DNA of 64,000 bases from Spirochaetia bacterium (GCA_965198005.1 CBDAOI010000004.1:480001-544000), one strand, 5' to 3'; positions 1 to 64,000 are shown, numbered from the stretch's first letter. The notes: generated from the sequence alone by a model not told the origin. Translations and numbers: made by a program.

Positions 1-664
1 GCGGCAGCGGGCGCTCGCCGGCCGGCCAGTGGGCGAAGATCGGACGCCAGTACCAGTACAGCGAGGCCACCGATACCGCCACCAGCACGCCCAGCGTAAC
101 CGCGAACGTCCCCCGTAACGCGTCCCCCGGAAGGCCCAGGTACGGCGCCGCCGCGGCCAGCGCCAGCAGTACGCTCACCCCCGCGTACTGCAGTACGGTC
201 TTGATCTTGCCGGCCAGGCGCGCGCCATGGTCGAGGGCCAGCCGCTGCGCCATGGGCCGCACGACCAAGTACATCGTCCCCTCGCGCGCCAGGAACAGGG
301 CGTACAGCCAGACCGGCAGCGCGCCGATCCGCAGCAGCGCACTATATATGGAAAGAAAGAAGAAGAAGTCGGTGAACGCGTCGATCCAGCGGCCGAACCA
401 GGCCGCGAAGCGGGTCGCCTCCGGGGGTGCATGGCGAGCCAGCACGCCGTCCAGGTAGTCGGTGAGCCCCGCCGCGAGGGTCAGCGCCAGTGCGACCGCG
501 GCGCCCGTAGCGAGCAGGAGCGCACCGCCTGCGGCTCCGGCCCCGGCTCCGCCCGCGGCCGTCCCGCTGCCCGTGACGACCAGGTAGGCCGCCACCCCGA
601 GGGCGATCCGCGACAGCGACAGCACGTTCGCCCACGGCCGCAGCGCGGCGCTACCGTGCCTCAC
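1..664 (-). CDS. CDP-alcohol phosphatidyltransferase family protein (PgsA-like); 3' end runs off the window
   Basis: Manual minus-strand translation gives ANVLSLSRI...TDYLDGVLARH...GRWIDAFTDF...FLAREG...GKIKTVLQ, the DxxDGxxAR..G...D..xD signature. Start is GTG 664 or ATG 766. Confidence 0.85.
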   Translation of the reverse strand, partial: MRHGSAALRPWANVLSLSRIALGVAAYLVVTGSGTAAGGAGAGAAGGALLLATGAAVALALTLAAGLTDYLDGVLARHAPPEATRFAAWFGRWIDAFTDFFFFLSIYSALLRIGALPVWLYALFLAREGTMYLVVRPMAQRLALDHGARLAGKIKTVLQYAGVSVLLALAAAAPYLGLPGDALRGTFAVTLGVLVAVSVASLYWYWRPIFAHWPAGERPLP

Positions 665-821
665 CGTCCCCACCGTTCCCCATCCCGCCTCGCCATCGTA
701 CCTCGCTCCGCGGGTCTGCCTCACCGTGCCTCGCCCGCACCTCACCGCGCCCCGGCGCGCCTGCATCAACCATACCCGGCAACGATACCAAAAGAAATCT
801 CAGAAAACCGCCCGTATGCGG

Positions 822-850
822 TTGACCGACCCCTCCAGGTAGCATATATT
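822..850 (+). promoter_or_regulatory. sigma70-type promoter of the rRNA operon
   Basis: TTGACC(822-827)-N17-TATATT(845-850), about 360 nt upstream of the 16S gene. Confidence 0.7.
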
Positions 851-976
851 TGCTGGCGCTGGTCAGGGTAATGGCCCTGTCCGGGTGGTAAGGCGGGCCC
901 ACAGCGTGGCGCTTTCGCCTTACCCCAAGCGCACGAACGGCAGTGAGGCTCCCTCCGGGGGGCGCGCCCGTTCGTT

Positions 977-988
977 GGTCTTTGGAAA
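977..988 (+). promoter_or_regulatory. boxA-like antitermination site in the rrn leader
   Basis: GGTCTTTGGAAA; a similar GGTCTTTGACAG lies in the ITS at 3079-3090, the usual second position. Confidence 0.5.
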
Positions 989-1208
989 AAGCGACCGCAG
1001 ACGTGTCCGCCGGACGTGGTGGGTACCATGCGCCGGGGGTGTCTGAGGTCGCGCTAGAGAAGGGGAGAGCCTAAAGTTGTGATCGGGTACCGGCGGCGCG
1101 GTACGACGGCGCAAGTCGTCGCCATCCGGGCGCGCCGGCCTTGTCAAAATTGTCAAGGATGAACTTCTGAAGAAGTGAGCGTTGCTCTTCGGAGTGACGC
1201 TTAACCAT

Positions 1209-2752
<1,544 letters not shown>

Positions 2753-2917
2753 TAACGAGACCCGCAGGTGCCCTTAGGGGAGCCTGCGAACCAAACCGGT
2801 CGTGCTTTGCGCGACCGTCGAGTGTTACTCGAAATGCTCGATCCCGGCTTGGACTCTCCCCCTCTCTTTTCGCGCTGTCCATGGCAGCGATGAGGGACCC
2901 CTTGCGAAACTCGCATG

Positions 2918-2991
2918 GGGGGTATAGCTCAGTTGGCTAGAGCGATGGCTTTGCAAGCCATAGGTCTGGGGTTCGAATCCCCATGCCTCCA
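2918..2991 (+). tRNA. tRNA-Ala (TGC) in the 16S-23S spacer; CCA not encoded
   Basis: Acceptor stem GGGGGTA/TGCCTCC with G3:U70, anticodon arm ATGGC-TTTGCAA-GCCAT, T-loop GTTCGAATC. Confidence 0.97.
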
Positions 2992-3078
2992 CATTCGGAA
3001 CTAGATTCCGCGTGACCATCGTCATGGTGCGCGGATGGGTAGTCGCCGTGCGGGCTGGTCCCGTGTGGCGGCGTAATG

Positions 3079-3090
3079 GGTCTTTGACAG
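3079..3090 (+). promoter_or_regulatory. boxA-like site in the ITS
   Basis: GGTCTTTGACAG downstream of tRNA-Ala, matching the leader motif. Confidence 0.5.
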
Positions 3091-3261
3091 CCTCGGGCCA
3101 CGCAGCGGACGTGGCGCGACAGAGAAGGGAACACGAGAGAAGAGTAAGGTGGCCGGAGAGCGGTACGCCGAGCGGTAATCCTACGGCTCGGTGCTCACAA
3201 CTCGAAGGTCACGACCGAGGTTTGACCGAGCGCAAAGAGCAAAGAAGAAATGGAGTAATAT

Positions 3262-6293
<3,032 letters not shown>

Positions 6294-6454
6294 ATATTAC
6301 TCCGCACTTTCGGCGAATGGCCGAGAGTGCAAACAACTCAATCAATTGTAGGTGCGCTCCGCGCGCAGCTTTTCTTGGCCGTCCCGGCGCATGCCGGAAC
6401 GGCGGCGGTCGGCCCCCCGGGCCGGCGCCTGTTCCCTTATCTCCGCAAGATTTA

Positions 6455-6573
6455 TGTCTGGTGACCACAGCGGAGGGGCCCCACCCGTTCCCATTCCGAA
6501 CACGGCAGTTAAGCCCTCCTGCGCCGATGGTACTGCCCCGTGGTGGGGTGGGAGAGTAGGTCGTTGCCAGGCA
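6455..6573 (+). rRNA. rrf: 5S ribosomal RNA
   Basis: CCCATTCCGAACACGGCAGTTAAG...GCCGATGGTACT...GGGAGAGTAGG with terminal helix TGTCTGGTGAC/GTTGCCAGGCA. Confidence 0.98.
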
Positions 6574-6650
6574 TTTTTTTGTCGATGGCGCCCAGCCCCC
6601 ATTCCCCGGTTGACGTTGGGTTCCGGGCGGTAGTACACATTCGCGCAATC

Positions 6651-7727
6651 GTGACCGAACAACAAGCGGACTTCTCGGGCCTCGGGCAGCCGGTGGTCGA
6701 CTGCGACCTGCACAACACGGTTCCCAGCCTGCGGGCGCTGTATCCCTATCTGGAGGAGCACTGGGTCGCGTACTGCTCCGAGTCCGGCTTTGACGGTCCC
6801 GGCTCCAATGACTATCCCGGCGGAGCGACCAGCTCGGCCATCCCCGGCTCGAAACCGGATTCCGGCCCGCCCGGTTCCAATCTGGAATTGCTGCAGGCGC
6901 AGGTGCTGGACCCGTGGCAAGTGGAGGTGGGCATCCTCACCTGCAGCTACCAGGTACAGAGCCTGCACAACGAGGACTTGGCCGCGGCGTTGGCGACCGC
7001 GATCAACCAGTGGCAGATCGACGAATGGCTGGAGCGGGATCCGCGGCTGCGGGCGTCGCTGGTCGTGCCGAGCCAGCATCCGGCCCGCGCCGCCGAGGAG
7101 ATCGAGCGGTTCGGCGATCATCCGGGGTTCGTGCAGGTGATCGTGCCGGTGCGCTCCTACCTCCTGTATGGACGCCAGATCAGTGACCCGTTGCTGCAGG
7201 CTGCCACGCGCCACGACCTGCCGCTGGCGATCCACGCCGGCGGCGCCCCGGGCATCCCCCCGTCGGGGGCCGGCTGGCCATCCACCCACGTCGAGCAGTA
7301 CTCGCTGATGGCGCAGGTATTCCAGTCGCAGCTCGCAAGCTTGGTGATGGACGGCGCCTTTGCCCGCTTCCCGGACCTGCGCGTGGTCCTGGTCGAGAGC
7401 GGGTTCAACTGGCTGCCGGCCTGGATGTGGCGGCTCGACAAGGAGTGGAAAGGACTGCGGCGCGAGACGCCGTGGGTGAAGCGCCGCCCGTCGGACTACA
7501 TGCGCGACCACGTCCGGCTTACTCTGCAACCGCTGGACGCGCCGGCGGATCCCCGCCAGCTACTTGACGTAATCGGTCAGTTGGAGTCGGATGAGATGCT
7601 GATGTTCTCGACCGACTACCCGCATCGCCATTTCGACCGGCCCGAGGACGCCGTGCCGCGCGGGCTGTCGAGCGGACAGGAGAGCAGGATACTGCGCGAC
7701 AACGCGCGCGCGTTCTACCATCTTTAG
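6651..7727 (+). CDS. Amidohydrolase_2-fold protein, probable non-catalytic partner subunit
   Basis: DCDLH, HAGG, ESG and STDYPHRH motifs. Start moved to GTG 6651 because the track ORF overlaps the 5S gene. Confidence 0.85.
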   Translation: MTEQQADFSGLGQPVVDCDLHNTVPSLRALYPYLEEHWVAYCSESGFDGPGSNDYPGGATSSAIPGSKPDSGPPGSNLELLQAQVLDPWQVEVGILTCSYQVQSLHNEDLAAALATAINQWQIDEWLERDPRLRASLVVPSQHPARAAEEIERFGDHPGFVQVIVPVRSYLLYGRQISDPLLQAATRHDLPLAIHAGGAPGIPPSGAGWPSTHVEQYSLMAQVFQSQLASLVMDGAFARFPDLRVVLVESGFNWLPAWMWRLDKEWKGLRRETPWVKRRPSDYMRDHVRLTLQPLDAPADPRQLLDVIGQLESDEMLMFSTDYPHRHFDRPEDAVPRGLSSGQESRILRDNARAFYHL

Positions 7728-7748
7728 AGTATTTGCAGGAGAATCAGG

Positions 7749-8852
7749 ATGACGACCGCTACCCTTACCCGACCCGATGCCGAGGTCCGGCAACGCCGGA
7801 AGCTGGCGCTAATCGACTGCGACGTGCACAACTCGTGGCGGACGCCCAAGGATATCCTCCCGTACCTGCCGCGCAAGTGGCACGCCATGTACCAGGAGTG
7901 CGGGATGTTTACCCGCGCGGGGCTGGCCACGCCCCGCGCGGTGCCGTACGCGGCGCGCAAGGACTCCTGGGTCGGGGGCGGACTCCCCGGCTCCGACCTG
8001 GACGTGATGCGACGGCAGCTCCTTGACGAGTACGAGATCGAATTCGCTGTTCTGAACTGTCTCAACGCCGCCTACGGTAACCAGAATCTGGAGTTGATCG
8101 ACGCCGTGGGCAGCGCGCTCAACGACTGGCAGATAGCCGAGTGGCTGGAACCGGAACCGCGGCTGCGCGCGTCGCTGCTGATTCCCTGGGAGGATGCGGA
8201 CCTGTCGGTGGCCGAGATCGAACGGCTCGGAGATCATCCCGGCTACGTGCAGGTGATGATGGTGCCGCGCACGCTCGAACCGCTCGGCCGCCGCCGCTAC
8301 TGGAAGATCTACGCCGCGGCGCAGGAGTACCAGCTCCCGATCGGGCTCCACTTCGGGGGCCTGGGAGTCGGCCCGCTCACCGGCGGCGGCCAACCCTCGC
8401 ACTACATCGAGGACCACGCCGGCATGGCGCAGGCGTTTCAGGCCGCGGTGACCAGTCTGGTGTACGAGGGGGTGTTCGAGCGGTTCCCGGACCTCAAGGT
8501 GGCGCTGGTCGAGGGCGGCTTTGCCTGGCTGCCGCCGCTCATGTGGCGCCTCGACGCCTGCTACCGCCGGATGAGGGTGGAGTTGCCCCATCTGCGGCGG
8601 CTGCCTTCCGAGCAGATCCGCGAGCACGTCTATCTCAGCACGCAACCGATGGAGGAGCCGCCCCGTCCGGAGTATCTGGAACAGCTCCTCGAGCATATGG
8701 ATATGGACGGCAACATCATGTTCGCCACCGACTACCCGCACTGGGACTTCGACTCCCCCCGGCGGGCGATTCCGACCTCGCTCGACCCGGTGCTGCGCCG
8801 CAAGATCCTGGCCGACAACGCCCGCGCCCTGTATCGGTTGGGCGACTCGTAG
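7749..8852 (+). CDS. Amidohydrolase_2-fold protein, probable catalytic dinuclear-metal subunit
   Basis: DCDVH, LHFGG, IEDH, EGG and ATDYPHWD motifs; SD AGGAG upstream. Confidence 0.88.
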   Translation: MTTATLTRPDAEVRQRRKLALIDCDVHNSWRTPKDILPYLPRKWHAMYQECGMFTRAGLATPRAVPYAARKDSWVGGGLPGSDLDVMRRQLLDEYEIEFAVLNCLNAAYGNQNLELIDAVGSALNDWQIAEWLEPEPRLRASLLIPWEDADLSVAEIERLGDHPGYVQVMMVPRTLEPLGRRRYWKIYAAAQEYQLPIGLHFGGLGVGPLTGGGQPSHYIEDHAGMAQAFQAAVTSLVYEGVFERFPDLKVALVEGGFAWLPPLMWRLDACYRRMRVELPHLRRLPSEQIREHVYLSTQPMEEPPRPEYLEQLLEHMDMDGNIMFATDYPHWDFDSPRRAIPTSLDPVLRRKILADNARALYRLGDS

Positions 8853-8859
8853 GCGGGCG

Positions 8860-9315
8860 GTGGCCAGGCACGTAGTCGCCGCGGTCACGGAGATTCCGCC
8901 CGGCGAGCGCAAGCTGGTCGAGCTGGAAGGGCGCTCGGTGGGCGTGTTCAACGTCGTCGGCCAATTCTTCGCCCTGCGCAACCGCTGCCCGCATCAGGGC
9001 GGACCGCTGTGCGCAGGCGAGTTGACCGGCTTCACCGCGGCCGCGGCGCCGCGCGCCTACCGCTACGAACGCAAGGGCGAGATCCTGCGCTGCCCGTGGC
9101 ACAACTGGGAGTTCGACGTGAAGACCGGGCAGTCGTGGGTGGATCCGGCCAGGCTCAGGGTGCGCGCATACCCCGCACAGGTGGCACGTGGCGCGGACCT
9201 GCCGGCTGCCGGAGCGGCGGCGGGCGCGGTGGGCGGCCGGGAACAAGGTCCGTACACGGCCGAGACCTACCCTGCAACCGTGGAACAGGACTACGTGGTC
9301 GTGGATCTGGGGTAG
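8860..9315 (+). CDS. Rieske [2Fe-2S] ferredoxin
   Basis: CPH...CPWH Rieske ligands. Confidence 0.92.
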   Translation: MARHVVAAVTEIPPGERKLVELEGRSVGVFNVVGQFFALRNRCPHQGGPLCAGELTGFTAAAAPRAYRYERKGEILRCPWHNWEFDVKTGQSWVDPARLRVRAYPAQVARGADLPAAGAAAGAVGGREQGPYTAETYPATVEQDYVVVDLG

Positions 9316-9351
9316 GCTTGGTGTAGGTCGACGTTGAGGGAGGATAATGCG

Positions 9352-9867
9352 ATGACCATCGGTGAGAGTTTGCTGCCGGAGTTCGATCACGAAGCGGCCG
9401 GCGTGCGGAGGACGCTGGAACGGGTGCCGGGGGACCGGTTCGACTGGAAACCGCATCCCAGGTCGGGCTCGATGGTCTGGCTGGCGGCGCACCTCGCCAA
9501 CCTGCCCTCGTGGGCGGTGCTGACCATCAACCAGGATGCGCTCGACTTGGCGCCCGGCGGCAAGCCGCTCGATCCGGCGCCGCGGCCCGCCACCGTCGCC
9601 GAGCTGGTGGCGACGTTCGACCGCAACGCCGCCGCGGCGCGCGCGGCCATCGCCGGCGCCGGCGACGCCGACCTGCTGGCACTCTGGTCGTTGCTGCAGA
9701 CCGGGGTGACCGTGATGACCATGCCGAGGGTGGCGGTGCTGCGCAGCTTCGTCTTCAATCATCTCATTCATCACCGCGCCCAGCTCGGCGTCTATCTGCG
9801 GCTCAACGACATCCCCGTGCCGTCCCTCTACGGACCGTCGGCCGACGAGAGCCCGAGCCTGCCGTAG
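9352..9867 (+). CDS. DinB/YfiT family protein (S-transferase-like)
   Basis: WKPHPRS, LAAHLA and NHLIHHRAQLGVYLRL motifs; SD GGAGG. Confidence 0.88.
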   Translation: MTIGESLLPEFDHEAAGVRRTLERVPGDRFDWKPHPRSGSMVWLAAHLANLPSWAVLTINQDALDLAPGGKPLDPAPRPATVAELVATFDRNAAAARAAIAGAGDADLLALWSLLQTGVTVMTMPRVAVLRSFVFNHLIHHRAQLGVYLRLNDIPVPSLYGPSADESPSLP

Positions 9868-9882
9868 CCGAGCCGCCGCCCG

Positions 9883-10746
9883 ATGGAGGTCTCGGTCACC
9901 GAGGTGCGCAACATTCTCACGCGCACCGGCGGCTTTCTGCGGCGGGTAACCTCCCACTCGGTGCAGCCGTATCGCGGCTGCGCGTTCGGCAACGCGCTGT
10001 GTGGGGTGGGATGCTACGTCCGGCACCACGGGTTGGTGACGCGGCAGCGCCCGTGGGGGACGTTCCTTGAGGTGCGGCGGAACGCGGCGGCCTCCTACCT
10101 CGCGCAGGTGGAGCGGGAGCGGCGCTGGGCGCGCGGCGCGCGCGGCTGCTTCGGGATCTTCATGTCCAGCGTCACCGAGCCGTTTCTGCCCCAGGAGGCG
10201 CGGTACCGCGTCAGCCGCGAGCTGCTCGGCGCCATGCTCGAGGCCCCGCCGGACCTGCTGATTCTGCAGACCCACTCGCACCGGGTGACCGAATACCTCG
10301 ATCTTTACCGTGAGCTGCGGCGGCGCTGCCGGCTGCGGGTGCACGTCTCGATCGAGACCGACCTCGAGGACTTCCCGGGCCTGCCGCCCCACGCCTGCTC
10401 GGTCGAGCGCCGCTTTCAGGCCGCAGCGGCGCTCAAGCACGCCGGCATCCACACCGTGATCACGGTGGCGCCACTGCTGCCGATCGGCGCGCCGGAGGAG
10501 TTCTTCGCCCGCGTCGCCGCCTGCGCCGACGCCGTGGTGATCGACCATTTCATCCAGGGCGACGGCAGCGCCGACGGCAGCCGCACGCGCCGCACGGCGC
10601 TACCGCGCGCGATGGCGGCCGTGAATCCCGAGTCGGTGCGCCTCGCCTACCGCGAGCGCATGCTGGAGATCGCCGGCCGGCACCTGCCGGGCCGGGTCGG
10701 GCTCAACGTCGACGGCTTCGCCGGCCGCTACGCGGCCCTGCGGTAG
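9883..10746 (+). CDS. Radical SAM protein, spore-photoproduct-lyase-like/Rv2578c-like clade
   Basis: QPYRGCAFGNALCGVGCY, FMSSVTEPF, SIET and TVAPLLP motifs. Confidence 0.8.
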   Translation: MEVSVTEVRNILTRTGGFLRRVTSHSVQPYRGCAFGNALCGVGCYVRHHGLVTRQRPWGTFLEVRRNAAASYLAQVERERRWARGARGCFGIFMSSVTEPFLPQEARYRVSRELLGAMLEAPPDLLILQTHSHRVTEYLDLYRELRRRCRLRVHVSIETDLEDFPGLPPHACSVERRFQAAAALKHAGIHTVITVAPLLPIGAPEEFFARVAACADAVVIDHFIQGDGSADGSRTRRTALPRAMAAVNPESVRLAYRERMLEIAGRHLPGRVGLNVDGFAGRYAALR

Positions 10747-10765
10747 GCTGGCGTCGAAACGGGCC

Positions 10766-11674
10766 GTGAGCGCACCGCGGCGCATCCTCAGCACGGCGGC
10801 GAGCACCAATCAGGGGCCGTTCACCGCTGCCGACTGGGCCTTGTTCTGCGCCATCTCGCTGATCTGGGGCGCCTCGTTCCTGTTCATCGACGTCGGCCTG
10901 GAGGCGTTCCGGCCCGGCCTGATCACGTTCCTGCGGGCGGCCAGCGGCGCCGCGCTGCTGTGGCTGATCCCGGCCGCGCGGCGGCGGCCGCTGCAGCCCG
11001 CCGACCGGCCGCGCGTGGTGGTGCTGTCGTTGATCTGGGTGGCGGTGCCGTTCACTCTGTTTCCGCTGGCGCAGCAGTGGGTCAATTCGGCGCTCACGGG
11101 CATGCTCAACGGTGCGATGCCGATGTTCGCGGTGCTGATCGCGACCGCGCTGCTGCAGCGCCTGCCGCGGCCGGTGCAACTGGCCGGCTTGCTGATGGGC
11201 TTGCTTGGCGTCGTCGCCATCGCGCGCTCGTCGGCGGCGGCCGGAGGCAGCAGCGCCCTGGGCGTGGCGCTGATTCTCGGCGCCACCCTGTGTTACGGCG
11301 CCGCCGTGAACCTCGCCGTTCCACTGCAGCAGCGCTACGGCTCGCTGCCGGTGATGGCGCGCGTGCTCGGACTGGCAGCGTTGTGGACGGCGCCCTACGG
11401 CCTGATCGGACTGGCGCGCTCCGGTTTCGGTTGGCCGTCACTGCTCGCGGTGCTGGCCGCCGGCTTCCTGGGTACCGGCGCGGCCTACTGGATCATGGGC
11501 ACCCTGGTCGGCAGGGTCGGCTCGGTGCGCGCCTCGTTCATCACCTACCTGATCCCGGTGGTGGCGCTGCTGCTGGGCGTGCTGCTGCGCGGCGACCGGG
11601 TCGGCGAGCTGGCCGTCGCCGGCGTGGCCCTGGCCACCACCGGCGCCCTGCTGGCCTCCCGCCGCGACCGCTGA
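10766..11674 (+). CDS. DMT/EamA family transporter
   Basis: About 10 hydrophobic helices; IWGASF and YLIPVVA motifs. Confidence 0.9.
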   Translation: MSAPRRILSTAASTNQGPFTAADWALFCAISLIWGASFLFIDVGLEAFRPGLITFLRAASGAALLWLIPAARRRPLQPADRPRVVVLSLIWVAVPFTLFPLAQQWVNSALTGMLNGAMPMFAVLIATALLQRLPRPVQLAGLLMGLLGVVAIARSSAAAGGSSALGVALILGATLCYGAAVNLAVPLQQRYGSLPVMARVLGLAALWTAPYGLIGLARSGFGWPSLLAVLAAGFLGTGAAYWIMGTLVGRVGSVRASFITYLIPVVALLLGVLLRGDRVGELAVAGVALATTGALLASRRDR

Positions 11675-11702
11675 CGGAACGGAGTACGCCACGGAGGCGC
11701 GG

Positions 11703-12389
11703 TCAGCGGCGGCCGAGGGCGAAGGGGCTGAAGCGGGTGTCGCGGTCGTAGTGGTCGGCGTGCTCGGTGCGTTTGAGGAAGCGGACCGCGAGGTAGGTGA
11801 GGGGCGTGGCCGCCGCCTCGTAAAGCACCTTCACCGCCCACTGCGACAGCACGGCGGTGAGCATCACGTCGCCGGGAATCACTCCCGCGAAGGCGACGGT
11901 AACGAACACCGCCGAATCGAGCCCCTGGCCGAATATGGTAGAAGTGATGGTGCGCAGCCACAGGTGGCGGCCGGCGGTGCTGAGTTTGAGCTTGGCCAGT
12001 ACGAACGCGTTGAGGAACTCGCCGCCCAGGTAGGCCAGGAACGACGCCGCCAGCAGCCGTGCGGAGAATCCCAGGATCGCGTCGTACGCCGCCTGTCCGT
12101 CCCAGAAGGGCGCGGCCGGGATCAGCCCGCCGAGCGCGATGGCGGCCACCGCCAGCAGGTTGCACAGGAAGCCGATCCAGATCACCCGGCGCGCGGTGGC
12201 GTAGCCGTACACCTCGGTCAGTACGTCGGCGACGATGTAGGACAGGGGAAACAGGATCACCGCCGCCGGCAGCACCAGCGGCCCGGCCGTGACCAGCTTC
12301 ACCGCGATGATGTTCGACACGATCAGCGCGGTCACGAACAGCCCGGTGACCAGCGGCAGCCAGCGGGTCCCGGGCGGCGCGCCGCTCAC
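11703..12389 (-). CDS. yhhQ: Queuosine precursor transporter (Vut_1/DUF165)
   Basis: SNIIAVK, FPLSYIVADVLTEVYG and STIFGQGLDS motifs; GTGA overlap with the queF stop. Confidence 0.9.
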   Translation of the reverse strand: MSGAPPGTRWLPLVTGLFVTALIVSNIIAVKLVTAGPLVLPAAVILFPLSYIVADVLTEVYGYATARRVIWIGFLCNLLAVAAIALGGLIPAAPFWDGQAAYDAILGFSARLLAASFLAYLGGEFLNAFVLAKLKLSTAGRHLWLRTITSTIFGQGLDSAVFVTVAFAGVIPGDVMLTAVLSQWAVKVLYEAAATPLTYLAVRFLKRTEHADHYDRDTRFSPFALGRR

Positions 12390-12805
12390 CGCCACTGGTC
12401 CCGCGCCGCCGCGGTGCGCGTGTGCTCGGCCTCCACGGTGATCGCCACCCCGCCGCGGGCGTTGAACACGCCGCTCACCTCGCACCAGTGCGGGGCGCAG
12501 GCCGCCACCAGGTCGTCCAGGATCCGGTTCACCAGGTGCTCGTGGAACACTCCCTCGTCCCGGTACGACCACAGGTACAGCTTGAACGACTTCGATTCCA
12601 CCACGCGCGCGTCGGGGACGTAGCGGACCCGGATCTCGGCGAAGTCCGGCTGTCCGGTGAGCGGGCACACGCAGGTGAACTCGGCCGACCCGATCCGCAC
12701 CAGGTAGTACCGGTCGCGCGCGCGGTTGGGGAACGTCTCCAGCCGCTTGGACGGCGCCGCCCGCGCACCGAGAATGGTCAGCCCCTGAGTTTCAGCCTCA
12801 GCCAC
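12386..12805 (-). CDS. queF: NADPH-dependent preQ0 reductase QueF (type I)
   Basis: EFTCVCPLTGQPDF, ESKSFKLYL, HE and RGG motifs. GTG 12805 is preferred because TCGACA-N18-TATGGT ends 7 nt upstream. Confidence 0.93.
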   Translation of the reverse strand: MAEAETQGLTILGARAAPSKRLETFPNRARDRYYLVRIGSAEFTCVCPLTGQPDFAEIRVRYVPDARVVESKSFKLYLWSYRDEGVFHEHLVNRILDDLVAACAPHWCEVSGVFNARGGVAITVEAEHTRTAAARDQWR

Positions 12806-12955
12806 GGGCATCACCATAGGCCGGCGGCCCAGTGCGTGTCGACCGAATCACCGGTCAGGCAGTGCCACGCCTGCGCGGCGCCAGCGTGCGGTAAGCGACT
12901 CCACGCCGCCCAAGCCGCGCGCGGCCGCCTGTTGCCCGGCGCGCGGCCAGTGCGT

Positions 12956-13765
12956 ATGATCGGGCCAACGGCGGTGCAGGAACCGCCGGATGTTTTGGCA
13001 CTTCCGCAAGCGGCGACGTTCTCCGAAGGCGACCTCGACTACATCATGAACTCGCTGGCTACCGCGGCTGGCGAGCGCGTCAGGCTGGCGCGCGCCATTC
13101 GCGAAGATCGCGAGATCCGCGCCGCCGTGCTCGCCGACGACCGCCTGATTCGTGCCCTGCTGGCGCATGACGAGGCATTCGCCAATGTGTCCAGCCATCT
13201 GTTCTTTACGGTGCTGGTGCTGCGCGCGCGCCGTGATCTGCAGGCACGGGGCTATACCCTGGAGCGCGAAGGCGACTTTACCATGCCGGTGTTCGACAGC
13301 GACGCGGTGTGCGCATTCCTGGGATCTGAGCGGATCCGCAACTACCTGGTCGGCGTGCTCGGGACGTTCGTGAAGACCGGTCAACGCTGGGTGCTGGTGC
13401 GCCGGCGCGACGGCCGGCTGCGGCGCCTGCGGGTGAACGACCTCGACCTGGGCGGCCTGATCCGCTACTGCGGGGCGCTGCAGGAGGAGCACCGGTTCGA
13501 GCTGTACCGCCATATCGGCGACCTGTGCCTGTTCGCGTCCGGCGTGTTTGCGGCGAAGCGGATCTGGGGCCACAGCGCCGCCACCTGGGTGGAGCAGGGG
13601 ATTGTCTACTACGGCCGCGCGGCCGGTCATCGCTACGCGGGCGAGGGCGGCCTGGGGGAGACGCTGGGCGCGTTCGCGGACAACTTCGGCCTGGCGGTAA
13701 AGCCGTTGCGCCTGATCGCCGAGCGCTACCTCGGTCCGCTGAAAGACGCCGTGTTCGGCGGCTGA
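12956..13765 (+). CDS. Conserved hypothetical protein
   Basis: Globular, natural-looking sequence (SSHLFFTVLV, YRHIGDLCLFASGVF). Start uncertain (12956, 12974 or 12995). Confidence 0.7.
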   Translation: MIGPTAVQEPPDVLALPQAATFSEGDLDYIMNSLATAAGERVRLARAIREDREIRAAVLADDRLIRALLAHDEAFANVSSHLFFTVLVLRARRDLQARGYTLEREGDFTMPVFDSDAVCAFLGSERIRNYLVGVLGTFVKTGQRWVLVRRRDGRLRRLRVNDLDLGGLIRYCGALQEEHRFELYRHIGDLCLFASGVFAAKRIWGHSAATWVEQGIVYYGRAAGHRYAGEGGLGETLGAFADNFGLAVKPLRLIAERYLGPLKDAVFGG

Positions 13766-13780
13766 TTCCCGGAACCGTCG

Positions 13781-14860
13781 ATGCTGTTCCTGCTGATCCT
13801 GTTCGCCGCAACGCTCGGGCTTTCGTTTCTGTGCTCGATCCTGGAGGCGGTGATCCTGAGCGTCACGCCCACCTACGTCGCCGCCCTGGAGAAGAAAGAG
13901 CCGCGCGTCGGCGCCCTGCTGGCCCGCTTCAAGCGCGACGCCGACCGGCCGCTGGCTGCCATTCTGGCGTTGAACACCATCGCCAACACCGCCGGCGCTA
14001 CCGGTGTCGGCGCCCAGGCGCTGGCGGTGTTCGGCCGCCCGTGGGTCGGGATCGTGTCGGCACTCTTGACGTTGCTGGTCCTGTTCGTGTCCGAGATCAT
14101 CCCCAAGACGATCGGGGCCACCCATTGGCGGTCGCTGGCGCAGTTTGCGACGTACACCACCAACGGCCTGATCTACGCGCTGTACCCGTTCGTGCTCGGC
14201 GGCGGCTTCGTGCGCCGGTTGCTGCAGCGCAACCGCCGGCCCCCGGCGCGGGTGAGCGAGGACGAGGTGCAGGCGATGGTCGAGCTGGGGAGCGCCGAGG
14301 GGGTGCTGCGTGACAGCGAATCGCGCGTGCTCACCAACGTGATCCGGTTCGGGTCGCTGCGCGTGCGCGCGATCATGACGCCGCGTACGGTGGTGGTGGC
14401 GTTCCCGGAAGAAACCACCGTGGGGGAGTTGATGGCCCGCACGGCGGCGCACCGTTTCTCACGGATTCCGATCTATACCGGCGACGTCGACACCGTGACC
14501 GGCTACGTCCTGATGAACGACGTGCTGTTGAGCGCCGCCGAGGGCCATCCCGACCGCGGGATCGTCGCGCTGCGCCGCGCGATTCGGATGGTGCCCGACA
14601 CGCAACTGCTGCGCGACCTGTTTACCGGGTTTCTCGACCGCCGCGACCACATCGCGGTGCTGGTCGACCAGTACGGCGGGACGGCCGGCATCGTGACCAT
14701 GGAGGACGTGGTGGAGACGCTGTTGGGACTGGAGATCGTGGACGAATCGGACACCGAGATCGACATGCAGATGGAGGCCCGGCGGCAGTGGCAGCGCCGG
14801 GCGCAGCAGATGGGAATCGCCGACCCGGTCGAGCCGGAGCCCGAGGGCGATGCGGTCTGA
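13781..14860 (+). CDS. CNNM/DUF21-CBS domain protein (CorB/HlyC family)
   Basis: SILEAVILS, EIIPKT, IMTPR, HRFSRIP and VDQYGGTAGIVTMEDVVE motifs. Confidence 0.92.
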   Translation: MLFLLILFAATLGLSFLCSILEAVILSVTPTYVAALEKKEPRVGALLARFKRDADRPLAAILALNTIANTAGATGVGAQALAVFGRPWVGIVSALLTLLVLFVSEIIPKTIGATHWRSLAQFATYTTNGLIYALYPFVLGGGFVRRLLQRNRRPPARVSEDEVQAMVELGSAEGVLRDSESRVLTNVIRFGSLRVRAIMTPRTVVVAFPEETTVGELMARTAAHRFSRIPIYTGDVDTVTGYVLMNDVLLSAAEGHPDRGIVALRRAIRMVPDTQLLRDLFTGFLDRRDHIAVLVDQYGGTAGIVTMEDVVETLLGLEIVDESDTEIDMQMEARRQWQRRAQQMGIADPVEPEPEGDAV

Positions 14861-14874
14861 CGGCTTCCCTTGGG

Positions 14875-14921
14875 CTTTGTAGAACAAAGTACTTGATGAA
14901 GCGCGCGTGGCGTGCTATTTT
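14875..14921 (+). promoter_or_regulatory. Inverted-repeat operator plus sigma70 promoter of the minigene-wHTH-uppS operon
   Basis: CTTTGT-AGA-ACAAAG (14875-14889) next to TTGATG(14893)-N17-TATTTT(14916) with an extended TG. Confidence 0.6.
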
Positions 14922-14930
14922 CGTGGTTGT

Positions 14931-15023
14931 ATGCTGAGTACGCTGTCGCAGGCTCCGGACCGCGCCGCCGAGGACCTGCAGTTCATTCGTCACGTGATGG
15001 AGCGCCGGCGCCACGGGGGCTGA
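14931..15023 (+). pseudogene. 30-codon minigene; probable in-frame internal deletion of the membrane protein that usually precedes this regulator
   Basis: MLSTLSQAPDRAAEDLQFIRHVMERRRHGG*, not in the ORF track; starts 9 nt after the -10 box. Confidence 0.6.
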
Positions 15024-15026
15024 CCG

Positions 15027-15392
15027 ATGCTCCGCACCGCACCCGCCGCCGCCCATCTGCTGGAGGTGATCCAGGGGCTGACCACACCCGCCGAGCCGGG
15101 CCTCGACCCGCTGATCCACGAGCGCACCAGGCTGGCCATCATGAGCACGCTGGCCGTGGTCGAGACGATCAGCTTCGGTCAGCTCAAGCGGATGCTGGGC
15201 ACCACCGACGGCAATTTGAGCGTGCACGCGCGCAAGCTGGAGCAGGTCGGTTACGTGGCCGTCACCAAGCGCTTCGACGGCCGCGTGCCGCGTACGACGT
15301 TCCGGCTTACGACCGCCGGTCAGGCGGCGTTGAACGGTTATCTGGGATACATGGAAAGCTTGATCGCAGCGATGAAGGTGGAAGCTTCGTGA
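15027..15392 (+). CDS. Winged helix-turn-helix transcriptional regulator (HTH_34 type)
   Basis: LDPLIHERTRLAIMS...TDGNLSVHARKLEQVGYV...RTTFRLT. Confidence 0.9.
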   Translation: MLRTAPAAAHLLEVIQGLTTPAEPGLDPLIHERTRLAIMSTLAVVETISFGQLKRMLGTTDGNLSVHARKLEQVGYVAVTKRFDGRVPRTTFRLTTAGQAALNGYLGYMESLIAAMKVEAS

Positions 15393-16315
15393 TGGGCGCG
15401 CGACACCACAAGGCAACGGATAACGGCGCAAATGGCGCGAACGGCGTGAAGGGCGCCGCCAACGGGGTCCTCGACGGTGCTGCAAACGGCGCCGCCAATG
15501 GCGCGGCGCACGGCGCGCGCAATGGGTGGCCGGTGCGGTCCGGCGCTACGGGACTGCACGTCGGCATCATCATGGATGGCAACGGACGCTGGGCGGCCGG
15601 CCGGGGCCAGAACCGCTACTACGGCCATCGCGCCGGTGCGCGTGCCGTGCGCGACTGTGTGCGTGCGGCGCCCGATCTGGGGATCCGGATTCTCACGCTG
15701 TATGCGTTCTCCGCCAACAACTGGAAGCGGCCGGAGCCGGAGGTCAGGCTGCTGCTGCGGCTGTTCGAGCGCTATCTCCACGACGAGTTGCGCGAGTGCG
15801 TCGACAATGGCGTGCGGCTGCAGGTGATCGGCCGCCGCGATCGGCTGGGCCCCTCACTGCTTCACGCGATCGCCACCGCCGAGCGGGTGACCGGAGACGG
15901 CCAACGGCTGCTGCTGCGGGTGGCGATCGACTACTCGGCGCGGCACGCGATCATGGCGGCCGCGGCTCGCCTCGGCGTGGCCGCGGACGGCGGCCGATCG
16001 GCAAGCGCCGCGGGATTCGGGGAGCTGGTTGCCGGTGGTCCCGGCACGGGCGGCCCGTTCGCTGGGGCCGATCAGGGCGAGGTCGACCTGATCATCCGCA
16101 CCGGCGGGGAGCAGCGGCTCAGCGACTTCCTGCTGTGGGAGGCGGCCTACGCGGAACTGTACTTCACCGACGTGATGTGGCCGGAGTTCGGACGCCACCA
16201 CCTGCAGGCCGCGGTCGCGGAATTCCACCACCGTGAGCGCCGGTTCGGGTGTATCAACGCTCCCGCGCCGCGTGCGGCACCGGCCGCCGCGCTGTCCGCC
16301 GGCGCGAGCCGGTAA
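15392..16315 (+). CDS. uppS: cis-prenyltransferase (polyprenyl diphosphate synthase)
   Basis: IIMDGNGRWA, YAFSANNWKRP and IRTGGEQRLSDFLLWE motifs; TGATG coupling to the regulator; NGA-repeat N-terminal tail. Confidence 0.93.
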   Translation: MGARHHKATDNGANGANGVKGAANGVLDGAANGAANGAAHGARNGWPVRSGATGLHVGIIMDGNGRWAAGRGQNRYYGHRAGARAVRDCVRAAPDLGIRILTLYAFSANNWKRPEPEVRLLLRLFERYLHDELRECVDNGVRLQVIGRRDRLGPSLLHAIATAERVTGDGQRLLLRVAIDYSARHAIMAAAARLGVAADGGRSASAAGFGELVAGGPGTGGPFAGADQGEVDLIIRTGGEQRLSDFLLWEAAYAELYFTDVMWPEFGRHHLQAAVAEFHHRERRFGCINAPAPRAAPAAALSAGASR

Positions 16316-16353
16316 GCGCCTGCGCGTCCTGAGCACGAGAGCACCCGCGCCGC

Positions 16354-16382
16354 TTGACGCTGTTCGCCAGCGTCACTATGTT
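16354..16382 (+). promoter_or_regulatory. sigma70 promoter with an internal palindrome; leaderless transcript predicted
   Basis: TTGACG-N17-TATGTT ends 6 nt before ATG 16389; TGACGCTG-N5-CAGCGTCA at 16355-16375. Confidence 0.65.
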
Positions 16383-16388
16383 AGCGGC

Positions 16389-16811
16389 ATGTCGTACGAC
16401 CCCGTTCTCGTGCAACCGATGCGCGATGACCTCACCGAGGCAGGTATCCGCGAGCTGACCACCGCCGACGAGGTGGACCGGTTTCTGGCCGACAGGACCG
16501 GCTCCGCCATGATCGTGATCAATTCGGTCTGTGGCTGTGCCGCCGGCAGTGCGCGTCCGGGTATCAAGCTGGCGCTCCGCCATGAGCTGACGCCGGACCG
16601 CGTCGCCACCGTGTTCGCCGGTCAGGACCTCGAGGCCACTGCCCAGGTACGCAGCTATTTCGCCCGTATCCCCCCGAGCAGCCCGTCGGTAGCGCTGTTC
16701 CGGGAAGGTGAGCTGGTGTTCATGTACCCCCGGCACCAGATCGAAGGCCGCCGGCCGCAGGTGATCGCCTCCGACCTGGTGGAGGCGTTCGACGAGCACC
16801 TGTCCGCCTGA
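16389..16811 (+). CDS. BrxA/BrxB family bacilliredoxin
   Basis: INSVCGCAAGSARPG, TVFAGQDLEAT, PPSSPS and RHQIEGR motifs. Confidence 0.93.
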   Translation: MSYDPVLVQPMRDDLTEAGIRELTTADEVDRFLADRTGSAMIVINSVCGCAAGSARPGIKLALRHELTPDRVATVFAGQDLEATAQVRSYFARIPPSSPSVALFREGELVFMYPRHQIEGRRPQVIASDLVEAFDEHLSA

Positions 16812-16849
16812 CGCGCGCGCGTCAGGCAGGTGGCGACGACCGGTTGGCG

Positions 16850-17152
16850 ATGACCACCCGACACGCGGCCAAGGGTGACCTGCACGGTATTACCGTGGTG
16901 GTCGATACCTCCGGCGCCGAGTTGTTCATCGGCCGGTTCTTCGAGCAGCGCGCGGAGGGCATCGTTCTGCTGGACGTTGCGCGCCACGTCGATACTGCGG
17001 ATGGGCCGTCGAAGGCGGAGTACGTCCGTAGCGCGGCGCGCTACGGACAATGGAAGGAGATGGATCGGGTAGTGGTGCCGTCGCCGGTCGTGCGCTCGGT
17101 CACCCGACTGGCTGACGCCGTCTCGGCCGACTTCGCACCACCTCGCGGCTGA
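16850..17152 (+). CDS. Hypothetical protein downstream of the bacilliredoxin
   Basis: Compact beta-rich ORF (LHGITVVVDT...FIGRF...IVLLDV) with typical codon usage. Confidence 0.7.
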   Translation: MTTRHAAKGDLHGITVVVDTSGAELFIGRFFEQRAEGIVLLDVARHVDTADGPSKAEYVRSAARYGQWKEMDRVVVPSPVVRSVTRLADAVSADFAPPRG

Positions 17153-17163
17153 CGGTCTGTCCG

Positions 17164-17775
17164 ATGCGACGGGCTCCCGGCGGGCTGCGTCCGCTGCTCT
17201 TTTTCGCCGTGACCCTGGCCGTAACCACCTGCACCCGCGAGCCCGAAGTGCGCGAATACGACGAAGTCGTAATCCGCACCTCTCCGGTGGAGTCCGCGTT
17301 CGACGGCAGCGCCGCCGCCATGACGGCCCCTGCGCCGCTGGTGTGGCAGACGCCGCCGGCGTGGCGGGAGTTGCCGGGCGACAGCATCCGGCTGGCCACC
17401 TTCCTGCTGGAGCGGGGGGAAGCGCGCGCCGAGACTACGGTGGTGATGCTCGGGGGCGCCGCCGGCGGCGTGGAGGCCAACGTCGTGCGCTGGCTCGATC
17501 AGCTCGGCCTGACCCTGCCCGGAGAGGATCTGGAAGCGTTTCTGGCCGCCGGCGAGCCGGTGTCCGGCGACCGCGGGCTGCGGCTCACGCTGTATGACTT
17601 TACCGGCCTGAGGGCGCCGCAGGGGGTGTCGATGCTGGTCGCCGTGGGCCCGGTGCTGGACCAGACCCTGTTCGTGAAGATGTCCGGTGACGGGGCGCTG
17701 GTCGCCGCGGCGCGGTCCGACTTCGTCGGGCTGGTACGCAGCCTGGGGCTGGCTGCGGGGAGCGCCGCCTCGTGA
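17164..17775 (+). CDS. Exported/lipoprotein-like protein linked to cytochrome c biogenesis genes
   Basis: Signal-like N-terminus ending in Cys; WQTPPAW, GGVEANVVRW and FVKMSG motifs; GTGA overlap with the next gene. Confidence 0.7.
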   Translation: MRRAPGGLRPLLFFAVTLAVTTCTREPEVREYDEVVIRTSPVESAFDGSAAAMTAPAPLVWQTPPAWRELPGDSIRLATFLLERGEARAETTVVMLGGAAGGVEANVVRWLDQLGLTLPGEDLEAFLAAGEPVSGDRGLRLTLYDFTGLRAPQGVSMLVAVGPVLDQTLFVKMSGDGALVAAARSDFVGLVRSLGLAAGSAAS

Positions 17776-18917
17776 TCGCTCAGGCGCTCAAACGCTACCC
17801 GGTCGTGCGCGCGCTGGTGGACCTGCGCGTGACCGTGGTGTGCCTCGCGTTGCTGTTCCTGCTCACCTTCCTGGGTACCTTGCACCAAGTCACGGACGGG
17901 CTGTATTCGGCGCAGAAGAAGTACTTCGAATCATTCCTCACCCTCGTCGGAGGGTTCATCCCCCTGCCCGGCGCGCAACTCGTGCTGTGGGTGCTGTTCG
18001 TCAACCTGGTGGCGGCGACCGTCGTCCGGTTTGCCTACACGGTGAAGCGGATCGGGATCCTGATCATCCACGGCGGCCTGTTCGCCCTGTTCTTCGGCAT
18101 GTTCTTCACCCAGTATTTCGCCCAGGAGTCGTTCCTGTCGATGCTGGAGGGCGAGGGTGGGAACGTCACTACCGACTACTTCGAGTGGGAGGTGGCGGTC
18201 TGGGATCCGAGTGCGGCAACGCGGCGGGTGGCGGCCGTGGACGCCGCCGATTTCGCGGCCGGCAACGCGGTGGCTGTTCCGCGCTACGGCCTCGAGCTGC
18301 GCGCCCTGGACCACTACCGGAATGCCCAGGCCTTTACGCGCGCCGGCGGCGAACCGGTACGCTGGATCAATGGCTCGGGCATCGGCCGGCTGGAGGAGGT
18401 CAGGGCGTCGTCCGATCCCCAGAAGAACTTCCCGGGAATGCTGCTCACCGCCGATCTGGCCGCCGGCGGCAGCGCCGGCCTGCTGCTGTACGGCGCCGAC
18501 CTGGCCCCGGCCGCGCTGCCGGTCGGCAATCGCCGGCTGGCGGTGTCGCTGCGGCGCAAGCACTACCGCATGCCCCTGATCCTGACCCTGGACGACTTTC
18601 GTGCCGAGTTCCACCCCAACTCCGATACGCCGCGCAGCTTCGAGAGCGACGTCACCCTGCGCACCCCCGAGTTCACGCGCAGCGTCCGGATCTCGATGAA
18701 CAAGCCGCTGCGGCACGCCGGCTATACCTTCTATCAGGCGTCCTACGCCATCGACGCCACCGGACAGGAGACGTCGACCCTGGCCGTGGTGCACAATCGC
18801 AGCCGCGTGGTGCCCTACTTCGGCACGCTGATCGTAGGGGTGGGACTGGTGGTGCACTTCGTGCAGACCCTGATCCTGCGCCGCCGCCGCGCGCTGCGGG
18901 AGCGCACTGATGGGTAG
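17772..18917 (+). CDS. resB: ResB/CcsB-like cytochrome c biogenesis protein
   Basis: Three N-terminal TM helices with IIHGG, plus ISMNKPLRHAGYTFYQAS. Confidence 0.85.
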   Translation: MIAQALKRYPVVRALVDLRVTVVCLALLFLLTFLGTLHQVTDGLYSAQKKYFESFLTLVGGFIPLPGAQLVLWVLFVNLVAATVVRFAYTVKRIGILIIHGGLFALFFGMFFTQYFAQESFLSMLEGEGGNVTTDYFEWEVAVWDPSAATRRVAAVDAADFAAGNAVAVPRYGLELRALDHYRNAQAFTRAGGEPVRWINGSGIGRLEEVRASSDPQKNFPGMLLTADLAAGGSAGLLLYGADLAPAALPVGNRRLAVSLRRKHYRMPLILTLDDFRAEFHPNSDTPRSFESDVTLRTPEFTRSVRISMNKPLRHAGYTFYQASYAIDATGQETSTLAVVHNRSRVVPYFGTLIVGVGLVVHFVQTLILRRRRALRERTDG

Positions 18918-21039
18918 CTGCCTGAGCCGTGGCTGTCCGAGCCGTGCGCGCCGCGGGAACCGCCTCGCCGCGCTGGTGGCGACGGCCGCCCTGGCGGCTG
19001 CGGCGGTGGGCTGGGGACAGGAAGGCGGCACCGCCACTGACGCCGCCGGCGGACAGAGCGGCTTCGCCGCCGGCGAGCTGCGCGTGGCCGACTTGGCGCC
19101 GCTGCAGCGGGTCGTGGTGGTGGAGGGGGGGCGGCCGATGCCGCTCGACAGCTTCGCCCGGATTACCCTGCTGCGGCTCTCCGGCCGGTCCAGCTTCGCG
19201 CGCCGGCCGGCGATCGAATGGTTCGCGCGGGTGCTGTTCACTCCCAACGAAACCCACGACGATGGCGTGTTCCTGGTCGACAACCCGGAGGTGATCGACG
19301 CCATGGGGCTGGTGTCCCGCGGCCGCGACCGCTACGGCCTGGCGTTTCTGCTCGACGGACTGCCGGAGCTGGAGCGGCTGGCCGAGGACGCCGGCGCCAT
19401 CAGCGAAGACAACCGCACCGTGGTGGAGCGTGAGATTCTGCGCCTGTGGAACAACGTCGGGGCCTACGCCAACCTGCTCTCGACGTTCGCCTTCACCTAT
19501 CCCCATGCCGACTTCCAGGTGGCGGACGCCGCGGCCGCCGCGCTGCTGGAGCTGCCGGGGCCCGGCACCTACAGCTACCTCGACATTGCCTTGCGCGAGG
19601 ACCGGCTGCGGTCCGCCGTCACCGAGGCGGGCCGGGCGCACGCGGCGAGTGGCGCCTTCTCCCGGACCGACGGCCTGCTGCTGCGGCTGGGGCAGAGCCT
19701 GGCGACCTGGCGCGCCAACTTCGACGGGCTGCCCCTGCCGATCATTCCGGTCACCGTGCCGGGCGGGGGCGGGACCCAGTGGCTCACCCCCTGGCAGGCG
19801 CTCGGCGGCGAATTCGTGGGCGGGCTCGGCCGCGACCAGCGCAGCGCGATCGATCGCGAGCTGCTGGCGTTGCGCGACCTGCAGGTAGCCTACCTGGAAG
19901 GCCGCCCGGTGCACTTCGCGCTCGCAGCGCGGCAGTTCAGCGATTCGGTCCAGCAGCGCACCGCGGCCACCCTGGAATTGCAGGACCCGCGGCTGGAGGT
20001 GCTGTACAACGGGATCAACCCTTACAACATCGCCAAGCTGACCTACGGCGCCGGGTTGTTGACGCTCGCGCTCTCGTTCCTGGGTTTTCGGACCTGGCTG
20101 TACCGCCTCAGCCTGGTGCTCCTGGTGGCCGGCTTCGTGCCGCATACCCTCGGTCTGGTGCTGCGCATGCTGATCACCGCGCGCCCGCCGGTAACCAACC
20201 TGTACGAGACGTTCACGTTCGTCGGGTGGGGGTCGGTGGTGTGCGGGATGGTAATGGAGCGCCTGCGCAAGCGCCCGCTGGGCCTGTTCTGCGGGTTGGC
20301 GGGCGGGTTCGTGTTCTTTCTGCTCTCGGCGAAGTTCTCGGCCGAGGGGGACACCATGCCGGTGCTGCAGGCGGTGCTGGACACCAACTTCTGGCTCTCC
20401 ACGCACGTGCTGGTGATCACCACCGGCTACATGACCTGCTGCGTGGCGGGCCTGATCGGCCACGTGTACCTGCTGCAGGCGGTGCTGCCCGGCAGCGGGG
20501 CCGGGACGCGGCGGGCGGAGCGGCTGGCGCGCACCTACCGCACGCTGTTCGGCACGCTGGCCGTTGGGCTGATCTTCTCGTTCGTGGGCACCATGCTCGG
20601 GGGTATCTGGGCTGATCAATCCTGGGGCCGTTTCTGGGGCTGGGACCCGAAGGAGAACGGCGCGCTCATGATCGTCCTGTGGTGCGCGCTTCTGTTCCAC
20701 GCCCGCATGGGCAAGATGATCGGGCCGTTCGGGATGGCGGCGGGCGCGGCGCTGCTGATCATCGTGGTGATGATGGCCTGGTTCGGGATCAACCTGCTGG
20801 GGGTCGGGCTGCACTCCTACGGCTTTACCGAGGGGGTGTTCTGGGGGTTGATGGCTTACATCGCGGCCGAGATCGCGTTCGTGGCGGCGATCGCCGCCTG
20901 GCACCGGAAGCAGCGCCGGCGCGGGTCCTCGGATGCGCCGCCGCCACCGCCGGCAATGGCCGCCGATCCCCCGCCCGCGCCGGGCAGCAACGGTGTCCCG
21001 GCCGCAATCGCGCAATCGCGCAGCCGGGCGGCGCGGTAA
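18910..21039 (+). CDS. ccsA: CcsA/ResC cytochrome c synthase with a large N-terminal periplasmic domain
   Basis: RPPVTNLYET, WLSTHV, WADQSWGRFWGWDPKE (WWD domain) and GLHSYG motifs. Confidence 0.93.
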   Translation: MGSCLSRGCPSRARRGNRLAALVATAALAAAAVGWGQEGGTATDAAGGQSGFAAGELRVADLAPLQRVVVVEGGRPMPLDSFARITLLRLSGRSSFARRPAIEWFARVLFTPNETHDDGVFLVDNPEVIDAMGLVSRGRDRYGLAFLLDGLPELERLAEDAGAISEDNRTVVEREILRLWNNVGAYANLLSTFAFTYPHADFQVADAAAAALLELPGPGTYSYLDIALREDRLRSAVTEAGRAHAASGAFSRTDGLLLRLGQSLATWRANFDGLPLPIIPVTVPGGGGTQWLTPWQALGGEFVGGLGRDQRSAIDRELLALRDLQVAYLEGRPVHFALAARQFSDSVQQRTAATLELQDPRLEVLYNGINPYNIAKLTYGAGLLTLALSFLGFRTWLYRLSLVLLVAGFVPHTLGLVLRMLITARPPVTNLYETFTFVGWGSVVCGMVMERLRKRPLGLFCGLAGGFVFFLLSAKFSAEGDTMPVLQAVLDTNFWLSTHVLVITTGYMTCCVAGLIGHVYLLQAVLPGSGAGTRRAERLARTYRTLFGTLAVGLIFSFVGTMLGGIWADQSWGRFWGWDPKENGALMIVLWCALLFHARMGKMIGPFGMAAGAALLIIVVMMAWFGINLLGVGLHSYGFTEGVFWGLMAYIAAEIAFVAAIAAWHRKQRRRGSSDAPPPPPAMAADPPPAPGSNGVPAAIAQSRSRAAR

Positions 21040-21102
21040 ACTCGCAATCCCGAGCGATCCGGTTAGCCAACCGGCCACCTATCGCTTATTCTTTGAACAG
21101 AG

Positions 21103-21936
21103 ATGGCTTCGGCGGCGGGCACCATGACCTTCCTCGAGCATGCGGCCGAGCTGCGGCGGCGGCTGATCACGTCGCTGGTTGCGGTCATCGCGTGCGCGGT
21201 GGTGTGCTACGTGTTCTACGAGCAGGTGCTGGTGGTGCTGCTGCGGCCGCTGCAGTCGCTGCCCGAGACGTTGGGCGGCGGTGCGGGCGCTGCCGGGGTC
21301 GCTGCCGGCGGAACCGGGGCTGCCGCCGGCGGCGCGGGTGCGGCCGGCGCCGGCGCGGTGGAAGCGCCCCCCGAGTACCTGTTCGTCAACAGCCTGTTCG
21401 AGGGGTTTCTGGTGCGCGTGAAGGTGGCGCTGCTCGCGGGGGCGGTGGTGTCGCTGCCGGTGCACCTCTACAACGTGGTACGGTTCGTGTTTCCGGGCCT
21501 GATGCGGCGGGAACGGCGGGCGGTGACGGTCGCCCTGGCTGCGTCGACCGTGCTGCTGCTGGGCGGTTTCTTTTACGGTTACTACAACGTGATTCCGCTC
21601 TCGGTGCGCTTTCTGGTCAGCGCCGGGTTCATTCCGGACGGGGTCGGCGTGCTGCTCAACTATCAGCGCACGGTGTCCGCGGTGTTCCAGTTCGTGCTGG
21701 TGTTCTCGCTGGTGTTCCAGTTGCCGATCGTGCTGGTGGTGCTGATGATGACCGGCGTGGTGAGCCGGCGCACGCTGCTGCGGGCCAGCCGCTACGTGGT
21801 GGTGGCGATCTTCGCCCTGGCGGCGGTCGTGACCCCGCCGGACGTGGTTTCGCAGGTGAGTATTGCGGTACCAATGATAGGGATGTTCTTTCTATCGATT
21901 CTGGTCGCCAGGCTGCTGGGCTTCGGGGCTGAGTGA
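21103..21936 (+). CDS. tatC: Twin-arginine translocase subunit TatC
   Basis: MTFLEHAAELRRRL, FVFPGL, FQLP and AAVVTPPD motifs. Confidence 0.93.
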   Translation: MASAAGTMTFLEHAAELRRRLITSLVAVIACAVVCYVFYEQVLVVLLRPLQSLPETLGGGAGAAGVAAGGTGAAAGGAGAAGAGAVEAPPEYLFVNSLFEGFLVRVKVALLAGAVVSLPVHLYNVVRFVFPGLMRRERRAVTVALAASTVLLLGGFFYGYYNVIPLSVRFLVSAGFIPDGVGVLLNYQRTVSAVFQFVLVFSLVFQLPIVLVVLMMTGVVSRRTLLRASRYVVVAIFALAAVVTPPDVVSQVSIAVPMIGMFFLSILVARLLGFGAE

Positions 21937-22193
21937 TGTTCGGTCTCGGCATCTGGGAGATTGCCCTGCTCTGTGTCGCGGTGCTGGTGTTCGTGCGGCC
22001 GGACGAGTTGCCCAAGGTGATGCGCACGCTGGGGTCGTTCTACGGCCGGGTAACCGGCACGTCCCGGCACCTCATGCGCCAGATTCAGCAGCCGGTCGAA
22101 TTGGACGATGATGACGATGATGATGACGACCGGCATAGTATTGCCGCCGACCGGACGCGCGACGGCGGCGGCAGGGAGGAGTTGAAACGATGA
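21936..22193 (+). CDS. tatB: TatB-like subunit
   Basis: MFGLGIWEI...PDELPKVMRTLG followed by an acidic tail. Confidence 0.8.
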   Translation: MFGLGIWEIALLCVAVLVFVRPDELPKVMRTLGSFYGRVTGTSRHLMRQIQQPVELDDDDDDDDDRHSIAADRTRDGGGREELKR

Positions 22194-22402
22194 TACCAGG
22201 CGGCGCGGAGTGGATCATAATCGGAGGTGTGGTACTGGTGCTGTTCGGGGCGTCGGCGATCCCGCGGTTCGCCCGTTCCATCGGCCGCGCCAAGCGCGAG
22301 TTCGAGAAGGGCCAGCGCGACGCCACCCGCGACGCGGCTGACTCCCGGCCCCCGGACGACACCGGCGAAGCTCGGCCGGCCCCCCCGCGCGACGACGACT
22401 GA
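22190..22402 (+). CDS. tatA: TatA subunit
   Basis: GGAEWIII...LFGASAIPRFARSIGRAKREFEKG. Confidence 0.88.
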   Translation: MIPGGAEWIIIGGVVLVLFGASAIPRFARSIGRAKREFEKGQRDATRDAADSRPPDDTGEARPAPPRDDD

Positions 22403-22538
22403 CGCGTAGGATGTCGGCTCGCCTGCTCGGAGCCCGCACTCTGGAGGGATTCGCCGGGCGCGTAGATTCCCGCGCGCAGCGCCTGGTGGCCGCGGGGCCG
22501 CTGCCGGTCGCGTAAGATTGCGCTGCTCAGAAGACTTG

Positions 22539-23918
22539 ATGGAACACTCATACGACGCGATTATCATCGGCACCGGCCAGGCCGGGCCCAGTCTTGCCGC
22601 GGAGCTGTCCGCGGCCGGCATGCGCACCGCGATCATCGAGCGCCACCGCTTCGGGGGCACCTGCGTCAACGTGGGCTGCATTCCCACCAAGGCGCTGGTG
22701 GCCAGTGCCCGCGCCGCCCACGTCGCCCGCCGCGCCGCCGACTTCGGGGTGGTGATCGGAGGTGACGTCGGCGTCGACATGGCGCGGGTGAAGGCGCGCA
22801 AGGACGCCATCGTGCGGCGCTCCGCCACCGGCGTGGAACGGTGGCTGAAGTCGCTGGCCGACTGCACCGTGTGCCGGGGCCACGCGCGGTTCGCGGGCGA
22901 CCACCGGGTGCGGGTGGGCGACGAGGTGCTGGAGGCACCGCGGATCTTCATCAACGTGGGCGCGCGCGCCTTCGTGCCGCCGTTTGCGGGCGTCGAGGAG
23001 GTGGACTATCTGACCAACTCCACGATCATGGAGCTCGCCACCCTGCCGCAGCATCTGGTGATCGTCGGCGGCGGCTACATCGGGCTGGAGTTCGCGCAGA
23101 TGTTCCGCCGCTTCGGCAGCGAGGTGACGCTGATCGACCGCGGCGACCGGCTGATCAAGCGCGAGTCGGCGGACGTCTCGGCGGCGGTGGCGGCGATCCT
23201 GGAAGGCGAGGGGGTCCGGCTCCGGCTGGACGCCGAATGCCTCGGCTTCGAACGCCGGGGGGAGGGAGTGGCGGCCACCCTGGAGTGCCGTGACCAGGAG
23301 CCGGAGGTGGTCGGGTCGCACCTGCTGCTGGCGGTGGGGCGCCGTCCCAACACCGACGACCTGGGGCTGGAGACGACCGGCATCGAGGTGGATTCCCGCG
23401 GCCACGTCCGGGTGGACGACGCCCTGCAGACCGGCGTGCCGGGGGTGTGGGCGCTCGGCGAGTGCAACGGCCGCGGCGCCTTCACGCACACCGCCTACAA
23501 CGACTACGAGATCGTCGCCGGCAACCTGCTGCACGACGACCCGCGGCGGGTGACCGACCGCATCGACTGCTACGCGCTGTACGTCGATCCGCCGCTCGGC
23601 CGCGTCGGCATGACCGAGCCCCAGGTGCGCGCATCGGGACGCCCGGCCCTGGTCGCCACGCGGCCCATGACCCGCGTCGGCCGCGCCGTGGAGAAGAGCG
23701 AGACCCAGGGCTTCATGCAAGTGCTGGTCGACGCGGAGACCGAACGCATCCTCGGCGCCGCCATTCTCGGCGTCGGCGGCGACGAGATCATCCACTCGAT
23801 CCTCGACGTGATGTACGCCGGCGCCCCGTACACCGTGATCCGCCGCGCGGTGCACATCCACCCCACCGTCGCCGAGCTGATCCCCACCATGCTCGCCGAC
23901 CTCAAGCCGCTGGAGTAA
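22539..23918 (+). CDS. FAD-dependent pyridine nucleotide-disulfide oxidoreductase (MerA-like family, no C-terminal Cys pair)
   Basis: GTGQAG, GGTCVNVGCIP, GGGYIGLE and HIHPTVAE motifs. Confidence 0.92.
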   Translation: MEHSYDAIIIGTGQAGPSLAAELSAAGMRTAIIERHRFGGTCVNVGCIPTKALVASARAAHVARRAADFGVVIGGDVGVDMARVKARKDAIVRRSATGVERWLKSLADCTVCRGHARFAGDHRVRVGDEVLEAPRIFINVGARAFVPPFAGVEEVDYLTNSTIMELATLPQHLVIVGGGYIGLEFAQMFRRFGSEVTLIDRGDRLIKRESADVSAAVAAILEGEGVRLRLDAECLGFERRGEGVAATLECRDQEPEVVGSHLLLAVGRRPNTDDLGLETTGIEVDSRGHVRVDDALQTGVPGVWALGECNGRGAFTHTAYNDYEIVAGNLLHDDPRRVTDRIDCYALYVDPPLGRVGMTEPQVRASGRPALVATRPMTRVGRAVEKSETQGFMQVLVDAETERILGAAILGVGGDEIIHSILDVMYAGAPYTVIRRAVHIHPTVAELIPTMLADLKPLE

Positions 23919-24481
23919 TCCTCAAGCTCAAGCTTCGTACCAGCGTGCGAGGCGACACCTGTCCATTCCCGTCCCGCAGGTGATCGAGCACGTCGTTTCC
24001 GGCCAGGATAGGCTGTTCGATCAGGTAGTCGACGACGCCACACGGCGCGGTAGCGCCATCGTGCGCCGTCAACAGGAACCCCACTCCCGGAGCGTCGAGA
24101 TCGACATCGAGGACCACAACCCGCTCACCGGCGGCAGCCAGATGCAGGGCCGTGGCGGCCAGCGCCGTTGACCTCCCTATTCGTGCCGACGATGGCAACG
24201 CCTTGTTTCCATGCCTCTTCCTGCCATTCGCCGTCGGGAGTTTCGTTCCGGCCAGAACCGCGAAGCACGTCACGAGACCAATAGGCGGACGCTCCACCCC
24301 GGAGACCTTGATCGATCTCTGCGCTTGCCGCCCCCCAATTGGATTTCGGGCACCATAGTATGACCCGGAGTCGGGCAAACAGGTCCTTGATCAACAGGAT
24401 GCGCCATGATCGTGGCTTGTCTGACAGGAATTCCCTGAGGATGGCCTCTGCACGATCGTGAGCGTCGTCGGCATGGAGCAT
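23902..24481 (-). pseudogene. Remnant of a ParA/MinD-like (KGGVGR-type) ATPase
   Basis: The N-terminus (KDLFARLRVILW) is in one frame and GRSTALAATALHLA..GERVVVLDVDLDAPG..GVVDYL in another. Walker A is cut and the C-terminus is missing. Confidence 0.7.
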
Positions 24482-24546
24482 CAAACAACTCCGTCGAGGA
24501 TCAGACCACCGACAATTCCGGAAACCCTGCTGGCCGACCTCTATGG

Positions 24547-25806
24547 TCACCGCGGGCCCAGGCGCCGGCGGACGGCGTCCAGGACGTGGTGGGCGGTTTG
24601 TTCCTTGGGCATGAGCGGCAGGCGGACCGTGGGAGTGTCGGGCGCGATCAGCAGGACCTCGTTCCGGTCCGAGCCGAACACGGTTTCGCCGGCGCCGGTG
24701 GTGACCGGGTTGCCGACGATCAGGTCGGCGCCCTTGGCCGCGAGCTTGGCGCGGGCGTGCTGCTCCAACTGCTCGGTCTCGGCGGCGAACGCGACGATCA
24801 CCCGTGGCCGGGCGCTGCCGGCGGCGGCCGCGCCGGCAACGATGTCCGCGGTCCGTTGCAGGCGCAGATGGTGCTCGTTCCCGGAGCGGGACTTCTTGAT
24901 CTTCTGCGGGGCGACCGCCGCCGGCCGGTAGTCGGCCACCGCCGCCGCCATCAGCAGCACGTCGGTGGTCTCTAGGTGGGCGGTGACCGCGGCCTGCATC
25001 TCGGCCGCCGACTCCACCGTTTCGACGCGCATGCCGGCGGCGTCGACCGGGGCCTCGGCGGTGGTGATCAGGGTAACCTGGGCGCCGCGGTCGCGGGCGG
25101 CGCGCGCCAGCGCCACCCCCATCTTGCCGCTGGAACGGTTGCCCAGCACGCGCACCGGGTCGAGCGGCTCACGGGTGCCGCCGGCGGTGATCAGGCAGCC
25201 GCGCCCGGCCAGATCGCAGCCGCGGCCGAGCAGCAGGCGGACGTGTCCCACCAGCTCCGCCGGCTCCAGCATGCGGCCGGCGCCGCCGGCCCCCGACGCG
25301 TGGCGCCCGGTCGCCGGGCCCGCGATCGCCGCGCCGTCGCCCCGGAGCAGCGCCAGGTTGCGCTGCGTCGCCGGATGCCGCCACATCTCCGCTTCCATGG
25401 CGGGGGCCAGCAGCAGCGGCGCGCGGCTGGACAGCGCCGTCAGGCTGAGCAGGTCGTCGGCCATGCCGTGCGCCAGCCGGGCCAGGGTATGGGCGCTGGC
25501 GGGGGCGACCACGATCAGGTCGGCGCGGCGCGCCAGCTCGAGGTGCGGGATGCGGCCGGTGGCGCCGGCCAGCGGCGCGAACATGTCGGTGCACACCGCC
25601 CCGGGGGTGAGGGCGGTGAAGGTGGCCGCGCTGACGAAGCGCGCGCCGGCGGCGGTCAGCACCACGTCGACCCGGGCGCCGTGCTGGATGAGGGCGCTGA
25701 CCAGCACCGCCGCCTTGTAGGCCGCGATGCTGCCGGTCACCCCCACCAGCAGGTGCGCGCCCGGCAGCGCGCCGCGCCGGTCCGGCGCCGCGCCCGCGGC
25801 GCTCAT
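24547..25806 (-). CDS. coaBC: Bifunctional phosphopantothenoylcysteine decarboxylase/synthase
   Basis: GVTGSIAAYKA, TAGGTREPLDPVR..NRSSGKMG, AAVADYRP and FAAET motifs. Confidence 0.95.
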   Translation of the reverse strand: MSAAGAAPDRRGALPGAHLLVGVTGSIAAYKAAVLVSALIQHGARVDVVLTAAGARFVSAATFTALTPGAVCTDMFAPLAGATGRIPHLELARRADLIVVAPASAHTLARLAHGMADDLLSLTALSSRAPLLLAPAMEAEMWRHPATQRNLALLRGDGAAIAGPATGRHASGAGGAGRMLEPAELVGHVRLLLGRGCDLAGRGCLITAGGTREPLDPVRVLGNRSSGKMGVALARAARDRGAQVTLITTAEAPVDAAGMRVETVESAAEMQAAVTAHLETTDVLLMAAAVADYRPAAVAPQKIKKSRSGNEHHLRLQRTADIVAGAAAAGSARPRVIVAFAAETEQLEQHARAKLAAKGADLIVGNPVTTGAGETVFGSDRNEVLLIAPDTPTVRLPLMPKEQTAHHVLDAVRRRLGPR

Positions 25807-26579
25807 GGCCGCTCCGGCTGGTTGAGCCGGTACACGATCTGCAGCCCCTTGAGCGTGAGCCACGGATCCACCTGCTCCACCACGCCGGTCTGGGCCGCGA
25901 TGACGTCGGCCAGGCCGCCGGTGCCGATCACCCGCATGCCGGGACCGAGTTCGGCGCGGAAGCGCGCCACCATCCCCTCGATCAGCGCCACGTAGCCGAA
26001 CACCAGTCCCGATTGCATGGCGTGCACGGTGTTGCTGCCGATGCTGCTCGGCGGCGGCCGCAACTCCACGTCCGGCAGCTTGGCGGCGTGGCCGACCAGC
26101 GCCTGCAGCGCCAGCTCCAGGCCGGGGGCGATCGCCCCACCGACGTACTCGCCGGCGGCGTTGATCGCATCGAACGTGGTGCCGGTACCGAAGTCGATGA
26201 TGCAGGCCGGCGTGCCGTAGTAGTGGCGCACCGCGGCGGCGTTGACGACGCGGTCGGCGCCCACGTCGCGCGGGCTGTCGTAGCGCACCTTGATGCCGGT
26301 CTTGACGCCCGCGTCCACCACCAGCGGCGAACAGCCGAAGGTGTCCTGCGCCAAGCGCGCGAAGGCCGCGGTGAGCGGCGGCACCACGCTCGCCAGGGCG
26401 ACGCCGGTGACCGCCGCCGGCGCCAGCCCGGCCGCGGCGAACAGGCCGGCGACCAGCACCCCGTACTCGTCGGCGGTGGCGTTGGTGCGCGTCTGGATCC
26501 GCCAGCTCGCCCGCAGCCGGGCGCCGTCGAACACACCCAGCACCACGTTGGTATTGCCGACGTCGATGCCCAGCAACAT
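25803..26579 (-). CDS. coaX: Type III pantothenate kinase
   Basis: IDVGNTN, VGADR, DFGTGTT and GGAIAPG motifs. Confidence 0.95.
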   Translation of the reverse strand: MLLGIDVGNTNVVLGVFDGARLRASWRIQTRTNATADEYGVLVAGLFAAAGLAPAAVTGVALASVVPPLTAAFARLAQDTFGCSPLVVDAGVKTGIKVRYDSPRDVGADRVVNAAAVRHYYGTPACIIDFGTGTTFDAINAAGEYVGGAIAPGLELALQALVGHAAKLPDVELRPPPSSIGSNTVHAMQSGLVFGYVALIEGMVARFRAELGPGMRVIGTGGLADVIAAQTGVVEQVDPWLTLKGLQIVYRLNQPERP

Positions 26580-27448
26580 CAGTGGCTCTCCGTGCCGGTC
26601 TCGAGGTCGTCCGGCAGCGTCACGCTGTCGATCAGGCGCACGCCGCCGATGCGGGCGGCCAGCGACAGCAGCGCGCGGTCACCGTCCGCGGCAGCCGGTC
26701 CCAGCTCGCACAGCGTGTCCGCGTCGGCCAGACTGAGGTATTCCAGCTCCACCCCGGCGGCGGCGATCGGGGCGCGCGTGCAATCCAGCAGGGCCGCGCG
26801 GCCCCGTTCGCCCCGGCGCCAGGCGTCCAGCGCCGCCGTCAGCCCCCGGTACAGCACCGGCGCGCGCGCGCGGGCGGCGGCGGTCAGCAGCTCGTTGCGC
26901 GAGCTGAGCGCGACGCCGTCGGCCGCCCGTACGGTCCGGCAGCCGACGACGGTTGCCGGCAGGTTGAGATCCGCGTTCAACCGCCGCACCAGCGCCAACT
27001 GTTGCGGATCCTTGCGCCCGAAGTAGGCGAGCTGCGGCTGAAACAGCACCAGCAGCTTGGCGACCACGGTGGCCACCCCGTCGAAGTGGTCGGTGCGCGC
27101 CCGCCCTTCCGGGGAGCGCTCCATTCCGCGCACCGTGACGAAGGTGCGGAAGCCGGATGGATACACCTCGCCGGCGGTCGGCGTCCACGCCAGATCGACC
27201 CCGAGCCGCGCCGCCAGGGTCAGGTCGTGCTCCGGAGCGCGCGGATAGGCGGCGAGGTCGGCGTCGTCGTTGAACTGGGCCGGGTTGACGAAGATGGTCA
27301 GCACCGTGTGGTCGCACTCCGCGGTGCTGCGCCGGATCAGCGCCTCGTGCCCGGCGTGCAGGGCGCCCATGGTCGGCACCAAGCCGACGCTGCCGGCCAT
27401 CTGCGCGCGGGCCGCGCGGGCTGCGGCGACCGTATGTACGACCCGCAC
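26579..27448 (-). CDS. panC: Pantoate--beta-alanine ligase
   Basis: VPTMGALHAGH, FVNPAQF, FGRKDPQQ, ALSSRN and RLIDS motifs; start GTG 27448 with a GAGG SD. Confidence 0.95.
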   Translation of the reverse strand: MRVVHTVAAARAARAQMAGSVGLVPTMGALHAGHEALIRRSTAECDHTVLTIFVNPAQFNDDADLAAYPRAPEHDLTLAARLGVDLAWTPTAGEVYPSGFRTFVTVRGMERSPEGRARTDHFDGVATVVAKLLVLFQPQLAYFGRKDPQQLALVRRLNADLNLPATVVGCRTVRAADGVALSSRNELLTAAARARAPVLYRGLTAALDAWRRGERGRAALLDCTRAPIAAAGVELEYLSLADADTLCELGPAAADGDRALLSLAARIGGVRLIDSVTLPDDLETGTESH

Positions 27449-27449
27449 G

Positions 27450-28436
27450 TCAGTGGTCCTCGTCCCCGGCTCGGGTCGCGGCCACCGGCTGCGCGGTCGC
27501 GGGGTGGGTGCGGCGCGCATTCACCGGGCCGCCGGCCACCGCAGCCGGGTCGGCACCCACCGGGTCCCCGTGCAGCGGCGGGGCGGTTCCGTCCAGCCGG
27601 CTGCGGAAGGCGGCCAGCTCGCGCCGGTCCATCAGGTAGGAGTGCTCGCGGTCGGGAAACGTGCCGCCGCGCACTTCGGCGCAGAACCGTTCCAGCGCGC
27701 CCCGGATCTGCTGCCCGACGTCGGCGTAGCGCTTGACGAACCGGGGCGAGCGGCCGGTGTTCATGCCGATCACTTCATGGAAGATCAGAACCTGGCCGTC
27801 GCACCCGGCGCCGGCGCCGATGCCGATGGTGGGCACCGGCACTCGGCGGGTCACCTCCGCCGCGACCTTGCGCGGCACCGCCTCGATCACGATCGCGAAG
27901 CAGCCGGCGGCGGCCAGCGCCGCGGCGTCGCCGACCAGCCGGGCGGCGGCGGCCGCGGTGCGGCCCTGCACCAGATGACCGCCGATCAGGTGCTCCGACT
28001 GCGGCACCAGGCCGACGTGCCCCATCACCGGGATGCCGGCCGCCACGATGGCGGCAACCGTGGCGGCGCGCGCCGCACCGCCCTCCAGCTTGACCGCCTC
28101 GCAGCCGCCTTCCTTGATCATGCGCACGGCGTTGGCCACGGCGCCCGCCCGGTCGACCTGATAGGAGCCGAACGGCAGATCGCCCACCACCAGCGCCGCC
28201 GGCCGCGCGCGCCGCACCGCCCGGCAGTGGTGGAGCATCTCTTCCATCGAGACCGGCACCGTGCTGGAGTAGCCCAGCATGAACTCGCCGAGTGAATCGC
28301 CGACCAGGATCAGATCGACCCCGGCGGCATCCACCAGGCACGCACTGGTGTAGTCGTAAGCGGCGATCATGGTCAGGCGCGGAGCCGCGCCCGCGCGCTT
28401 GGTGATCTGCTGGATCGTGACCTTCTCACGTGTCAC
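27450..28436 (-). CDS. panB: 3-methyl-2-oxobutanoate hydroxymethyltransferase
   Basis: AYDY, LVGDSLG, VKLEGG, GHVGL and IGIGAG..CDGQVL motifs; start GTG 28436 with a GGAGG SD. Confidence 0.95.
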   Translation of the reverse strand: MTREKVTIQQITKRAGAAPRLTMIAAYDYTSACLVDAAGVDLILVGDSLGEFMLGYSSTVPVSMEEMLHHCRAVRRARPAALVVGDLPFGSYQVDRAGAVANAVRMIKEGGCEAVKLEGGAARAATVAAIVAAGIPVMGHVGLVPQSEHLIGGHLVQGRTAAAAARLVGDAAALAAAGCFAIVIEAVPRKVAAEVTRRVPVPTIGIGAGAGCDGQVLIFHEVIGMNTGRSPRFVKRYADVGQQIRGALERFCAEVRGGTFPDREHSYLMDRRELAAFRSRLDGTAPPLHGDPVGADPAAVAGGPVNARRTHPATAQPVAATRAGDEDH

Positions 28437-28442
28437 CGGAAC

Positions 28443-28592
28443 CTGCCTCCCGGTCCCATCAGGCGCGCACGCCGGCGGCGCTGGCGGTGTCGAATCGGAG
28501 AGGGATCCGGGCGGGTCGCGGCCAGCTTTCGCCGGCGGCGGGATGGGGCGTTGCGCCCGCGTCGTCCCGGTCGTCTCCAATCCAGGCAACGG
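28443..28592 (-). ncRNA. Candidate pan RNA motif (cis-regulatory) in the panB leader
   Basis: Bulged hairpin CCGUUGCCUGGAUU-GGAGAC-GACCGGGACG (28561-28592) and a second degenerate GCCUGA..GGACCGGGA copy overlapping the SD. Matches my recollection of the motif. Confidence 0.5.
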
Positions 28593-28842
28593 TCAAACGC
28601 CAGAGTGGTCGATTGACCACAAGGCATCGCTTCTGATGCGACCTGTCGTTCACTGCCGCTCGCGGCGGTCAGTGACTTGGCGGCCGTCAGCCCAAGCCGC
28701 CGGCCACCTACAACGTAACAGCCGGCGGCTCCGCTGGTCAACGCCTGTTGCGCACCCCGAGCAGGCTATTCTCGCCCGATCGTAATGCCCGTCACAACCA
28801 GCCGATACGCCTTCAGCAACTCTTCCAGCCGCCGGCGTCCCG

Positions 28843-29943
28843 CTACTTCCTGGCGGGCTCGATCGCGCCGAGCTCGATCAGCGAGTCGCCCGTAGCCTGG
28901 AGAGTGTCCAACGCGGGATGGGTCTTCAGTCCCAGTTCGCGAATGGCCTTGGTGCACTTGCTGTGCCAGAAGTCCGGCGTGGCCGGCGGCTGCCAGTCGC
29001 CGCACACGGCGACGTCGGGATACAGCTCGCTGAGCGCATCGCGCATCTGCTGCGCCGTGAGCTCCCCGGACTCGTCGGTGGCGCCCAGTATGTATCTGGA
29101 TCCATTCTTGGCGACGTTGCTGGTTGCCATGAGGCGCTGCGCCTGGCCGATGTCGCGCACGTCGATGACGTTCCACAGGAAACCCGGCGCGGCACCCTCG
29201 ATAGCCTGCCCGAAGGCGAGGCCGATATTTGGGGGTTCGCTTTGCCCCGACAGCGCCTGGCCGATTCTTTTCTGCCACACGTTGTTCTGCGTCCTGCTGA
29301 GGATGGGACCCAGTACGTGGCTGGGCATGTTCGAGACCACGTCGATGCCGGTCTCTTCGCCCCAGGCATAGCCATGCTTCTCGGCGTCCACCTTGCCCTT
29401 GGCGTAGGCTGCCTTTGCGACGTTCCACAGCCGCTCATCTGAACCGTGGCCACCCCAGTCGTCCTCGGTGAACTCGTGGCCGCTGGGGTCGCTTCCACCC
29501 TGCCACCCGGACCACACGGCCGCGCACGACGAGGTGTACATGACCCGCTTTACGCTGCCGGCCGCTCGGCACGAGGCCAGGACGCCCTTGGTCCCGTCCA
29601 TGATCGCGTCATAGGTCTGTTGGTTGCTGCCCTCTCCGTACGCGGGATCGGTACGCAGATCAGCGGCGACGTGGAACACGGCCGAGCAACCGGCGCACAC
29701 CTCGTCGTAGGCGCCGTTGGTGGCCTGCAACAGGTCGGCCTCGAAAACCTCCACGCTTCCCGCCGCACCGAGATCGTTCATGGCGCGCAGGAACTCCGTC
29801 TTGTCTTTCCGACTCGCGTCGCGGACGCTGGCGCGAACTGCGTAGCCCGCTTCGACCAGGTTCTTGACGACGTGCGATCCGATGTAGCCCGAGGCGCCGG
29901 TGACGGCGACGGGACCGTCTGAGGGTCCAGTGATTGGTGGCAT
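28843..29943 (-). CDS. NAD-dependent epimerase/dehydratase (extended SDR, dihydroflavonol-reductase-like)
   Basis: VTGASGYIG, FHVAA, YTSS and YAKGK motifs; TTGACT-N17-GATAAT ends 9 nt before ATG 29943. Confidence 0.9.
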   Translation of the reverse strand: MPPITGPSDGPVAVTGASGYIGSHVVKNLVEAGYAVRASVRDASRKDKTEFLRAMNDLGAAGSVEVFEADLLQATNGAYDEVCAGCSAVFHVAADLRTDPAYGEGSNQQTYDAIMDGTKGVLASCRAAGSVKRVMYTSSCAAVWSGWQGGSDPSGHEFTEDDWGGHGSDERLWNVAKAAYAKGKVDAEKHGYAWGEETGIDVVSNMPSHVLGPILSRTQNNVWQKRIGQALSGQSEPPNIGLAFGQAIEGAAPGFLWNVIDVRDIGQAQRLMATSNVAKNGSRYILGATDESGELTAQQMRDALSELYPDVAVCGDWQPPATPDFWHSKCTKAIRELGLKTHPALDTLQATGDSLIELGAIEPARK

Positions 29944-29996
29944 AGTTGGAAGATTATCGCCCATGCCGTCGCTGAAGTCAATTGGTGCCACGCACC

Positions 29997-30338
29997 ATGA
30001 TCACCCTCGACACCCGCGTCGCCGTGTGGTGGACCCAGACGCCCGAGCATCTCAGCCCGACGGCGGCACAGACCATTCGCGGCGCGGACCGAATCCTGGT
30101 TCCCGCGATCGTGTTCTGGGAGGTCGCGCTGCTGGTACGCAAGGAGCGCCTGAGATTGAACAACGACCAGCCGGTGGCGGCCTGGGCGCAGCAGGCGCTG
30201 GCAATCCCGCGCGTGCAGGAAGCGTCCCTCACCCACCGGCTCGCGGTCGCCGCCGATGCGGCCGCCATGCACGCCGATCCCGCGGACCGGCATCCACCGC
30301 TCCGTCGTTCCGTCCGCGATTCGGTGTGCGTGCTATAG
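29997..30338 (+). pseudogene. Truncated VapC/PIN toxin
   Basis: MITLDT..W, FWEVA and HADPADR motifs, then similarity is lost (no LIVATA/TxD end); no antitoxin upstream. Confidence 0.75.
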
Positions 30339-30346
30339 TCGCAGCC

Positions 30347-31906
30347 ATGTCACTGATCAAGCGCCAACTGGAGGAAGTGTGGAGTTCGCTCCGTGCTGCC
30401 GCAAACCGGCGCCGGAGCGTGCTGCAAGCCGTCCGCATCAGAAATCTGCGCGGCATCGGCGACCTGCGCGTGCCGTTCTCCTATCCGGTCAGTGTGCTCG
30501 CGGGGCCCAATCGGTGCGGCAAGTCGACCGTCCTCTTCGCCTCTGCCTGCGCCTACCGTGTACCCGACCGACCGCGTGACTTCAGCCCCGGTGTCTTGTT
30601 TCCCAACTTCGCGGGCCGTTCGTCCGGAGAGTTCTCGGACCTCGTGCCACCGACCGAGCTGGAGTTCGAGTATCTGCATCAGGGCGACCACGTCGCCATG
30701 GCGTGGCGGCGGGGCAAGTCATGGAACCGGAGCTATCTGGGACGCACGAACGCCAGCCAGCCGGAACGTGCGCTCTATCTGCGGACCCTGGCGAATCTTA
30801 CGAATCAGTCCGAGGTGCGCGGCATCCTGCAGTTGGCGCGCAAGGAGTTCGAAGCTACCGAGATTACCCCCGACTTGCTCCTCTTTGCGGACCGCATTCT
30901 CGGGAGTCACTATCGCAAACTGTCGGTCATCCAAGCCGGAGCACGAGACCTGCTGTTTGCCGACGGTCGTTCCGGTGGGCAACCGAATTACTCCGAGTTC
31001 CACATGTCATCCGGGGAGCGCGCCATACTGCGTCTGTCTAAAGACCTGTCACAGATCCAGGGCGCGTTGGTGCTCATCGACGAGGTGGAAGTCGGACTGC
31101 ATCCCTATACGCAGCAGCAAACCATGCTGGAGCTCCAGCGTCTTGCGCTGCGCCGGGAACTGCAAATCGTGGTCGCCACGCACAGCCCGGTAGTGCTCGA
31201 CAGTGTGCCGGAAGAGGCTCGATTGTTCCTGGACCGCGATGACGTCACGGCGGAGGTACGGCTCGTTCCCCCGTACCGCGACATTCTCCAGAAGGCGCTC
31301 TACGGTCAGTCACGCGATCGACTCTCCATACTGTGTGAAGACGCGATTGCCGAGGCGCTGATTCATGGTGTTCTCGACGTGCTCAACCCTCAAGTCGGGA
31401 TGCGCCATGACGATTTTGTGATCGGGCGGGATACTGGTCAGGATGAGTTTCCGGGCCATGTTCGTACCATGGGGAAGTTCAACAAGCTGCGCGACTTCCT
31501 GGTAGTGCTCGACGGGGATGGGCGGCATCGGGCAGGCGGGATTCGGGAGATTGCTTCCCGGTTCGGCCACAGCATGCAGCCCTTGTTTCTCCCCGGCGAA
31601 GGACCGCCGGAGGGCTGGATTTGGGACACGCTGCAGGCACAAGGTGCGGAGTACGCCGAGGTCCTGGGAATCTCTGCCACCGACCTGCCTGCCGAGATGC
31701 GGCGGATCGAACAGCTCCTGGCGGGGAGCGTACGACAGCGCGACCGCGTGAAGGCTGCCTTGAGAGCACTCGGCGATAGTCTGAACCGATCCGCGACGGA
31801 GCTGGCGCGGACCGTTGCGCAACAGGAAACCGCCGCGGGACGTTCCCCGATGACCCGCTTCCAGATCGAGCTGCGTGAGCAGATCGAGGCCTGGAGGCGC
31901 CGCTGA
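30347..31906 (+). CDS. ABC/AAA_21-type ATPase fused to a TOPRIM-like domain (OLD-like nuclease)
   Basis: Walker A GPNRCGKST, MSSGE signature, LIDEVEVGLHP, ATHSP, then ILCED and VLDGD; TGcTATAGT ends 7 nt before the ATG. Confidence 0.85.
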   Translation: MSLIKRQLEEVWSSLRAAANRRRSVLQAVRIRNLRGIGDLRVPFSYPVSVLAGPNRCGKSTVLFASACAYRVPDRPRDFSPGVLFPNFAGRSSGEFSDLVPPTELEFEYLHQGDHVAMAWRRGKSWNRSYLGRTNASQPERALYLRTLANLTNQSEVRGILQLARKEFEATEITPDLLLFADRILGSHYRKLSVIQAGARDLLFADGRSGGQPNYSEFHMSSGERAILRLSKDLSQIQGALVLIDEVEVGLHPYTQQQTMLELQRLALRRELQIVVATHSPVVLDSVPEEARLFLDRDDVTAEVRLVPPYRDILQKALYGQSRDRLSILCEDAIAEALIHGVLDVLNPQVGMRHDDFVIGRDTGQDEFPGHVRTMGKFNKLRDFLVVLDGDGRHRAGGIREIASRFGHSMQPLFLPGEGPPEGWIWDTLQAQGAEYAEVLGISATDLPAEMRRIEQLLAGSVRQRDRVKAALRALGDSLNRSATELARTVAQQETAAGRSPMTRFQIELREQIEAWRRR

Positions 31907-32099
31907 ACCGAGGCGTCGCTGAGCTTTCCGGGGTTCGGGCGCAACGAGTGCCCGCAGCCGAGATGGTAGTCGCGAAGCTGATCCGCCATGCCAGCGCTAG
32001 TTCCCCCTGGGGATACGACTTGGCGCCGCCAGCGACCACCCAGCGCGTGGCGTGACTCCCCCGATGCCGCGCGCCGACGATCAGGTGCTGGGCGATCGC

Positions 32100-32226
32100 G
32101 GCCACCAGTCCGCGCTCAGTCCTGGTCAAGGCCGCGACCACAACCGAGCCGATGCGATCGGCGAGTGGGTCGCGCGTAAGCACCAGCACGGGTCGGTCGC
32201 CGCCCGGCGTAGCGGCGAACCAGATC

Positions 32227-32240
<14 letters not shown>
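32100..32240 (-). pseudogene. 5' half of a MazF/PemK toxin
   Basis: VKRGEIWFAATPGGDRPVLVLTRDPLADRIGSVVVAALTRTERGLV, then truncated. Confidence 0.85.
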
Positions 32241-32669
<429 letters not shown>

Positions 32670-32756
32670 TCATCGGCGCAGGCTCGGCTCGGCCCAGAGC
32701 GAAAGGTAGATCGTCGGCCGCGACGACAATTCAGTAACCACTAGAAAGGAGACCCT

Positions 32757-33653
32757 ATGGCACGACCTGCAGACATCCGCGTTGTCGACCTCATGCTCGA
32801 GATTCCGAGTGGTACCGCGGGTATGGGGATGCAGGCGGCGCGGCAGCTGACCCGCGACCAGGGTACTGAAGAGTTCTCTCACCATCCCGCGCAGTACCTC
32901 TTCAAGGATGCGGGGGACCGCATGTCGGAGGCAGCCGACCCGCAGGCAGTCGTCGACATGATGGACGCTTACGGCGTGCAGATAGCCCAGATCGGCGTTA
33001 ACGCACGAGACCCCGAGCCTACGCTGGAGTTGTTCGACAAGTTCCCGGGCCGCTTCTTCGGGGCGGTGGGTGTCGATCCCAATACTGGAATGGAAAGTGT
33101 TCGCGCCTTGGAGGAGACCGTGAAGCTCCACCCGAACATCAAAGCCGCCTCGGCCGCCCCCTGCCTCCTGTACCCCCAAGTACCGATCGACGACAAGCGT
33201 TTCTATCCGATTTACGCCAAATGCTGCGAGCTCGGCATACCGATCAACATGCTGGTTGGCGTACCCGGGCCCCGGGTTCCGTACAAGTGCCAGTATCCGG
33301 GGCTGCTCGACGAAGTGGCCTGGTTCTTCCCGGACCTCAAGGTGGTGATGCGCCATGGCGGCGATCCGTGGACCGACCTCTGCGTGAAGCTGCTTTTGAA
33401 GTGGCCGAACCTCTACTACTCCACCACCGCCTGGGCGCCCAAGCACTACCCCCGTAACGTGCTCGAGTTCGCCAACAAGCGCGGGCCCAACAAGGTGATG
33501 TACGCCGGCTACTATCCGGGACTTTCGTACGAACGCATCTTCGGGGAGATGGACGACCTGCCGCTGCGCGATGAGGTCTGGCCCGCCTTCCTTCGCGACA
33601 ACGCGATCTCGGTGTTCGGGTTGGAGGACGTGCTGGCAATGTCCGCGTCGTGA
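32757..33653 (+). CDS. Amidohydrolase_2 family protein
   Basis: YPIYAKCCELGIP, VMRHGGDPW and KVMYAGYYP motifs; SD AAGGAG. Confidence 0.88.
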   Translation: MARPADIRVVDLMLEIPSGTAGMGMQAARQLTRDQGTEEFSHHPAQYLFKDAGDRMSEAADPQAVVDMMDAYGVQIAQIGVNARDPEPTLELFDKFPGRFFGAVGVDPNTGMESVRALEETVKLHPNIKAASAAPCLLYPQVPIDDKRFYPIYAKCCELGIPINMLVGVPGPRVPYKCQYPGLLDEVAWFFPDLKVVMRHGGDPWTDLCVKLLLKWPNLYYSTTAWAPKHYPRNVLEFANKRGPNKVMYAGYYPGLSYERIFGEMDDLPLRDEVWPAFLRDNAISVFGLEDVLAMSAS

Positions 33654-34436
33654 GGTTGCGCCGCAGGCCCACTCCATCAGCAGAAATTGCGCCAAAGAGA
33701 CGTTCCCGGCTGGCTGATTTCTTCATCAGTCTTCTCAAGGAGAAGCCGCTGGGTATTGCCGGTGGGATTATCCACTCTGAATCTTGTGGTCGCTGTCCTG
33801 ATCGGCGGCATCTCAGGATTCCTTGGGGGAAAAGTGGACCTGGTGGTGCAGCGCTTTATCGACGGCTGGATGGCCTTCCCGGGGTTGCTGCTCCTGCTGA
33901 CCATCATGTCCATTGTGGGGCGGGGTTTGCCCCAGATCATTGTGGTCTTGGGGGTCAGCGGAGGCATCGGCGCCTCCCGAGTCGTCAGAGGCGCTGTGAT
34001 CGGTATTAAAGAGCATGACTATTTTCTGGCCGCCAGGGCCGCGGGCACCCCCACAAGCCAAATCCTGGTCCGCCATGTCCTGCCCAACTGCCCAATATTA
34101 TGGCGCCCCTCATCATCATCTTCTCCATCAACATCGGGGGGGGGTGATTATTTCCGAGGCCTCCCTGAGCTTTCTCGGATTCGGGCTGCCCGCCGAGGTT
34201 CCCAGCTGGTGAGGCATGCTCAGCTCGGATGGACGTCGATACATGGAGCAGGCCCCCTGGCTGGCACTCTGGCCTGGTCTCTTCCTGACTATTACCGTTT
34301 ACAGTCTCAACATGCTCGGCGACGCCCTCAGGGATCTGTTCGACCCAAGACTGCGCGGCGGAGCCGGCAGTTACGGCACTGCGGTGGTGAAACGCAAAAA
34401 GGCTTCCTCTCCAGACTGATCAACCCCTTCGCTTAG
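33650..34436 (+). pseudogene. Decayed DppC/OppC-type ABC permease
   Basis: Near-identical to 37700-38520 but with a deletion of about 190 bp at 33772, an 8-bp duplication at about 34080, a G-run expansion and an in-frame TGA at 34210. Confidence 0.9.
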
Positions 34437-34559
34437 GAAGAAGTTCTCTCCCCAACCATACGGAATATACGCAATGTCCACCTACCTCAAGTATCTGCTC
34501 ACGCGAGAGCTTGAAGCGCGCCGCCACCTTGAACCGCAGCGCCGGCTGATGGGGTAATC

Positions 34560-35500
34560 ACGATGACGCCGCCGGAATGTGCCGCCTCCCCCGGCGCGCG
34601 CGGGCGGATTCGGGTGCTGGCGGCTGCGACGCCGTGCGATCTCCGGACAGCCGCGCTCGCACACCGCAGTGCAACTCGGCGTCCGTCCGGGAAGGCCCCT
34701 TCCCTGCCCGCGGCGCCTGCTGGTTCTGCGCCGAACTACGTGTGTCGCACCGAACCTGCTCGCTTCCCGGGGTCGCTACTGTCCGCGCTTGCCGGTTCGG
34801 CGCCGAACCGCCGGCAGGTGCGACGCTGGAGTCGGCCGCAGCAGGACCGGACGCAGGAGAGCCGGCATCGACCGAGCCGGCGTAGCGCGACCCGCTGCGC
34901 TGCTACCAGACGATCCTCAACCACATCCGTACCACCACCACAGACAGTCCGAGCGCCACTCCGGTCCGGGACCCGCGCCGCCTGTTGGTTCTGCGCACAA
35001 CCGGGTGTGGTCCGCTGGTCGTGCTCGCTCCCCGGGGCCGCTACTACCAGCTCCGCTCGCCGGTTCTGCGCCGAACTGTCGGCGCGCGCGACGCCGGGGC
35101 CGGCGACCGCCGGAGCGGCAGTGAAACAGCTCGCATCGACCGAGCCGGCGGCGACCGGAGCGGGTGCGGGGCTGCCAGCAACCGGACCCGCGGCAACCGA
35201 ACTGCGGGCAGCCGCGGTCGCGGGCACCCCCTCGCCAGGCGCTCCGGCGGCGCAAGTCGACGAGCCGGCCTTGGATGCAACCGCGGCCACCACATCACCG
35301 GTAGCCCGGTGTTCGTCGGTGACGGCGAGATGCTGCGCGCACGTCTCGGCGGGCCGCGCCGGCACCGCCGCCCCCCGCTTGGCGCGACTCCGCTCCCGAT
35401 TCTCCGCCAAGCGCATCCATTACTGTAGTTCAGCTCCCGTACCGCGTACGCGAACAGACTCGGATAGCCACGTTCTTCGTACAGCTCACGGCGCTTAACT
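34560..35500 (-). pseudogene. Collapsed remnant of an HNH-endonuclease-type protein with a low-complexity middle region
   Basis: RRELYEERGYPSLFAYAVRELNYS...AWRRI N-terminal motif, repeated SA[PQ]NR/Q-type units, and RHIPAA cut just before where the HNH domain would start. Confidence 0.6.
34713..35150. repeat. Degenerate tandem duplication (period about 265 bp) with four GGTTC[TG]GCGC[CA][GC]AAC quasi-palindromes
   Basis: 34713-34810 resembles 34978-35078; GCATCGACCGAGCCGGCG occurs at 34865 and 35133; palindromes at 34722, 34794, 34987 and 35062. Confidence 0.7.
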
Positions 35501-35708
35501 CGTTCCTCTCCTTCGCGGTCTCGAAGTTCCCCGACGAACAGCTGCACCATTTTCTCCGTGAATCGCTGCCCGACCGCAACTTTACCAGCGGTCAACTCCT
35601 GTCCGGCATCGAGTCGAAGACCATGCAGGCCAACGAGGATCTGTTCGAAATCGCCAAGCTGGTTCGGGCTCGCGACGAGCTTACGTATCTGGTAATCGTA
35701 ACGTCCGT

Positions 35709-35930
35709 CAGGTGCAGGTTCTCATCAACCTTGGATTCCACACTGATCACGATTTACGCGCAGAGAGGACAACAACGCGATCCCGCGCCAGATCCGCAGC
35801 GTACTGAAGCGCGGCCTGTATGTCTGGCTCCTCAACGTTGTAGCCGTGAACGATCGCCTCTGTTGTCTCTCCCGCGGCAATGTTGTCGAGGATTACCGAC
35901 ACCATGACCCTCGTACCCCGGATGCACGGC
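35709..35930 (-). pseudogene. 3' part of the DUF433 antitoxin plus the first codons of a DUF5615-type PIN toxin
   Basis: [20 protein letters not shown]...EEPDIQAALQYAADLARDRVVVLSARKS*, then VESKVDENL. 35821-35930 nearly duplicates 32387-32496. Confidence 0.8.
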
Positions 35931-36032
35931 TGCCCGTGATCGCCGCTCGATCCAAGACTCAGGGGCGGCGCGCCACTGACCTGATGCAGGCAGGATGCCC
36001 GGTCGGTGACCGGGGGCGGAGCGCTGCGGCAC

Positions 36033-36470
36033 TCAGGGGTCGCTAGCAGCCGGTGCCGCCCACGGGTCGATCAGTTCCAGGCCGCACGCTTCGAAGTCGG
36101 TGATGTTCCGTGTCGCCAGTTGGCATCGACGAGCGCGGGCCACCGCGGCGATCTGGCCGTCAACGACGCTCATCGGGCGGCCGATCTCACGGCGCGAGCC
36201 CATGATCTCACCGTAGATCGAGGCCGCGCCCCAATCGAAATCGAGCACGCGCTCGGCAAATCCGCTGGATACGAATCGGTCGAAACGGTGTTGGAGATCG
36301 TCTCGGCGATGACCCCGCGGCAGAATCCTGATCCCGTACCTGATTTCCGCTATCGAGACGGCGGCGAGATGCAGGAGCGAGGATGGTTGATGGTTCATCC
36401 ATCGCACCACGGCAGGCTCGGGAGCGGGACGCATCAACTCCGACACCACGTTGGTGTCGATCAGGATCAT
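36033..36470 (-). CDS. VapC/FitB PIN toxin (intact)
   Basis: ILIDTNVVSELMR, EIRYG, DGQIAA and LATRNITDF motifs. Confidence 0.93.
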   Translation of the reverse strand: MILIDTNVVSELMRPAPEPAVVRWMNHQPSSLLHLAAVSIAEIRYGIRILPRGHRRDDLQHRFDRFVSSGFAERVLDFDWGAASIYGEIMGSRREIGRPMSVVDGQIAAVARARRCQLATRNITDFEACGLELIDPWAAPAASDP

Positions 36471-36700
36471 GGTGCCACGCGCACGGGTTGGTGTGGTGCC
36501 CGGTCGGGTAGTTCGAGATCTACTCCGTGAGCCGGCCCGAACAACTGCACTGCCAGGTCACCGATACTCTCCGGTGCTGCAACCGCCTGCCTGATGATCC
36601 GTCTCGTCTCTTCTTCCATGGATCGGCCGTTCCGCGCCGCGCGCAGCCGCAGCCTCCGGATCGTCTCCTCGTCCAAACGCCTAACACTCAGATTGCTCAT
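36467..36700 (-). CDS. FitA-like ribbon-helix-helix antitoxin
   Basis: MSNLSVRRLDEET..RLRLRAARNGRSMEEE; ATGA coupling to the toxin; TGCTATC half-site at 36746. Confidence 0.9.
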   Translation of the reverse strand: MSNLSVRRLDEETIRRLRLRAARNGRSMEEETRRIIRQAVAAPESIGDLAVQLFGPAHGVDLELPDRAPHQPVRVAP

Positions 36701-36779
36701 CGCATGCTCCGTAGAGTTTGTCCAACCAACCACTAATGCTACTAATGCTATCGTCTGCCGGCAACGCAATCAAGCGCCT

Positions 36780-36939
36780 GCCGCCGTGGGGGCCGACTCG
36801 GGCGCAACGCGGAATGGGGGCGCCGGAAGCCACGGCGGGCGAGCGTGGGCAAAGCGCTTCCCAAGCTGCTGCCGTCCCTTTGAGCGAGCGCCCGGGCAAC
36901 GGCGAGCACGTCATCGTCGATCATCACGGCGGTACGCAC
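36780..36939 (-). pseudogene. Degenerate VapB-type antitoxin
   Basis: MRTAVMIDDDVLAVARALAQRDGSSLG..LARRG, then a frameshifted FRVAPESAPT. Confidence 0.65.
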
Positions 36940-36984
36940 GAATACATCGTCGCATTAACGCATCATCACATCAAGGAGCATGCG

Positions 36985-37222
36985 CTACATCGCGATCAAT
37001 CCCCAGCAGATGGATCGATTTCGTGACCGGTTTACGGCGTCCGGCGCCAAGGATGACCGCCGCGATGCGCGGGTGTTGGCGGACTCGCTGCGCACTGATC
37101 GACGCAGCTTTCGTGAGCTGCAGCTGCAGGCACCGCCGGTGATCGAGTTGCGGGAATGGTCGCGCATGTCTGGCGAGCTGCAGGAGGAACGCAACCGGCT
37201 GATCAATCGCGGTCGCTGGTGA
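36985..37222 (+). mobile_element. IS110-family transposase internal fragment
   Basis: AINPQQMDRFRDRF..SGAKDDRRDARVLADSLRTD...LQEERNRLINR (KxDxxDA motif). Confidence 0.85.
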
Positions 37223-37224
37223 GA

Positions 37225-37380
37225 TCAATCGGCGATGTCCTACGCCAGCGCCTGGGTCAACGTCCCCCCACCCGCATCAAGCCCTCGTTCATCCAGCCAA
37301 CGACTCAGATGCGCCATCGCATGCAACAGAGCCCGAGCCGCACCGTTGGCCTAGCCTTGCCGCTTCAGCTCCGCCGTTAA
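37225..37380 (-). mobile_element. Decayed N-terminus of a tyrosine recombinase (RIT-like)
   Basis: LTAELKRQG*...LLHAMAHLSRWLDERGL..LT with two in-frame stops. Confidence 0.45.
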
Positions 37381-37545
37381 GCCTCTTCGATATGGCTACG
37401 AGAGGTCAGCAACGCGCGCAGCAGCCTGCGGGCTGCGCCGCGGTCGGCTGCTGGACCACCGCTGCACCATCGACGCGACCGGGGACCGGCATGAATACGA
37501 GTGGGTTACCGGGGTGCCGCTGAACGGCAACCCCCGCAGGGTCGT

Positions 37546-37686
37546 CTCTTTGTGGTGGCACTCGAAGACAGAGACTACCCTGTGGTCTCCGGAATCAACC
37601 TGTTTGTTGCCACCGCGGTGGTGCTGTTCAATCTCCTCATCGACCTGGTCTATTCTTATTTGGACCCGAGGGTCAGGTATGAATAA
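37546..37686 (+). pseudogene. 3' end of a DppB-type permease
   Basis: ALEDRDYPVVSGINL...NLLIDLVYSYLDPRVRYE*. Confidence 0.88.
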
Positions 37687-38575
37687 TGCGCGGGGCAGGT
37701 TTGCGGATTTCTTCATCAGGCTTCTCAAGGAGAAGCCGCTGGGTATTGCCGGTGGGATTATCATAGTGCTCTTGATTCTGGTGTCGATCTTCGCCGATGT
37801 TCTGGCTCCCTATCGCTATACGGAAATGCACCTGGTAGACAGGCTGCAGGGCCCGTCAGCCCGGTATCTGCTGGGTACCGACCAGTTGGGGCGAGACCTC
37901 CTGAGCCGCCTGATCGTCGGGGCTCGCATTTCCATGCTGGTCGGCCTGGCAGCGACCACTCTGAATCTTGTGGTCGCTGTCCTGATCGGCGGCATCTCAG
38001 GATTCCTTGGGGGAAAAGTGGACCTGGTGGTGCAGCGCTTTATCGACGGCTGGATGGCCTTCCCGGGGTTGCTGCTCCTGCTGACCATCATGTCCATTGT
38101 GGGGCGGGGTTTGCCCCAGATCATTGTGGTCTTGGGGGTCACCGGAGGCATCGGCGGCTCCCGAGTCGTCAGGGGCGCTGTGATCGGTATTAAGGAGAAT
38201 GACTATTTTCTGGCCGCCAGGGCCGCGGGCACCCCCACAAGCCAAATCCTGGTCCGCCATGTGCTGCCCAATATTATGGCGCCCCTCATCATCATCTTCT
38301 CCATCAACATCGGGGGGGTGATTATTTCCGAGGCCTCCCTGAGCTTTCTCGGATTCGGGCTGCCCAGCGAGGTTCCCAGCTGGGGAGGCATGCTCAGCTC
38401 GGATGGACGTCGATACATGGAGCAGGCCCCCTGGCTGGCACTCTGGCCGGGTCTCTTCCTGACTATTACCGTTTACAGTCTCAACATGCTCGGCGACGCC
38501 CTCAGGGATCTGTTCGACCCGCGGCTGAGGGGTGGCGGGGGACGCCTGGGAGCCGATGCCGCCAGGTCGGTCTAA
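37679..38575 (+). CDS. DppC/OppC-type ABC permease (intact)
   Basis: LGTDQLGRD, FPGLLL, HVLPN, EASLSFLGFG and NMLGDALRDLFDPR motifs. Confidence 0.92.
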   Translation: MNNARGRFADFFIRLLKEKPLGIAGGIIIVLLILVSIFADVLAPYRYTEMHLVDRLQGPSARYLLGTDQLGRDLLSRLIVGARISMLVGLAATTLNLVVAVLIGGISGFLGGKVDLVVQRFIDGWMAFPGLLLLLTIMSIVGRGLPQIIVVLGVTGGIGGSRVVRGAVIGIKENDYFLAARAAGTPTSQILVRHVLPNIMAPLIIIFSINIGGVIISEASLSFLGFGLPSEVPSWGGMLSSDGRRYMEQAPWLALWPGLFLTITVYSLNMLGDALRDLFDPRLRGGGGRLGADAARSV

Positions 38576-38584
38576 GTCTAAGAG

Positions 38585-38700
38585 GACCGACAGGGCGTCG
38601 ACCAGGTCCGATTGAAACTCCCACACGTAGGGCTCGATCGCGTGAACCAGGGCATCGTATCCGCCGTCGGCGGTTACGGTCGGCGGCAACGATACGGTCA
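38585..38700 (-). pseudogene. Fragment of an iron-containing alcohol dehydrogenase
   Basis: PPTVTADGGYDALVHAIEPYV, the Fe-ADH GxDAxxHAxE motif. Confidence 0.7.
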
Positions 38701-38799
38701 GTTTCGGACGGAGAAAACGTCAAGAACCGGGCTCAGAACCCACTCAGTTCGTCATCCTGAGCGGCGAAGCCGATTTGCGGCCCCCGGCCGGTCAGGAAG

Positions 38800-38960
38800 G
38801 CAGTCGGCGGAACGCCCGCCGTCGCCCCGGCCCATACCGATAGAACAGGAAGTGCGCATTGAACGCGAAATGCGTCCGTGATCCCCAGCCGCTCCATCAA
38901 GGCGAATGTGGTGCAGTCAACAAAGCTGAACGTCTGGTCGGGGAACGCCTGGACATAAGC
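38800..38960 (-). pseudogene. 3' fragment of a VapC/PIN toxin (frameshifted)
   Basis: DQTFSFVDCTTFALMERLGITDAF. Confidence 0.75.
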
Positions 38961-38983
38961 ACACATACGCTTATGATGGATGT

Positions 38984-39208
38984 ATGAGTACAACTCGATG
39001 GTCGCTGGTGGTCTCCGAAGCAACTGACCGCGCCCTGCGTACCTTCCTTGCGAGTCGGGGACTGAAGAAAGGGCATCTCTCGCAGTTTGTTGAGGACGCC
39101 GTGAGAGAGAAGCTGTTCGATCTGACCGTCGCAGAAGTCAAAGAGCGAAACGCGGGACAAACCGATGCTGTCATGCAGGCCGTCGAGGAGGCTCTCGAGC
39201 GAGCGTGA
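38984..39208 (+). CDS. Ribbon-helix-helix antitoxin-like protein
   Basis: RWSLVVSEATDRALRTFLA..G.KKGHLSQFVEDAV; directly upstream of a PIN gene. Confidence 0.8.
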   Translation: MSTTRWSLVVSEATDRALRTFLASRGLKKGHLSQFVEDAVREKLFDLTVAEVKERNAGQTDAVMQAVEEALERA

Positions 39209-39211
39209 GGC

Positions 39212-39610
39212 GTGCGTGTTGTGCTCGACACCGGAATCCTCGTTGCCGCTCTGATCACACGGGACACACCCCCAGACCAACTGTACCAGCTGTGGCGCAA
39301 ACGCCGGTTCACGCTGATCACGTCCGAGCCGCAGTTAAGCGAGTTCCGGCGCGTCACTCGTTACCCGAAGCTGCGTCGGTCCCTGAAGGCTCACGAAGCG
39401 GGGACCCTCCTGCGCGGGGTGCGTGCGCGAGCTGTTGTTGTCCCAGAGCTGCCACAGATCGATCTTGTCGACGACCCCGACGACAATCTCGTGCTTGCCA
39501 CTGCCCTCGCCGGCGAGGCTGACTATCTGGTCACCGGAGATCGGCGTCACCTACTGCACCTGAAGAAGGTGCAGCAGACGAGGATTGGAATAAGATCGGC
39601 ATTGATGTAG
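39212..39610 (+). CDS. PIN-family toxin; C-terminus possibly clipped
   Basis: MRVVLDTGILVAAL, DPDDNLVLATA and LVTGDR motifs. Confidence 0.85.
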   Translation: MRVVLDTGILVAALITRDTPPDQLYQLWRKRRFTLITSEPQLSEFRRVTRYPKLRRSLKAHEAGTLLRGVRARAVVVPELPQIDLVDDPDDNLVLATALAGEADYLVTGDRRHLLHLKKVQQTRIGIRSALM

Positions 39611-39619
39611 AGATTGATG

Positions 39620-40027
39620 TACCGCCAGTAGCGAACTTTGTCGCTAGAAGAAGTGAGAGGGATTTCGAAATGATGAGTGCGGAAGCGGCCAATAGGTGGT
39701 TCCCATTGGCAGTGCAAACTCGCTATACGACGGCCTCATGTTGCAACAGCTCCAATGTCAACGACCCGTGGTATGAAGCCAAGTATGAAGAGGGCACAGC
39801 CGCTACCACCATCGAGGAGCAAAACAGGATAGTTGGAGAGTTGAATCAGTATGCGATAGAGAAGTTCTGGACGATATGGGGTGGTATAGGCCCACAGTAT
39901 GTGGCGATCCAGCCGTGGGTCATAGGTTATAACGGTGAATTGATGTTGTCAGTCATCAATCAATTATAACACCGTCTTCACCCGCCTCTGGATTGATAGT
40001 GAGCTAAAGAAGGCAATGGGTCATTAG
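39620..40027 (+). pseudogene. 3' fragment of a peptide/nickel ABC substrate-binding protein
   Basis: NDPWYEA..AATTIEEQ..QPWVIGYNGE, then a frameshift to YNTVFTRLWIDSELKKAMGH*. Confidence 0.8.
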
Positions 40028-40138
40028 AGGGAGATCACCCCTACTGGCCTAAGTTCGAAAGGGGGCTGGGAGGTTTCGTTCGGAGCACCGCTTCCGAGCG
40101 CGCTCCCGGCCCCTCCCTCATTGAGTAACGTGTCCCCA

Positions 40139-40330
40139 ATGAAAGCCTATATCATCAGGCGGCTATTGCTGATCATGCCCACGCTGTTCATCTTGAGCAT
40201 CCTGGTCTTTCTCTCGGTCCGCTTCATCCCCGGAGATGTAGTAGACGTAATGATAGGTAGGATGGAATACCAAACGATGGGGGCGCTTGACCGTGAAGCC
40301 GTTGAGCGCCGGCTGGGATTGGACGTGCCT
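40139..40330 (+). pseudogene. 5' fragment of a DppB-type permease
   Basis: MKAYIIRRLLLIMPTLFILSILVFLSVRFIPGD...LGLDVP. Confidence 0.88.
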
Positions 40331-40374
40331 GCGTGCTCGGCGCTGGTGAGCAGCTTGAGCTTGCGGCGGAGGGT

Positions 40375-40810
40375 CGAGATTGATGCTCTTACCTACGCCG
40401 AATATCATGAGAGGATGTTCTCGCGTACTGGGGAAGGCATGTACAGCGGTATGACGCCCAGGCGCTGCGGCCAACCAATTCAACCCTGTCTACATGGCAA
40501 ACGATTATCACACGGATCACCACTGGAACCGCGGCCGGTCCAGTGGCCTGAGCTGGATGTCAGGGTTGACGCCGTCAATGGAGCCCGTACGACTGAGGAG
40601 CAGCAGCGGCTGATTGCCGAGGCAGATAGGTACGCGATGTCGCGGCACTGGCTGATATATGGTCCAAAATCCCCTTCATTCTATTTGGCCCAGCCATGGC
40701 TCGTCGGCTATAACGGTGAACTGGACGGGGCCTTGTCCAGGGTGGAATCGAATACCCTGTTTGCCCGCCTCTGGATCGATAGTGCGCTGAAGAAAGAAAT
40801 GGGGTACTAG
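40375..40810 (+). pseudogene. 3' fragment of a second ABC substrate-binding protein
   Basis: GARTTEEQQRLIAEAD..QPWLVGYNGE..FARLWIDSALKKEMGY*. Confidence 0.8.
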
Positions 40811-40939
40811 CGGGTTTCGAGCTGGGGAGGCTGTCGCTTCCGAGCGCGCTCCCCAGCACTCGACTGCCAAGCACGTCCACCACCCCAGGCCGCCGTTGCC
40901 AGGGAGCGGCAGCGACCAGGCAACCACTGCGAGTCTGTC

Positions 40940-41899
40940 ATGAAAGCCTACGTCATCCGGCGGTTACTGCTGATCGTTCCGACCCTGTTCATCTTGAGCA
41001 TCCTGGTCTTTCTCTCGGTGCGCTTCCTTCCCGGCGATGCCATCGACGCGATGTTGGGTAAGCAGGAGTTCATTAGTGGGAACATAGATCGTGAAGCGCT
41101 TGAGCATATGCTCGGTCTGGACGTGCCCGGCCACGTGCAGTATGGACGCTGGATCGGAGGTATCCTCCAGCACGGCAGCCTCGGCCACTCACTGTTTGGC
41201 AGCCGTGGAGCGGTGGAGGAGAAGATAATCGACCGGCTGCCGGTAACCATCGAGCTCGGTGTGCTGGCAATTCTCATCGGGCTGGTGATAGCGCTGCCGG
41301 TCGGCATCTACTCGGCGATGCGCCAGGATACGGCCGCCGACTACGTGGGGCGGTCGGTCGCCATCCTCGGTCTGGCCACGCCCAACTTCTGGCTGGCAAC
41401 CATGGTCGTGCTGTACCCGTCACTCTGGTGGGCGTGGTCGCCGCCGATGAATTGGGTTCCTTTCAGCGAAGACCCGCTCGGGAATCTGGGGGTGTTCATC
41501 CTCCCCAGCCTGATTCTGGGCACGGCTCTGGCCGCCGCCACCATGCGCATGACGCGCACCATGATGCTGGAGGTGCTGCGCCAGGATTTTATCAGGACGG
41601 CCTGGGCCAAGGGGCTCCGGGAGCGGGTCGTGGTGCTGCGGCATGCTGTCAAGAATGCCCTGATCCCGGTGGTGACCCTGATCGGTCTGCAGTTGCCGAT
41701 TCTGATAGGTGGCTCGGTCATCATGGAGAACATCTTCAACCTGCCGGGATTGGGTCGTCTCATGCTGACTGCGCTGGAGGATCGAGACTACCCGGTGGTC
41801 TCCGGGGTCAACCTGTCCTTCGCGGCGGCGGTGGTGCTGTTCAATCTCCTGATCGACTTGCTCTACACCTGGCTGGACCCGAGGGTGCGGTATGACTGA
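40940..41899 (+). CDS. DppB/OppB-type ABC permease (intact)
   Basis: RLPVTIEL, PNFWLA, DFIRTAWAKGL, ENIFNLPGLG and LDPRVRY motifs. Confidence 0.93.
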   Translation: MKAYVIRRLLLIVPTLFILSILVFLSVRFLPGDAIDAMLGKQEFISGNIDREALEHMLGLDVPGHVQYGRWIGGILQHGSLGHSLFGSRGAVEEKIIDRLPVTIELGVLAILIGLVIALPVGIYSAMRQDTAADYVGRSVAILGLATPNFWLATMVVLYPSLWWAWSPPMNWVPFSEDPLGNLGVFILPSLILGTALAAATMRMTRTMMLEVLRQDFIRTAWAKGLRERVVVLRHAVKNALIPVVTLIGLQLPILIGGSVIMENIFNLPGLGRLMLTALEDRDYPVVSGVNLSFAAAVVLFNLLIDLLYTWLDPRVRYD

Positions 41900-42098
41900 C
41901 GCGCGGGGCCAGTTTGCCGATTTCTTCGGCAGGTTGTGGCGGCAGAAGCCCTTTGGGATCGCCAGCGGGATCGTCATCTTGATCCTGATTCTGTTGGCGA
42001 TCTTTGCCGATGCTTTGGCCCCCTATCCGTTCGATCAGCTGAACCTGGCAGACCGGCTACAGGGCCCGTCGGCCCGCCATCTGCTGGGGACCGACAAC
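41892..42098 (+). pseudogene. 5' fragment of a DppC-type permease
   Basis: MTDARGQFADFF...LQGPSARHLLGTDN, then truncated. Confidence 0.88.
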
Positions 42099-42230
42099 TC
42101 GCTGAAATCCTCTGCTCTCATTTGAGCTCCTCTCGAATCAGCCTCGACAGTATTCTCAACTGCGGAGGACTCAGATCTTCCCGATCGCTCTTGGTGTAGA
42201 GGAACAACAAGTAGATTGTCTCCTCATCAG
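42095..42230 (-). pseudogene. RelE/HigB-type toxin 3' end plus antitoxin 5' start
   Basis: Manual translation DEETIYLLFLYTKSDREDLSPPQLRILSRLIREELK*, overlapping MRAEDFSEL. Confidence 0.75.
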
Positions 42231-42362
42231 GCGGTTATTGCTGATAATCCCCACCCTGCTTCTACTGACCATCATAGTCTTGCTCGCGGTCCGCTTCATC
42301 CCCGGCGATATCATAGACGCAATTGTGGGTAGGATTGGACAACAGGGTGGCTTCGTCGATAT
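42222..42362 (+). pseudogene. 5' fragment of another DppB-type permease
   Basis: LIRRLLLIIPTLLLLTIIVLLAVRFIPGDIIDAIVG. Confidence 0.82.
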
Positions 42363-42484
42363 TGCCCGCGCCTGCGCGGCGGCCGTCTCGGTGCCGGCGA
42401 CGCCGCGTAGGCTCGCAAGAGCCCGACCCTGCTGCGTACGTGGATCTGCGGGTCGTTACGCGAACAGACGCCGCACCGGACAGC

Positions 42485-43012
42485 TCAACCCGGCAGCACG
42501 TCGCCGCCGGTCAGCTCGTCCTCCTCGCCGAACGCCTGCAGCTCATGCGGTGCGCGATACACGTGGACGGTACGGGTGGCCGGCTCGACGATCCACACCA
42601 GCCGGGTGCCGGCGTGGAAATATTCGGCCACCTTGGTCTGCAACTCGGTGAAGCGGTCGGACGGCGAGGCGACTTCCACGGCGAAGTCGGGCGCGAACGG
42701 CCAGAAGCCGGTGGGGACCCCGGTCGCGGGAATGCGCGCCCTGGCGACGAAGGCGGCGTCCGGCGCGCGCACCACGTCGGGAGTGCGCTGCAGGATGAAC
42801 CCGGTTTCAGCGCCGCAGCACACTCCAGCCTGGGAGGTATCCAGATACTGTTCCAGCATACGAGCCAGCTTGCTGGTCACCACGCCGTGCTCGGCACCGG
42901 TTGGACTCATGCGGACCAGCTCGCCGCCGGCGAGCTCATACTTGTAATCGTCATCCGGACGCTCCAACAGTTCTTCGGCGGTGATCAGCGATACCCGGGC
43001 TGCAGTCGCCAC
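42485..43012 (-). CDS. Uma2 family (PD-(D/E)XK) endonuclease-like protein
   Basis: YELAGGEL, VRAPDAAF, APDFAVEVASPSD and YFHAGTRLVW motifs; GGAGG SD and TATAAT upstream. C-terminus looks slightly short. Confidence 0.88.
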   Translation of the reverse strand: MATAARVSLITAEELLERPDDDYKYELAGGELVRMSPTGAEHGVVTSKLARMLEQYLDTSQAGVCCGAETGFILQRTPDVVRAPDAAFVARARIPATGVPTGFWPFAPDFAVEVASPSDRFTELQTKVAEYFHAGTRLVWIVEPATRTVHVYRAPHELQAFGEEDELTGGDVLPG

Positions 43013-43141
43013 TCGATCCTCCCTCGTTGGCCTCGAACTGGTGCTCGGCACCACTTAGCGTCATCGATTATAGCGGTTGGTACGACGGGGAACCACCGGA
43101 CCGGTGCACCGGTGCACCGGCGTGACGCGCGGCGGGTCATG

Positions 43142-43882
43142 TCACATCACCCCGGGGCGGCCGGCCAGGAGGGACAGGGGGTCGGTGACCGGTACCGGCG
43201 TGCGCATCAGATAGGCCTCGCCGAAGGTGGCTCCGATCATGCTCCCCCAGAAGCGGTGGCGCGCCTCCCACCCGGCCAGATAATCGGGGCTCGACAGGTA
43301 GGTCCGGCCTGCGGAGTCGGACCCGCCGTCCGGTGCCGGCGGGCGGTGGAGCTGCGAGGCGTAGCACGCCGCGGCGCGCGCCTTGGTCGCGAACTGGTCG
43401 CTGATGTCGACGATCAGCGACGGGCGCCGGGTGTAGCGCGACAGGTAGAACAGCATCGCCTCCGGGCGGTGGGGGCCGCGGCCGCCGGGATGCTTGGCGA
43501 TGCCGGCGGACCACCAGGCGTCCTTCATCAGCAGACTGGTGTTGACGTGATCGGGGTGGTGATCCTCCCAGTAGGGACCGACCAGCATGCGCGGGCGCTC
43601 GGCGCGGATCACTTCGACCAGCCGGGTCCGGTACTCGACGGTGCGCTCCACGAAGCCGTCCGGCAGGTTCAGATCCAGGCGCACGTCCAGTCCCAGGACG
43701 GCGGTGGCGCGGGCGCGTTCCGCCCGGCGCAGCTCCGGCGTGCCGCGCGTTCCCTGCTCGCCGCGGGTCAGGTCGACCACGCCGACGCGGGCGCCCGCGG
43801 CCTTGCACCGCAGCAGCAGGCCGGCGCAAGCCAATTCGGCGTCGTCCGGGTGGGCGCACACCGCCAGCACGTCTACAGCCAT
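43142..43882 (-). CDS. bshB1: PIG-L family deacetylase, BshB1-like
   Basis: AHPDDAEL, DLTRGEQGTRGT, HHPDH, K..A..CYASQ and G..IG..FGE motifs. Confidence 0.8.
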   Translation of the reverse strand: MAVDVLAVCAHPDDAELACAGLLLRCKAAGARVGVVDLTRGEQGTRGTPELRRAERARATAVLGLDVRLDLNLPDGFVERTVEYRTRLVEVIRAERPRMLVGPYWEDHHPDHVNTSLLMKDAWWSAGIAKHPGGRGPHRPEAMLFYLSRYTRRPSLIVDISDQFATKARAAACYASQLHRPPAPDGGSDSAGRTYLSSPDYLAGWEARHRFWGSMIGATFGEAYLMRTPVPVTDPLSLLAGRPGVM

Positions 43883-43897
43883 CGCCGCCCGATAGTA

Positions 43898-45178
43898 TCA
43901 GAACACCTCTTCCAGCACATAGAAGTAGTTCTCGTCGGTGCCGAAGATCAGGAACTTGCCGGCGGCCACGGGGGCGCTCAGCACCGCGCCCTGCAACTCC
44001 ATTTGCCACAGCAGCTTGCCATTGCGGGCCGACAGCGCCACCAGCCGCGGCGGCGTGCCGCCGGGCAGGTTGTCGCCGCGCACGCCGAAGTAGACCCGGT
44101 CGCCGGCGACCGTGGGGGCGCTGCTGGTGGGGTAGCGGAAGGTGTGCCGCCACGCCGGGCGGCCGTTGCGGGTGTCGAACGCGCGCACCACCGCGTCGCC
44201 GCTGGTGTAGATGACCGTATTGCGCCACAGCGACGGCGCCAGGTAGTCGAGCAGGCGCAGGCTGTCCAGAAACACCTGCCGCGGGTGGTATATCAGCTCG
44301 CCGGCGTCGCCGAAGAATGACTGGTCCTCGCTGGTCCACAGCCCCTCGCCGGTGACGCGGTCGACCGCGTGGTAGACGAAGCGCAGATTGCCCGCCGGGC
44401 TGCGCCCGGGTCCGGCCGCGGAGTAGAACAGCTCGCGGCCGCGCAGGGCCGGGAACGAGTACCAGTTGAGGCCGGGGGTGGTGGACTTGATCCACAGGTA
44501 GGAGTGGTCGTACACATCGTAGGCGCCGAAGCTGGCGCCGCGGCCGGGCGGGCCCGGCGCCCAGTACATCACGCCGTCGTACACCTGGAACGTGTGGTAG
44601 GACCAGACCGGATTGGGGAGCAGGTGGACCTGCTCGCCGTCGGCGGTGAGAAAGTGGGTGTTGCCGCGGTCGCTGGTGAACATCACCAGGTCCTCGTAGC
44701 GCAGAATCAGCGACTGCACGGTGTACCGGGTGCGGAACCGCCACTGCTCCTCACCCGTGTGGCGCGACACGGCGTACACGAAGCCGTCGTTGGACCCGAA
44801 GTAGAGGTTGTCGCGGTCGGCGAACGGGACCGAGTTCACCGGCGCCCGCGACTTGAAGATCCAGCGCATGTAGCCGCTGTGCACGTCGAGGGCGTAGAAG
44901 TTGCCGTCGTCGGAGCCGAAGTAGACGGTATCGTCCACCACCACCGGCGGGTTGAAGGAGCGCGCGCGGGCCCCCGCCACCTGGAGCTGAAGCTGCCACT
45001 TGACCGCCAGCGGCGGCTGAATCCGGGTACGGGTGACGCCGCGCCCCTCTTCCCCCCGGAACATTACCCAGTCGCTGCTGCCGCTCGCATGCGCCGCCGG
45101 CGCCAGTATGCTTCCTAGCATGAACAGCACCGCCAACAGCGGTAGTATGGATTGGGGCCGGTCAGCCGGTTCCTTCAC
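43898..45178 (-). CDS. Secreted PQQ-like beta-propeller protein
   Basis: Signal peptide, DWVMFRG, and repeated VYFGSDDGNFYAL..G..W blades. Confidence 0.88.
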   Translation of the reverse strand: MKEPADRPQSILPLLAVLFMLGSILAPAAHASGSSDWVMFRGEEGRGVTRTRIQPPLAVKWQLQLQVAGARARSFNPPVVVDDTVYFGSDDGNFYALDVHSGYMRWIFKSRAPVNSVPFADRDNLYFGSNDGFVYAVSRHTGEEQWRFRTRYTVQSLILRYEDLVMFTSDRGNTHFLTADGEQVHLLPNPVWSYHTFQVYDGVMYWAPGPPGRGASFGAYDVYDHSYLWIKSTTPGLNWYSFPALRGRELFYSAAGPGRSPAGNLRFVYHAVDRVTGEGLWTSEDQSFFGDAGELIYHPRQVFLDSLRLLDYLAPSLWRNTVIYTSGDAVVRAFDTRNGRPAWRHTFRYPTSSAPTVAGDRVYFGVRGDNLPGGTPPRLVALSARNGKLLWQMELQGAVLSAPVAAGKFLIFGTDENYFYVLEEVF

Positions 45179-45205
45179 CGAAGGCTCGCTGAGGGCATTG
45201 GGCGC

Positions 45206-47698
45206 TCAATAGTACAGGGCGCGCAGGGTGAGGGCGCGGCGCAGGAGGGGGCGCAGGCCGGGTTTGCGCAGCCGCTGTACGGCGGTCCGGTACTGGGCGC
45301 GCAGCTCGGACCAGGTGCCGAGGTGCTCGCCGGGGTCGAAGGCGGTGCGGTAGCGCAGCATCGTGTAGAGGGCGGCGAACCGTTCGATTTCGGGATAGCG
45401 CCGGGCGTACTCCTGCATGGTGTGGGCGTGGTCCTTCAGCGCGCAGCCGGCGTTCGCCATGCGCATGTAGAGCAGGTTGCCCAGGGCGCGCAGGCCGGAG
45501 CCGTCGGTCTGCCGCGCCCGCAGGGCCAGCCACCCCTGGCGGCCGTAGCGCAGGCCGTAGGCGCCGGCCACGGCCAGCACCGTCAGGGTCGCCAGCACCG
45601 TCAGGGCGAAGCGCCAGGGGAATATGAAGCTGCGCGGCGCCGGCACCTCCTCCACTTCGATGATCGGGATCACGATGTCGAGCATGTTGGCGTCGGCGGA
45701 CGGGGGCGGCGGCTTGGCGTAGCTGGTGGTCTCGAAGTCCACCCAGCCGTAGTCGGGCAGCCAGAACTGGGTCCAGGAGTGGCGGTGGGCGGTGGTGATC
45801 AGGTAGAGGTCGTCCATCGGGTATGCCTGGAGCGGCTCGATCGACTGCCGCAGGAGGGCGGCGCCGCGCTGGTGCTGCGGGGTCTGGAGCGAGTCGGAGC
45901 CAAGGTAGCCGGTCACGACGCGCGTCGGGATCCCGAGCATTCGCCCCAGGATCGCCGACGTATTGGAGAATTCGGTGCAGTCGCCGGAGCGGGTCTCGAA
46001 CAGGAAGCGGTCGACGTGCGCGATCGACACGTCGTCGGTGAAGCCGATCTCGTACTGGTAGGGGGCGAAGCTGCGCAGGATCAGGTCGATCCGGTCGTAG
46101 TAGCTCTGCGCGTCGCCGGCGAACCGGTCGAGGTAGGACTGGAAGCGGGCGCGTTGCTCCGCGTCCAGCGGCACCTCCAGAAAGCTGCTCATGTGCTCCC
46201 GCTCGCGCGCGGTGAGCGGCCGTGCCCGGCGCCACAGGTCGCTGCCGCCGGTGGCAATCTCGGACACCACCAGGTAGGAGAGATCGAACGGGTGATAGCG
46301 CCGCTGCTGGACGGTGGGCTCGACGGCGAGCGGACGGTACTGCAGCACCCGTTCCGGGATGGTGGAGAAGAACGTGTGCTCGATCGGGCTGCGGCCGCGG
46401 TCACCGTGCGGCTCGGGCGCCCGCCACGTGTCGAGCAGGCGCCGGTATACCAGGTCGTTGAGCGGTTCGCCGTCGGAGTAGGAGAACCCGTGGACCGGAT
46501 CGAACCTGCCGAAGTAGCCGTCGGCGGCATACACCGGGTCGCGGGTGCTGGCGACGACCATTACGGCGTACTGCTTGCTGTCGCCCTCGCCGTCGCCGGA
46601 TTCGTTGCCCCGGTCGCCCTCGTTCTGCTGTTCTCCCCCACTCGGCTCGGTGGAAGAACCGCCGGCTCCGGCCTGGCCCTGCTCGGTGGCGCTGCCGGCG
46701 CTGCCGTCACGCGGCTCGCCCGGCGCGGGCGCCGGCTGCGGCTGCGTGCGCTGGTCCCACTCGTCCGCGGGAATTCCCTCCAGGCCGGGCATCGGGCCCT
46801 GCTGCTGGCCGCCGGTCCCTTGCTCACCGCGCTCCTGCGGCTGCTCCTGCGGCTCCTCACCGGCGCCGCCCGCGCCGCCGCCGGGGCGCTCGGGCGGCTC
46901 CCAGGAGTCCTCGCCGCGCAGGTTGCCGCCGGGCGGCGCGTTGCTGAAGTCGTCCACCGGCACCGGCGGCGACGGCGGCAGCTCGTTGAGCTGGTTGAAG
47001 GCGACGTGGTGCTCGACAAAGTCCGGCGGCAGCAGCACCGCCAGCAGCAGGATCAGCGGCACCGCGGCCGCCAGCAGCGCCAGCTCGCGCCGCCCGCGCC
47101 GGCGCTGCTCGTTGCCCCGGACGCCGAATCTCCGTTGCGGGAACGCGGCCTGATAGATCACCACGGCGTGCACCAGGAAGCCGGCGATGCCGACCAGCAG
47201 AAGCACGGTGGTGAGCAGCGAGCTGGCCCCCGAAATCGCCTCCGAGGCGCGTGCGAAGCGCAGCATCTTGACGTACACGTAACCGATGAAGAACAGCTCC
47301 GCCGCGGCCAGGGTGTGGCCGTACTCACGCGCACCGAAGATCAGCAGCGTGAGCGCGAAGGCGCCGGCTCCGGCCAGAACCACCAGCCAGGCGGCGCTGT
47401 CCAGGCCGGTGCCGAAGGCCACCGCCGCGGCGACCGCAAGCGCCGCGGCCACCAGCAGGCGGTTGGGAGTGAGCCGGGTGCGGACGGCGGCCGCCAGCCG
47501 CGTGCGGGACGGTGGCGTGGCGGGTGCACCCGCGATGGCGCCGCGCAGCGCGTACGCCAGCAGCATCTCCAGCGGTACCAGTGCAAACCACACCAGGTAG
47601 CCCGCGCGATCGTAGGGCACCACTACCGCCGGATGCACCAGCGGCAGCGCTACCGCGATGGCGTACACCAGCAGGCGGGTCAGGAAGAGAAGGTGCAC
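45206..47698 (-). CDS. Membrane-anchored transglutaminase-like protein
   Basis: N-terminal TM bundle, P/G/Q/E-rich linker, GDCTEFS...HSWTQF...GWVDFET triad and a C-terminal TM; start GTG 47698. Confidence 0.88.
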   Translation of the reverse strand: MHLLFLTRLLVYAIAVALPLVHPAVVVPYDRAGYLVWFALVPLEMLLAYALRGAIAGAPATPPSRTRLAAAVRTRLTPNRLLVAAALAVAAAVAFGTGLDSAAWLVVLAGAGAFALTLLIFGAREYGHTLAAAELFFIGYVYVKMLRFARASEAISGASSLLTTVLLLVGIAGFLVHAVVIYQAAFPQRRFGVRGNEQRRRGRRELALLAAAVPLILLLAVLLPPDFVEHHVAFNQLNELPPSPPVPVDDFSNAPPGGNLRGEDSWEPPERPGGGAGGAGEEPQEQPQERGEQGTGGQQQGPMPGLEGIPADEWDQRTQPQPAPAPGEPRDGSAGSATEQGQAGAGGSSTEPSGGEQQNEGDRGNESGDGEGDSKQYAVMVVASTRDPVYAADGYFGRFDPVHGFSYSDGEPLNDLVYRRLLDTWRAPEPHGDRGRSPIEHTFFSTIPERVLQYRPLAVEPTVQQRRYHPFDLSYLVVSEIATGGSDLWRRARPLTAREREHMSSFLEVPLDAEQRARFQSYLDRFAGDAQSYYDRIDLILRSFAPYQYEIGFTDDVSIAHVDRFLFETRSGDCTEFSNTSAILGRMLGIPTRVVTGYLGSDSLQTPQHQRGAALLRQSIEPLQAYPMDDLYLITTAHRHSWTQFWLPDYGWVDFETTSYAKPPPPSADANMLDIVIPIIEVEEVPAPRSFIFPWRFALTVLATLTVLAVAGAYGLRYGRQGWLALRARQTDGSGLRALGNLLYMRMANAGCALKDHAHTMQEYARRYPEIERFAALYTMLRYRTAFDPGEHLGTWSELRAQYRTAVQRLRKPGLRPLLRRALTLRALYY

Positions 47699-49038
47699 AG
47701 GTACCTCACTGAGAGCGGCTGCTCGTCCAGGAGACGGAGCCGGGGACCGCCGCCCACGCCGACCGGGCGCGCGCGGCGGTCCGCGGCCCAGGTCCAACCA
47801 CTGCCCAGCGTCACCGGGAGGGGCGATTCGTTGACATACATGCGAAACGGCTCCGGGCGCGCGGCGGCGGCGACATTGGCAGCGGCGCGGCGGGGAGCCA
47901 CGGCCACCGTGCGGAACAGGTTGACCGTGGCCGCCCCGCAGCGCTCCAGGAAGCGTGGCAGCTCGCGGTCGAACAGGGTGGAGAACACGAACAGCTCCCG
48001 GGCCGGCGCGTGGGTGGCCGCGGGCGGCTCGCCGGTCAGCGGCAACTCGGCGAGGTGGCGGGCGAAGGTATCGATCGCCTCCATCGACTCCAGCTCGTGG
48101 CGCTCGTCGCCGGTGTCCACCAGGAAGGTGAATTCGGGGTGCCGCTGCTTGACCACGCGCAGGAAGGTGAGCAGCCAGCTCTTGGCGAAATCCAGATGGA
48201 GCACCGCGGCCAGGGTCTCGCCGCCCGGCTGCGGACCACGCCGGCGGGCCGCGCGCGCTCTGCGCAGCACCACGTGGAGCTGTTGGGTAGGTTCCTGCGT
48301 GAGCGGCGAGATCCGCGTAATCAACTCCCCGAGACGGCTGCTCGCCTTCCAGTTGATGTCCTTGAGACGGTCGCCGGGGATGTACTGGCGCATGAAGTAC
48401 TGCTCTTCGTCCGCGGTCTGGGAACGCTGGGTGGTATCGTAGCTGACCGATACGTCCACCCGCGGCGCGGCCTGCTCGCCCAACAGGCCGGGGCGCACGA
48501 CCAGTTCGCGCCGTTCGGGACCGCGAATCTGCGCGCGGGTGAGGCCGAACACGTCCCGCACCGTCAGCCGGCCGGTGAGCTGCAGGCGTCCGCTGGTCGG
48601 AAACCAGAGCGGCACCGGCAGCTCGCCGCCGGGCGCCGCCACCTCGCGGTAGCCGTGGAGGGCGGCGTGGGCCCCCGCCTGCAATCGCCATGCGACGCGG
48701 AAGTGGATACGGTAGAACAGCCAGCTCCGCGCCGACCGCGTCCGCAGGCGGTGACGGGTGCCGCGTTCGCGGGCGGCCAGCACTGCCGCGGTATCCCATT
48801 CGAACTCGACCAGCTTGAAGCGGTACGCCTGTAATCGGCCCAAGCCGGCCAGCACCAGCAACACCACGAAGGCGAAGATCGAAAGCAGGAACTCATGCGG
48901 GGAACCGGTGGCGAAGGCACTCCCCAACAGGTACACGGCCGCCGCGAACAGGGCGCTGCCCGGCACGGTGAGCGGGTAGAGGCGCAGCACCGGCGGGAGC
49001 CGCCCCCAGGCGGCGCGCGTCGTAGCCGCTGCGCGCAC
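47680..49038 (-). CDS. DUF58 domain protein
   Basis: DVFGL and MRQYIPGDRLKDINWKASSR motifs; N-terminal TM hairpin. Confidence 0.88.
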   Translation of the reverse strand: MRAAATTRAAWGRLPPVLRLYPLTVPGSALFAAAVYLLGSAFATGSPHEFLLSIFAFVVLLVLAGLGRLQAYRFKLVEFEWDTAAVLAARERGTRHRLRTRSARSWLFYRIHFRVAWRLQAGAHAALHGYREVAAPGGELPVPLWFPTSGRLQLTGRLTVRDVFGLTRAQIRGPERRELVVRPGLLGEQAAPRVDVSVSYDTTQRSQTADEEQYFMRQYIPGDRLKDINWKASSRLGELITRISPLTQEPTQQLHVVLRRARAARRRGPQPGGETLAAVLHLDFAKSWLLTFLRVVKQRHPEFTFLVDTGDERHELESMEAIDTFARHLAELPLTGEPPAATHAPARELFVFSTLFDRELPRFLERCGAATVNLFRTVAVAPRRAAANVAAAARPEPFRMYVNESPLPVTLGSGWTWAADRRARPVGVGGGPRLRLLDEQPLSVRYLCTFSS

Positions 49039-49051
49039 CGTGCGCCCCGGT

Positions 49052-50200
49052 TTACGCGGTAGCCGGCGCGGTCGCCCCGCGCCGCGCCGGCCGGTGAACG
49101 TCGGCAGGCACCGAGTCGAGGAGCTCGCGCAGCACGTCCGCCGCCGAGGTCGCCGGATCCTGCATGATCAGCCGATGGGCGACCGCAGGCACGAGAATCT
49201 CCTTGATCAGATCCACCGCGACCCAGTTGTCACCGCGCACCATCGCCAGGGCGCGCGCCAAGCGCGACAGCTTGATCCCCGCGCGCGGGCTGGCGCCGGT
49301 CTCGATGGCGGGATGGCTGCGCGTCTGCCGCACCAGGGTCACCAGATAAGACACCACGTCGGCGTGGATCGAGACGCCGTCGACCATCCGTTGCCACTGG
49401 TTGAGGCGGTCTTGGGGCACCACCGGAGCAAACCCCTGCCAGGAATCCTCGCGCCCATGCTGGTGCACGATCGCCTCCTCGTCACCGTCCGTGGGGTAGC
49501 CCAATGAGAGCTGCACCATGAAGCGGTCGAGTTGCGGCACCGGCAGCGGGAACAGGTGCGCGCCCTTGAGGTTCATGGTGGCGATGATGAAGAACGGATC
49601 GGGCAGATGATAGGTGCGCCCCTCGATCGAGATCGCCTGCTCCTCCATCGCCTGAAAAAAGCTGCCCTGCGTCTTGGGAGTGAGCAGGTTGATCTCGTCG
49701 CACAGCACGAAGTGGGCGAAGATCGGTCCCCGGTTGAAGATGAAGGAGCTGCTGCCGGTCTCGTAGCGGGAGAAGCCGAGAATGTCCTGCGGCAGCAGAT
49801 CGACGGTGCACTGAATGCGGCTGAAGCTTTCGATCGGGACCTGCTCGGCCGACAGATCTACCCCCGTCTGGCCGTCGTGGCTCGACAGCGTCGCCGCTCT
49901 GACCGGCAGCTCGCCAGCGTCGCCGGCCGTGCCGTCGCCGTGGCTGGTCCAGTCGATGGACTGTGCCAGAGCCTTGGCCAGGGAGGTCTTGCCCACGCCG
50001 TGGGAGTCGGCCAGGATCACGTGGCCGCCGGCGATCTTGGCCGCGATCAGGTACTCCAGGGTGCGCGCCTCAAGGTAGATCAGCGAGCGGACATTGACCA
50101 GCAGGCGCTGGATCTCGGCACTGATCGAGCGCACCTCAGCGGCGTTCAGGGTCGTGCGTGCGATGTTGACTGGGACTGTAGCGGCCGCGGCGTCACCCAC
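49052..50200 (-). CDS. MoxR family AAA+ ATPase
   Basis: HGVGKT, RIQCTVDLLPQDI, DEINL..PKTQ, AMEE, QLDRF and GASPR motifs; start GTG 50200. Confidence 0.92.
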   Translation of the reverse strand: MGDAAAATVPVNIARTTLNAAEVRSISAEIQRLLVNVRSLIYLEARTLEYLIAAKIAGGHVILADSHGVGKTSLAKALAQSIDWTSHGDGTAGDAGELPVRAATLSSHDGQTGVDLSAEQVPIESFSRIQCTVDLLPQDILGFSRYETGSSSFIFNRGPIFAHFVLCDEINLLTPKTQGSFFQAMEEQAISIEGRTYHLPDPFFIIATMNLKGAHLFPLPVPQLDRFMVQLSLGYPTDGDEEAIVHQHGREDSWQGFAPVVPQDRLNQWQRMVDGVSIHADVVSYLVTLVRQTRSHPAIETGASPRAGIKLSRLARALAMVRGDNWVAVDLIKEILVPAVAHRLIMQDPATSAADVLRELLDSVPADVHRPARRGATAPATA

Positions 50201-50352
50201 AATACAGGCAATGATACTGCCGCCCGCGTGCCGAGAAAAGGGGGCCTGATCGTCCCCTATCGTCCCGATCACGGCGCTGCGGATCACCCGCGAGTAGCTC
50301 AGGAACGCTGGTCCGGCTTGCAGGCCCGCGCGAGCTGGCCTACGCTGCCGCC

Positions 50353-51262
50353 ATGGCCAGCACCAAAGCACCGCCAACCAGGCGGTACGAAGTATACGAA
50401 GTAGGGCAACCCGGGCGCGCCCAATCGCCGGCGTTCCCGGGCTGCAAGCCCGTCCGCCTGCCGCGCACCGAGATCGACTACGGCTCGATGGACCTGCTGC
50501 TGCGCGACGCCGGCGGCGAGCCGCGGCGCATCATGCAGGCGGACGAGTCAGTGTACCTGCATCCGGCGCGGGCCAAGCCGGGACCTGCGGCCATGGTGGT
50601 GGGCGAGGATGACTTTCCCGACGTGGTGCTGGAAGTGGATCACACTACGGACGCGCGGCGGGGCAAGCTGGCGCTGTACGAGGACTGGGGCTTTCCGGAA
50701 GTGTGGGTAGACGTGCCGGACACGCTGTCGCCGAGGCGGGCACGCGGGCGGCGCCCGGGACTGACGATTCATCTGCTGGAGCATGGTCGGTTCCGGGTTG
50801 CGGCCGAGAGCCGGGCGTTTCCCGGCTGGCGGGCGGACGAGATTCACGAGGCGCTGAACGAGCCGGCGCCATCCGCGCGCACCAGCGCGGTGTTGGAGCG
50901 GGTTGCAGCAGCGCTCGGCGCGCGCGAAGGCACCGGCCCGGACGACGACCCGCTGTTCCGTTCGCAACGGCGCCAGGGGTTCGAGCACGGCCGCGCGGAA
51001 GGTCGCGCGGAAGGTCGCGCGGAAGGCCGTGCGGAAGGCCGTGCGGAAGGCCGTGCGGAAGGCCACGCGGAAGGCCACGCGGAAGGGTCGTGCGGAAGCC
51101 CGTGCGCAGATGGTCCGTCAGATCCTGCGGTCACGTGGCATTGAAGTGTCGGCGAGGTTCTCCACCGCTACGGAGGCGTTCGCCGCGGCGTCCGAGGAGG
51201 CGCTGCTGGCGGCGGCGCTTGGCTGCGCGGATGAGGCGGACTTTCTTGCCGCGCTCCGGTGA
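50353..51262 (+). pseudogene. Uma2-like protein with an EGRA-repeat tail; frameshifted and probably internally deleted
   Basis: QADESVY, PDVVLEVD and YEDWGFPEVW motifs. An extra G at about 51085 separates the natural C-terminus (QMVRQILRSRGI...DEADFLAALR*). Confidence 0.75.
50989..51097 (+). repeat. 12-bp coding tandem repeat, 9 units (GG[CT]C[GA][CT]GCGGAA)
   Basis: Units counted directly; the last unit is 13 bp. Confidence 0.95.
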
Positions 51263-51356
51263 TCGCGCGACCGGGGCGGCTGACCTCGCTCGCCATGGCC
51301 CAAGCCTCATAGCTTTCCGCCAGTCGTTGCTTTGCGCCAGTCGTTTGGCCGGTGGG

Positions 51357-52835
51357 TCAGCCCGTATCGCGGAGGATGCGTTGCGCGCGGGCGGCGAGCT
51401 CGGTGCGCAGGTGCTTGATCGGGCCGGCGGCGCCGGCGGGTGGCAGGGCGAAGTAGCGGGCAGGGTGCTTGAACCTGGTGAGCCGCTCGCCGAGGTGGCG
51501 GTCGAGGTCGGGCGGCGGCAGCGGACCTGACTGTACCGTGAGGAACGCCGCGGCCCGGCAGCCGAATTCCGCGTCGGGGATCGGCACGCACACCGCGGCC
51601 GTCACCGCGGGGTGCTCCAGCAGCGCCTGTTCCACCTCCTCGGGCTGGACGTTCTCGCCGCCGGAGATGAAGCGCGCGTCGCACCGCCCGGTGACCGTGA
51701 GCCGGTTGCCGTCCAGCCGGCCCAGGTCGCCGCTGGCGAACCAACCGCCGGCACCGGCGGCGGGCACGATCCGCCCCGCCTGCAGGTACCCGAGACACAG
51801 GGTGCGGCCGCCGAGCAGGATCTCGCCTTCCGCGCTGATGGAGACCCGGCGGTACGGCAGCACCGGGGCGCCGGCGTCGAACGTCTCGGCGGCCGCGGCC
51901 AGCGGGGAGGTGGCCACCTGCGAGGCCAGCTCGGTGCAGCCGTAGGTGGCGCACACCGGCAGGCCGGCTGCGCGCGCCCGGCGCAGCAGCGCCGGTGACA
52001 GCGCGTTGCCGCCGACCAGAACCGCGCGCAGGCGCCGGGTGAGCGCCGGCCGGCCGGGAAGCCGCAGCAGGCGCCGGAGCTGGGTCTCCACCAGTGAGAC
52101 GTGGGTGACGGACGGCAGCAGCCGCGCGGCCGGGTCGCCGGCGTCGCGGAAGGATCCGCCGCCGGCGATTACCGCGCAGGCGCCGGCGCTGAGCGTGCGA
52201 AACAGGATGCTGAGCCCGGCCACGTGGTGCCGCGGCAGCGCCACCAGCCAGGCGTCGGCCGCGTCCAGCGGGATGTTGGCGGCGGAGCCGGCGGCGTTGT
52301 ACAGGTGGTTGGCGGCGCTGTGCACCACCGCCTTGGGCGCGCCGGACGAACCCGAGGTGAACACCACCGTGGCCGGCCGGTTGAGCGGGACGCGGGCCGA
52401 GGCGGTCGAGGCGTCCGAGCCGCCGGCCGTACCGTCGGAGTCGGTCGTACGCGACCGGCGCGGGGGTGGCAGGTGCTCGAGCGGGACGGCGCCGGCCAGG
52501 GCCAGCAGGCGGTCGCGCTCGTGTGCGGTGGCGCGTGCCGGCGGCAGGACCGCGATCGCCCCCACGGCCATCAGCCCGAACAGCGAAGCCGCCCACTCCG
52601 CGGGGCTCTCGTCGCTGAGCGCGACCCGCGCGCCGGTGGTCACGCCGTGCGCGCGCAGCCGGGCGGCGGTGAGCGCGATCCGTTCGGCGTACTGCCGGTA
52701 GCTCAGCATGTGGTCCTCCCAGCGGAGGGCAGGGGCGTCCCCGAAGCGGGCCGCGACGCGTGCGAAGTCCAGGACTCCTCCGGGGGCTACGGACCGTAGC
52801 GGATCCGTGCCGGCAACGCACGGCGCCACGCTCAC
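51357..52835 (-). CDS. menE: o-succinylbenzoate--CoA ligase
   Basis: FTSGSSGAPK, TYGCTELASQ, SGDLG and FISGGENVQPEEVE motifs; GTGA overlap with menA. Confidence 0.9.
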   Translation of the reverse strand: MSVAPCVAGTDPLRSVAPGGVLDFARVAARFGDAPALRWEDHMLSYRQYAERIALTAARLRAHGVTTGARVALSDESPAEWAASLFGLMAVGAIAVLPPARATAHERDRLLALAGAVPLEHLPPPRRSRTTDSDGTAGGSDASTASARVPLNRPATVVFTSGSSGAPKAVVHSAANHLYNAAGSAANIPLDAADAWLVALPRHHVAGLSILFRTLSAGACAVIAGGGSFRDAGDPAARLLPSVTHVSLVETQLRRLLRLPGRPALTRRLRAVLVGGNALSPALLRRARAAGLPVCATYGCTELASQVATSPLAAAAETFDAGAPVLPYRRVSISAEGEILLGGRTLCLGYLQAGRIVPAAGAGGWFASGDLGRLDGNRLTVTGRCDARFISGGENVQPEEVEQALLEHPAVTAAVCVPIPDAEFGCRAAAFLTVQSGPLPPPDLDRHLGERLTRFKHPARYFALPPAGAAGPIKHLRTELAARAQRILRDTG

Positions 52836-53770
52836 GGCTGCCCGGCCGGAGCCAGCGCCGCGCTCAGTCCGGCCGCGGCCAGGAGCAGCAGCGCCTGGAT
52901 CAGGAGCAGCCGGGCGGTGCGCCCCAGCAGCGGGTTCAGTTCCCGGCCCGGCGCGGCGGCCAGCAGGCGCCGGACCAGCGGCACCGCCGGCAGCACTGCC
53001 AGCGCCGGCAGCAGGCCGAGCCCGCGGCGGACGCCGTTGGCGGAAGCGGCCAGCAGCAGCGGCGGCAGCAGCACCCCGGCGGCAACGGTCACCAGGTACT
53101 CGGCGCGCGTAAACCGCGCTCCCAGTCGCACGGCCAGAGTGCGTTTGCCGGCCAGCTCGTCGGTGCGGCGGTCGCGCAGGTTGTTCACCACCAGAATTGC
53201 GGTGGCCAGCAACCCGGGGCCGAGACCGACGGCGGGCACCAGCGGCGGCAGCGCCAGCGCCTGCAGGTAATAGGTACACCCCACCGCGACCGGTCCGAAG
53301 AACAGCAGCACCAACGGGTCGCCGAGTCCGCGGTAGCCGAGCGCCAGCGGCCGGCCGGTGTAGCCGACCGCGGCCACGATCGAGGCTACCAGCACCACCG
53401 CCAGCGGCCAGCCGCCGCGCACCACGCCGGCCACGGCGAGCGCGGCCGCGGCGCCGAACGTCAGCGTTGCGGCCACCAGCACCTGCCGGGCGGGAATCAA
53501 CCCGGCCTGGGTGACCCGCGTCGGCCCCACGCGCGCCGCGGTATCGGCGCCGTGGCGGGCGTCGGCCCAGTCGTTGTGCAGATTGGTGCCGATCTGGATC
53601 AACAGCGCGGTGCCGAGCGCGACCAGGGCCCACAGCGGCATGGCAACGCCATGCCACAGCGCCAGTGCGCTTCCGGTCACTACCGGCGCCACCGCCGCCC
53701 ACAGCGTACGGGGCCGGATCGCCAGCCACCAGCGGCCGGCCGCGCCGCCTCGGGAGGCCAGGGGTCGCAC
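52832..53770 (-). CDS. menA: DHNA polyprenyltransferase
   Basis: RPRTL, NLHNDWAD..G.D and NNLRDRRTD..AGKRTLAV motifs. Confidence 0.95.
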   Translation of the reverse strand: MRPLASRGGAAGRWWLAIRPRTLWAAVAPVVTGSALALWHGVAMPLWALVALGTALLIQIGTNLHNDWADARHGADTAARVGPTRVTQAGLIPARQVLVAATLTFGAAAALAVAGVVRGGWPLAVVLVASIVAAVGYTGRPLALGYRGLGDPLVLLFFGPVAVGCTYYLQALALPPLVPAVGLGPGLLATAILVVNNLRDRRTDELAGKRTLAVRLGARFTRAEYLVTVAAGVLLPPLLLAASANGVRRGLGLLPALAVLPAVPLVRRLLAAAPGRELNPLLGRTARLLLIQALLLLAAAGLSAALAPAGQP

Positions 53771-53788
53771 GTCCGCGCCGTCCCCGCT

Positions 53789-54610
53789 CTAAGAGTGGCG
53801 CGGAAACCGGCTGAAGTCGGGCGGCCGCTTGTCGACGAACGAGTTGCGCCCCTCCTGCGCCTCCGGCGTCTGGTAGAACAGCATGGTGGCCGAGCCGGCC
53901 AGTTCCTGCAGGCCCGCCTGGCCGTCGCAGTCGGCGTTCATGGCGGCCTTGAGGCAGCGCAGCGCGGTGGGCGAGTGCTCCAGCATCCGCCGGCACCACC
54001 GCACCGTCTCGCGTTCCAGGTCGGCCAGCGGCACCACGGTGTTCACCAGACCCATGGCGAGCGCCTCGCGGGCGTCGTACTGGCGGCACAGGAACCAGAT
54101 CTCGCGCGCTTTCTTCTGGCCCACGATCCGCGCCAGATAGCTCGATCCGTAACCGCCGTCGAACGAGCCGACCCGGGGTCCGGTCTGGCCGAAGATGGCG
54201 TTGTCGGCGGCGATGGTCAGGTCGCACATCACGTGCAGGACGTGGCCGCCGCCGATTGCGTACCCCGCCACCATCGCCACGATCGGCTTGGGGCAGGTCC
54301 TGATCTGGCGCTGGAACTCCAGCACGTTGAGCCGGTCGTCGCCGGCGGCGTCACGGTAGCCGGCATCGCCCCGGATCTTCTGGTCGCCCCCGGAGCAGAA
54401 CGCTTTCTCGCCCATGCCGGTGAGGATCACGACTCCGATCGCGTGATCCCGGCGCGCATCGTCGAGCGCGCGCATCATCTCCTCGACCGTAAGCGGGCGG
54501 AACGCGTTCCGGCGCTCCGGCCGGTTGATCGTGATCTTGGCGATGCCGTCGGTCTTGGCGTACAGAATGTCCTGGTACTCGCCCGCCGCCCGCCAAGTCG
54601 TTTCTTCCAT
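53789..54610 (-). CDS. menB: 1,4-dihydroxy-2-naphthoyl-CoA synthase
   Basis: [28 protein letters not shown] and [10 protein letters not shown] motifs. Confidence 0.97.
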
Positions 54611-54666
54611 AATATCCATAATACCGGTGCTCCTCGCGGCCAATGTGCCGCGCCCCCGCATTCCGT

Positions 54667-55467
54667 TCAACGGTTGCGCACTGCGGGAGCGCCCGGACGG
54701 CCGGCGAACCCCCGGATCAATGCCGCCACCGCGGCCGGCTGCTCCAGGTGCACCGCGTGCCCGGCGGCGGGACAGACGGCGGTACGCCACGGCCCGCCGA
54801 GCGCGGCGATGCGCGCCCCGACCGCGCGGTACTTGTCGTCTTCGGCGCCGGCAATGAACAGGGCCGGGATCGGGAGCCGCGGCAGGGCGGACCAGAGCGA
54901 CGGCTGCACCGCGACGCTGAGCCCGCGCAGCGCCGCGGCCAGGTGGACGGGAGGTTGCCGCCGCCGGCGCCGAAGCAACGCTGGAAACGACGGATGGGCG
55001 CGCAGGGTAGCAAACAGCGGCACCGCGTACCAGCGGTCCAGCCAGGCGCCGAAGGCCGCGCCGTCCGCGCATTCCAGTTGGCGGGCAAGCACGGCGTCGC
55101 GGGCGCGGCGACGGCTGCGCGTGGCGCTGTCGTCGATGCCGGGATCGGCGCCGAGCAGCACCAGGCCGCCGGCGGCCGGCGCATGGCGCAGGGCCGTGTA
55201 CAGGGCCACCCGGCCGCCCATCGAGTAGCCCACCAGAATCGGAGGAGGGGGCCCGAGCGCCGCGCAGGCGGCGGCCAGGCGGCGGGCGGTGGCCGGAAAC
55301 CAGTGCGCCGCCCGGTCGTCAGCCGCGGCCGCGGGCGGGCACGGGCAGGTGCCGTGGCCGGGCAGCTCGAAGGCGGCGGTGGGCGCCGGCGCGAGGGCGC
55401 GGCGCAGCGGGGACCAATCTTCCGGGTCACCCAGGAAGCCGTGCACGAACAGCAGCGGCCGGGTCAT
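54667..55467 (-). CDS. menH: SHCHC synthase (alpha/beta hydrolase)
   Basis: HGFLG, GYSMGGR, DDKY and [10 protein letters not shown] motifs; operon context. Confidence 0.9.
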
Positions 55468-57248
55468 GCGGCGCCGATCGCGGCGTCCACCAGACGGCGC
55501 AGCCGGGCGTGCAGCGCCGCGTTGGCGGCGCGCTCGGTGCGCACCTCCACCAGAGTGCTCGCGCCGCGCCGGGCGCCGGTCACGGCCGCGGCCAGCGCAT
55601 CCTCCAACGCGTGTGGTGTGGCCGGCTGCGCATAGCTCATCCCGAACGCCGCGGCCACCGGCTCGAACGCGACCTGGTGCGGCGTGCCGAAGTATCGCTC
55701 GAACAGCTCCGGGAACCCCGGCGCGTCCACCTGCGCCAGCGGCAGCAGCGAGAAGATCCCGCCGCCGCGGTTGTTCACCACCACGATCACGATCCCGCAC
55801 TGCAGTTCCGGGAGCTGGCTGAGCGAGGGCAGGTCGTGCAGCAGGGAGAGGTCGCCGAGCAGCGCGATCACCGGCCGCTTCAGCCCGGCGGCGAGGCCCG
55901 CGGCGCTGGCCACGGCGCCGTCGATGCCGCTCGCGCCGCGGTTGGCGCCGACCACCACGTCCCGGGCCAGGGGGGTCGCGAACGTGTCCAGGTCACGAAC
56001 CGGCATGCTGCTCGCCACGAACAGCCCGCACGCCACCGGTGCGGCGGCGCTGGCGGCTGCGGCAACCATGCGGGCCACCACCGGCTCCGCCAGCCGCTCC
56101 TGGCCGGCAGCCCACGCCTCCACCGCGGCGCAGGCGCGCCGTGCCGCCGCCGCCACCGCCGGCTGATGGCCGGTGGCGGAGCCGGCCGCGAGCCGCGCCA
56201 GCAGTCCGCGGGCGACGATCTCCGGTTCCGCGACCAAGCGCAGGGCGACGGAGTGGGTGGGGTCGAGCCGGCGCGGCCCGGACGCGATCTGGGCCAGCCG
56301 GGGAGCGGTTTCCTCGATCAGGGTCAGGTATCCCTTGGCCACCACGGGGGCCCCGAACTGCAGCACGACGTCGGGATTGAGCAACGCCCGGCCGGGCGCG
56401 CTCTGCAGCAAGAGCTGCAGGCCCGGGGTTCCGTGCGCGCCGCCGGCGCAGTCGCCGAGCAACGGCCAGTGCAGGTGGGCTGCCAGCGCCTCGAGCGCGG
56501 CCGCGGCGGTGCGCGGCAGGCGGCCGGCGACCAGCAGTCCGCGCCGGCCTTCCGCCGCCAGCGCGGCAATCGCGGCGCTCGCGGCGTGGCCGGCGGCGCC
56601 GTCCCCGGCAGGAGGAGCGGTGCGGTGGTAGGTGGTGAAGGGCGCGCCGCCCGCCGCCCAGCGTGCGCCCAGCGCGCCGCGCACCGGCACCTCCGGCACC
56701 GGCGTCGGCTCCAGCGGTTCCGCGAACGGACAGTTGAGATGCACCGGGCCGGCCGGCGGCGCCGTGGCGCGGAACACCGCCTGATCGATCGTGGTGAGCA
56801 CCACGCGCGGGTCGATGCGCGGCGTGGGCACGGGCAGCTCCGCGTCCCAGCGGACATGGCCGCCGAAGAGGCCGCGCTGCCGAATGGTCTGGTTGGCGCC
56901 GGCGTCGTGCAGCTCCGGCGCGCGGTCGGCGGTGAGCACCACCAGCGGCACGTCGCTCAGCGCCGCCTCGACCACCGCCGGCAGGAAGTTGGCCACCGCG
57001 GTGCCGGACGTGCACACCAGCGCCGCGGGCGTCCCCGTGGCGCGCGCATAGCCGACGGCGTGAAACGCGGCGCCCCGTTCCTCCAGGCAGACGCGGGCGG
57101 TCACCCGCGGATGGCGCGCCGCCGCCACCACCAGCGGCGTGGAGCGCGAGCCCGGCGCAATCACGAAATAGCGGCAGCCGGTCCTGGTCAGCTCTTCGAC
57201 GACGAGCTGCGCCCAGTGCGTGTTGGTGCCGTGGCTCTCCTCGAGCAC
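55464..57248 (-). CDS. menD: SEPHCHC synthase (TPP-dependent)
   Basis: PGSRSTPL, CTSGTAVAN, GANQTI, NRGASGIDG and GDLSLLHD..NNRGGGIF motifs. Confidence 0.96.
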   Translation of the reverse strand: MLEESHGTNTHWAQLVVEELTRTGCRYFVIAPGSRSTPLVVAAARHPRVTARVCLEERGAAFHAVGYARATGTPAALVCTSGTAVANFLPAVVEAALSDVPLVVLTADRAPELHDAGANQTIRQRGLFGGHVRWDAELPVPTPRIDPRVVLTTIDQAVFRATAPPAGPVHLNCPFAEPLEPTPVPEVPVRGALGARWAAGGAPFTTYHRTAPPAGDGAAGHAASAAIAALAAEGRRGLLVAGRLPRTAAAALEALAAHLHWPLLGDCAGGAHGTPGLQLLLQSAPGRALLNPDVVLQFGAPVVAKGYLTLIEETAPRLAQIASGPRRLDPTHSVALRLVAEPEIVARGLLARLAAGSATGHQPAVAAAARRACAAVEAWAAGQERLAEPVVARMVAAAASAAAPVACGLFVASSMPVRDLDTFATPLARDVVVGANRGASGIDGAVASAAGLAAGLKRPVIALLGDLSLLHDLPSLSQLPELQCGIVIVVVNNRGGGIFSLLPLAQVDAPGFPELFERYFGTPHQVAFEPVAAAFGMSYAQPATPHALEDALAAAVTGARRGASTLVEVRTERAANAALHARLRRLVDAAIGAA

Positions 57249-57271
57249 GGTGCCGGCTCCGCCTCTCCGGC

Positions 57272-58780
57272 TCAGACCACGTCCAGAATCTGGCGGATCT
57301 TGTGCTCCATTTCGGCCCATTCGGCATCGGCGATCGAGCCCCGCACGATCCCGTCGCCGGCGTACAGATGGAGCGTGTCGCCATGGGCGACCCCGGAGCG
57401 AATGCCCACGGCGAACTCGGCCGCGTCGGCGCCCAGCCAGCCCACCGGACCGGCGTACCAGCCGCGGTCGAACGCCTCGATGGACGCGATCAACTCCGCC
57501 GCGCCGTGCTTCGGGTAGCCGCCGACCGCAGGGGTCGGATGGAGCTGTTCCAGGACGTCCGCCACGCCAACCTCGGGCCGCAGAGTGCCGCTGAAGGTGG
57601 TGTGCAGATGTTGGACATGCGCGAGCTTGCGGATCGTCACCGTATCCTGGGTGTCGACCCGGGTGCAGAGGCGGCGCAGGCTGCGGTCGATGCCGGTGTG
57701 CACCAGCCAGTGTTCGCGCAGCTCCTTGTCGGAGCGCAGCAGCTCCCGCTCCAAGCGCGCGTCCGCGGCGGCGCCGTCTCCGCGCGGCCGCGTGCCCGCC
57801 ATCGCCTCGGTCTCCACCGTGTTGCCGGCGATGCGCAGCAGGCGTTCGGGCGTGGCGCCGAAGAAGCTCACGCCGGCGGCCGGTTGCAGCACGAAGTGAA
57901 AGGCTTCGGGATTGATCACGCGCAGGCGGTGCAGCAGGGTAAGCGCGCATACCGGAGTGCGGTAGTGCAGAGTGGTGCGCCGCGCGAGCACGATCTTCTC
58001 CAGCGGCCGGCCCACCCCGATCCCGCCGCGGCCGATCCCGTTGCTGCCGTTGTGCCCAGCGCGCTCGTGCCGGCTCCGGTCGAAGCGGCACAGCAGGTCC
58101 GCTACCAGCCGGCGCCAGCGCGGCAGCTCGGGCACGTGCGTACCGGGGCCCACCGGCGTGAGCCGCGCGTCTGCGGGGGCGTCGGCGTCGCCGTCCAGGG
58201 CCGGCCGGCACCGGTGGGCAAAGTCGCCGAGCGCCGGCCCGAGCCGGTCGCGTTCCCGGTGCCGGAAGTTGCAGGCCAACCAGGTGCCCGCCGCGGTGCG
58301 GACCAGCTCGAGACGCGGCAGGATGAAGCGGTAGGCGCCGAACTGTTCCCACGGTGGTTCGGGCGAACGGGCCGCGGCCGGCGCCGCGAACGCGAAACCG
58401 CCGTACACCCGCTGGCGCCGGTTGCCGATCAGGCGTCGGACCGCGGCGCACACCTCCGCAAACGAGGCCCCGGACGGCCCGTCCACGACCGCGACGCTGC
58501 CGACGCCGGCGCTCTCCAGCGTCCCGGCGCGATCCCGCCAGTAGTTGTGCTGCGCCGTCAGCCGCGCGCCGGTGCGGGCGAGGTGGCGCAGGAAGGAAAG
58601 CGGATCGGTGCCGCGTAGCGGCAGCTCGGCGCGCCAGCAGGCGGCTTCGGTGTCCGGTTCGTAGAGCTGCCAGGGGCCGGGGTGCAGCGCCTCGAGCGCC
58701 GCGCCCACGCCGGCCGGCGGCGGCCTGGTGGCGGTGGAGGATGCGGTCGGGGACGCGCTCGAGACCGGTGATCGGCGCAC
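57272..58780 (-). CDS. menF: Isochorismate synthase
   Basis: KIVLAR, GATPERL, KELREH, LHPTPAVGG and RGWYAGPVG motifs. Confidence 0.93.
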   Translation of the reverse strand: MRRSPVSSASPTASSTATRPPPAGVGAALEALHPGPWQLYEPDTEAACWRAELPLRGTDPLSFLRHLARTGARLTAQHNYWRDRAGTLESAGVGSVAVVDGPSGASFAEVCAAVRRLIGNRRQRVYGGFAFAAPAAARSPEPPWEQFGAYRFILPRLELVRTAAGTWLACNFRHRERDRLGPALGDFAHRCRPALDGDADAPADARLTPVGPGTHVPELPRWRRLVADLLCRFDRSRHERAGHNGSNGIGRGGIGVGRPLEKIVLARRTTLHYRTPVCALTLLHRLRVINPEAFHFVLQPAAGVSFFGATPERLLRIAGNTVETEAMAGTRPRGDGAAADARLERELLRSDKELREHWLVHTGIDRSLRRLCTRVDTQDTVTIRKLAHVQHLHTTFSGTLRPEVGVADVLEQLHPTPAVGGYPKHGAAELIASIEAFDRGWYAGPVGWLGADAAEFAVGIRSGVAHGDTLHLYAGDGIVRGSIADAEWAEMEHKIRQILDVV

Positions 58781-58786
58781 GTTCGT

Positions 58787-59533
58787 TCAGCCCGGCTTGT
58801 GCGCCCGGTAGATGGCGGCGATCCCGAACGTCAACGCCAGATGGCTCGGACGCCGGAACCCGGTCTCGGTGAGCAGGCGGGTGAATTCGCCGCGACTCGG
58901 AAACGATTCGACCGAACGATTCAGGTAGCGGTAGGCGGCGGCGCTACCGGAGATCAGGCCCCCGACCAGCGGCAGCACGTGGCGGAAGTAGAACAGATAC
59001 GCCGCGCGCACGAGCGACTGCTGCGGCAGCGAGAACTCCAGGATCGTCACCGTCCCGCCCGGCCGCAGCACGCGGTACATCTCGGCCAGCGCGAGGCGAT
59101 AGTCGGCCACGTTGCGGATGCCGAACGCGATGGTCACCGCGTCTACGCTGGCGGCCGGTGCCGGCAGCGCCAGCGCGTCGCCGTGACATAGCCGGATGGC
59201 GCCGCGCACGCCACGCCGCACCGCCTTGGCTCGGCCGCGCTCCAGCATCTCGGTGGCAATGTCCACCCCCGTTACCCGGACGCGGGGGTCGAGGGCGGCC
59301 AGCATCAGCGGCAGGTCCGCGGTTCCGGTTGCGATATCGAGAATGGTCTGAGGCTGATGTGCCAGTACCAATTGTGCCGTCAATTTCCGCCACCGCTGAT
59401 CGCGCTGCAGCGAGAGCACGCGATTGAGGGTGTCGTACCGCCGGGCGATTCGGTTGAACATCGCGCCGATCTGATCCGCGGCGCGCGTCCGCACCAGGGT
59501 TGGCACACCCGCGGTGCCCGCGATCGGAGCCAT
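58787..59533 (-). CDS. menG: Demethylmenaquinone methyltransferase (UbiE/MenG)
   Basis: YDTLNRVLS, LDIATGTAD, AFGIRNV and RVLRPGG motifs. Confidence 0.93.
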   Translation of the reverse strand: MAPIAGTAGVPTLVRTRAADQIGAMFNRIARRYDTLNRVLSLQRDQRWRKLTAQLVLAHQPQTILDIATGTADLPLMLAALDPRVRVTGVDIATEMLERGRAKAVRRGVRGAIRLCHGDALALPAPAASVDAVTIAFGIRNVADYRLALAEMYRVLRPGGTVTILEFSLPQQSLVRAAYLFYFRHVLPLVGGLISGSAAAYRYLNRSVESFPSRGEFTRLLTETGFRRPSHLALTFGIAAIYRAHKPG

Positions 59534-59541
59534 TGTGTAAG

Positions 59542-59570
59542 AATTTACGGCTTCGGTGGGCGTTGTGCAA
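59542..59570 (-). promoter_or_regulatory. Promoter of the men operon embedded in the thiQ 3' end
   Basis: TTGCAC-N17-TAAATT ends 8 nt before ATG 59533. Confidence 0.55.
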
Positions 59571-60741
59571 CCTGCTCAGGATCTTCGGAGGATCCTCGGG
59601 GATCCGCGGGATCTTCGCGATCCTCGGCGAGCGGCACGACCGCCGCGCGCGGGTCGAAGCGTACCGTTACGGCCGAGCCGGCGGCGGGCAGACTGCGCCC
59701 GCCCGGGACCGGGACCTGCAGGCCGGTGGTGCCCACCAGTACGGTGGCAAGGGCGGTGAGGCCGCGGAACGAGGTGTCCCGCAGCGTGCCGTGCAGGGTG
59801 AGGTGGGTGCGGCCGGTGTGAGGGACGGCTCGGTCGCGAGCGCCGGTGGGTGACTCCGGCCCGGCCAGATCGATCCGTTCCGGCCGGATCAGGACCGTTC
59901 CGCGCGCGCCGGGTGGAGCGGGATGGTCGTAAGGCAAAGCTCCGATCGCGGTTTCCAGGGTACGCTCCTGCCCGGCGCCGCGCACCGTGCCGTGCAGGAT
60001 GTTGGCGCGGCCCAGGAAGCGGGCCACGAACACGCTGGCGGGGCGCTCGTACAGGGCGCGCGGCGCGCCGACCTGGGCGACCCGGCCGGCGCGCATCACC
60101 GCCACCCGGTCGGCCACCGCCAGCGCCTCTTCCAGATCGTGGGTGACGAACAGCGCCGTCTGCCGCAGCCGCCGCAGGATGCGCGGCAGGTCGACCAGGA
60201 GCTGTTCCCGCAGCGGCCGGTCGAGGCCGGCCAGCGGTTCGTCCAGCATCAGCAGGCGCGGGCGCGGCGCCAGCGCGCGGGCCAGCGCCACCCGTTGCGC
60301 CTCGCCGCCGGAGAGGGCGTCCACCGGCCGCCGGCTGAGGCCGCTCAACTCCACCAGCTCCAGCAGCTCCGCCACCCGCCGGGTGCGTTCGGCCGCACTC
60401 CAGGCCTGCATCCGCAGCCCGAAGGCGACGTTGCGCGCCACGTCCAGGTGCGGAAACAGCGCCTGGTCCTGAAACACCAGTCCGAAGCCGCGCCGGTGGG
60501 AGGGCACCCCCGCCACCGACTGTCCCTGCCAGCGCACGTCGCCGGTGTGCGGCTGCAGCCCGGCAATTACCCGCAGCAGGGTGGTCTTGCCGCACCCGCT
60601 GGGCCCGAGCAGGGCGACGATCTCGCCGGGCCGGGCGGTCAGCGACACGTCGGCCAGCACCGTGCCGCCGCCCAGTTGCACGGCCACCCGCTGCACCTCC
60701 AGCGCGTCGCCGGCGCCGGTCATGGCCGTCACGGCGGTCAT
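59545..60741 (-). CDS. thiQ: Thiamine ABC transporter ATP-binding subunit
   Basis: GPSGCGKT, LSGGE and LDEP motifs; operon with thiB/thiP. Confidence 0.85.
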   Translation of the reverse strand: MTAVTAMTGAGDALEVQRVAVQLGGGTVLADVSLTARPGEIVALLGPSGCGKTTLLRVIAGLQPHTGDVRWQGQSVAGVPSHRRGFGLVFQDQALFPHLDVARNVAFGLRMQAWSAAERTRRVAELLELVELSGLSRRPVDALSGGEAQRVALARALAPRPRLLMLDEPLAGLDRPLREQLLVDLPRILRRLRQTALFVTHDLEEALAVADRVAVMRAGRVAQVGAPRALYERPASVFVARFLGRANILHGTVRGAGQERTLETAIGALPYDHPAPPGARGTVLIRPERIDLAGPESPTGARDRAVPHTGRTHLTLHGTLRDTSFRGLTALATVLVGTTGLQVPVPGGRSLPAAGSAVTVRFDPRAAVVPLAEDREDPADPRGSSEDPEQVAQRPPKP

Positions 60742-60746
60742 GGCGG

Positions 60747-62462
60747 TCAGAAGTCGCGCGCCGCGGCGACGCGCAGCCGTTCGATGGCCGCCACGCTGAG
60801 CGCCGTGGTCAGCATCAGGATGGTCGCCAGCGCCATCCCCTGGCCGTAGTTGGCGGCCCCGGGGCGGGACAGCGAGCGGAAGATGGCGGTGGTGATGGTG
60901 GGCAGCTCGGGCCGCGCAATCAGGGCGCTGGCCCCGAATTCGCCGAGCGAGATGGCGGCCGCGAACAGCGCCGCGCTGGCCACGGCCCGGCCGAGCACCG
61001 GCAGCTCCACGTGGAAGAAACGCTGCGCCGGCGCGGCGCCCAGCACCGCGGCGGCTTCACGCAGCCGCGCCGGCACCGCCTGCAGCCCGCCAGCCAGCGC
61101 GCGAAACACCAGCGGCAACGCCACCAGGGTGTGCGCCACCGGCAGCAGCACCGGCGACGCGCGCAGGTCGAGGCCCGGCAGCCCCAGGGCGAGGATGAAG
61201 CCGAAGCCGATGGTGACCGGCGAGGTGCCGAGGGGCAGCATCACCGCCACGTCCACCAGCCGCTGCAGCCACGCGCGCCGCAGCCCGATCGCCGCCCAGG
61301 CGGCCGGCAGCCCCACCGCCAGGCTGAGCACGGCGGTCAGGGCGGCGAACAGCAGCGAGTTGCGAATCGCCAGCAGGGGCGGCACCGTCAGCGCCGCCCC
61401 GCGCGGGCGGCTGCCGAGGCGGGTGAACAGGGCCAGAGTGAGGCGTCCATCCTCCACCGAGAACAGCGCGCGCAGCGCCAGCGCCGCCAGCGGCACCACC
61501 AGCCACACCAGCAGCGCCCCCACCGTGAGCGTCACCAGCAGCCGCTCGCCGCCGGCCGCCGGCCACCGCTCGTGGGTGGCGGCGCGCCCCAGCCGGGCGG
61601 TCGCGCCGTAGTGGGCGGCCGCGCTGCTGTAGGCGGAGGTGACCAGCGCGGTGAGCAGGAGCTGCAGCAGCGACAGCACCGCGGCCGCGCGCAGGTCGAA
61701 CAGGGTGACGGTCTGCAGATAGATCTCCACCTCGAGGGTGGCGAAGCGGCCGGCGCCCAGCAGCAGCACCACCCCGAACGAGGTGAAGTCGAACAAAAAC
61801 ACCAGCAGCGCCGCGGCGATGATGGGCCGGCTCAACAGCGGCATGGTGACCGCGCGCCAGCGGCGTAGCGGTCCGGCCCCGAGCACGGCCGCGGTCTCGG
61901 TGACGCGCGGATGCATCTGCGCCCAACTGTCCCCCACCAGCCGCACCACCAGCGCGGTGTTGAAGAACACGTGGGCGGCGATGATCGCCCCCGCGGTGCC
62001 GGCGACCTGGATCGCGGGCAGCCCGGCAAGATCCAGCAGCTGGTTCACGAAGCCGCGCGGTCCCAGCAACGCCTGCCACGCGGCCGCCACCACCAGCGTG
62101 GGCAGCACGAACGGCACCAGCGTGAGCGTGCGCAGCAGCCGCTTGCCCGGAAAGCGGTAGCGGGCGAACACGTAGGCGGCCGGCAGGCCGACCGCCAGCG
62201 TGCACAGGGTCGAGACCGCCGCCTGCCAGAAGCTGAACCAGAGGGCGCGCAGCGTGGTGGCCGCGGTCAGGATCTGCCGGATGCCAATCCCGCTCTCGGC
62301 CCCGCTGCTCAGCCCGCGCAGGATGATGGCAGCCAGCGGGTAGAGGTAGAACAGGCCCAGAAACGCCAGCGGCAGGAGCCACAGCCAGTGGCGCAGACCG
62401 GGCCGACTGAAGACAGCCTGCCCGGTCTGCCCAGGGCGGTCGTTATGGGCCGTCTTCGTCAC
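60747..62462 (-). CDS. thiP: Thiamine ABC transporter permease
   Basis: Duplicated permease domains with E.AAVLGA loops and SLGEFGA. Confidence 0.87.
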   Translation of the reverse strand: MTKTAHNDRPGQTGQAVFSRPGLRHWLWLLPLAFLGLFYLYPLAAIILRGLSSGAESGIGIRQILTAATTLRALWFSFWQAAVSTLCTLAVGLPAAYVFARYRFPGKRLLRTLTLVPFVLPTLVVAAAWQALLGPRGFVNQLLDLAGLPAIQVAGTAGAIIAAHVFFNTALVVRLVGDSWAQMHPRVTETAAVLGAGPLRRWRAVTMPLLSRPIIAAALLVFLFDFTSFGVVLLLGAGRFATLEVEIYLQTVTLFDLRAAAVLSLLQLLLTALVTSAYSSAAAHYGATARLGRAATHERWPAAGGERLLVTLTVGALLVWLVVPLAALALRALFSVEDGRLTLALFTRLGSRPRGAALTVPPLLAIRNSLLFAALTAVLSLAVGLPAAWAAIGLRRAWLQRLVDVAVMLPLGTSPVTIGFGFILALGLPGLDLRASPVLLPVAHTLVALPLVFRALAGGLQAVPARLREAAAVLGAAPAQRFFHVELPVLGRAVASAALFAAAISLGEFGASALIARPELPTITTAIFRSLSRPGAANYGQGMALATILMLTTALSVAAIERLRVAAARDF

Positions 62463-62492
62463 GCCCGCCGCCCGCTTGCTTCAGTCCCGCAC

Positions 62493-63560
62493 TCAGCGCG
62501 CCATCGCTTCGCGCCACTCCCGGACCCACCGTTCGCGGTGCTCGGCAATGGCGGCCGGATCGACCTGCGCGGTGCGCTCGGGAATCGACAGGAACCGCTC
62601 GAACTCGGGCGCCAGCGGCACCTCGTCCAGGACCGGGAATACGAACATGTTGAGCGGCATCGCCGCCTGGAAGCTGGCGTCGAGCATGAAGTCGATCCAG
62701 CGCTCGGCCAGCTCGCGGCGCGGCGTGCCCGCCAGGATGCCGGCGAATTCGATCTGCCGGAAGCAGCTCTCGTCGCCGACCATCACCCCGGTCGTAGGTG
62801 CCGCGATCGGGGTCTCGGCGTAGATCACCTCGAACGGGGGGCTGGAACCGTAAGACACTACCAGCGGCCGGTCGCCGCTACTGGTGCCGCCGCTGAACTC
62901 CGCGAAGTAGGCGGTCTCCCAGTCGGGGGCCACGCGCACGCCGTTGGCCCGCAACTCGCGCCAGAAGTCGAGATAGCCGGGATCGCCGAACCTGCCGATC
63001 GTGGCCAGCAGGAAGGCGAGTCCGGGCGACGAGGCGGCCGGGTTCTCGACCACCAGCAGCTCGGCGTAGGCGGGATCGGTCAGATCCTCCAGCCGCTGCG
63101 GCGGCGCCAGTCCGGCGTCGTCGAACCAGGTGATGTCGTAGTTGACGCACACGTCGCCGAAGTCGATCGGGATTGCATGACCACTGGCGTCGAGGCGCAG
63201 CTCCGGGGCGATTCCGGCCAGTGCCGGCGGCTCGTAGCGTTCGAACACGCCTTGCTCGAGCGCGCGGCTCAGGAATGCGTTGTCGACGCCGTACAGCACG
63301 TCGGCCAGCGGCTTGCCCTTGGCCAGGATGGCGCGGTTCAACGCCGATCCCGCGCCCCCGGCCAGCAGGATGCTGACCCTGGCGCCGTAGCGCTCCTCGA
63401 ATTCGGCCAGCACCTCCTCCGGGATCACCGTCGAGTCGTGCCCCATAACGGTAAGCACCTCCGGCTCGGATTCGGCGGCCGGCTCGGCGCCAACGTAGGC
63501 GGCGCACAGCAGTGCCAGCAGCGCCGGCAGCACCGGCCACCGAACGGTCAGATAACACAT
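62493..63560 (-). CDS. thiB: Thiamine ABC transporter substrate-binding protein
   Basis: HDS, YGVDN, ENPAASSPGLAF, W..AY, SYGSSP and CFRQIEFAG motifs; downstream of a TPP riboswitch. Confidence 0.92.
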   Translation of the reverse strand: MCYLTVRWPVLPALLALLCAAYVGAEPAAESEPEVLTVMGHDSTVIPEEVLAEFEERYGARVSILLAGGAGSALNRAILAKGKPLADVLYGVDNAFLSRALEQGVFERYEPPALAGIAPELRLDASGHAIPIDFGDVCVNYDITWFDDAGLAPPQRLEDLTDPAYAELLVVENPAASSPGLAFLLATIGRFGDPGYLDFWRELRANGVRVAPDWETAYFAEFSGGTSSGDRPLVVSYGSSPPFEVIYAETPIAAPTTGVMVGDESCFRQIEFAGILAGTPRRELAERWIDFMLDASFQAAMPLNMFVFPVLDEVPLAPEFERFLSIPERTAQVDPAAIAEHRERWVREWREAMAR

Positions 63561-63617
63561 ATATTCCTCCCGCCGGGGAGTGGGAACTGGCTGAGGATCA
63601 GGCTGCAGGTGGGCGAT

Positions 63618-63736
63618 AAGCTCCCTCCGCCGGCATTATCCGGATCAGGTATGCGAGTCGAAAGCTCCGGGGGTCGGCGGCTGGCGCCCATCCCACGGCT
63701 CTCCTCTCAGCTTGGCAACACCAAGCTCCCCGGTCT
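63618..63736 (-). ncRNA. TPP riboswitch
   Basis: GGGGAGC...GCTGAGAG...ACCTGATCCGGATAATGCCGGCGGAGGGA. Confidence 0.95.
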
Positions 63737-63744
63737 GTGCCGAT

Positions 63745-63774
63745 ACTGTAACCGCTAATCGGCGCACGAGTCAA
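63745..63774 (-). promoter_or_regulatory. sigma70 promoter of thiBPQ
   Basis: TTGACT-N18-TACAGT; the predicted start site falls at the riboswitch 5' end. Confidence 0.65.
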
Positions 63775-63880
63775 CCATGCTCCGTGCCCCCATCTGTTAC
63801 AACGGGGGCGTGTCGTTGCTGCTTCGACGCTACTCTCGCAGCTTGCCCGCGGCGCCGCTTGACCCGGCAGCCGGTGCCGC

Positions 63881-64000
63881 TCAGGGCGAGCTGACCGGGT
63901 GGGCGGCGGCGGCCCTGCGGTGGGCGGTGTGGAGGTGGGCGTGGGCGCGGACCTGGAGCAGGCGCTCTAGGCTCCACCGGTCGCCGTCGGGCATGGGGGG
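63881..64000 (-). CDS. Possible 3' end of a gene entering from outside the window
   Basis: Open frame ...DRWSLERLLQVRAHAHLH...SSP* ending at 63881; no family recognised. Confidence 0.35.
   Translation of the reverse strand, partial: PPMPDGDRWSLERLLQVRAHAHLHTAHRRAAAAHPVSSP

Follow-up and report, generated by a model that had tools for sequence, protein, structure and literature searches.

Three consecutive genes in the window (the whole 64,000-nucleotide stretch of DNA that was analysed) most probably encode a Rieske-coupled, two-subunit amidohydrolase-related dinuclear oxygenase (ARO) of the AibH1H2 type. AROs are a recently recognised route to the hydroxylation of unactivated C-H bonds, some of them with manganese; to our knowledge very few have a known substrate, and AibH1H2 is the sole two-subunit member that has been studied. 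The locus adds a compact and clean two-subunit example from a high-GC, possibly spirochaetal lineage, together with evidence that the helper subunit is part of a large, coherent clade outside the published motif filter. AROs entered the literature in 2021-2026, and the family itself, the 'guilt by association' inference from a Rieske neighbour and the rule that predicts the metals have all been published; the locus opens no new class.

Gene organization of the locus

The ORF listing and the Pfam search bore out the two tandem Amidohydro_2 genes and the Rieske ferredoxin, spaced by 21 and 7 nt, that the first-pass annotation had described (Table 1). The gap between genes 1 and 2 spans 7728-7748 and that between genes 2 and 3 spans 8853-8859. 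Both of the larger proteins matched the Pfam HMM for Amidohydro_2 (PF04909) over the full profile (1-289 of 289), gene 1 at 4.8e-39 and gene 2 at 3e-42, and gene 3 matched the HMM for a Rieske domain (PF00355) at 1.6e-15. When genes 1 and 2 were searched against NCBIfam, no model matched, leaving the general Pfam Amidohydro_2 match only. Public records call the relatives of both proteins 'amidohydrolase'.

Gene 1 has alternative possible starts. An in-frame ATG at 6585 would give a protein of 380 aa, the form in the protein database; the GTG at 6651 agrees with the N-terminal length of the family consensus; and the longest ORF, from 6540, runs into the 5S rRNA (6457-6572). Between the 5S gene and gene 1, a promoter and terminator scan (6300-11900) identified neither a sigma-70-like nor a terminator-like site.

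Table 1. Genes of the locus (nucleotide positions in the window) and residues predicted to be functional (numbering of each protein).
Feature	Position	Strand	Description
Gene 1	6651-7727	+	GTG start, 358 aa (ORF listing and translation)
Gene 2	7749-8852	+	367 aa (ORF listing and translation)
Gene 3	8860-9315	+	GTG start, 151 aa (ORF listing and translation)
Gene 1, predicted one-metal site	D19, H21, H195, E249, D322		H325 also retained
Gene 2, predicted site 1	D25, H27, H201, E255, D328		Ligands; D328 bridging
Gene 2, predicted site 2	H331		With D333 as second-sphere acid
Gene 2, gamma residues	V26, N103, A326, W332, F334		g1, g2, g3, g4 and g5, respectively

The candidate catalytic subunit

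Gene 2 contains the motifs D23-C-D25-V-H27, H201, E221-D222-H223, E255 and D328-Y-P-H331-W-D333. Among structures in the PDB it matched AibH2 (6m1w_B) at 5.2e-85, 8sm7_A at 1.9e-84 and SfbO (8sm6_A) at 2.1e-71, with gamma-resorcylate decarboxylase reaching only 5.3e-11. In the printed alignment, its D25, H27, H201, E255, D328, H331 and D333 fall on D25, H27, H211, E265, D337, H340 and D342 of AibH2, so that, by the ligand list in PMC7782822, gene 2 keeps all six AibH2 ligands and the equivalent of Asp342. The six ligand columns are conserved in every H2-like row (97/97). An ARO has been defined by PF04909 together with an N-terminal D-x-H and, after at least 200 residues, a C-terminal D-x-P-H-x-[D/E] (PMC13154177 section 7). 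Gene 2 has the fold, the D-x-H (D25-V-H27), the D-x-P-H-x-[D/E] (D328-Y-P-H331-W-D333) and the His and Glu barrel ligands (H201 and E255), and so passes every sequence test published for AROs.

All of the residues previously singled out in gene 2 (DxDxH, H, E-D-H, E and DYPHWD) are present, but E-D-H is not a set of metal ligands; this segment aligns to E230-M231-R232 of SfbO. R232 of SfbO is a residue of the sulfate-binding pocket (PMC10811679). The kinship to PtmU3 put forward in the first-pass annotation is remote (8.4e-22, with DitZ at 5e-14), and gene 2 sits in the other, low-potential, Rieske-coupled branch.

The rule published for Mn-dependent (low-potential) AROs calls for a hydrophobic g1, a hydrophilic g2 and an aromatic g4 (PMC13154177 Table 1), a pattern that V26, N103 and W332 of gene 2 follow. 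The g2 position was placed by aligning gene 2 to the Thr in the 'AILTG' of SfbO, not from the numbered alignment of PMC13154177, and the corresponding column is N in 92 of the 97 H2-like rows. The g5 position, F334 in gene 2, has been reported to stack on the ferredoxin (PMC13154177 section 12). By the three-residue rule, which comes from a single paper, the cofactor of gene 2 is predicted to be of the low-potential, Mn-using class.

The candidate AibH1-like helper

Gene 1 matched the AibH1 chain (6m1w_A) at 6.6e-75, and its D19, H21, H195, E249 and D322 align to D24, H26, H201, E255 and D328 of AibH1. The EQY and DYPHRH that had been noted at the positions equivalent to the gene 2 motifs are both present, as E215-Q216-Y217 and D322-Y-P-H325-R-H327. 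His327 occupies the position of AibH2 D342, where AibH1 likewise has a His according to the ligand lists in PMC7782822. Gene 1 thus has the ARO fold and a D-x-H (D19-L-H21) but fails the D-x-P-H-x-[D/E], with His for the acid; because His327 replaces this final acid, it is not an ARO by the published filter and was classed as an AibH1-like helper. None of its 120 best database relatives has D or E at the last motif position.

Across the 37 H1-like rows, the ligand columns (gene 2 numbering) are retained as D in 36, H27 in 35, H201 in 31, and E255, D328 and H331 in 37 each, and column 333 is occupied by H in 32, Q in 4 and N in 1. The H1-like clade combines a complete one-metal site with a conserved E-E/Q-Y motif of its own. 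A lysine of AibH1 is said, in PMC12141560, to hydrogen-bond D342 of AibH2. Lys264 of gene 1 aligns to this interface lysine, and the column is Lys in 37/37 H1-like rows; in the 97 H2-like rows its commonest residues are R (66), K (8), A (7) and Q (5). Checked against AibH1 and AibH2, gene 2 keeps the second-site residues and gene 1 has His for the acid. All six AibH2 ligands in gene 2, and five AibH1 ligands plus the His in gene 1, support the earlier proposal of one putatively catalytic and one putatively non-catalytic subunit.

Phylogeny of the two subunits

In a FastTree phylogeny of 136 rows, 37 of the 38 proteins without the final acid fell into one clade (support 99), and an IQ-TREE analysis with a mixture model, run on 50 rows picked by hand from the 136, placed 21/21 acid-less rows together (SH-aLRT 94). 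This clade contains L091_6850, the AibH1 proxy, which matches 6m1w_A at 2.3e-197. The helper-subunit clade is large and coherent, is excluded by the published ARO motif filter, and has members on two plasmids as well as in MAGs from eight named phyla. Within its own clade, each of genes 1 and 2 is closest to L001, followed by L067 and L069 from Latescibacterota; pairwise H1 and H2 distances correlate over 21 pairs (Mantel r 0.87; 0/2000 permutations as high), and the H1 and H2 trees are congruent. Identity to the proxies from the Rhodococcus plasmid is 38% for AibH1 and 40% for AibH2, and the proxies are on distant branches of the IQ-TREE phylogeny. When the H1-like profile was compared with the PDB, it scored 351 bits with 8sm7, 342 with 8sm9, 341 with SfbO, 321 with AibH1 and 299 with AibH2; since three homomeric AROs outscore AibH1, it is the tree and one residue class, and not overall similarity, that connect the clade to AibH1.

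Recurrence and genomic context

The strict H1-H2-Rieske trio was present in 12 of 80 loci, the window included, the other hosts being MAGs of Chloroflexota, Thermomicrobiota, Acidobacteriota and Dormiibacterota and two MAGs labelled only 'bacterium'. The trio is also found on one plasmid each of Roseomonas gilardii and Rhodococcus pseudokoreensis, and a Rieske gene lies directly 3' of the H2-like gene in 19/80 loci as well as on these two plasmids. In 43 of the 80 loci, there is no H1-like gene beside the H2-like gene within the stretch fetched. In Poribacteria, H1-like and H2-like genes are kilobases apart with other genes between them, most such loci being without a visible Rieske gene. As pairing is not universal across loci, the heteromer may not be obligate in the orthologous group of genes 1 and 2.

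The nearest relatives of the genes are in Poribacteria, Chloroflexota and Latescibacterota MAGs. For the PanB protein of the window, the single close relative with a name, 73% identical, is labelled 'Spirochaetaceae bacterium', which lends weak support to the spirochaete origin given in the first-pass annotation; the spirochaete flagellar sheath family PF04620 had no match in the genome, nor in any control genome. A search of 30 related genomes returned no orthologue of gene 2, the best match being 48% identical and from another ARO clade, and no orthologue of the system was found in same-genus genomes. Of 10 same-genus genomes, 8 have an orthologue of the downstream radical-SAM gene, at 72-79% identity. 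In the five of these radical-SAM loci that were fetched, the surroundings within 14 kb of the gene contained neither an rRNA piece nor any of nine other proteins from the window; with no shared neighbours, synteny says nothing about operon limits. Two sets of neighbours were scanned, those of 33 cluster representatives and, for 14 loci, 69 of the 129 flanking ORFs. The neighbours vary by locus and include a PhyH dioxygenase, an M81 peptidase, a creatininase, PALP enzymes, GFO/IDH/MocA oxidoreductases, sugar-phosphate isomerase-like barrels and assorted transporters, and the ORFs examined held no reductase and no consistent pathway. Because the neighbouring genes differ among loci, nothing in them indicates the substrate.

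The Rieske ferredoxin and its electron source

Gene 3 is a small AibG/SfbR-like Rieske [2Fe-2S] ferredoxin, with the cluster motifs C43-P-H45 and C78-P-W-H81 in a 151-aa protein. It matched the biphenyl dioxygenase ferredoxin 2e4p_A at 2.3e-9, and the alignment reveals an insert of ~15 extra residues between the cluster motifs (about 55-70). This insert is common to Rhodococcus AibG-like and Roseomonas proteins, and every ARO-linked Rieske protein aligned had it. The C-terminal part consists of a variable Ala/Gly-rich linker followed by a conserved tail, and C43, H45, C78, W80, H81, W83 and E84 are invariant in 20/20 Rieske rows (alignment A3).

The domain scan of the neighbours agreed with the first-pass annotation that no reductase gene is adjacent: no AibF-type (PDR) reductase was detected in the six genes downstream to 11674 or in 28 further window genes. 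The stretch 9315-11674 includes a DinB-like, a radical-SAM-like and an EamA gene. Genome-wide, the only protein combining Fer2, FAD_binding_6 and NAD_binding_1 is NqrF, in the nqr operon, and PF14759 had no match. No canonical ferredoxin reductase was found in the genome, which is 90% complete.

Model of the ferredoxin complex

Genes 1 and 2 and the Rieske protein were modelled as a complex in which only the Rieske chain was scored. The Rieske score was 0.84, compared with 0.00 for the best of 3 controls, and it fell to 0.00 when gene 2 was replaced. The pass mark, which 116 of 157 solved complexes attained, as did 2 of 215 mismatched pairs, is a rough guide here, the run having used our own alignments and three chains, unlike the calibration. 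Model runs agree in at least 96% of contacts, with a partner pLDDT of at least 78. In the model, which is one heterodimer and not a tetramer, the ferredoxin is placed where the two subunits meet. Loops 45-49 and 79-84 of the Rieske protein, with the cluster ligands H45 and H81, would contact gene 2 at 332-336 (W332, D333 and F334) and 70-72, and the Rieske insert (58-67) would contact gene 1 at 267-275, beside Lys264. The modelled H1-H2 part resembles the solved 6M1W and 8FUL, and a published AlphaFold3 model of SfbO with its ferredoxin has a similar g5 contact (PMC13154177 section 12), so the pass shows family likeness, not binding. The PDB matches of genes 2 and 3 included no solved ARO-Rieske complex. 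The modelled ferredoxin interface displayed no enrichment in conservation in alignment A1 (0.63 vs 0.60 elsewhere; 1984/5000 random sets as high), A2 (0.67 vs 0.57; 861/5000) or A3 (0.60 vs 0.61; 2815/5000).

It is possible, if doubtful, that the degenerate AibH1-like subunit makes up half of the Rieske landing site, beyond a scaffold role, as the model suggests. If true, heteromeric AROs would use a dead paralogue as an electron-transfer adaptor, and the helper clade would be a large family invisible to the published ARO motif census, which misses its members because they are without the final acid. The proposal is concrete and testable and concerns a role left open in the AibH1H2 papers.

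Proposed mechanism and alternative explanations

In the mechanism that we propose, the TIM barrel of gene 2 would bind two metals, one at site 1 (Table 1) and one at a site 2 made up of D328, H331 and waters held by D333, and the secondary sphere predicts Mn/Fe (or Mn2), not Fe2. The Rieske protein would hand over single electrons that reduce a resting M(III)M(III) cofactor, and the reduced cofactor would take O2 and hydroxylate an unactivated C-H of a small polar substrate. Gene 1 would be a degenerate paralogue with a single buried structural metal that pairs with gene 2, by analogy as an alpha2alpha'2 tetramer, and that may supply part of the ferredoxin docking surface seen in the model. 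The gene 3 ferredoxin would be reduced by a protein encoded elsewhere.

Gene 2 could instead be a self-sufficient homomeric ARO, like the alpha4 SfbO, with gene 1 as a separate one-metal enzyme, such as a hydrolase or decarboxylase that acts on the hydroxylated product. No helper is needed for SfbO and three other Rieske-coupled AROs to work or crystallise (PMC10811679; PMC13154177 section 12), the H1-like profile ranks homomeric AROs over AibH1, the H1-like clade retains its full one-metal site and E-E/Q-Y motif, and the separated Poribacteria genes and the 43 loci without an H1-like gene in the fetched stretch fit this explanation as well. We nevertheless consider it unlikely. AibH1, which belongs to the same clade, is described in PMC7782822 and PMC10401708 as a subunit that is required, binds tightly and has its metal site occluded; only 21 nt separate genes 1 and 2; the H1 and H2 phylogenies are congruent; the interface lysine (Lys264) is invariant; and the modelled ferredoxin, scoring 0.00 without gene 2, nonetheless has gene 1 residues in its scored interface.

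It is very improbable that genes 1 and 2 encode ordinary hydrolases or decarboxylases of PF04909, whose site has one metal and is not redox-active, and that the Rieske gene is an unrelated neighbour, even with a general Amidohydro_2 match as the only family assignment, no NCBIfam model and relatives recorded as 'amidohydrolase'. Matches to characterised decarboxylases are 60-70 orders of magnitude weaker than those to AROs, every characterised hydrolase and decarboxylase of the fold is reported to lack D-x-H and D-x-P-H-x-D (PMC13154177 section 7), and the Rieske gene directly follows the H2-like gene in 19/80 loci and on two plasmids. Both proteins are far closer to the AibH1H2 chains than to any hydrolase or decarboxylase, which argues for an oxygenase, not a hydrolase, as originally suggested; the AibH1H2/AibG-like layout suggested with it is likewise supported by the succession of helper, catalytic subunit and Rieske gene and by the matches to AibH2 (5.2e-85) and AibH1 (6.6e-75). 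An AibH1H2 orthologue that hydroxylates 2-aminoisobutyrate would explain the similar subunit pattern, the Rieske partner and the fact that, among single PDB sequences, AibH2 matches gene 2 best. We give this little credence, as the AibH1 and AibH2 proxies lie on distant branches and share just 38% and 40% identity with genes 1 and 2, the aligned pocket has R63, D222 and M226 in gene 2 where AibH2 has Q, Y and H, and the aib pathway genes listed in PMC7782822 (a 3-hydroxyisobutyrate-type dehydrogenase, an aldehyde dehydrogenase, an SHMT-like decarboxylase, an alanine dehydrogenase, an amino-acid permease and the PDR-type reductase AibF) have no counterpart nearby in the window. A two-subunit, Rieske-coupled ARO is the explanation that we favour.

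Comparison with known systems

The PF04909 decarboxylases and hydrolases (gamma-resorcylate decarboxylase, LigW, ACMSD and LigI/LigJ) share the amidohydrolase-2 TIM barrel with genes 1 and 2, but they have a one-metal or no-metal non-redox site, are without both ARO motifs and match at a strength of 1e-11 at most. PtmU3 and DitZ, which are high-potential diiron AROs (PDB 6OMP-6OMR and 8UYR), share the fold and the ligand framework with gene 2. Unlike gene 2, they combine a hydrophilic g1 with an aromatic g2 and usually have no Rieske partner, and in PtmU3 a Glu binds site 2 directly.

SfbO/SfbR and the other Rieske-associated low-potential AROs (PDB 8SM6-8SM9, 9BU9 and 9BUA; PMC10811679, PMC13154177) have the same motifs as gene 2, which matches them in a hydrophobic g1, a hydrophilic g2, a small g3, a Trp at g4 and an aromatic g5. 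A Rieske ferredoxin adjoins in an operon without a reductase in both cases, and the modelled ferredoxin contact at g4/g5 is similar to that of the published AlphaFold3 model. Unlike in this homomeric group, a degenerate paralogue adjoins here, and the sulfate-binding N67, R232 and R235 of SfbO align to R63, H223 and M226 of gene 2.

AibH1H2/AibG/AibF is the 2-aminoisobutyrate monooxygenase of Rhodococcus wratislaviensis C31-06 (PDB 6M1W, 6M2I and 8FUL-8FUO; PMC7782822, PMC10401708). The locus differs from it in the 38-40% identity to the proxies, in having no AibF-type (PDR/VanB) reductase adjacent or found in the genome, and in the absence of an amino-acid permease and of aib catabolic genes from its surroundings. 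Residues of the pocket are not those of AibH2, so that the substrate is presumably different, and the aromatic stacking Tyr of AibH1 is Leu269 in gene 1. In its order of helper, catalytic subunit and Rieske ferredoxin, the locus is like AibH1H2/AibG; gene 2 has the same six ligands and second-sphere Asp as AibH2, and gene 1 is like AibH1 in its five ligands, its His for Asp, its interface lysine and its place in the same clade as the AibH1 proxy.

Organization of the Rieske-linked amidohydrolase locus

The first-pass annotation read this locus as a Rieske-coupled oxygenase resembling AibH1H2/AibG, the 2-aminoisobutyrate monooxygenase of Rhodococcus wratislaviensis. That reading is supported by the metal ligands, the matches to AibH1 and AibH2, the placement of gene 1 in a helper clade, and the neighboring Rieske gene, and the helper-catalytic-Rieske system is a predicted member of the already published family of amidohydrolase-related dinuclear oxygenases (AROs), as described in the literature on this family and on AibH1H2 (PMC7782822, PMC10401708, PMC10811679, PMC13154177; reviewed in PMC12141560). 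The ORF calls place the tandem amidohydrolase pair and the Rieske gene on the plus strand with the gaps of 21 and 7 nt previously described. Pfam model PF04909 covers its full profile in gene 1 (4.8e-39) and gene 2 (3e-42), and gene 3 matches the Rieske model PF00355 (1.6e-15); no NCBIfam model names gene 1 or gene 2.

Features of the window around the putative oxygenase genes
Feature	Position	Strand	Remarks
16S rRNA	1209-2752		window start; complete rRNA operon
tRNA	2918-2991		within rRNA operon
23S rRNA	3262-6295		within rRNA operon
5S rRNA	6457-6572		within rRNA operon
Gene 1 (AibH1-like helper)	6651-7727	+	358 aa from GTG
Gene 2 (AibH2-like, catalytic)	7749-8852	+	367 aa
Gene 3 (Rieske ferredoxin)	8860-9315	+	151 aa
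DinB_2 protein	9334-9867	+	downstream of gene 3, gap 18 nt
Radical-SAM-like protein	9883-10746	+	gap 15 nt; under Pfam cut-off
EamA transporter	10766-11674	+	gap 19 nt
Further PF04909 gene	32757-33653		298 aa; 3.5e-25; without ARO motifs

The G+C content is approximately 56% across the rRNA genes versus 67-73% in the rest of the window. The longest ORF of gene 1 runs into the 5S gene. An in-frame ATG at 6585 gives a 380-amino acid form, as in the protein database (P0004), and the GTG at 6651 gives an N terminus as long as that of the family consensus; the start thus has two candidates, lying 79 nt (GTG) or 13 nt (ATG) from the 5S gene. A sequence scan between the 5S gene and gene 1 found neither a sigma-70-like promoter nor a terminator-like hairpin, and a run of seven T residues (6574-6580) immediately follows the 5S gene. 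Transcripts of the rRNA operon may read through into gene 1. The remaining scanned genes of the window are housekeeping genes. All the top NCBIfam matches of the radical-SAM-like protein fall well short of cut-off; they are to models of the 'mobile pair protein B', PA0069, and Rv2578c types.

Metal ligands and structural matches

The strongest PDB matches of gene 2 were AibH2 (6m1w_B, 5.2e-85) and 8sm7_A (1.9e-84), followed by the homomeric Rieske-linked ARO SfbO (8sm6_A, 2.1e-71), AibH1 (5.7e-50), the diiron AROs PtmU3 (8.4e-22) and DitZ (5e-14), and the best decarboxylase (5.3e-11). Gene 1 matched 8sm7_A (1.7e-78), AibH1 (6m1w_A, 6.6e-75), and AibH2 (9.9e-66). By alignment, D25, H27, H201, E255, D328, H331, and D333 of gene 2 correspond to D25, H27, H211, E265, D337, H340, and D342 of AibH2, of which the first six are reported as ligands and D342 as a second-sphere Asp (PMC7782822, PMC12141560). 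In gene 1, the five AibH1 ligand positions are filled by D19, H21, H195, E249, and D322, and H325 is also kept; its DYPHRH motif, in which His327 replaces the acid as had been noticed, parallels DYPHKH of AibH1. The motifs listed earlier for gene 2 are all present; E221-D222-H223 is not a set of ligands and aligns with E230-M231-R232 of SfbO. Since R232 is reported to bind an active-site sulfate (PMC10811679), this stretch marks the substrate pocket.

Relatives and gene order

Scanning species-representative genomes with gene 2 identified 360 stretches encoding relatives, and the best 79 loci were retained. These best 79 are mostly from Poribacteria MAGs, with others from Chloroflexota/Caldilineaceae, Thermomicrobiota, Latescibacterota, Acidobacteriota, Dormiibacterota, and one genome labelled Pseudomonadales; the closest match to gene 2 among the relatives listed (63%) is in a MAG labelled 'bacterium'. 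ORFs were called and clustered over 80 loci (the best 79 of 360 and the window). The strict helper-catalytic-Rieske trio is present in 12 of the 80 loci, a Rieske gene lies immediately 3' of the AibH2-like (H2-like) gene in 19, and AibH1-like (H1-like) and H2-like genes are both present in 37; the H1-like gene is absent from the fetched stretch in the other 43, several of which are on short contigs. In Poribacteria, variable defense-type genes (PIN, AbiU2-like HEPN, and restriction-modification genes for a D12 methylase and an EcoRI-like nuclease) part the H1-like from the H2-like gene, and mostly no Rieske gene is nearby. Among Poribacteria loci L002-L061, a PhyH-family dioxygenase gene on the opposite strand follows the H2-like gene in 35 loci, and the H1-like gene adjoins PALP and GMC-oxidoreductase genes.

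On a plasmid of Roseomonas gilardii, a sugar ABC transporter and a trehalase-family gene precede the trio, and on a Rhodococcus pseudokoreensis plasmid the trio is followed by a PDR/VanB reductase. Because the helper of the latter matches AibH1 at 2.3e-197, this pair was used as a stand-in for AibH1/AibH2. One Chloroflexota contig holds the trio twice in opposite orientation, approximately 1 kb apart and with equal identity to gene 2 (L045 and L046; 19570-34661, reversed, and 35808-50899). The genome of the window itself has a second ARO cluster on the minus strand (G000:C4:2223003-2227551; locus L092, 5998-10732), ordered as an ARO (DFPHFD), a Rieske protein (133 aa), a 180-aa ORF without Pfam match, an H1-like protein (DFPHRH), and an ARO (DYPHWD).

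A clade of helper proteins

A tree of 136 rows was built from 119 cluster members with a minimum length of 300 amino acids (8 shorter ORFs were excluded), the two window proteins, 14 sequences added from kin, the same genome, and plasmids, and the non-ARO PF04909 protein of 32757-33653 as outgroup. In the FastTree analysis, a single clade (support 99) takes 37 of the 38 proteins lacking D/E at the last position of the C-terminal D-x-P-H-x-[D/E] motif; the one outside is a Poribacteria row of the H2 clade with an aberrant motif match. With IQ-TREE under a mixture model on 50 rows hand-picked from the 136, all 21 such proteins, the AibH1 stand-in among them, lie to the same side of a single branch with SH-aLRT 94. 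The sister of gene 1 is L001_1607, followed by Latescibacterota, and gene 2 groups with the catalytic genes of locus L001 and Latescibacterota. Among the 120 top-ranking relatives of gene 1 in the database, none has D/E at the last motif position. A profile of the catalytic clade scored AibH2 110 bits above AibH1; with the helper-clade profile, three homomeric AROs scored above AibH1, which counts against a special tie to AibH1.

The H1 and H2 distance matrices (21 pairs) correlate with r 0.87, a value reached in none of 2000 permutations, which indicates co-inheritance and not contact, because genes of one genome share their history. An AibH1 lysine is reported to bond D342 of AibH2 (PMC12141560). 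Lys264 of gene 1 aligns to it. The helper rows all have Lys at this position (37 of 37), and the residue varies among the catalytic rows; such invariance in the helpers would further support a predicted helper-catalytic contact.

Ferredoxin and model of the complex

Gene 3 has both Rieske cluster motifs and, between them, an insert of approximately 15 residues that is absent from classical ferredoxins in the alignment and common to Rhodococcus, Roseomonas, and other ARO-linked Rieske proteins. In the 20-row Rieske alignment (8860-9315, A3), a variable Ala/Gly-rich linker leads into a conserved tail (G-P-Y-x-A-E-T-Y-x-V-x-V ... Y-V-V-V-E-I), which echoes a 'Y-P-x-x-V' strand motif before the linker.

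One heterodimer of genes 1 and 2 was modelled with gene 3, each with a separate alignment, and the Rieske chain was scored. The score was 0.84 versus 0.00 for the best of three controls; of solved complexes 116 of 157, and of mismatched pairs 2 of 215, attain the mark applied, counts that apply only approximately to three chains with their own alignments. Model runs share at least 96% of contacts, with partner pLDDT of at least 78. In the model, the Rieske loops that carry ligands H45 and H81 (residues 45-49 and 79-84) contact residues 332-336 and 70-72 of gene 2, and insert residues 58-67 contact residues 267-275 of gene 1. No solved ARO-Rieske complex was among the PDB matches of gene 2 or gene 3. 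The helper-catalytic part resembles solved AibH1H2, and for SfbO and its ferredoxin an AlphaFold3 model in the literature is described as having a similar contact at g5, one of the gamma residues of the ARO family (PMC13154177); the high score therefore reflects family likeness and not binding. The modelled interface residues are no more conserved than other residues.

Electron source and origin

As the first-pass annotation stated, no reductase gene is adjacent, the downstream neighbors being the DinB_2, radical-SAM-like, and EamA genes. No PF14759 ferredoxin-reductase C-domain was found in the full 4.9 Mb assembly (90% complete), in which the sole protein combining Fer2, FAD_binding_6, and NAD_binding_1 is NqrF. 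A complete nqrA-F operon for the Na+-translocating NADH:quinone oxidoreductase (G000:C2:343488-349459, L095) encodes that NqrF. Among 69 flanking ORFs scanned at 14 related loci, none codes for such a reductase.

Across 30 related genomes, gene 2 has at best a 48% identical match, which belongs to a different ARO clade; by contrast, 8 of 10 same-genus genomes carry orthologues of the neighboring radical-SAM gene at 72-79% identity. Kin that have these orthologues and no close orthologue of gene 2 would fit acquisition of the trio by transfer. Five same-genus loci show only the radical-SAM gene out of the DinB_2, radical-SAM, and EamA genes. One named relative of the PanB encoded in the window (73% identity) carries the label 'Spirochaetaceae bacterium', which weakly favors the spirochaete assignment of the first-pass annotation.

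Family membership and metal class

Liu et al. 2026 define AROs by a PF04909 fold, an N-terminal D-x-H, and a C-terminal D-x-P-H-x-[D/E] with approximately 200 residues preceding, and count approximately 17,000 proteins (PMC13154177). Gene 2 has all three features and gene 1 lacks the C-terminal motif; the helper clade, without the final D/E, therefore cannot enter this census. In the same source, Mn-dependent low-potential AROs have a hydrophobic g1, a hydrophilic g2, and an aromatic g4, g5 is associated with ferredoxin docking, and Rieske neighbors typify the low-potential class and seldom occur with diiron AROs (PMC13154177). Gene 2 has V26 (g1), N103 (g2, located through our own alignment to the SfbO Thr), W332 (g4), and F334 (g5). 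From the g1, g2, and g4 residues and the Rieske habit of the class, gene 2 is predicted to be a Mn/Fe-type, Rieske-coupled ARO, and would thus belong to a different class from the diiron enzyme PtmU3.
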